From positions 1 to 28,491 of the forward strand of contig CAZECW010000028.1 of NCBI GenBank assembly GCA_964510585.1: DNA of 28,491 nt, given 5' to 3'. The translations under genes and the position numbers were made by a program. Of this stretch, positions 1 through 28,491 are shown piece after piece. Every line of letters starts with the position of its first letter. The stretch's first letter is position 1. The notes below the pieces were generated by a model. The model did no database searches, was not told the origin of the DNA, and saw only the letters and a program-made list of their open reading frames with translations. The stretch is from an uncultured archaeon (lineage in GTDB: Archaea; Asgardarchaeota; Jordiarchaeia; Jordiarchaeales; Jordiarchaeaceae).

Positions 1-87
1 GCTGCGTCTTGTTTAGCCTCTTAAGCCCAAGCCAAACCCTTCAGCTACCAACAACTATTTATATACCATACTTTCAAATAAACTTTC

Positions 88-142
88 TGGCGATTCATCC
101 CCACGACTAAAGTCGGGGGCTTTCTCGCCAAGGTTTTGTAAA
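88..142 (-). mobile_element. IS200/IS605-family left end (TTAC target, AAAG guide, subterminal hairpin); element continues off the left edge
   Basis: The minus strand reads TTTAC-AAAACCTTGGCGAG-AAAG-CCCCCGACT-TT-AGTCGTGGGG. This is the IS608 left-end layout: TTAC, then an AAAG guide at the foot of an imperfect GC hairpin with a bulged T. There is an outer TGGCGA/TCGCCA stem and a TATA-like TATATAAATA further inside the element. Confidence 0.8.
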
Positions 143-324
143 CTATCCATAAGTCCTGTTGTGTGATTGGGTGTTCTGTAACTAAAAATTTAGATCCGAG
201 TGAATCTTGCAATTTTTATAATTTGACGTGCATAACTTGTTATTTGGTTTCCATTAGCTAACCAAAATTTTTAAAATTTTTAAATAACAAGACAGTCGAT
301 TAAAATGGGTATCCGATTGAGTTT

Positions 325-1029
325 CTATGAAATTCTTATCGCCTCAGCTATTAAAATGGCTCCTAATTGTTTAAAGTTAGCCCTCTCCTCAAAAATTTTA
401 AATATCTTACCAATAAACGGCAGTTTAATTAGACAAGGCAAAAAGAAAGATGAAGAAATTGACTTTACATAAAATCCTTTACTACCCAGAATATCAGTTA
501 ATCTACTGGGCGAATAATACCTAATCGACTTGTAAAATGATTTTTTCTTAAACAAGGCTCTAATCTTCCTGTACCAATTCCAAGAGTTTAATAGGTTGTG
601 GACTCCCACAACCGCATCTCCTCCTACTGTTAAAATCCTGTGAACCTCTCTTAAAGCATATTCCTCGTTAAGAAATTCTAGGGTGGTAAAAAGCATTACA
701 GCATCAAATACCTTGTTCTTAAATGGCAGATGATGCGCGTCCCCCACTATTACCTCAACTCCACAACCCTTAGCCCGAGTAGCCATACGCACCGATGTGT
801 CAATACCTATCTTCTCATAGTTGCTTCCAGCTACAGAAACTGTAAATAGCCCAGTCCCACAACCCACATCAAGAAGCCTTCCTCTCACACCATTATGCAT
901 TAAAGCCCTTCTAAGCATTATTAACTCGATTTGAAAAATAAAACTTCCAAACTCGGTTCTAAACCATTGGTCGTATGTATCAGCTGCTTTATCCCATTCC
1001 TTAACACTGCCCAAAACGGTCAAAACCAA
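325..1029 (-). CDS. Class I SAM-dependent methyltransferase (Methyltransf_11/UbiE-like)
   Basis: Motif I LLDVGCGTG, GDAHHLPF..FDAV, and ALREVHRIL..GG. The exact start is uncertain. Confidence 0.85.
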   Translation of the reverse strand: MVLTVLGSVKEWDKAADTYDQWFRTEFGSFIFQIELIMLRRALMHNGVRGRLLDVGCGTGLFTVSVAGSNYEKIGIDTSVRMATRAKGCGVEVIVGDAHHLPFKNKVFDAVMLFTTLEFLNEEYALREVHRILTVGGDAVVGVHNLLNSWNWYRKIRALFKKKSFYKSIRYYSPSRLTDILGSKGFYVKSISSSFFLPCLIKLPFIGKIFKIFEERANFKQLGAILIAEAIRIS

Positions 1030-1169
1030 GCACGCTCCAAAGAATCACAACAAACCATGTGTAGTAGCAAAATTAAGTAGACTCGGATGTTTCTTAATTG
1101 AATAAAAGGTGACTAAAATGAAACAATCCAAGTCTACCAGTAATAATAACAGCAGCGAGTCCCTTTTGA

Positions 1170-1500
1170 TTTTTCGGAAGCGCCTTTGAGGAACTCACCC
1201 CCACAGACCTTGAAGGGCTGTCGGAGTACGCCCAAAGAAACCTAGAGATCATACGCTGCTGGCACCTCAACCCCCTAAAGGACATCCTCAGAATGTGCCA
1301 GATTTCAAAGAGCTGGTTCTTCCGACTAGTCCAGAAATTCATCCAAGAATGATCCCCAGCACTTGAAGATAGAAGAGGCCGACCCCCAACCCAGAAAGGG
1401 GGAAGAACAAAAAGGAAAATCAAAATCTTTCCAGGCCATCACTACACCATACACCGAGAAGCCATCATTGAACATATTGATTTTAATGTTCCAAACTGGA
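1170..1500 (+). pseudogene. Transposase N-terminal helix-turn-helix relic (IS630/IS481-like)
   Basis: Manual translation from 1185 gives FEELTPTDLEGLSEYAQRNLEIIRCWHLNPLKDILRMCQISKSWFFRLVQKFIQE*SPALEDRRGRPP. This resembles the transposase HTH pattern IS.SWFYR...F.EEG..L.DRRGRP. A TGA at 1350-1352 sits where Gly is expected, and no catalytic domain follows. Confidence 0.6.
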
Positions 1501-1662
1501 AAAGGAGCCCTATAAACTTTTTTTTGGGGAGAAATCGAACTAAACTACATCGCTCAAGGCAAGGAAAACCAAAAAGTTAAATACAAAAACTATTTAGAAA
1601 AAGATTAGTGATGCCCCAAATTTTGGAGTGTATAAAGGAAAAGTTTCGTTGGGGAAAGCGGA

Positions 1663-2217
1663 ATGACAAATAAGTTTTCGAAAATGGCAGAAAGGATTCT
1701 CAGTATTGATATAGAGGATCAAGAAAAAATTGATAGAGTATATGATGCGCTTCTTAAATCCAGCGACTCGGAATCCTTCAGAATACTCTTAGAATTGTTG
1801 TCCAGCGGCGACGTTATTCATACGCAGAAGGCTGCGGACACCCTCGCGTTAAAGGGGGACCCCAAATATTTGCCTGAAATAAAGGAGATAAGGGAGAAGC
1901 TGCCTGCCCGCCCCGGTTTGAGGGACTATCGCCAGACTGTAGACAGAGCCATCGAAATCCTTGAAAACATCAGAAATAGATCAAAGTGCAGATGCAACTT
2001 GTACGCACTACAGAACGGATACAGTAACAGATACAACCCTTACGAAGAGCAGAAAGAGGGATTCATCTCAATTGTTAAAGAGGATGTTCACGAAAAGGAG
2101 TACTATACTGATTACTATTGCAGGTGCAATTTTTGTGGAAGAAGATGGAAGGTGACCGACGAAATCGGTTACCACTACACCTTATACAAATGGGAGGAAA
2201 TCACTGACAAGGAATGA
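1663..2217 (+). CDS. Hypothetical protein: HEAT-like helical N-terminus plus Cys-rich putative Zn-binding C-terminus
   Basis: 184-aa ATG ORF. LLELLSSGD...KAADTLALKGDPKYLPEI is HEAT/PBS-like, and the C-terminus carries CRC...YYCRCNFCGRRW. Confidence 0.65.
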   Translation: MTNKFSKMAERILSIDIEDQEKIDRVYDALLKSSDSESFRILLELLSSGDVIHTQKAADTLALKGDPKYLPEIKEIREKLPARPGLRDYRQTVDRAIEILENIRNRSKCRCNLYALQNGYSNRYNPYEEQKEGFISIVKEDVHEKEYYTDYYCRCNFCGRRWKVTDEIGYHYTLYKWEEITDKE

Positions 2218-2875
2218 TATGGTACAGACTTTCGCCGATTTTTTTCCTTTCCGCCTCCTAGGAACCCACCTCTCCTACTAAAAAGCTTCAAGGTTTTCAC
2301 ACCTGTTACAGGATTTCAATGAGTGCCCTCTCTTTGGAGGCTTTTTATGGAGGGGAAAACATGACTCTTCTTTTCATTTTGGCATGGAATTAAATGTAAG
2401 GTAGAAACAACTGCCATATAAATAATAATCCCCAAAAGCTAAAAAACCTAATATTAAAATTAGTGTTGAGTAACTTTTCTGTATGTTCCTTTTAGTGTTC
2501 TGTTCTTTTCCCGTCTTTTTCAAGGTTTTTTGAGTATTTTGTAGTTTTCGAGTGTGATGGGTGAATATGTACTGGTTTTGGTTTTCTCGTTTGGAAAAAC
2601 GTTTTCCACTAATATCTAAGGGTTCCTGTGATTGGGTTTTTGGTGTTCTCTATTAACCTGTGAATAACTCCCTTTTTTGTGACAGTGGCCAGATTGAAAA
2701 TAATTTATTTTTTGTTCTTGATGAGCCAAGCTTGTTGTGATTCCCTTTTTTTGGTCCTAATATTAATATATGCGAAGTAATAATTGTGGGTCAGAATAAA
2801 CTATTAATTGTGGTTGTAGATAGAATAGTTTCCGATGAGTTTATTATGGATAATTTTTGGAAGGGTGAATATGTT

Positions 2876-3298
2876 ATGTTGTTTGAGGCTACTGCTAAAT
2901 GGAGTGGTGAAGGCTACGAAGGCAGAGTGGAGTATCCTAATGGAATCAGCATGGAGTTCTGCGCTATGCCCCCTTGGGGAAAAAGAGTTAATGTGGTAAC
3001 TCCAGAGCATTGTTTCTTGGCGTCTATTGCCATGTGTTACGAAATGTTTATGGTAGCCGTACTCAAAAGAATGCGAATAGAAGCATCCATGATGGAAGTC
3101 AAGGCCGTGGGAGAAATTGCTGAGGGAGAAATGGTTCCAGGAAAATCTTTTGAAAGAATCAAAATAATTCCCAAATTGAAAGTCTCAAAAGAGAACAGAG
3201 AAAAGGCTGTTAAAGCCACCGAAATAGCAAAAGACTATTGCCTCATAACAAACTCCGTAAAAGTCCCAGTAACCATATCGCCAGAAATAATCACTTAA
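2876..3298 (+). CDS. OsmC/Ohr family protein
   Basis: TPEHCFLASIAMC and AKDYCLITNSVK carry the two conserved OsmC Cys. Start moved to ATG 2876, downstream of a GGTGA RBS. Confidence 0.85.
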   Translation: MLFEATAKWSGEGYEGRVEYPNGISMEFCAMPPWGKRVNVVTPEHCFLASIAMCYEMFMVAVLKRMRIEASMMEVKAVGEIAEGEMVPGKSFERIKIIPKLKVSKENREKAVKATEIAKDYCLITNSVKVPVTISPEIIT

Positions 3299-3419
3299 CA
3301 ATTGCAGAGAGAAACAAGTTATAATGATTAATAAGCTCTGCAATGGAGCAAATCTGGTGAAAAGAAGGAAAACTAAAATTTTAAATGGTGAAAGCCAGAA
3401 GTGGAAAAGGAGGAATAAA

Positions 3420-3971
3420 ATGAAAGCCCTCAACCTTTATTACTCAATGACTGGTAACACTGAGAAGGTAGCCAAGAAAATACAGGAAACCCTCAAGAAG
3501 TTAGGGCATAAGGTTGACACTATAAAGGTGACCGAGAAGAATGTGGAACTGGACATCCTTCAATACGAACTCGTATTCGTGGGTTCAGGAGTGTACACGT
3601 GGCTACCGGGTAAGCCCCTACAAGAACTCTACGCAAGGCTCCTCGCAAAGTACCATGGCACCAAAGATATAAAACCTGGTTCACCAAAAAGGCCACACTT
3701 AAACGTTGTGGTCTATTGCACTTACGGCGGAGGCCATACTGGAGTAAACGAAGCCATCCCTGCAGTCAAGTACATGGGGCAACTATTTGACCATCTGGGA
3801 TACAACATAATTGCAGAATGGTATATAGTCGGTGAGTACGTCACAGAGAGCTTTAGGGAAAATAATATCCTTGGAAGGTTGGGAGATATTCGTGGAAGAC
3901 CCAACGAAAACGACCTCAGAGAAGTAGCTGAAAAGGTAAAGGGAATACTAAAGGCCACATCGCCAAGCTAG
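3420..3971 (+). CDS. Flavodoxin-family protein
   Basis: FMN-binding YYSMTGNTEKVA, VFVGSGVY and YCTYGG. ATG 3420 is preceded by AGGAGG. Confidence 0.85.
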   Translation: MKALNLYYSMTGNTEKVAKKIQETLKKLGHKVDTIKVTEKNVELDILQYELVFVGSGVYTWLPGKPLQELYARLLAKYHGTKDIKPGSPKRPHLNVVVYCTYGGGHTGVNEAIPAVKYMGQLFDHLGYNIIAEWYIVGEYVTESFRENNILGRLGDIRGRPNENDLREVAEKVKGILKATSPS

Positions 3972-4214
3972 AGATTTTACTTCGCACTCACACGTTTTTA
4001 AAAACTTGATACCACATAAATTTCTACTAATCCAATATATCTTATTTTTAAGGACTGGATCTTGTTAATGACAAGTCTGAAGGGGTTTGATATAAAAAAA
4101 TAAGCCGATGAAAAGGGTTAGTTCCATGTGGGGTAATACCACCAAATTTTAAGCATACATTTATTTCTGATGGGGAGGGTGTTTTTTTGGTGTTTTGGGT
4201 GAGGTTTATTTGAG

Positions 4215-7200
4215 CTATGGTGTTTGGGTTTGGGATTCGATTATTTTTATCCAGGGGTGGTTTTTGATTTTTTCAATTTTTTGTTTTGTTTGGGGGTTGT
4301 TTTTTATTTTGTTGATGGTTTCTTTTATGGTGTTTACCTTTTCCTCTTGTGTTATTTTTTCTGGGTTGGGGAGGTGGGGTGTTATTGTGTCGTTGAGTTC
4401 TGTGCCCAAACCTTCTTCGAAGTAGAGTTCGTAGATTATGCAGTCTGCGAGTTCTTTTAGGAATTGGAGGTATTGGTTTTCTTGGCTTGTTTCTTGGAGG
4501 GTTAGTATGTATTCTGCGAGGGTTGATAGGTGCTTATTGTTTTGGGGGTATGAGAAGATGTTTAGGTAGGGAGCGTTTATTCTTAGGTATCCTCCAGCCA
4601 TGTGGGAGGATCCGTATATTACTTGATAGGTGTATTGGAATAGTTTGGAGTTGAGAAGCAGTAGGGTGCCTTTCAGGTTTGTGATTCCAATGTCTTCTGT
4701 GAGGTAGTAGATGCGTCCGAGTGCGTGTCCTTTGAGGTCGATTGCCGCGTTGAGTTGTTTCACCATTCCGGGTATCACTATTTTCTTTTTGAGGAAGTCT
4801 TCACGTTTCCCCGGGGGGATGATTGATTTTTTTATGTATTTGTTTGAGGACACGATGGCGTAGGGTTTAATGTTGTCTCCTTGGATGATTGGCTGGTATT
4901 CTTTGAGGTTTTGAGGTTCGCCTGTTATGTGTTTGCTGAAGCCGGAAGCGGCTATTCCGCAGCTGAAATTGTAGCGGTTATTAAATTTTCTTGTGACTGC
5001 CTCCAGGATGGGTAGATTGTTTTTGTTAATTTTTAGGGGTATAACGTTTTCTGGTATGCTTTGGAAGAATTTTTTGGAGATGCATAGGTCTTGGGGTTTG
5101 TGGAGGTTTGTTAGTTTATCCACGGTGCTTATTGTTATTTTTTCTGACGGTCTTTTCCTGTTTATGTTGATGATTATGGGGTAAGTTGCCGCTTCCTTGA
5201 AAACTTTAATGTTGGAAACGTCTATGACCATTTTCGTGTTCCACTCTTTAAGTAAAAGGTTTCGGAGGGGCTTCCCATATTCTGTCACGAGGAATTTGTT
5301 TGAAACAATGTGGGAGAATTCACCCTCGTCTTTGAGGATTTTCATGCCCCTCTCAATGAAGAGTACGTATATGTCGTACTGCTTATGGGTGCAGTGGCTT
5401 AAATTGTTGTATAATACTTTTTCGCTGTGTTTCAAGTTTTTATTCGAAATGTATGGGGGGTTTCCGATTACTATGTCGAAGCCCCCCTCTTCAAAGACTT
5501 CAGAATATTCCAGCACCCAGTGGAAGGGTTTGAGTTCCAAGAATTTTTTGTATCTCTCATTTTCCCTCAATTTTCTCAGTTTGTTGTCACTTTGAAAGAA
5601 TTCCTTTACGATTCCATAGTACTGGGCGTTAAGCTCTCTGTTGAAAGCCTCCGTGATTTCAACTAAAACCTTTCTGGTTTTGGGCTGCAACTCTCTATCA
5701 TGAAGTGTCCGGTACCTTTTAACCAACTCGTTTCTCAACTTGAACAGATCCATAGAGGCAATGTGCGGTCTTCCAAGAATGTTTTTTGCCTTTTCAGCGA
5801 TTTCAGGAAAGTTTTTCTCCAAAAAATCCATGTTGTCCAAAATAGTTTTTACTGAGTCATCCTTGGGAAAGAAGTTTTGAACCAGTTCAGAAGTAGAAGC
5901 AAAACCAACGAGAGAATTACCACACCGAATGTTGAAGTCAATGTTTGGTAGGGGCTGCACATCCTCTCTCGTCATAAAGGTTTCTGCAAGTGCCAAAAAT
6001 AATCTCAGTTTACATATTTCCACGGCTTCCTCCAATATGTCTACGCCGAACAAACTATTCACTATAATGTATTCCCTTATCTGGTAATTGCTCCAACCCA
6101 AAATTCCCTTTTCCCGGAGAGCATGATATATTTTCTTAAGCGCAACTATGGCGTCCACCAGAAAATGTCCACTGCCAACAGCGGTGTCAACAATCTTTAT
6201 GTTCCTCAAAACTTGGAACAAATGTTCCAAATGCTCACGAGAACCATTTACAATCAGTTCATCTAAATCACTATAATTGGTGGAGAACTTTTCATTTACA
6301 CGATCCACCAAGTATGGATGAATTGTATTTTTCGCCATGAATGTGGTGACTTCTTCGGGCGTGTAAACAGCCCCTAAATCCTTCTTGTTTACGCTTTTCT
6401 CAAATATGTATCCCAGGATCTCAGGGTTAATTTTGTCAACCTCCCCGCTCCTCTCATCAACTGTCCACTCCCTACATTCCAAAAGGTTTAGTGCAGGTAT
6501 ACTTTGTTCCCCTCTAGGAATGGGGTATCGCATCTCTCTGTAGAAGGCTTCGTTAGGAATACTTATATTGCTGTACTTTAACTCCACATCAGTTTCGATA
6601 AATAGTCCACAATTTAAATAGGGGATGTCCCCTATTAGCCGAGCAACCTCTTCATCCCTCTGATCCGGCTTAATGCATAATCCCTGAAAGAACAATTTCT
6701 TAAGAAACTCTCGGTAGAAATTTCCGTTTCTACCACTTATCTCCCTAAATTTATCCAAAAAATAGTTTTCATTGTTATCCAAAAGTCCCTTTTTCTGAAT
6801 AAACCACAAAAAAATCAATCTCTGGAAAATAATTTTAGTTAAAAATTCTTTATCACGCTCATTCAATACTCCACCAATTTTCCCGAGGAAAAAGTTTTCA
6901 GCGTAACAGTAAAGCTGGTAGAATTCCTTTATGAACTCGCTTCTATCAAACAATTCTTCAAAGGAATCCACATTGTTGTACTCAAGTGCCTCCAGCTTTC
7001 TGAGAAATATTAATTCCAAGTCCGATTTCCGTTTCCTCAACTTTAGAATTTTGCCAGTCCCAGCATCGTACCTGAAAAGGCGGTATTCCCTGGCACCCTG
7101 GTAAACGAGTAAAATGTATTTTGAAGATAAGTTTTCAAGCTCCCTTTCATAGTTTTTTGCATCCTCATCGGGCGAGTGCTCAACTACTAGGAGAAGGTCC

Positions 7201-7355
7201 TCCTCAGAAATTTTAAAGTAAACATGTTTCTTATCCTTTAAATAAGGCTGAGACCCACAAAAGAATTTTCTAATAAATCCCTTCGCCTCAAAAAATTGTA
7301 CTATATCCTCAAATTTTTCCCCAGTCCTAAACACCTCAGCCATCATAAGAATCAC
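4215..7355 (-). CDS. Type IIG/Eco57I-like restriction-modification protein (N6-adenine MTase, gamma order, C-terminal target-recognition domain)
   Basis: IPYLNCGLF, ILGYIFE, GAVYTP, motif I IVDTAVGSGHFL, LFGVDI, NIRCGNSL, motif IV FDIVIGNPPY, VFKEAATYPII, and the C-terminal LADCIIYELYF helix. The start could be 7355, 7346 or 7343. Confidence 0.85.
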   Translation of the reverse strand: MILMMAEVFRTGEKFEDIVQFFEAKGFIRKFFCGSQPYLKDKKHVYFKISEEDLLLVVEHSPDEDAKNYERELENLSSKYILLVYQGAREYRLFRYDAGTGKILKLRKRKSDLELIFLRKLEALEYNNVDSFEELFDRSEFIKEFYQLYCYAENFFLGKIGGVLNERDKEFLTKIIFQRLIFLWFIQKKGLLDNNENYFLDKFREISGRNGNFYREFLKKLFFQGLCIKPDQRDEEVARLIGDIPYLNCGLFIETDVELKYSNISIPNEAFYREMRYPIPRGEQSIPALNLLECREWTVDERSGEVDKINPEILGYIFEKSVNKKDLGAVYTPEEVTTFMAKNTIHPYLVDRVNEKFSTNYSDLDELIVNGSREHLEHLFQVLRNIKIVDTAVGSGHFLVDAIVALKKIYHALREKGILGWSNYQIREYIIVNSLFGVDILEEAVEICKLRLFLALAETFMTREDVQPLPNIDFNIRCGNSLVGFASTSELVQNFFPKDDSVKTILDNMDFLEKNFPEIAEKAKNILGRPHIASMDLFKLRNELVKRYRTLHDRELQPKTRKVLVEITEAFNRELNAQYYGIVKEFFQSDNKLRKLRENERYKKFLELKPFHWVLEYSEVFEEGGFDIVIGNPPYISNKNLKHSEKVLYNNLSHCTHKQYDIYVLFIERGMKILKDEGEFSHIVSNKFLVTEYGKPLRNLLLKEWNTKMVIDVSNIKVFKEAATYPIIININRKRPSEKITISTVDKLTNLHKPQDLCISKKFFQSIPENVIPLKINKNNLPILEAVTRKFNNRYNFSCGIAASGFSKHITGEPQNLKEYQPIIQGDNIKPYAIVSSNKYIKKSIIPPGKREDFLKKKIVIPGMVKQLNAAIDLKGHALGRIYYLTEDIGITNLKGTLLLLNSKLFQYTYQVIYGSSHMAGGYLRINAPYLNIFSYPQNNKHLSTLAEYILTLQETSQENQYLQFLKELADCIIYELYFEEGLGTELNDTITPHLPNPEKITQEEKVNTIKETINKIKNNPQTKQKIEKIKNHPWIKIIESQTQTP

Positions 7356-7700
7356 TCATCACCCCTTTCCAATCTAGAACCTTCCCATACAAAACTCCAC
7401 CAAGACAAGTATATGGCTAATTGGACACTCGGCCTTAAAAGATTGTACTAGAACTTTAGTTGCGCTGAGCGGTTAATGACCAGTCAAATCATCTTTACAC
7501 ACCTTCACCTTATCCCTTCGGAATAATTCCTCTAGGATCTTCACCCAACCAGTTAATTTCAGATTCATATAATTTATTACTAAATTATTGTTTTTACTAA
7601 TAAAATCTATTTTGTCGGATGCGATTTAAGTAATTTAGATTGACTTGTGACCGCAAGAACTATTAGCACCCCTTACTAGTTAATTTTTGAGTGGATTGGT

Positions 7701-10256
7701 ATGCCTTATATTTTGAAAGGTTTCCCCATCGAAGAAATCGATGAGCTTGCCTGGAGAGAGAGTAATGTTCGGAAACCAATTTATCATATTCACAGATGGT
7801 TTGCGCGGAGGGTGGGCAGCACCTTCAGGGCACTTATTCTTGGAACGTTTCTTGAAGATAATCCTATGAAGCACTATTATGAGAGGGTTGAACTTAAAAA
7901 TGGGTGCGGCCGGCCGCCCATAGTTTTGGATCCATTTATGGGTGGAGGCACCACCATACTGGAGGGACATAGGCTAGGCTGCCGCATGATTGGTGTTGAC
8001 ATTAATCCCCTCTCATGGTTTATAACAAAGATGGAGCTTGAACCAGTAGATAAGCAAGGGGTGGAAGAGGAGTTCAGAAGAATAGAGGGCGCAGTGAAAA
8101 GAAGAATTCTCTCACTCTATAAAACACGGTGCAACAAGGGACACGAAGCCGACACTATGTATGTTTTCTGGGTTAAGAAGTTGAGGTGTGAGAACTGTGA
8201 TGGGGAGATTCTAATGTACAAAAATTTCGTCTTAGCCAAGCCGAAGGAAAAATGGGTTTATTTGTGTCCTAGATGTGGCGAAATTTTTCGGGACACGCCG
8301 GATTTGGAATCCACTAGGTGTCCAACATGTTCTTTATTGTTTAATCCCCGCTTAGGCTTCTCTGAAGGTAGAAGGTACCTGTGTCCAAACTGCAATTTTA
8401 AAGGGGAAATATTGGATGCAGTGCGGAGAAGAGGAGGAGGTGAGCCTCCTGAGCACGAAATGTTTGCCATAGAGTACTACTGTACCCGCTGCGGTAGAGA
8501 CTATAAGAAGCCTTGTGCTGAGGACTTCAAACTCTACTACAGGGCAAGGAGCGAGTTTGAAAGGATTAGGAATAAACTTTTGGGGTTTTTGATTCCAGAA
8601 CAGGAGATTCCAGATGGTTTTAGTACTAGTCAGATGAAGAAATTCAACTACAAGTACTGGTATCAAATGTTTAATGAGAGACAGCTTTATTGTCTCAGCC
8701 TCATCCTACGTGAAATCCTAAAGATTAAGGACGATGGGGTGAGGGAGTTTTTCTTGGCAACATTTTCCGATTGTTTGAACTCAAATAATATGTTCACAGT
8801 TTACAATGCGACTTGTTTAAAGCTGGAACCACTTTTTGGGGGTGGCTACTTCTGGCCACGTATGGCTCCCGTAGAGGGAAACGTTTGGGGCACAAGGTAC
8901 GGTAGGGGAACCTTCACCAGCTATTATAGGAAGGGGCTAAAAGCTCTAGAGTACCAGCAGAAACCCTACGAATTGAAATTCCAGTCCCACAATGTTAGAA
9001 ACGGGGCAAAAATGGGATGGAAAAAGTTTTTCGTGAAAAAGGATAAAATTAGTGGCCTTTTTGCATCCCACTTTGAAGAGCTACTTGGGGAAAAGAATGT
9101 TCTCCTCAGATGTGATTCCGCAGTGGATCTGAGCTTCATTTCTGATGGAGCCGTGGATGCAGTTGTTACTGATCCCCCCTACTATGATAATATTATGTAC
9201 AGCGAGTTGTCGGATTTCTTCTACGTTTGGCTGAGGCTTGGCTTAAAGGACAAGTACCCTGAAGTTTTCAGCTCTCCCCTTACACGCAGGGAGGAAGAAA
9301 TTGTTGTGAATGAAGCTCAGAGTAAAGGCGAAGCTTTCTACGCGTGGGGCTTAACCCAAGTTTTCAGAGAAGTTTTTAGGGTTCTAAGGAACGAGGGATT
9401 ATTAGTTTTCGTTTTTCAGTACCGCAGGACAAGTGCCTGGAAGGTCCTCCTCCAAGCCTTAACTAAATCGGGTTTCCGCGTGGTAGCAGTTTATCCCACC
9501 TATGGTGAAACACCCAGCGGGGTTAGAATAAACCGCATAAATTATGACGCAATTCTGGTGTGCAAGAAGTTTACTGAGGATGAGAAACTCCAGATGGATT
9601 GGACAGTTTTTTGGAGGGAGTTAGCCAATAGAATTGACTCTGGGATGAGGAAGGCTCTTAGTAAGCATCCAGACCTAAGCTTGGAGGACGCATTCATAAT
9701 TGGGATGGGCAAGGCATTGGAAGTTTACACCCAGACTAGTGGAGGTATAATTTGGGAGGGAAAAGTAGTAGATACTTCCGAAGTTCCCCTAGAGGCGGTT
9801 GAGGATATTGTTTTTGAATCCTTTCTCTCAAGTGTGGTTGAGAGGGCTCCCGAAGTAGACCATGTATCAAAGATTTACGCCGCTATTCTGGCAAAGAAGG
9901 ATAAGATTGGCAGAGACATCGTAAGCAAAATTTCTAACCCCGAAAAAATTTTTGAAAAAGAAAAATTGGTTAAAAGAATCAAAAATACTGGCAGGATGGC
10001 CATTTTACCGCCCATATTGAGAATGGAATTTGTGGAGCAGAAAATTAGGAATAGTCTTCCCCTGACCTACATCGACGCGGCACACCTTCTCTGGACAGCA
10101 CACCAGAAAAAGGAGGGAACCACAAAAATTCTGGAAACCATAATTCACACAGGAATAAATGGAGAAAAGCTGAGACAATACATCAGATTTTTATGGAAAA
10201 GAACTAGAAGCACGATTTGGAAAGAAATAGAAAGCGAACTCAGACTTGTTTCCTAA
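7701..10256 (+). CDS. DUF1156-like adenine-specific DNA methyltransferase with inserted Zn-ribbons
   Basis: N-terminal IHRWFARR, motif I VLDPFMGGGT, GVDINP, five CxxC pairs plus CNKGH, and motif IV VVTDPPYYDNIMYSELSDFFYVWL. Confidence 0.85.
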   Translation: MPYILKGFPIEEIDELAWRESNVRKPIYHIHRWFARRVGSTFRALILGTFLEDNPMKHYYERVELKNGCGRPPIVLDPFMGGGTTILEGHRLGCRMIGVDINPLSWFITKMELEPVDKQGVEEEFRRIEGAVKRRILSLYKTRCNKGHEADTMYVFWVKKLRCENCDGEILMYKNFVLAKPKEKWVYLCPRCGEIFRDTPDLESTRCPTCSLLFNPRLGFSEGRRYLCPNCNFKGEILDAVRRRGGGEPPEHEMFAIEYYCTRCGRDYKKPCAEDFKLYYRARSEFERIRNKLLGFLIPEQEIPDGFSTSQMKKFNYKYWYQMFNERQLYCLSLILREILKIKDDGVREFFLATFSDCLNSNNMFTVYNATCLKLEPLFGGGYFWPRMAPVEGNVWGTRYGRGTFTSYYRKGLKALEYQQKPYELKFQSHNVRNGAKMGWKKFFVKKDKISGLFASHFEELLGEKNVLLRCDSAVDLSFISDGAVDAVVTDPPYYDNIMYSELSDFFYVWLRLGLKDKYPEVFSSPLTRREEEIVVNEAQSKGEAFYAWGLTQVFREVFRVLRNEGLLVFVFQYRRTSAWKVLLQALTKSGFRVVAVYPTYGETPSGVRINRINYDAILVCKKFTEDEKLQMDWTVFWRELANRIDSGMRKALSKHPDLSLEDAFIIGMGKALEVYTQTSGGIIWEGKVVDTSEVPLEAVEDIVFESFLSSVVERAPEVDHVSKIYAAILAKKDKIGRDIVSKISNPEKIFEKEKLVKRIKNTGRMAILPPILRMEFVEQKIRNSLPLTYIDAAHLLWTAHQKKEGTTKILETIIHTGINGEKLRQYIRFLWKRTRSTIWKEIESELRLVS

Positions 10257-10287
10257 AAAACGGTTAGTCAACAACACAATAAAGCGG

Positions 10288-10338
10288 CCGACTACTTCCC
10301 ACTAAAGTCGAGATCCTTGTCGCCAACAGTTTTGTAAA
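10288..10338 (-). mobile_element. Degenerate second IS200/IS605-type left end (solo scar)
   Basis: The minus strand TTTACAAAACTGTTGGCGACAAGGATCTCGACTTTAGTGGGAAGTAGTCGG aligns with the 88-142 end (TTTACAAAAC..TTGGCGA.AA.....CGACTTTAGT). The hairpin is partly eroded and no transposase is adjacent. Confidence 0.6.
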
Positions 10339-10676
10339 TATTTATCAAAATTTAAGGGGATAATCGGAGGAGAATCAAAGATTTTTGTGAATGCTGGCTT
10401 GTAATGGGAGGTTTCTTCGAAAAATTTTCCACTCTATGCGCAATTTTCCATCACTAAGGTACACTGTTTTAGATTATGAAGCTAGATTGAATTCTCAAAA
10501 ATTTGCAAACTGGTGTTACTCTTTACCTGCCCCGCTCATCTTTTGAGGGTAAAACTCCCGACCTCTGTTAAATGATTAATCCTCGCTTCCATAGGGGGGT
10601 TTACAACTGTTTCTTTTTCATCTCTCTCTTTTTACTCTTCCCTAACCTCAATGACTGTGATAGTATCTTGTTTAGT

Positions 10677-11619
10677 TTATTCCTGCGAACTCCCACACCT
10701 TGGGCAAAATAGTGCCCCCAGTGGCAGTCCTTCACTGCAGCATACACAGTATAAAACCCGCTGATTTCTTATTTTTTTGGCACTCGGTCGACATTTTTTA
10801 TTGGGGTTCGATTTCCTCTTTAAACTTCTCCATTTTCTCTCTAAATTCGTCAGCTTTGTCGAATTCTTCCTTGCCAATGCAGTGCTTTACTAAAGAGGCA
10901 TAAGAATTCATAATCTTTGAAACCTGTTTCTCTTCCGCTGTTAGGCCAAAATCTGCAAGAAAATCTTTAAGCTCATCTATCCTTGCTTCAGCATCATCAT
11001 AATTATCATCTTCTATACACTCATAGATGTCGTTAACGTAGGCGTCTGAAATTTTGGAGGCGCTTTCTTCACTGATGCTCAGATTGAATGTATCAGGAAA
11101 TCTTCTAAAAACCTCAATTATGTATTTAGCATCATCATACTCTCCTTCCTCAATAGACATACAGATATTCCCAGCGTAGGAGTCTGAAATTCTGAAGGCG
11201 CTTTCTTTGCTAATACTCAGATTGAATGTGTCAAGAAAGCTTCTAAAAACCTCAATTATGTAATAAACGAAGAAAGATGGTGTAAATATTGCACAGATCT
11301 TCTTAACGTAGGCGTCTGAAATTTTGGAGACGCTCTTCTCATCGATGGTAAGGTTGAAGTAATCAAGAAATTTCTTAATGTGCTTGAGTACGTTTTCAGC
11401 CGCGTCAAATTTATCATCACTTATCTTATCTAAAATATCAGAAACGTAAGCATCCAAGACTGGAGCAGCCTTTTCTAAATTAACATTCACTCCCTTCTAC
11501 CTTAACTTGTCTACTCGGAGCAAGAGCCTATCCAAATCATCGTATTCGCCTTTCCCAATACAATCAGCAATATTGTCCAGTAGTTCTGAAAGTTCATACT
11601 TATCAAGCTCTTTGCCCAT
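10677..11619 (-). pseudogene. Interrupted helical-repeat protein with C-terminal zinc ribbon
   Basis: ATG 11619 (AGGTGG RBS) gives MGKELDKYELSELLDNIADCIGKGEYDDLDRLLLRVDKLR. An in-frame TAG at 11497-11499 follows, then the 230-aa ORF with ~46-aa repeats. A zinc ribbon (YCVCCSEGLPLGALFCPRCG) lies in another frame at 10677-10750. Confidence 0.7.
10900..11460 (-). repeat. Intragenic tandem repeats, unit ~132-138 bp
   Basis: TTCTAAAAACCTCAATTATGTA occurs at 11103 and 11241 (138 bp apart). TTAACGTAGGCGTCTGAAATTTTGGAG occurs at 11033 and 11303 (270 bp apart). The protein unit is FLDxFNLSIxEESxSKISDAYV. Confidence 0.85.
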
Positions 11620-12191
11620 ATTTTCCTAACCACCTAAAGAATCAATGTTCAAAAATTAACAATTATCTATAAACATATTTTTTACAACTATAATATAAGT
11701 CTATTTCAACAAAAACATAGTGAATTAATCAAAATTTTATAAGCAATAGTAGAACCAGCCTAAGGTGATTGCGACTATGCAGCGAAGTCTAGGTTCGTCA
11801 TTTAGTAAATTTCCTTAGCTTGTTAAGTTGAGTTTTTTATTATGTTTTTAGCAAGCCTTATTTCATCTTCTCTCAGGTATCCTCCACGTAGGTTGATGCA
11901 AGGGCAGAGAGCCGACGGCGATCGAAGCCGTACCGTGGGAGTTCCTGTTGCCTTTGACATAGTTGTCAGCTCTTTTATGTGACGGTAACTCCTCTTCATA
12001 CAAATTTTTCTATTAACTCTCCATTTTTAATAAAAGTTTACTGGCGAGGGATAATAGCGTCCTACTCTTTTGTTCTTTTTTTGAGTGGTTTTGTAATTTT
12101 TTGCAACTTTACATTGTTAATTTGAAAAATTTTCAGAATATTGACATAATATTGAAAAAAAGTAAATTGTGCGTCAGCGTATGAGAGTAGT

Positions 12192-12220
12192 AACATTTAT
12201 ATGTTCTTAACAATTGTTAA
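12192..12220 (+). promoter_or_regulatory. Putative iscS promoter/operator: TATA-like box inside an AACAT/ATGTT inverted repeat, followed by a perfect 14-bp palindrome
   Basis: AACAT-TTAT-ATGTT at 12192-12205 and TTAACAATTGTTAA at 12207-12220, about 100 bp upstream of the iscS ATG. Confidence 0.45.
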
Positions 12221-12322
12221 ATTATCAGTGGCATTAACCAAAAAACAATATATAAATCGTTCTCAAAAGAAATCTAGCCCAAATAAAAATTTTTTAAATG
12301 AATGAATTTGGGGTGCTGAAGA

Positions 12323-13468
<1,146 letters not shown>

Positions 13469-13478
13469 GGTTACAAGC

Positions 13479-13847
13479 ATGTATAGTAAAAAGGTAATTG
13501 AACACTTTTCAAACCCTCGAAATGTTGGCGAAATTGACTCCCCTGACGGAGTAGGTTCCGTCGGAAATCCAGCAGACGGTGATACTGTCACTATTTATCT
13601 AAAAATAGAGGATAACGTAATAAAAGACGTCAAGTTCAAGGTCAAAGGATGCCCAGCAGCAATCGCATCTGCTAGCATGACAACAGAACTCGCAAAGGGA
13701 AAAACCATAGAGGAAGGCCTAAAAATTACCAGAGAGGATGTGGCAAGAGAATTAGGCGGTCTACCTGCAAAAAAGAACGAGTGCTCCAATCTAGGAGCAG
13801 CCGCTCTACATGCTGCGATCAAAAACTATCTCAACAAAAAATCATAA
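13479..13847 (+). CDS. iscU: IscU/NifU-like Fe-S scaffold, atypical ligand set
   Basis: MYSKKVIEHFSNPRNVG, GCPAAIASAS and LPAKKNECS; lies 10 bp after iscS. The first Cys is replaced (GNPADGD). Confidence 0.85.
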   Translation: MYSKKVIEHFSNPRNVGEIDSPDGVGSVGNPADGDTVTIYLKIEDNVIKDVKFKVKGCPAAIASASMTTELAKGKTIEEGLKITREDVARELGGLPAKKNECSNLGAAALHAAIKNYLNKKS

Positions 13848-13991
13848 AAAAAGCGGCAATAACATTCACTCAAATAATCTAAATAAAAGTAGGTACTTAA
13901 ATTTTTGGGGCGTGTTATAGTTTATGCGCAAAGTATATTTATTTCATAACACCCTTTTTAATGTAAAAAGTTTTTTGGAGGAGATAGGTGT

Positions 13992-15482
13992 TTGTCTCGT
14001 CTTGATGAAATTCGTGACTGGTGGAAGCCAGACGTAATTTCTCCGGAGAAGGTTAAGAAGTTCATAGACATGTACCCCATTTATAAGAATGATGCAGATT
14101 GTCCTGCTTTTAAGAGTCAGAAGGAGATTAGGGAGATTCAGAACAAGAATTTGCGTGCTCAACTGGAACTCTGCCAGCAGTATAGTCCCTACTATAGCAA
14201 GTTGTTCAAAGAGAAAAACATTGACATTTCCCAGATTAAAACCGTAGACGACTTGGAAAAACTTCCCCTTACCACAAAGATGGACTATATGAAGGCCCCC
14301 GACTCTTTTAAGCTTCGCTTAGCGGGTGTTCCGGGCAGACAAATTTTTGAGCTCATCGACTGGAACATTACAATGACCACGGGCACAACCTACGGCTTTC
14401 CAACGATTTTCTGGAACACAACCCACGATGAGTACGCCCTGCTACAGTTCCTCATTAGAAGCAGTAAAATCAGCTGGGGCACTCCAGACGACCGAATATT
14501 TAACTGTTTCCCCTTCGGCCCGGTTCCCCACATTGGCTATCTGCGTGCCATAACCGCCCCTCTGGCTATTGGAGCCTCCGTGTGTGCGGGCCATACAGGT
14601 ATGGCTTATCCCACGTTTCCTGTGCTTAGAAGAATGGATGAAGCCATATCTATTGCCGAGAACCACAAATGCACAATAATTATGGGGATTGCCAGCTACA
14701 TTCGCAGAATGATTATGCGGGCTGAGGAGCTGGAAGCAGACTTTTCCAATATACGTGCCATCCACGCTTTGGGCGAGCCTTGCCCAATGGGTATGCGCGA
14801 AGATATGCGTAAAAGGTTGAAGAATCTGGGAGCAGAAGACGTTTTTATACACAATGGGTGGGGCTTCACCGAATGTCAAGGTAGCCTTAGTGAGTGTACA
14901 GAGCTTGGCGGAAATCATAACCCCGATCCCGGCTTGTACTTCCTTGAGGTTGTGGATCCAGAGACCGGAGAGAGGAAGGCGGACGGTGAGGAGGGAGTGG
15001 CTGCTATTACTCATTTGAATAGGAGGGGCACGGTTCTTCTGCGCTACGTTTTGGGTGACATTGTTCGGATGACTCACGAGAGCTGTCCCCACTGTGGTAG
15101 GAATACGGAGCGGATTTTGCCGGTTTCTGGCAGTGTCTACGCCACTCGTACCAAGGAGCTGGTGAAGTTTAAGGGTACCCTCATTAATCCGGGAGTTCTT
15201 AAGGACGCTATTGAGAATGTGGGGGGTATTGCAGAGTACCAGATTGTTTTTACCAAGACTGACCCTAAGGATCCCTATAGTATGGATCAGTTAGTGCTCA
15301 AAGTGGCTCCTGTTCCCGATGTCAACCGTAAAGATTTGGAAGCGAAAATTAAGGATGCGGTTGCTAAGGCTGCTGAGATGAGTGCCAAAATAGAGTGGGT
15401 TGAGAAGCCAAGCGACATCTATGACCCCATGGTTTCCCTCAAAGCCACACGAGTAGTGGACGCCAGGCCCCCTCTAGAATAG
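13992..15482 (+). CDS. Phenylacetate-CoA ligase (PaaK)-family adenylate-forming enzyme
   Basis: DDLEKLPLTTK, P-loop variant TTGTTYG, WGFTE, LEVVDPETGE, LLRYVLGD, and C-terminal KATRVVD. TTG start after GGAGGAG. Confidence 0.85.
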   Translation: MSRLDEIRDWWKPDVISPEKVKKFIDMYPIYKNDADCPAFKSQKEIREIQNKNLRAQLELCQQYSPYYSKLFKEKNIDISQIKTVDDLEKLPLTTKMDYMKAPDSFKLRLAGVPGRQIFELIDWNITMTTGTTYGFPTIFWNTTHDEYALLQFLIRSSKISWGTPDDRIFNCFPFGPVPHIGYLRAITAPLAIGASVCAGHTGMAYPTFPVLRRMDEAISIAENHKCTIIMGIASYIRRMIMRAEELEADFSNIRAIHALGEPCPMGMREDMRKRLKNLGAEDVFIHNGWGFTECQGSLSECTELGGNHNPDPGLYFLEVVDPETGERKADGEEGVAAITHLNRRGTVLLRYVLGDIVRMTHESCPHCGRNTERILPVSGSVYATRTKELVKFKGTLINPGVLKDAIENVGGIAEYQIVFTKTDPKDPYSMDQLVLKVAPVPDVNRKDLEAKIKDAVAKAAEMSAKIEWVEKPSDIYDPMVSLKATRVVDARPPLE

Positions 15483-15533
15483 CGTTTTCCTTCCCACCCA
15501 CATTCCCCCTTTTTTAGGTCTGGGATTCTTTGG

Positions 15534-16067
15534 TTATTTTAGTGGTAGATAGATTTTGTATTCTATGGTTTCTGATATCCAGCTGGCTTTGAAGCCCAGT
15601 TTGTTTGTGATGTGGATTATTCTCTTGTTTTCGGGATTAATGTAGGCATATAGTCCCTTGACGCCCATTTTTCTGGCTACCTCAATGGTGTATTGGAGGA
15701 GTTGGGTTCCTATTCCTTTGTTCTGCCAGTTGTCGTGCACCACCATGGCAATCTCGGCTTCCCCGGTTAATCTGTCCACGTAGAATCGGGAGTCTGCAAT
15801 TATTTCTTCTTTCCCGTTTATTTTGACTAGGGCGACTAGTGCCATCTTGTCTTTGTAGTCTATTTCAGTCCACTTTTCCACAAGCCATCGGGTAATGGGT
15901 TTGCGTATTAGGAAGCGTAAATAGTTTGTTTCTTTGGAGAGGGTGCTATACATTTGGTACAGTTTTTCCCGGTCTTCGGGTTTTAGGGGTCTTACCAGTA
16001 CTTCGGTTCCATCCTTGGCTCTGATAACAGTTTGAAACTGTTCAGGATAGGTTGTGCTGCTTGCCAC
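15534..16067 (-). CDS. GNAT acetyltransferase (stand-alone Pat-like GNAT domain)
   Basis: KDGTEVLVRPLKPED, YLRF, AEIAMVVHDNWQNKGIGTQLL (acetyl-CoA motif QxxGxG), and ENKRII...KLGF. Confidence 0.88.
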   Translation of the reverse strand: MASSTTYPEQFQTVIRAKDGTEVLVRPLKPEDREKLYQMYSTLSKETNYLRFLIRKPITRWLVEKWTEIDYKDKMALVALVKINGKEEIIADSRFYVDRLTGEAEIAMVVHDNWQNKGIGTQLLQYTIEVARKMGVKGLYAYINPENKRIIHITNKLGFKASWISETIEYKIYLPLK

Positions 16068-16190
16068 TCCGGAAACCTCTGCGGGCGATTTTTACAGTAA
16101 AGTTGTGATGAATATGGTAGTGAGTTCTTCACCATCTAGAGGTGTTAGATGGCATATTGGTGAAATAGTTAACGTATTCCCTTATGGTCG

Positions 16191-16673
16191 TTATTGGGAG
16201 GCTTTTTCTGGTTTTTTTCCCTCCGTGATTATCCAGGGGCTTATAGGATTTTTTACCTCTGCGATGCTTTGGAAGTGTGGATGCATGAAGTGGGAATCGG
16301 CGGAATAAATTCTGGTAACAATTTCCTTTAAGGGATAGGCGACTAGGTAGTCATAGATGTGAATGTTTGATTCGACGCTGTCTTTCACCGCACTTATGAC
16401 TATGGGAAAGTCCAAGGGCTTTATGAAAAATTTTCCCTTCTCAAAATCCTCCAATAGCTTTAACCTTGAATCGACACTCAAATTTGATCTCCTGAGAACT
16501 TCTAGTATTTCACCAACCTGGTAACAGCTAAGGGCAATTCTTAGATTAGGATCACCTAATGTGGAGTATAAGAATTTCTTCGCCAGTTTATGGATTTCCC
16601 AGAATGGTTCTTCAACTGGTTTAACTAGGGCAAAATGCCAGATATTTGTGTCTATCAGAATAAAGCTAGACAT
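16191..16673 (-). CDS. vapC: PIN-domain ribonuclease toxin (VapC family)
   Basis: The acidic tetrad is present: ILIDTN, QVGEILE, HIYDYL, IYSADSHF. It overlaps the upstream antitoxin by 8 nt. Confidence 0.85.
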   Translation of the reverse strand: MSSFILIDTNIWHFALVKPVEEPFWEIHKLAKKFLYSTLGDPNLRIALSCYQVGEILEVLRRSNLSVDSRLKLLEDFEKGKFFIKPLDFPIVISAVKDSVESNIHIYDYLVAYPLKEIVTRIYSADSHFMHPHFQSIAEVKNPISPWIITEGKKPEKASQ

Positions 16674-16899
16674 CCTCTATTTCCTCAGCCTTTATCATGT
16701 CTTCAATGCTTTGCCTTTTGGGAGACTTCAACATTTTAGTTAAGTTGAGTTCTTCTGATACTGGACGCCTTATCCTTATTTCGTCTCCAATGACCGTTGC
16801 TTCACAGAAACCATTCTCAGGTAATTTCGCCCTATCTATAAGCTCCTTCGGAAGGTAAACTTTTCGACCAATTATTTTTACCCTCATTTTCCCAACCAA
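16666..16899 (-). CDS. AbrB/MazE-type antitoxin (VapB-like)
   Basis: RVKIIGRKVYLPKELIDRAKL...IGDEIRIR is a swapped-hairpin pattern with an acidic C-tail, directly upstream of the PIN gene. The start may be ATG 16887. Confidence 0.78.
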   Translation of the reverse strand: MVGKMRVKIIGRKVYLPKELIDRAKLPENGFCEATVIGDEIRIRRPVSEELNLTKMLKSPKRQSIEDMIKAEEIEDV

Positions 16900-17205
16900 A
16901 TTACCAAAAACATTACCAATATATAATTTTATCGTAAATACAGACTAAACAAAAGATTACCAAAAGCCCTGAATTTCCCCTCCAAATTCTTTCATCCACA
17001 CCCCACCCAACTTCTCCACTCCCCAAAGATTTCTTCCTCCCCCAAACAAATCTTCTAAAAACTCTACGTTTGCCCTTATCTCTATAATTTCTAATTGATG
17101 CCCCAAAGGAGAACAAAATATAAAATTATGCATTCAGCTACCAGTTTAGGAAAAATCTCTAAAAAATACTTCGAACCAGGTTTAATGCAAAGTTTTAAGG
17201 TGAAA

Positions 17206-17356
17206 ATTATATCTGACCAGTTTGATTTGTATTTTCTGGATCGGCCTGAGATTCTGAGTTTCATTTTCTATCCTCGGAGGGATTTTGGGGAATCAAGGGT
17301 GGGCACCACACACTTCATTGAGGTGGAGGAAGGAGTCGACATCGGCTGAAGATTTT
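17206..17356 (+). pseudogene. Duplicated, truncated 5' end of the alpha/beta hydrolase gene (direct repeat copy 1)
   Basis: 17239-17356 matches 18004-18121 at 115/118 nt. The start codon position reads ATA, and Cys TGC has become TGA (17347-17349). Confidence 0.9.
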
Positions 17357-17396
17357 GCTTTAATTGGATGGAAATAAGTTTTGGAGATCGGTAATA

Positions 17397-17700
17397 ATGG
17401 ATATTGTATGCTCAAAAAATAATGTTCCAATCCGATTATCAGAAGAAAGATGGTTTCATATTACAGAGGAGCACTCGGAGATGGCGGGTTATTACTATGA
17501 GGTTATTGAAAGTTTGGAGGAACCTGACGCTGTTTATGAGGGGGGGTGCAGGTGAATGTTTAGCTATAAAAGGGTTAGAAAAAGGTAAATACCTAGTGGT
17601 AGTATATAGAGAAGTAAGTAAAAATGATGGTTTTATTATTACCGCCTTTTTGACAAGAAGGAAAAGACAGTTTGAAAAGAGGCGTAGGATATGGCCATAA
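17397..17700 (+). pseudogene. Frameshifted putative toxin (RelE-fold/DUF4258-like) of a DUF2283 pair
   Basis: Two listed ORFs join into one 100-aa protein (IRLSEERWFHITEEH...EPDAVYEGG/AGECLAIK...YLVVVYRE...GFIITAF) if one G is removed from the G7 run at 17540-17546. Confidence 0.75.
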
Positions 17701-17927
17701 TTGAAGTTGAAAAAATATTAGCTCTTGTTCCTGGCTTGTTAAAGGTTCCAAGAGAAAGAATGTGGGTGACGTACGATAAAGATGCGGACGTTCTTTACAT
17801 AAACTTCAAGAAACCCAGCCACGCAGATGACTCTGAACTTACCGAAGAAGACATTATTATTCGATATGAGAAGGGAGAGGTGGTGGGAATCACTGTACTT
17901 AACGCAAGCAAAAGAAAAGCAAAATAG
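17691..17927 (+). CDS. DUF2283 domain protein (putative antitoxin)
   Basis: YDKDADVLYINF...DIIIRY..GEVVGITVLNAS is the DUF2283 signature. It overlaps the upstream gene by 10 nt. Confidence 0.88.
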   Translation: MAIIEVEKILALVPGLLKVPRERMWVTYDKDADVLYINFKKPSHADDSELTEEDIIIRYEKGEVVGITVLNASKRKAK

Positions 17928-17973
17928 TACCATATGCACAAACATGGATTCAAACCTTTAAGGGGGATGGTTA

Positions 17974-18762
17974 TTGTCTGATAGTGTTGATCTGTCTTTT
18001 CTTGATCGGCCTGAGATTCTGAGTTTTATTTTCTATCCTCGGAGGGATTTTGGGGAATCAAGGGTGGGCACCACATACTTCATTGAGGTGGAGGAAGGAG
18101 TCGACATCGGCTGCAGATTTTATTTGAGCGGAAAGGATAATCCCTCTATTCTTTATTTTCATGGGAATGGTGAAACGGTTGGCGATTATGACTGGGTTTC
18201 GCCAAGTTTTACCCGAAGGGGAATTAACCTTTTCGTTGCTGACTATAGAGGATATGGGGTGAGTGATGGCAGCCCAACCATTTCCAATTTGGTTAAAGAC
18301 GCCCACCCCATCTTTAAAGGGTTTAAAGAAATAGTTGCTCAAGAAAAATGCAGAAACAGTCTCTTCCTCATGGGACGCTCCTTGGGGAGTGTTCCCACTT
18401 TAGAGCTGGCTTACCACTATCAGGATGAGGTTAAGGGTTTAATTATTGAGAGTGGACCCGCTGACACCTTCAACATTCTTTTCAGCCTCTTCGGATTCGA
18501 AATCAGCCCCTCCCTGAGAGAAAAATTGGAAGCCGCCTCCAACAAGGCAAAAATCAGAGAAGTCCATATTCCAACCCTTATCATACACGCCGAACAGGAC
18601 TCACTAATTCCCCTAAGTGAGGGAAAAGCACTCTACCAAAACTCTGGGGCTAAAAACAAAGAACTCTACATCATACCAGGAGCCGACCACAACACATTAT
18701 GGCTAGTGGCAGGTGAAGAATATTACCAGAGAATAGAAGAATTCGTCAAAAAATACGGCTAA
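17974..18762 (+). CDS. Alpha/beta hydrolase (ABHD13/17-like)
   Basis: LYFHGNGE, DYRGYG, nucleophile GRSLG, IHAEQDSLIP (Asp) and GADHN (His). Confidence 0.92.
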   Translation: MSDSVDLSFLDRPEILSFIFYPRRDFGESRVGTTYFIEVEEGVDIGCRFYLSGKDNPSILYFHGNGETVGDYDWVSPSFTRRGINLFVADYRGYGVSDGSPTISNLVKDAHPIFKGFKEIVAQEKCRNSLFLMGRSLGSVPTLELAYHYQDEVKGLIIESGPADTFNILFSLFGFEISPSLREKLEAASNKAKIREVHIPTLIIHAEQDSLIPLSEGKALYQNSGAKNKELYIIPGADHNTLWLVAGEEYYQRIEEFVKKYG

Positions 18763-19026
18763 AAACACTTAGAACTCCTAAAAAATCATTCACGCCCTAC
18801 CACAGACTCAGCACAACACCCGTTAATACGCAATCTTCCACAGGTTCCATAAACCTATCCGGTAACTCTTAACAAATATTATCTCTTAAACAAAAAATTT
18901 TTGCAAAAAGACGCCGAAAGTAGACAACCACCCAAAAAATAAAATTAGAAAGTCCACTCAAAAAATGTAGATCAAACCATCCTTTAGCATCTTACCTCGG
19001 ATAAAATTAACCCAAATCAAATAAGT

Positions 19027-19049
19027 ATAAATAAATAAATAAATAAATA
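19027..19049 (+). repeat. (ATAA)5 microsatellite upstream of a BRE/TATA-like element
   Basis: ATAA x5 + ATA, followed by CGAAAATTTAATATA at about 19059-19073. Confidence 0.75.
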
Positions 19050-19099
19050 GTTTTATAGCGAAAATTTAATATATTTGTTGGGACTAAAAATTATAATGC

Positions 19100-19242
19100 G
19101 TGCTGAGGTTGATGCGGGCTTTAAGAAGGAATAACCCATAATTCACTGATCGACTCTCCCCCGCTAAACGGGGTTTTGTTAACCCTGCCGCACCACAATG
19201 CTATGTTAGGAAGTCCAATTTTTTACAGCATTGCCTCAGCAC
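19100..19242 (+). ncRNA. Candidate structured 5' leader / small RNA (unassigned family)
   Basis: Closing stem GTGCTGAGG/CCTCAGCAC, with internal stems TGCGG/CCGCA, CCCCG/CGGGG and CAATGCT/AGCATTG. It is a GC-richer island in AT-rich intergenic DNA, between a TATA-like box and the RBS. Confidence 0.4.
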
Positions 19243-19272
19243 CAGAAAAAAAGGTTAGAGGAGGAGAATGGG

Positions 19273-19761
19273 GTGAAAAAACTCAAAATCTTCTTTGTGG
19301 TGTTCTTCGCGGCAATCATGCTGGGGATTGGAACCGGCGTGGTAACAGCACAAGCATATAGGATTCCAGAACAAAACCCTCTCGTCATCGGCGTGTCCAT
19401 GCTTACCCCTACCAGGAGTTCCGCTGTAATTAATCCATTGGATTCGAAGACAATCGCGATGATAGAGAACGGCTCACTCACCCTCCAGGCAATTGCTCCA
19501 ATTAAGGAAATGTGTCAAGACGTAGTGACTGAGGGTTTTAAACAGTGGCAGAAGCAGAAAATAGTTAGTGGAGAGCTTAAGCCTTTCTCTTCACCTCCTG
19601 ACAATGAAACACTCAAGGCCCTGTTCTTCCAATTTTTGTCAGAGAGCCAAAAAGACGCGGAGATTTTCAAATACTACGATGAACTGTTATCATATGAGAA
19701 CCAAAAAATACTGGAGCAGCAAATCCTCATGGTAAACCATTATACGCTTAAAGCGTTTTAG
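19273..19761 (+). CDS. Hypothetical secreted/membrane-anchored protein
   Basis: GTG 19273 follows GAGGAGGAG. N-terminus MKKLKIFFVVFFAAIMLGIGTGVVTA-QA looks like a Sec signal peptide; no family recognised. Confidence 0.65.
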   Translation: MKKLKIFFVVFFAAIMLGIGTGVVTAQAYRIPEQNPLVIGVSMLTPTRSSAVINPLDSKTIAMIENGSLTLQAIAPIKEMCQDVVTEGFKQWQKQKIVSGELKPFSSPPDNETLKALFFQFLSESQKDAEIFKYYDELLSYENQKILEQQILMVNHYTLKAF

Positions 19762-19897
19762 ACAAAGTATGAAAATTTTTAGTTTTTCATGGGAAACAAA
19801 AGAAGAATGTTTTTGGCCGTAATCACCTAGCTTTCTCTGACGTTAGCTTTTTTCAAAACCAATTCTCAGGATATACCTCTCTATTTCTAGTGTGGTT

Positions 19898-20677
19898 CTA
19901 AAATCCTAAAGCTCTGTGTATCACTTGCTGGCTTGTGTTGTAGAGTGTCAGTCCGCCGTCTACCACAATCACCTGACCTGTTATGTAGCCTGCTCCCGGG
20001 GATGCTAGGTAGGCTGCGGCTTCAGCTATGTCTTCTGGTGTTCCGTATCTATGTATGGGTATCTCCTTGTGGAGTTCGGGTGTTGCTGTTAACATGTCCT
20101 TGGTCATACCTGTTTTTATTATTCCTGGTGCGATCGCGTTCACCGTTATTCCCCTGTGAGCCACCTCCAACGCTAGTGCTCTTGTTAGGCCTATCATAGC
20201 CGCTTTTGCAGCGCTGTAGTGGGCGCTGGTGGTTTCTCCATTTATACCCGCTACCGAGGATATATTGATTATTCTGTCTCCCTCCCGCATAGATTTGACA
20301 ACGGCGCGTGAGAAATAGAATGCACCATCAACGTGCACCCTGAACATGTTGCGCCACTGTTCTGTGGTCATGTCTTGGAGCATACTAAAGTTTACTATGC
20401 CTGCATTGTTTACTAGAATATTTACCCTTCCCAGATTTTTCTCAGTTTCTTCAACTGCTTGAATTACTTGGGCTTCTTCACCCACATCACACTTGACAGC
20501 TATGGCTCTGCCACCCAATTCTCCAATTTCTTTGGCTACCCTTTCTGCTCCCTCAATGTTAATGTCGACCAAGGAAATCTTGGCACCTTCAAGCGCGAAG
20601 CGGTGGGCGATACCACGACCAATACCAGAAGCGGCGCCGGTGATGAGGGCAACCCTACCCGATAATTTTCCATTCAA
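19898..20677 (-). CDS. Short-chain dehydrogenase/reductase (FabG-like, probably NAD-preferring)
   Basis: TGAASGIG, LVDIN (acidic residue after beta-2), LVNNAG, NISS, YSAAK, and YITGQVIVVDGG. TTG start at 20677 after GGAGG. Confidence 0.92.
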   Translation of the reverse strand: MNGKLSGRVALITGAASGIGRGIAHRFALEGAKISLVDINIEGAERVAKEIGELGGRAIAVKCDVGEEAQVIQAVEETEKNLGRVNILVNNAGIVNFSMLQDMTTEQWRNMFRVHVDGAFYFSRAVVKSMREGDRIINISSVAGINGETTSAHYSAAKAAMIGLTRALALEVAHRGITVNAIAPGIIKTGMTKDMLTATPELHKEIPIHRYGTPEDIAEAAAYLASPGAGYITGQVIVVDGGLTLYNTSQQVIHRALGF

Positions 20678-20983
20678 AACAACGACCTCCAAAAATTTGT
20701 ATTAATTAGTGGAACAGGCAAACTTTTAAGAATTTTCAAAACAGGTTCCCCATCCATAGGATCAAACAAATTGCTAAAAGCGTCCTTTGTCAAGAGTATG
20801 GAGGGTACCTATTATTGCTTATTATTCGATTAGGTTTTCTCCAAAAAACTCCATAAAGGCTGCCTTTTGGAGGTATACCACGCTCTTCTACATTATTATT
20901 GTTATAGTTAAAGACATATATGCAAAAAGAACATTTTTTAGATGCAAGGATCTGTATTTATTGGTGACTTATGGGGAAACGCT

Positions 20984-21853
20984 ATGTCGCGCTCCTATGG
21001 AAGCCAATCTATGACGGCTCAGCTTAAAAGTATACTTGTAAGAAGACCTCTGGAGGAAGAATGGCATATAAAGGATTGGAGGAAATGGGGTTATCTTAGA
21101 AAACCGAATATAAAATTGGCTAGGGAGGAACACGCAAACTTCGTTGAAACTATAAAGGCTGAGGGGGTACGCGTGTTCTTTGTTGATGATGTTCACAAGG
21201 AACGCTTGGACGCCATTTTTACCAGCGATCCAGCGATCATAACTGATAGGGGCGCAGTGATACTTAAAATGAGCAAGGCTTTGAGGATTGGGGAAGAAGA
21301 AACCCTAAGTGAGAACATTGCAAAACTGAATATTCCCGTCCTTGGAAGAATTCAGGGAGAAGCAACCCTTGAGGGAGGAGACGTATTGTGGCTAGACCCC
21401 AAAACCATTATAATCGGCCGCTCCTATCGCTCCAACATTCAGGGAATTACACAACTAAAAAATATTCTAAATGGCTTGGCCAACACAAGCCACGTGGACT
21501 TGCCCCATTGGCATGGATCAGGAGAGTGCCTCCACCTCCTGTCTCTAATTAGCTTAATAGATGAGGATTTAGCGCTGGTTTATCCAGAATTGGCACCAGT
21601 GTCACTATTAGAGAGCCTAAAAGCGAGAAACATAAAAATAGTTGATGTTCCAAGAAGGGAGTTTGAAACCCAAGGCTGCAATGTTTTAACACTAAAGCCC
21701 CGAAAATGCATGATGGTAGAGGGAAACCCCAAAACAAGAAAAACTCTGGAAAAAGAGGGAGTAGAAGTAATCGAATTCCAAGGGAAAGAGATATGCCTAA
21801 ACAGAACAGGAGGACCATCATGCCTCGTATGCTCAATTCTAAGAGACTACTAA
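20984..21853 (+). CDS. Amidinotransferase superfamily enzyme (DDAH/arginine deiminase-like)
   Basis: AREEH, IFTSDP, LEGGD, CLHL, and C-terminal GGPSC with the catalytic Cys. Start placed at ATG 20984. Confidence 0.88.
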   Translation: MSRSYGSQSMTAQLKSILVRRPLEEEWHIKDWRKWGYLRKPNIKLAREEHANFVETIKAEGVRVFFVDDVHKERLDAIFTSDPAIITDRGAVILKMSKALRIGEEETLSENIAKLNIPVLGRIQGEATLEGGDVLWLDPKTIIIGRSYRSNIQGITQLKNILNGLANTSHVDLPHWHGSGECLHLLSLISLIDEDLALVYPELAPVSLLESLKARNIKIVDVPRREFETQGCNVLTLKPRKCMMVEGNPKTRKTLEKEGVEVIEFQGKEICLNRTGGPSCLVCSILRDY

Positions 21854-21998
21854 CCCATCGCTCACTCCACTGATTCACTCCCAAAGGAAAAGTAATGGAA
21901 AAACAAACTAAAAAAGTTTTGATGATTAATTTGGGGATGGGTGGATTCAAACCGCTTGCAGTTCCATTTATTTGGCTTAATGTTCTACGACTGGAGAG

Positions 21999-22397
21999 CT
22001 ACTCTTGGTTTAGGTGTTCACGGATGAAGGCCACTATGTCCTTGATTAGAGATCCTGGACCGTAGACGTTTGCAACTCCCATTTTCTTTAACTCGGCGAA
22101 GTCCACTTCTGGAATTGCTCCTCCTACCAGTATCATAAACCTGTCCTTTAGTCCCTTCTCCTCTAGTAACTGGACGAGTTTTTTGGTGTATGCTATGTGC
22201 GCTCCGGAGTGTATGCTCATTCCAATTATGTCTACGTCTTCTTCTATAGCGGTTTTCACGATTTGATCTATGGTTTGGAATCCTCCGAACACTACTTCCA
22301 TTCCTGCGTCTCTCAGCCCCATGGATACAGTTACTGCGCCTCTCCAGTGTCCATCCACGCCGGGTTTTGACATCAAGAACTTTATTTTCTTGGGCAA
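21999..22397 (-). CDS. Cobalamin-binding small subunit of acyl-CoA mutase
   Basis: KPGVDGHWRGA (DxHxxG), GMSIHSGAH and VGGAIP; lies 12 bp downstream of the large subunit. Confidence 0.93.
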   Translation of the reverse strand: MPKKIKFLMSKPGVDGHWRGAVTVSMGLRDAGMEVVFGGFQTIDQIVKTAIEEDVDIIGMSIHSGAHIAYTKKLVQLLEEKGLKDRFMILVGGAIPEVDFAELKKMGVANVYGPGSLIKDIVAFIREHLNQE

Positions 22398-22409
22398 AGT
22401 GAGGCACCT

Positions 22410-24086
22410 CTAAGTCATCATGGGTGGATTCCAGATACCCCACATTTCACGATAAACGTTGCAAATTTCTCCTAGAGTTGCTCCCTCTTTCGTGGCTTCC
22501 ATAACTGCGGGTAGCACATTTTCTTCTCTCTCACAAACTCTGCGCAGCTTGTCTAAGAGCTCCTGCACTTTTCTATTGTCTCTCCTTGCCTTCAACTTCT
22601 TGATACGTTCAATTTCTATTTCTGCGGCTCTAGGATTAGTTCTAAATACTTTGGTGGAAGGCACCTCGTCACGGACGTATATGTTAACACCTATTACCTT
22701 CTCTTTTCCTTCCTCTATGGCTGTTTGACGCTTGTGGAAGGCGTTTCTCATTTCTTGGAAAAGCCATCCACTTTCCAGCCCGCCCACTATGCCCCCATGG
22801 GCCTCTATTTTGTCCATATACTTCCAAACTCTATCCTCTATTTCATCAGTTAGCCACTCCACATAGTAGGAGCCTGCTAGAGGATCAATGGTGTTGGTGA
22901 CTCTAGTTTCTTCAGCAATTACCTGCTGAGTTCTTAGGGCAAGTAGTACCGCTTCCTCGCTGGGAAGGCATATTGCCTCATCGTAAGAGTTTGTGTGCAT
23001 AGACTGGCAACCGCCCAGCACAGCCTCCAGAGCCTGGATCGTGGTTCTAATTATGTTTACGGTAGGCTGCTGCGCCGTTAGGGAGCTTCCCGCAGTCTGA
23101 ATGTGAAACCTGAACTGGTAGGATTCGCGGTTTTTGGCCTCGTATTTGTCTCTCATAAGTTTGTACCATATTCTTCGGGCCGCGCGAAACTTAGCGATTT
23201 CCTCGAAAAAGTCCTTGTGGGCTGAAAGGTGGAATGCGAGGCGCCCCACAAAGTCATCTATGTGCCAGCCCCTCTCAATTAAGTTATCAATGTGTGCCAT
23301 GGCATTAGCGAATCCTATTGCCAATTCCTGAATTGCATCAATGCCCCCTTCACGATAATTGTAGGTGGTGAAGTTTATGGGGTGCCATTTTGGAACGTTC
23401 TTCTGGGCTGCGGTGTACTCTATTAGGTCGCAGGCTAGTCTGAGCAGGTGGTGGGGTGCAACGTTTTCGAAAGGTACGAAGCCTAAACTCATGGTGCAAA
23501 TGTCGTTCTGGCAGGTTCCCATAAGGTTTTTGAGGTCTATGCCTTTGCTCTTTGCCATGTTGAAATACATGGCGCATACGGGAGCACTCGTAAAGGGTTC
23601 AACAACCAGTGCAACGCTGATTTTATCTATGGGGAGTCCCTCCGTGAGGGCATACATGCTGTCTATACAGTAAAGTGGCACGCCGGATGTACCTACTTCC
23701 GCCATTGCTCTGGGATCATCTGGATCAAGTCCGTTAAAGGTTAAAGCGTCCACCGCGGCGCTGAACCCTGTTTCTCCCTCCCTATAAAGTAGTTTCCACC
23801 TCTCATTTGTCTCCTCGGGGGTACCGTATCCCGAAAAAAGTCTCATGGTCCATAAACGGCCACGGTACATGTTTAGATAAACGCCCCTTGTGTAGGGAGG
23901 CTGCCCCGGGAACCCCACGTCTCTCAGATAATCATGATTTTTTATGTCCGCCGGTGTATAGAGCCTCTTTACCGGTATGCCCGAGTAGGTTGTGAACTCT
24001 ACGTCGCGTTCCTTACATTTTTCGACCTTTTTTTCCCAATTCTTCTGGTTTTCTTCAATTTCCTTTATCGCCTCTGGATCGAACAT
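22410..24086 (-). CDS. B12-dependent acyl-CoA mutase large subunit (methylmalonyl-CoA mutase family, non-canonical specificity residues)
   Basis: PGQPPYTRG, GRLWTMR, QND, FFEEIAKFRAARRIW, HIQTAGSSLTAQQP, HTNSYDEA and IDPLAGSYYVE. Confidence 0.93.
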   Translation of the reverse strand: MFDPEAIKEIEENQKNWEKKVEKCKERDVEFTTYSGIPVKRLYTPADIKNHDYLRDVGFPGQPPYTRGVYLNMYRGRLWTMRLFSGYGTPEETNERWKLLYREGETGFSAAVDALTFNGLDPDDPRAMAEVGTSGVPLYCIDSMYALTEGLPIDKISVALVVEPFTSAPVCAMYFNMAKSKGIDLKNLMGTCQNDICTMSLGFVPFENVAPHHLLRLACDLIEYTAAQKNVPKWHPINFTTYNYREGGIDAIQELAIGFANAMAHIDNLIERGWHIDDFVGRLAFHLSAHKDFFEEIAKFRAARRIWYKLMRDKYEAKNRESYQFRFHIQTAGSSLTAQQPTVNIIRTTIQALEAVLGGCQSMHTNSYDEAICLPSEEAVLLALRTQQVIAEETRVTNTIDPLAGSYYVEWLTDEIEDRVWKYMDKIEAHGGIVGGLESGWLFQEMRNAFHKRQTAIEEGKEKVIGVNIYVRDEVPSTKVFRTNPRAAEIEIERIKKLKARRDNRKVQELLDKLRRVCEREENVLPAVMEATKEGATLGEICNVYREMWGIWNPPMMT

Positions 24087-24988
24087 AGCACCACATCCTC
24101 AAACCCATAAAGTTAAGTTTAATATTTAACTATTTATTATCCTCATTCCTTAAACAATTTTTGGGTTCTACTACCATCTCACAATTTTATCGAATCTCTG
24201 TTTACGAGCACTTCATGGCTTATAATTTTTTTTATCCAATACTCGATACAATAAACCCTCTATATTAAATTGTCTATCAAATTAGCAATTAAGATAAACA
24301 CACTAACCCCAAAGACCTTGAAAACTCCACACAGGTAATTAACTTGGCTGAAACGCACAAAAAATAATCAGCCACTTCTAAAAAACTGTACTCCTCTGCT
24401 CGGATTAGCCTCCCAGGGCAACCTTAACTAAGAATCTCCTAACCTATACCCTAAAAGAAGCATTAATGTAGGCTATCAAAACTGCTTCCAAAATTTGGCA
24501 CGCTAAAAACAGGCTGTGCTTTTGGATGAAGGCCTGTTTTTTCTTTGAGGACAGCTTGCAAAAGAGGCTTAATTAAACTTCCCGTCCATCCTAAACCTAT
24601 TTACAAGAGAGGAGGTCAGAACGCATATGAATAAAAATAACAAAAAAGGGCCTTCGGTATTAACCAAAATTTTGGGAAAAAATTTTAATATTTAAAGGAA
24701 TGAGCGTTATAGCACAGCTCCATTTCGCCCTCAGAACCGAAAAATGCATCCCAGCAAAACGCGTTTAAAACAGACTAGGTAGAACACCGTTAAAAGGAGA
24801 ACCAAACAGCTAGAAGCCCCGGAATAAAAGTGCAGAAACCTAATAATGAGCGCAGCACACATCCTACAACCATTGCAACCGTTATCCAAAAACTCGTGGA
24901 AATCGGGAAAATTGAGGTGTGAAAATAACGGGTTTTAATGGTGGGGGCGAAATGGGAGTCTAATCCAAATATGAATGAGGTTACCATT

Positions 24989-25453
24989 ATGAGTGAACTA
25001 CCGGAAAAGGATGAGGGAATATACGTCCATCGAAGTGGAATAAAAGTCCCTTACCAGTGGCATGCCGGAGAATATGCAACCTACTTTTACAAACAGCTGA
25101 GAGAAAAAAAGATTTGGGGAACCAAGTGTCCAGAGTGTGGTAAAGTCTATGTGCCTCCTAAGAAGATCTGCATAGAGTGTTTTAAGCAGTGCCGTGAATG
25201 GGTGGAACTGAGTGACACCGGAACCCTACTCACCTACACCATTGTTAGGTATAGTGAGCCACTCATTCAGCCAAGAGAGCCACCATTCGCATATGGCATA
25301 ATAAAACTGGATGGAGCCGACACTGGAATGGTACATTTCCTAGGAGAAGTCGACTTTGACAAGATTAAGGTCGGCATGAGGGTTAAGGCGGTGTTCAACG
25401 AAAATCCCGAGGGAAACTATCTAGACATAAAATACTTTAAGCCGGTAGGGTGA
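24989..25453 (+). CDS. DUF35 Zn-ribbon/OB-fold thiolase partner
   Basis: GTKCPECGKVYVPPKKICIEC, GTLLTYTIV, KLDGADT and KVGMRVKAVF. ATG 24989 follows GAGGT. Confidence 0.92.
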   Translation: MSELPEKDEGIYVHRSGIKVPYQWHAGEYATYFYKQLREKKIWGTKCPECGKVYVPPKKICIECFKQCREWVELSDTGTLLTYTIVRYSEPLIQPREPPFAYGIIKLDGADTGMVHFLGEVDFDKIKVGMRVKAVFNENPEGNYLDIKYFKPVG

Positions 25454-25460
25454 AAACGTT

Positions 25461-26594
25461 ATGAAGGTTGGAATAGTAGGAGTAGCTCAAACAAAACATG
25501 AGGGAAAGAAACCCAAACAGATTTTCGCAGATATGATATTTGAAGTGGTCAGTAAAGCCTTGGACGACGCGGGACTGGTGAGAGACGACATTGAAAACGT
25601 GGTGACCATCAGCAGTGACTTCTGGGATGGAAGGACCATTTCCAGTATGGCTGTTATGGACGCTTCAGGCTCGGTGGGGCGCGACGTAACCACCGTTGAA
25701 GGAGACGGAACCTTCGGAACAGTAATGGGCGTCATGCGCACACTAGCAGAATTTGAAACCACAGTGGTATGTGCCCACGCCAAAATTTCGGAGTGCAACC
25801 CCAGAGTAGTCTTCAACTGTGCATTCGACCCCATATATGAAAGAATACTGGGTTTAGATGCCATATCCTCATCTGCCCTCCAGGCCAGAAGATACATGGT
25901 AAAATATGGAGCCACTGAAGAACAGTTTGCAAAGGTCTCAGTCAAAAACCACAAAAACGCCTTCAACAATCCATACGCACACTTACCGCTAAACATTACA
26001 GTTGAAGATGTACTCAAATCAAGAATGCTAGCAGACCCCCTAAAAGTTCTCGATTGCTCCCCTGTCACTGACGGCGCAGCAGCAATCATCCTTGCCAAAG
26101 AGTCAAAGGCCAAACAAATCTGCGACAACCCCATCTGGATAAATGGAATAGGATACTGCTGTGACGCCTACCATCTCGGAGAAAGAGATTTAGCAGAAAC
26201 TGCAGCACTGAGAAAAGCCGCTGAGAGAGCCTACAAAATGGCGGGCATAAAAAACCCCCTAAAAGAGATTGATGTGGCCGAAGTTTACGACGCCTTTTCA
26301 TACATGGAACCCATGTGGATGGAAGGACTAGGCTTCTGCAAAAAGGGTGAGGGCGTAAAACTAATAGACGAAGGAATAACCGAAATGGGCGGCCAGCTAC
26401 CCGTGAATCCCTCGGGAGGAGTACTCTCAGCCCACCCAGTACTCGTAGCAGGACTGGTCAGAATAATAGAGTGTGTGCTACAGCTCAGAGGAGAAGCAGA
26501 CAAAAGACAGGTACCCGACGCTGAAGTCGCACTAGCCCACGGAATAAACGGCCCCTGCGGCCAATCCCATTGTGTACTCATACTAGGAAAATGA
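25461..26594 (+). CDS. SCP2-type thiolase-fold protein lacking the nucleophilic Cys (Ltp4-like)
   Basis: SVKNH, DCSPVTDGAAA, AEVYDAF and VNPSGG. The usual CxSG region reads VEGDGTFG. Confidence 0.85.
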   Translation: MKVGIVGVAQTKHEGKKPKQIFADMIFEVVSKALDDAGLVRDDIENVVTISSDFWDGRTISSMAVMDASGSVGRDVTTVEGDGTFGTVMGVMRTLAEFETTVVCAHAKISECNPRVVFNCAFDPIYERILGLDAISSSALQARRYMVKYGATEEQFAKVSVKNHKNAFNNPYAHLPLNITVEDVLKSRMLADPLKVLDCSPVTDGAAAIILAKESKAKQICDNPIWINGIGYCCDAYHLGERDLAETAALRKAAERAYKMAGIKNPLKEIDVAEVYDAFSYMEPMWMEGLGFCKKGEGVKLIDEGITEMGGQLPVNPSGGVLSAHPVLVAGLVRIIECVLQLRGEADKRQVPDAEVALAHGINGPCGQSHCVLILGK

Positions 26595-26602
26595 GGTGAA
26601 TA

Positions 26603-27769
26603 ATGATGAGAAGAGTAGGTATTGTAGGAGTAGGCCAAACCCACCACAGATCTCACAGACCAGACGTAACTGGACAGGAAATGATAAACGAAGCGGTACA
26701 AAGAGCACTCGACGACGCCGAGCTCACTATAGAGGAGATTGACGCGGTGGTCATAGGGAACATGGACCACTTTGAGGGCATAAACTATGTTGATACTTGG
26801 AGTATAGATGGTTCCGGAGGATTCATGAAGCCAATTATGAAGATGACAACCGGTGGAACAACTGGAACCACACTTGCTATTGGTGGATACTATCATGTAG
26901 CTTCTGGAATGTTTGATACGGTTCTGGTCATCGGATGGGAGAAAAACTCTGAGTCCGACACCACAGCGGCAATCGCCACCTGCGCAAATCCCATAATAGA
27001 AAGAGACTTTTTCTCGGGAGCCATAGGTCCCCTAGCCACAGCTGCCACAGGGTACATGGAGCGTTACGGGGCTACCGAGGAGGACGCCGCCATAGTATCA
27101 GTGAGAGAACACACCAACGCGCTTGACAATCCCTACGCCCATGTACGGATAAAAATAACTGTCGAGGACGTGTTGAAATCACCAATGCTCTCATACCCAA
27201 TAAAACTTCTAGACATGTGTCCAAGATCAGACGGCGCCTGCGCAATAATTTATGCAGAAGAGAAGAAAGCTAGGCAGATAACAGACACCCCTGCATGGGT
27301 CAAGTGCTGCGTGACTCGGCACGACTATACCCACTTTGGAGACCTAACTTTGGGAGCACGGGACTGGGGTATTGCTATGCCGACATTGGAGGCGGCTTCC
27401 AGGGAAGCATACAAAATATGCAAGATAAAGAATCCACTCAAAGACTTCGACCTCATGGAATTATATACGCCATCCTCCTTCTCGGGACTAATGTGGATGG
27501 AATCTTTAGGGGTATGCGGACCGGGTGAGAACATAAAGCTTAACCGCGAGGGAGTATACGAAAAATACGGGGAATTACCAGTAAATCTTTCAGGAGGAGT
27601 AATCTGCACAAACCCCATAGGTGCAACTGGTCTTATTAGAGTCGGCGAAGCAGCACTCCAAATAATGAAAAAAGCGGGCAAGCGTCAAGCACCAGGGGAA
27701 GTTAGAAGAGCGCTATGCACCGGCTTCGGGGGATGCAGCTGGACCGACATTGTGATTCTAGAGGCATAA
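26603..27769 (+). CDS. SCP2-type thiolase-fold protein lacking the nucleophilic Cys (Ltp3-like)
   Basis: GWEK, DMCPRSDGACA, MELYTP and VNLSGGVICTNPIGATG. The CxSG region reads TTGGTTGT. Confidence 0.85.
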   Translation: MMRRVGIVGVGQTHHRSHRPDVTGQEMINEAVQRALDDAELTIEEIDAVVIGNMDHFEGINYVDTWSIDGSGGFMKPIMKMTTGGTTGTTLAIGGYYHVASGMFDTVLVIGWEKNSESDTTAAIATCANPIIERDFFSGAIGPLATAATGYMERYGATEEDAAIVSVREHTNALDNPYAHVRIKITVEDVLKSPMLSYPIKLLDMCPRSDGACAIIYAEEKKARQITDTPAWVKCCVTRHDYTHFGDLTLGARDWGIAMPTLEAASREAYKICKIKNPLKDFDLMELYTPSSFSGLMWMESLGVCGPGENIKLNREGVYEKYGELPVNLSGGVICTNPIGATGLIRVGEAALQIMKKAGKRQAPGEVRRALCTGFGGCSWTDIVILEA

Positions 27770-27786
27770 ATGATGGAGGAATCAGG

Positions 27787-28263
27787 ATGAGCGAAAAGAA
27801 GGAGAAAAAGGAGTATCTAACTATAACCTCTGGAAAGACATGGGCACCCTACAATTGGCATGTGGGTGAATACTGGACCAAGTTTCTAGACGGGCTAAAA
27901 GAAAAGAAATTCTACGGAATAAAATGCCACAAGTGCGGGACAGTATACGCTCTACCAAGACAGGTCTGCGGAAGATGCTTCGTCAAAATGGAGAACTGGG
28001 TAGAACTCCCACACGAAGGTACCATCACGTCCTTTACCGTGGTAAAATTCCCATACATTGATCCCAACACTGGCCAAATAATTCAGCCCCTCCCCTTCAC
28101 AACTGCCTCCATTAGACTAGACGGAGCGGATACCGCCATCTGGCACTACCTCAACATAACAGACGAAACCAAGATTAAAGTCGGACAACGGGTGAGAATA
28201 GTCTGGCAAGAAAAAAGGAAGGGCAGCATTCACGACATTAAGCACTTCGAAATCATCGACTAA
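27787..28263 (+). CDS. Second DUF35 Zn-ribbon/OB-fold protein
   Basis: GIKCHKCGTVYALPRQVCGRC, GTITSFTVV, RLDGADT and KVGQRV. ATG 27787 follows GGAGG. Confidence 0.92.
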   Translation: MSEKKEKKEYLTITSGKTWAPYNWHVGEYWTKFLDGLKEKKFYGIKCHKCGTVYALPRQVCGRCFVKMENWVELPHEGTITSFTVVKFPYIDPNTGQIIQPLPFTTASIRLDGADTAIWHYLNITDETKIKVGQRVRIVWQEKRKGSIHDIKHFEIID

Positions 28264-28298
28264 ACTAAAAATACACCATTCAAATAGTTTCAGGGTTT

Positions 28299-28350
28299 AA
28301 AAAAGGGAATCTTTTCTTCTCTCCTTTTTTTGGTTTCCCCTCTTTTCTTT
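28299..28350 (+). terminator. Probable terminator of the DUF35/thiolase operon
   Basis: AAAAAAGGGA...TCCTTTTTTT inverted repeat and a long pyrimidine/oligo-T tract just after the last stop codon. Confidence 0.5.
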
Positions 28351-28416
28351 GGCACAATGTAATAATTATGTTTTTGGGAGTTAAGTTAACTAACCCCTTT
28401 TCGTCTAAATGAGGGT

Positions 28417-28491
28417 ATGTCAGTCGAAGAAGTTTTTGAAGGCACAAACCTTGAAAACCTCCGCCACCTCCCCCGATTCAAAGAGATTAAG
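28417..28491 (+). CDS. Partial ORF running off the right edge (MSVEEVFEGTNLENLRHLPRFKEIK...)
   Basis: ATG after GAGGGT, open for 25 codons to the window end; product unknown. Confidence 0.45.
   Translation, partial: MSVEEVFEGTNLENLRHLPRFKEIK

Follow-up and report, generated by a model that had tools for sequence, protein, structure and literature searches.

The window analysed here is a stretch of 28,491 nucleotides of Asgard archaeal DNA, the closest named relatives of the host being Jordarchaeia/Freyarchaeota. It contains six intact ORFs of interest (Table 1), in which a two-gene B12 acyl-CoA mutase and a DUF35-thiolase-thiolase-DUF35 operon, here called the cassette, are transcribed divergently from a 902 bp intergenic region, much as had been described (~900 bp) in an earlier sequence-only reading of this DNA.

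Table 1. Features of the mutase and cassette locus (positions in the window)
Feature	Position	Strand	Remarks
FabG-like SDR	19898..20692	-	downstream of mutase
B12-binding mutase small subunit	21999..22397	-	132 aa, TTG start; DxHxxG = DGHWRG; TIGR00640
Mutase large (substrate-binding TIM-barrel) subunit	22410..24086	-	558 aa; uncharacterised acyl-CoA mutase subfamily; TIGR00641
Intergenic region	24087..24988		902 bp
DUF35 protein a	24989..25453	+	154 aa; zinc ribbon + OB fold; PF12172 + PF01796; likely scaffold subunit
Thiolase-like A, Ltp4-like, cysteine-less thiolase fold	25461..26594	+	377 aa; EGDG at Cys loop, YDAF, AHP
Thiolase-like B, Ltp3-like, cysteine-less thiolase fold	26603..27769	+	388 aa; TTGGTTG loop, E286-x-Y288-x-P290, TNPIG
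DUF35 protein b	27787..28263	+	158 aa; zinc ribbon + OB fold; PF12172 + PF01796

The four cassette genes are spaced by 7–17 nt with an SD-like motif at each start, the start of DUF35 a having been picked by this motif. Both DUF35 proteins possess zf-ChsH2 and OB_ChsH2_C domains and two CxxC pairs, while A and B contain Thiolase_N and Thiolase_C_1 domains. A TATA-like stretch near 24668–24741 is kept upstream of the cassette in relatives. At the related locus L139, conservation on the mutase side of the intergenic region covers only ~25–30 bp adjoining the mutase start, and the upstream elements of mutase and cassette behave separately. An Rfam search of the window gave no match, and the repeats in the intergenic region are short and at chance level.

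The small and large mutase subunits score 130.8 bits (TIGR00640, cut-off 57.45) and 556.9 bits (TIGR00641, cut-off 303.8), respectively. DGHWRG is present in 70 of the 75 small subunits from orthologous loci, the other five giving no regex match. The predicted model of the large subunit (pLDDT 88) is a TIM-barrel with a TM-score of 0.93–0.94 to HCM (4r3u) at 40% identity. In alignment, Phe84, Phe203 and Asn243 occupy the positions of Tyr89, Arg207 and His244 of Propionibacterium MCM, which we take to be active-site residues including the carboxylate-binding Tyr/Arg pair. The full signature of the large subunit (R82-L83-F84-S85, E163, Q193, F/Y203, H235, Y242-N243, H286) is invariant across 191 clade sequences, with Tyr (175) or Phe (16) at the Arg207 position, Asn in 191/191 at the His244 position and Phe84 in all 186 sequences covering that site. 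E163 and H286 are predicted to lie in the acyl pocket, from their strand positions and the MCM numbering. The clade is separate from the MCM, HCM and PCM references (support 100) and was found in 116 of 400 Asgard genomes. A member is also carried by the butane-oxidising Syntrophoarchaeum.

Relatives of this mutase carry the database label methylmalonyl-CoA mutase. That identity was rejected, as the sequence-only reading had anticipated: Tyr89, Arg207 and His244 are all replaced, and a canonical Tyr/Arg/His copy exists on another contig (C211) of the host genome. Judging from these residues, methylmalonyl-CoA is almost certainly not the substrate, Phe/Phe(Tyr) having taken the place of the carboxylate-binding Tyr/Arg pair, and the enzyme likely rearranges a non-acidic acyl-CoA. 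Two further candidates were discarded, namely 2-hydroxyisobutyryl-CoA mutase (Phe84 and Ala111 instead of Ile90 and Asp117 of 4r3u) and pivalyl-CoA mutase (no clade with Xaut_5043, and its Leu at the Tyr89 position absent), Xaut_5043/5044 of Xanthobacter being, we assume, the latter enzyme. The ICM signature is presumably Phe/Gln/His at the three MCM positions; here the Phe is present, and the Gln and His244 are absent. The mutase represents a distinct subfamily, kept alongside ordinary MCM-type and ICM-type copies: an ICM-type paralogue occurs in 10/10 and an MCM-type one in 8/10 Asgard genomes checked, and both occur in the host, which also encodes a MeaB chaperone and an adenosyltransferase on contig C25.

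Common neighbours among 80 mutase loci are MeaB (58), ETF-alpha (28), ACAD (27), ETF-beta (22) and CoA-transferase genes (22 and 16). The butyryl-CoA-dehydrogenase-like ACAD with ETF adjoins the mutase divergently in 27/80 loci, which, together with Phe at the Tyr89 position, the missing Arg207 and the occurrence in a butane oxidiser, would suit a further isobutyryl-CoA/n-butyryl-CoA mutase whose pocket has drifted. We regard this as unlikely, given the ICM-signature paralogue in the host and all ten genomes checked, the invariant replacement of both the Gln and His244 of ICM, and the dedicated small subunit with DGHWRG. Since the Phe/Gln/His paralogue is kept beside this mutase, the substrate is, with good confidence, not just isobutyryl-CoA. 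Our leading guess, to which we give an even chance, is a short amino-acid-derived monocarboxylic acyl-CoA that has five carbons or bears a polar (hydroxy) group; of the mutase's usual Asgard neighbours, a CoA-transferase would supply it and ACAD/ETF would drain it.

The sequence-only reading had also proposed the nearby SDR, PaaK-like ligase and hydrolase as feeder enzymes, and this held in part. SDR homologues (54–83%) follow the mutase in congener loci (L041, L042, L043, L081, L139), and at such identity none was near the mutase in other Asgard loci; the SDR may assist the mutase rather than the cassette. Neither the PaaK-like ligase nor the hydrolase lies beside the mutase, even in 98%-identical relatives.

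Turning to the cassette, the nucleophilic Cys is missing from both A and B, in both of which a Tyr replaces the HDAF His of SCP2-type thiolases, and the GHP-position His, kept in A, is lost in B only. Identity with a true thiolase of the SCP2 or archaeal type was rejected on these grounds, and the non-standard active sites claimed for both mutase (Phe84/Phe203/Asn243) and thiolase-like proteins were confirmed. In a quick IQ-TREE analysis of 81 proteins, with SH-aLRT support only, A groups with actinobacterial PRK07937-type proteins (28-row clade, support 95) and B with PRK08313-type proteins (31-row clade, support 99), which agrees with the Ltp4/Ltp3 naming given before and supports common descent with the actinobacterial Ltp4/Ltp3 pair. 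A scores 191 bits against PRK07937 (cut-off 419) and B 340 against PRK08313 (cut-off 514), both below the cut-offs that a Tsukamurella Ltp3/Ltp4 pair exceeds.

The steroid aldolases Ltp2 and Sal have a thiolase fold with Gly for the nucleophilic Cys, a catalytic-base Tyr first in YDHF/YDCY and a DUF35 partner (PMC12329534). The equivalent Tyr of A occurs in 61/66 close partners and is variable in paralogues, whereas Tyr288 of B was found in 116/120 homologues (four regex misses) and is invariant in 44 aligned; B has a Gly-rich loop at the site of the missing Cys. In B, Cys206 is fully and Cys378 almost fully conserved, and both are candidate general acids; there is no YDH/YDC motif, and the general acid of the steroid aldolases (Tyr344 of Ltp2, Cys304 of Sal) has no clear counterpart in the cassette. 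No biochemistry of Ltp3/Ltp4 was found in the literature searched. Because the pair groups with actinobacterial Ltp4/Ltp3 and the aldolase Tyr is kept, the cassette is likely a retro-aldolase cutting hydroxyacyl-CoAs, in which B is the probable catalytic subunit and A probably a partner; with the aldolase Tyr present and the nucleophilic Cys absent, the retro-aldolase reading made earlier gains support.

Of 80 related loci, 55 contain the complete cassette, the others being in many cases short, and the host genome holds six such cassettes, which are divergent. Neighbours in these 80 loci include ligase (20), ACAD (20), MaoC hydratase (13), BKACE (7) and Fe-ADH (4) genes. BKACE genes, which also lie near cassettes in 30/40 further Asgard loci and number one in the cassette-less congener G005 vs 4–6 in the others, would suit a different chemistry, either another C-C or an acyl-transfer reaction, such as retro-Claisen hydrolysis of a 3-oxoacyl-CoA in partnership with BKACE; the lack of a clear counterpart to the second catalytic residue found in Ltp2 and Sal is consistent with this. 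However, the sole invariant catalytic-type residue is the Tyr common to both proven aldolases, and hydratases (MaoC/ECH) and enzymes that handle aldehydes or alcohols are often encoded near the cassette, so that we hold a non-aldolase function to be rather improbable.

The two operons had been read as one system. Among 80 mutase loci (upstream sequence of 2.5 kb or more in 61), a cassette adjoins the orthologous mutase in one, a 98%-identical relative. Conversely, of 80 metagenome loci with cassette relatives (45 of them extending 4 kb or more beyond B on its upstream side), two have a mutase nearby, one being a congener and the other having an unrelated mutase; none of 40 further Asgard loci has one. 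The back-to-back order is kept in the related genomes G000 and G003 and implied in G004, where the two contigs, which have 33 bp in common, both end between the operons. In L139 (mutase identity 89%) an unrelated gene of 1,007 aa is inserted between mutase and cassette. The complete genome G005 has the mutase (87%) with a CBS gene directly upstream and no cassette, no Ltp3-type gene being found there at E<=1e-60. Within family f9, 44 genomes hold both, where 40.4 would be expected; this positive lean (odds ratio 1.9) is not significant (Fisher p 0.15), and the cassette counted is a paralogous clade. None of these 44 has the two on the same contig, and 59/103 mutase-bearing genomes have no Ltp3-like match at E<=1e-90. 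The nearest relatives also differ, those of the mutase being Asgard and Syntrophoarchaeum and the next named ones of the cassette bacterial. With random placement of six cassettes and three mutase genes in 3.78 Mb, a gap of <=1 kb arose in ~1% and of <=10 kb in ~9% of trials. The adjacency is therefore uncommon, yet it was singled out post hoc, and the genome abounds in acyl-CoA genes. Conservation of the adjacency in related genomes, whose absence the sequence-only reading had named as refuting, is largely lacking. The pair is found together only within one genus and probably represents separate systems; the single-system claim is not supported.

A joint branch-removal pathway would begin with the mutase converting a pivalyl-type 2,2-dimethylacyl-CoA to an isovaleryl-type 3-methylacyl-CoA, from which ACAD/ETF plus a hydratase would produce the tertiary 3-hydroxy-3-methylacyl-CoA; the cassette would then release acetyl-CoA and a methyl ketone without a biotin carboxylase. 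PF01039 carboxyltransferase was not found in 5/5 congener genomes (present in 12/14 controls), ACAD/ETF adjoin the mutase in Loki-type loci, and adjacency, retained in several congeners, is expected in only ~1% of random placements. On the metagenomic contig L203, another mutase (45% identity) is co-oriented with an SDR, an ACAD, a cassette orthologue and BKACE; a shared pathway between some mutase and cassettes of this type is therefore possible. IcmF, like the mutase of the window, has Phe at the Tyr89 position. IcmF interconverts pivalyl- and isovaleryl-CoA (PMC10481361). The mutase of the window, though, falls outside the group of Xaut_5043, the presumed pivalyl-CoA mutase, and lacks its Leu. 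Set against the sparse linkage (1/80, 2/80, 0/40), the mutase without any cassette in G005, the f9 genomes lacking an Ltp3-like match and the inserted gene in L139, the joint pathway appears distinctly unlikely.

Comparably poor prospects attach to a mutase interconverting 3-hydroxyisobutyryl-CoA and 4-hydroxybutyryl-CoA in supply of 4-hydroxybutyryl-CoA dehydratase. The new invariant polar residues (E163, H235, H286) would fit, and an HpaB/AbfD-family gene adjoins the small subunit in 10/80 loci; but these ten are related genomes, the gene is missing from the other 70, it is convergent rather than co-oriented, and its putative identity as a dehydratase comes from the Pfam family. Least probable of all is that the cassette acts, as actinobacterial Ltp3/Ltp4 do, as a true aldol-lyase of sterol side chains: the clades and gene set are identical, and C24-branch removal is assigned to heteromeric Ltp3-Ltp4 in a review (PMC6678751), but carboxylation is a required step of that route, A and B share only 29–39% identity with the actinobacterial pairs and miss both family cut-offs, and six divergent cassettes per genome suggest several non-sterol substrates. 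The sterol substrate considered in the sequence-only reading is thus unlikely, since no acyl-CoA carboxylase (carboxyltransferase) was found in 5/5 congeners.

The observations comprise genes, residues, clades and counts of neighbours; the reactions, the complex and the substrates described next are inferred from them. Two intact acyl-CoA modules, likely independent, are adjacent through gene order inherited within one genus, the mutase shifting the CoA-thioester on a non-carboxylated chain and the Ltp4/Ltp3-like DUF35 complex cutting 3-hydroxyacyl-CoAs by a retro-aldol reaction; we think this explanation fairly probable. By family membership, the mutase very probably uses an adenosylcobalamin radical mechanism, in which the small subunit would bind the cofactor via DxHxxG, Co-C homolysis would yield the adenosyl radical, and this would abstract H from the carbon adjoining C2 so that the thioester migrates 1,2. 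In the cassette, Tyr288 of B would deprotonate the 3-hydroxyl and the C2-C3 bond would break, giving either acetyl- or propionyl-CoA together with a ketone or an aldehyde; A and both DUF35 proteins would be structural partners of B. We consider this scheme probable. As the likeliest substrates we tentatively propose tertiary 3-hydroxy-3-methylacyl-CoAs, such as could derive from leucine or isoprenoid chains. Without the cassette, these carboxylase-lacking archaea would be unable to beta-oxidise such compounds. Each half is of interest by itself.

With MCM (1req) the mutase shares the fold and B12 motif but not Tyr89, Arg207 and His244. The presumed pivalyl-CoA mutase (Xaut_5043/5044) likewise has split subunits and a replaced His244 position, but shows 35% identity, Leu at its Tyr89 position and another clade. 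IcmAB/IcmF (4xc6, 5cjt) resembles it in Phe at the Tyr89 position, the lack of a carboxylate-binding Arg and in MeaB, the commonest clade neighbour (58/80); it differs in that the clade has Leu83, Tyr/Phe203, Asn243, Glu163 and His286, and the mutase is not MeaB-fused (NF045497, 271 bits, cut-off 1500). The best solved relative is HcmAB (4r3u; E 2e-134), with the same split large/small build and equivalents of Arg87, Gln197, Tyr243, Glu247, His328, Gln330, Asn366 and Glu370 retained; it forms a separate clade with Ile/Asp/Gln/His (RQIAG, STDFD) vs Phe84/Ala111/Phe203/Asn243 here. As to the cassette, Ltp2-ChsH2 (6ok1) and Sal-Shy (9myr) share the Cys-less thiolase fold, the base-Tyr position and a DUF35 partner (PMC12329534), but are homodimers with YDHF or YDCY vs two distinct chains with YDAF and YTPS, and the cassette DUF35 proteins have no fused hydratase, nor is a Tyr344 or Cys304 counterpart evident. 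The actinobacterial Ltp3-Ltp4 pair with its tandem-DUF35 protein differs in that each DUF35 here has its own gene, one on either side of the pair, in an anaerobic archaeal host in which no carboxyltransferase was found; it has in common with the cassette the order A then B, two DUF35 units and, in the Ltp3 type, the motifs ExYxP and [ST]NPIG.

The two divergent operons that had been recognized from the sequence alone, with six intact genes at the locus, were confirmed. Their starts are separated by 902 bp, the genes of the cassette are spaced by 7–17 nt, and SD-like motifs are present. The closest named relatives of both halves belong to the Jordarchaeia/Freyarchaeota, which places the host among the Asgard archaea.

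Genes of the mutase operon and of the divergent DUF35/thiolase-like cassette
Feature	Coordinates	Strand	Remarks
Acyl-CoA mutase large subunit, 558 aa	22410-24086	-	above NCBIfam cut-off
B12-binding subunit, 132 aa	21999-22397	-	above NCBIfam cut-off; 12 nt after large subunit
DUF35a	24989-25453	+	
Thiolase-like A	25461-26594	+	
Thiolase-like B	26603-27769	+	
DUF35b	27787-28263	+	

Only short, chance-level repeats were found between the operons, and no Rfam family was matched in the window. A shared bidirectional regulatory element was rejected, since the conserved upstream stretch goes with the cassette in L139, a congener locus. Elsewhere, a 1046-aa Eco57I-type restriction-modification gene diverges from an 851-aa DUF1156 methyltransferase gene in a probable defence island (4215-10256), a pair not found beside the mutase in relatives' loci. 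A NifS-NifU iron-sulfur assembly pair (TIGR03402 above cut-off) occupies 12323-13847. The amidinotransferase-family gene of arginine-deiminase/DDAH fold (20942-21853), present in three congener loci and missing from G005 (a complete congener genome) and L139, was rejected as a pathway part, being convergent with the mutase operon, confined to congeners and without an acyl-CoA link. A 79-bp stretch (1057-1135), perhaps a small repeated element, is 89% identical to L027:1-79, a congener contig end upstream of its mutase gene.

That mutase and cassette form one branch-removing system, with conserved adjacency as its mark, found no support in the comparison. The cassette is present in one of 80 orthologous mutase loci, 61 of which reach at least 2.5 kb upstream, and this one (L042) is 98% identical; a lone distant thiolase-like gene lies 6–8 kb from the mutase in two more. 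A mutase accompanies two of 80 cassette loci, L139 from a close relative (89%) and the metagenome contig L203 with a different mutase (45%). Another 40 Asgard Ltp3-type loci, mostly of a paralogous cassette clade and with eight congener paralogues (from two genomes) among them, have no mutase. The gene order mutase – cassette – CBS gene appears to be ancestral in the genus; cassette and CBS gene are linked in six relatives, and mutase and cassette are adjacent in the congener G003 and, by implication, in G004. Both lie at contig ends in G002, and in G001 (87% complete) the mutase was not found with the query used. A 1,007-aa unrelated gene sits between them in L139. The complete genome G005 has lost the cassette, and its intact mutase operon directly adjoins the CBS gene; no Ltp3-type gene was found there at E<=1e-60, and Thiolase_C_1 matches number 8 versus 26 and DUF35 matches 7 versus 19.

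Among the 135 genomes of a Lokiarchaeia-type family, 44 hold both, 59 the mutase alone, 9 an Ltp3-like gene alone and 23 neither. With up to four candidates scored per genome, and the genomes being related and not independent, this co-occurrence is not significant (40.4 expected to hold both; Fisher p 0.15) and was rejected as evidence of one system; no mutase/Ltp3-like pair was found on one contig in these fragmented assemblies. Outside the genus, the nearest named relatives of the cassette come from Dehalococcoidia, Desulfobacteraceae and Actinomycetota (62–67%), with Loki-type copies farther away (51–55%). Mutase and cassette have different histories. Nor are the PaaK-like ligase (13992-15482) and the alpha/beta hydrolase (17974-18762), once proposed as feeder enzymes, beside the mutase in 98%-identical relatives. 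A 65% homologue of the ligase lies between two Ltp4/Ltp3-DUF35 cassettes in another genome (G009; L310:222-11166), given which a link of the ligase to the cassette family is possible.

Against independence, random placement yields an equally tight pair in only about 1% of trials, and the mutase-cassette order has survived at least 11% mutase divergence. A joint route would also be chemically coherent: Jordarchaeum-type Asgard archaea would have built one route that handles quaternary or beta-methyl-branched acids without a carboxylase, in which a B12 mutase of new specificity shifts the thioester to convert a 2,2-dimethylacyl-CoA to a 3-methylacyl-CoA (pivalyl- to isovaleryl-type), and oxidation and hydration are followed by an Ltp4/Ltp3-DUF35 heteromeric retro-aldolase releasing acetyl-CoA and a methyl ketone; L203 would be an independent assembly with another mutase. 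We consider this route improbable for the locus. A joint system probably does not exist, and the two enzymes may both help with branched chains in parallel and not as one unit.

Two further loci also count against independence. The co-oriented run in L203 (3856-12629) comprises mutase, small subunit, SDR, acyl-CoA dehydrogenase (ACAD), DUF35-Ltp4-like-Ltp3-like-DUF35 and BKACE genes, with a divergent double-TetR regulator. Its mutase has an RQVAG motif, Val at the Tyr89 position and a retained His244. Of the loci compared, this run is the strongest candidate for a genuine pathway that combines a mutase with an aldolase. On the haloarchaeal Natronosalvus plasmid NZ_CP101160.1 (L246:5873-20126), about 8 kb separate a mutase large subunit with an isobutyryl-CoA mutase (ICM) signature from a gene cluster that contains four thiolase-family and three DUF35-type members along with ACADs and ECHs; two thiolase-like chains of this locus showed no firm grouping in the tree.

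Both thiolase-like proteins of the window lack the nucleophilic Cys, and in both a Tyr replaces the HDAF His of SCP2-type thiolases. A quick IQ-TREE analysis of 81 proteins, with SH-aLRT support only, assigned B to a clade of 31 rows (99) and A to one of 28 (95), both of which contain the matching chain of actinobacterial pairs. The Tsukamurella reference pair, above the PRK08313 and PRK07937 cut-offs, is preceded by a tandem OB-fold gene, a ligase and a crotonase, in what we take to be the ltp3/ltp4 locus; A and B score under these cut-offs and are therefore relatives, not members. Tyr288 of B was detected in 116 of 120 homologues, with no regex match in the other four; across 44 aligned sequences it never varies, and neither do Glu286, Pro290, Asn337 or the Gly-rich loop. 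In A, 61 of 66 close partners share the Tyr, which varies among paralogues. The equivalent Tyr of Ltp2 and Sal is the catalytic base of retro-aldol cleavage (PMC12329534), and a review describes Ltp3-Ltp4 as a heteromeric aldol-lyase whose step follows carboxylation and hydration (PMC6678751). For Ltp3/Ltp4 chemistry only a genetic assignment was found in the literature searched.

The full cassette is present in 55 of 80 related metagenome loci. Neighbours in these 80, counted from pruned ORFs and hence as lower bounds, include ligase and ACAD genes (at least 20 each), MaoC (at least 13), SDR (at least 12), 3-hydroxyacyl-CoA dehydrogenase and canonical thiolase (at least 10 each), BKACE and ECH (at least 7 each) and Fe-ADH (at least 4); of the 40 additional Asgard loci, 31 contain ECH-family genes and 30 contain BKACE. 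The window's genome holds six cassettes. The other five, which also have four genes and show two arrangements, are spread together with two solitary Ltp3-type genes over its contigs C60, C139, C38, C27, C87, C12 and C193. Cassette-bearing congeners have 4–6 BKACE genes each, and the cassette-less G005 has one. No acyl-CoA carboxyltransferase (PF01039) was found in any of five congener genomes (the window's own and G002-G005, one of them complete), with 12 of 14 controls positive, a result that speaks against the sterol route and is consistent with tertiary 3-hydroxy-3-methylacyl-CoAs being cleaved. PF01039 was not found there despite a canonical methylmalonyl-CoA mutase (MCM)-type gene in the window's genome and MCM-like copies in G002-G005. 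We infer that Tyr288 of B would initiate retro-aldol cleavage within a B/A/DUF35 complex, which is likely; that tertiary 3-hydroxy-3-methylacyl-CoAs are the substrates is a more tentative proposal.

The mutase clade was found in 116 of 400 Asgard genomes, including 103 of the 135 of the Lokiarchaeia-type family, where it is near-core, and also in butane-oxidising Syntrophoarchaeum and in Helarchaeota. PMC9118554 notes that an unknown mutase has been proposed for the conversion of 2-butyl- to 1-butyl-CoM in Syntrophoarchaeum; no tie between the clade and this step emerged from our analysis, and its carriers are mostly Loki-type genomes, not alkane oxidisers of the Syntrophoarchaeum kind. The window's genome encodes two other copies as well, a canonical one with Tyr/Arg/His (C211) and one with Phe/Gln/His (C29), and ten other Asgard genomes have an ICM-type copy in 10/10 cases (in G219 assigned from the first motif alone) and an MCM-type copy in 8/10. 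Since MCM-type and ICM-type copies are also present, the mutase appears to be kept for a third job. Its usual neighbours in the 80 orthologous loci are MeaB (58), ETF-alpha (28), ACAD (27) and ETF-beta (22), with two-subunit CoA-transferase genes near 22 and 16. A place on the 4-hydroxybutyryl-CoA route is a minor alternative, an HpaB/AbfD-family gene being a neighbour in just 10 of the 80.

A second mutase-DUF35 link, separate from that of the window, is formed by MCM-type genes. In G000:C211:872-6054, in the window's genome, a canonical large subunit immediately follows a DUF35 gene, and in two genomes of the same order (L035:9250-13711 and L036:2521-6998) it comes after a thiolase, a Cys-less SCP2-type thiolase (ENGPASG loop; HDAF and GHP retained) and DUF35.

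The model of the window's large subunit is a TIM barrel (pLDDT 88), closest to 2-hydroxyisobutyryl-CoA mutase 4r3u (TM 0.93–0.94, 40% identity). Aligned with Propionibacterium MCM (PDB numbering being the chain index plus one), it retains Arg87, Gln197, Tyr243, Glu247, His328, Gln330, Asn366 and Glu370, whereas Gln88 is replaced by Leu83, Tyr89 by Phe84, Asn168 by Glu163, Arg207 by Phe203, Asn236 by His235, His244 by Asn243 and Phe287 by His286. The functional roles given to MCM residues such as Tyr89, Arg207 and His244 are assumed here. Where covered, the replacements are invariant in 191 distinct sequences (at least 60% identity, many of them close kin), with either Tyr (175 sequences) or Phe (16) at position 203. 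In 70 of 75 orthologous loci the small subunit has the DGHWRG motif. In a FastTree phylogeny of 153 proteins the 15 sampled clade members group together (support 100), apart from MCM, two presumed 2-hydroxyisobutyryl-CoA mutases and Xaut_5043, which we take to be a pivalyl-CoA mutase. ECM identity was rejected because His328 and Asn366, taken here as determinants, are both retained. Among 119 full-length cluster representatives from the best 150 matches, Tyr89 is found in 30, and position 244 is His in 42 and Asn in 23; odd pockets are common in the acyl-CoA mutase superfamily, which limits the surprise. In six orthologous loci (L067, L088, L093, L103, L104 and L116) the large subunit is read as two ORFs, through either an assembly error or a genuine lesion; in L088 the break falls around residue 90–130. 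The mutase would very probably catalyse an AdoCbl radical 1,2-shift of the thioester, acting on a non-carboxylated acyl-CoA; on a hydroxy- or C5 amino-acid-derived substrate our judgement is evenly divided.

No description of the mutase clade, the archaeal Ltp3/Ltp4 cassette or their pairing was found in the literature searched, which consisted mostly of freely accessible papers. The word "mutase" does not occur in the main text of PMC11291895 or PMC6478937, and passages in PMC11599936, PMC4428469, PMC7100375, PMC2667541 and PMC10398937 held nothing decisive. Each half is a mislabelled, testable enzyme. Because databases call the mutase methylmalonyl-CoA mutase though the defining residues are gone, Asgard metabolic reconstructions miscount it; a new acyl-CoA mutase specificity, if true, would have biocatalytic use. 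The cassette, if our reading holds, would offer a small-substrate handle on Ltp3/Ltp4 chemistry from a thermotolerant lineage, and might account for the way in which anaerobes that lack a carboxylase get past beta-methyl branches. The pairing is no demonstrated system, and mutase and cassette are each variants of known enzyme kinds.
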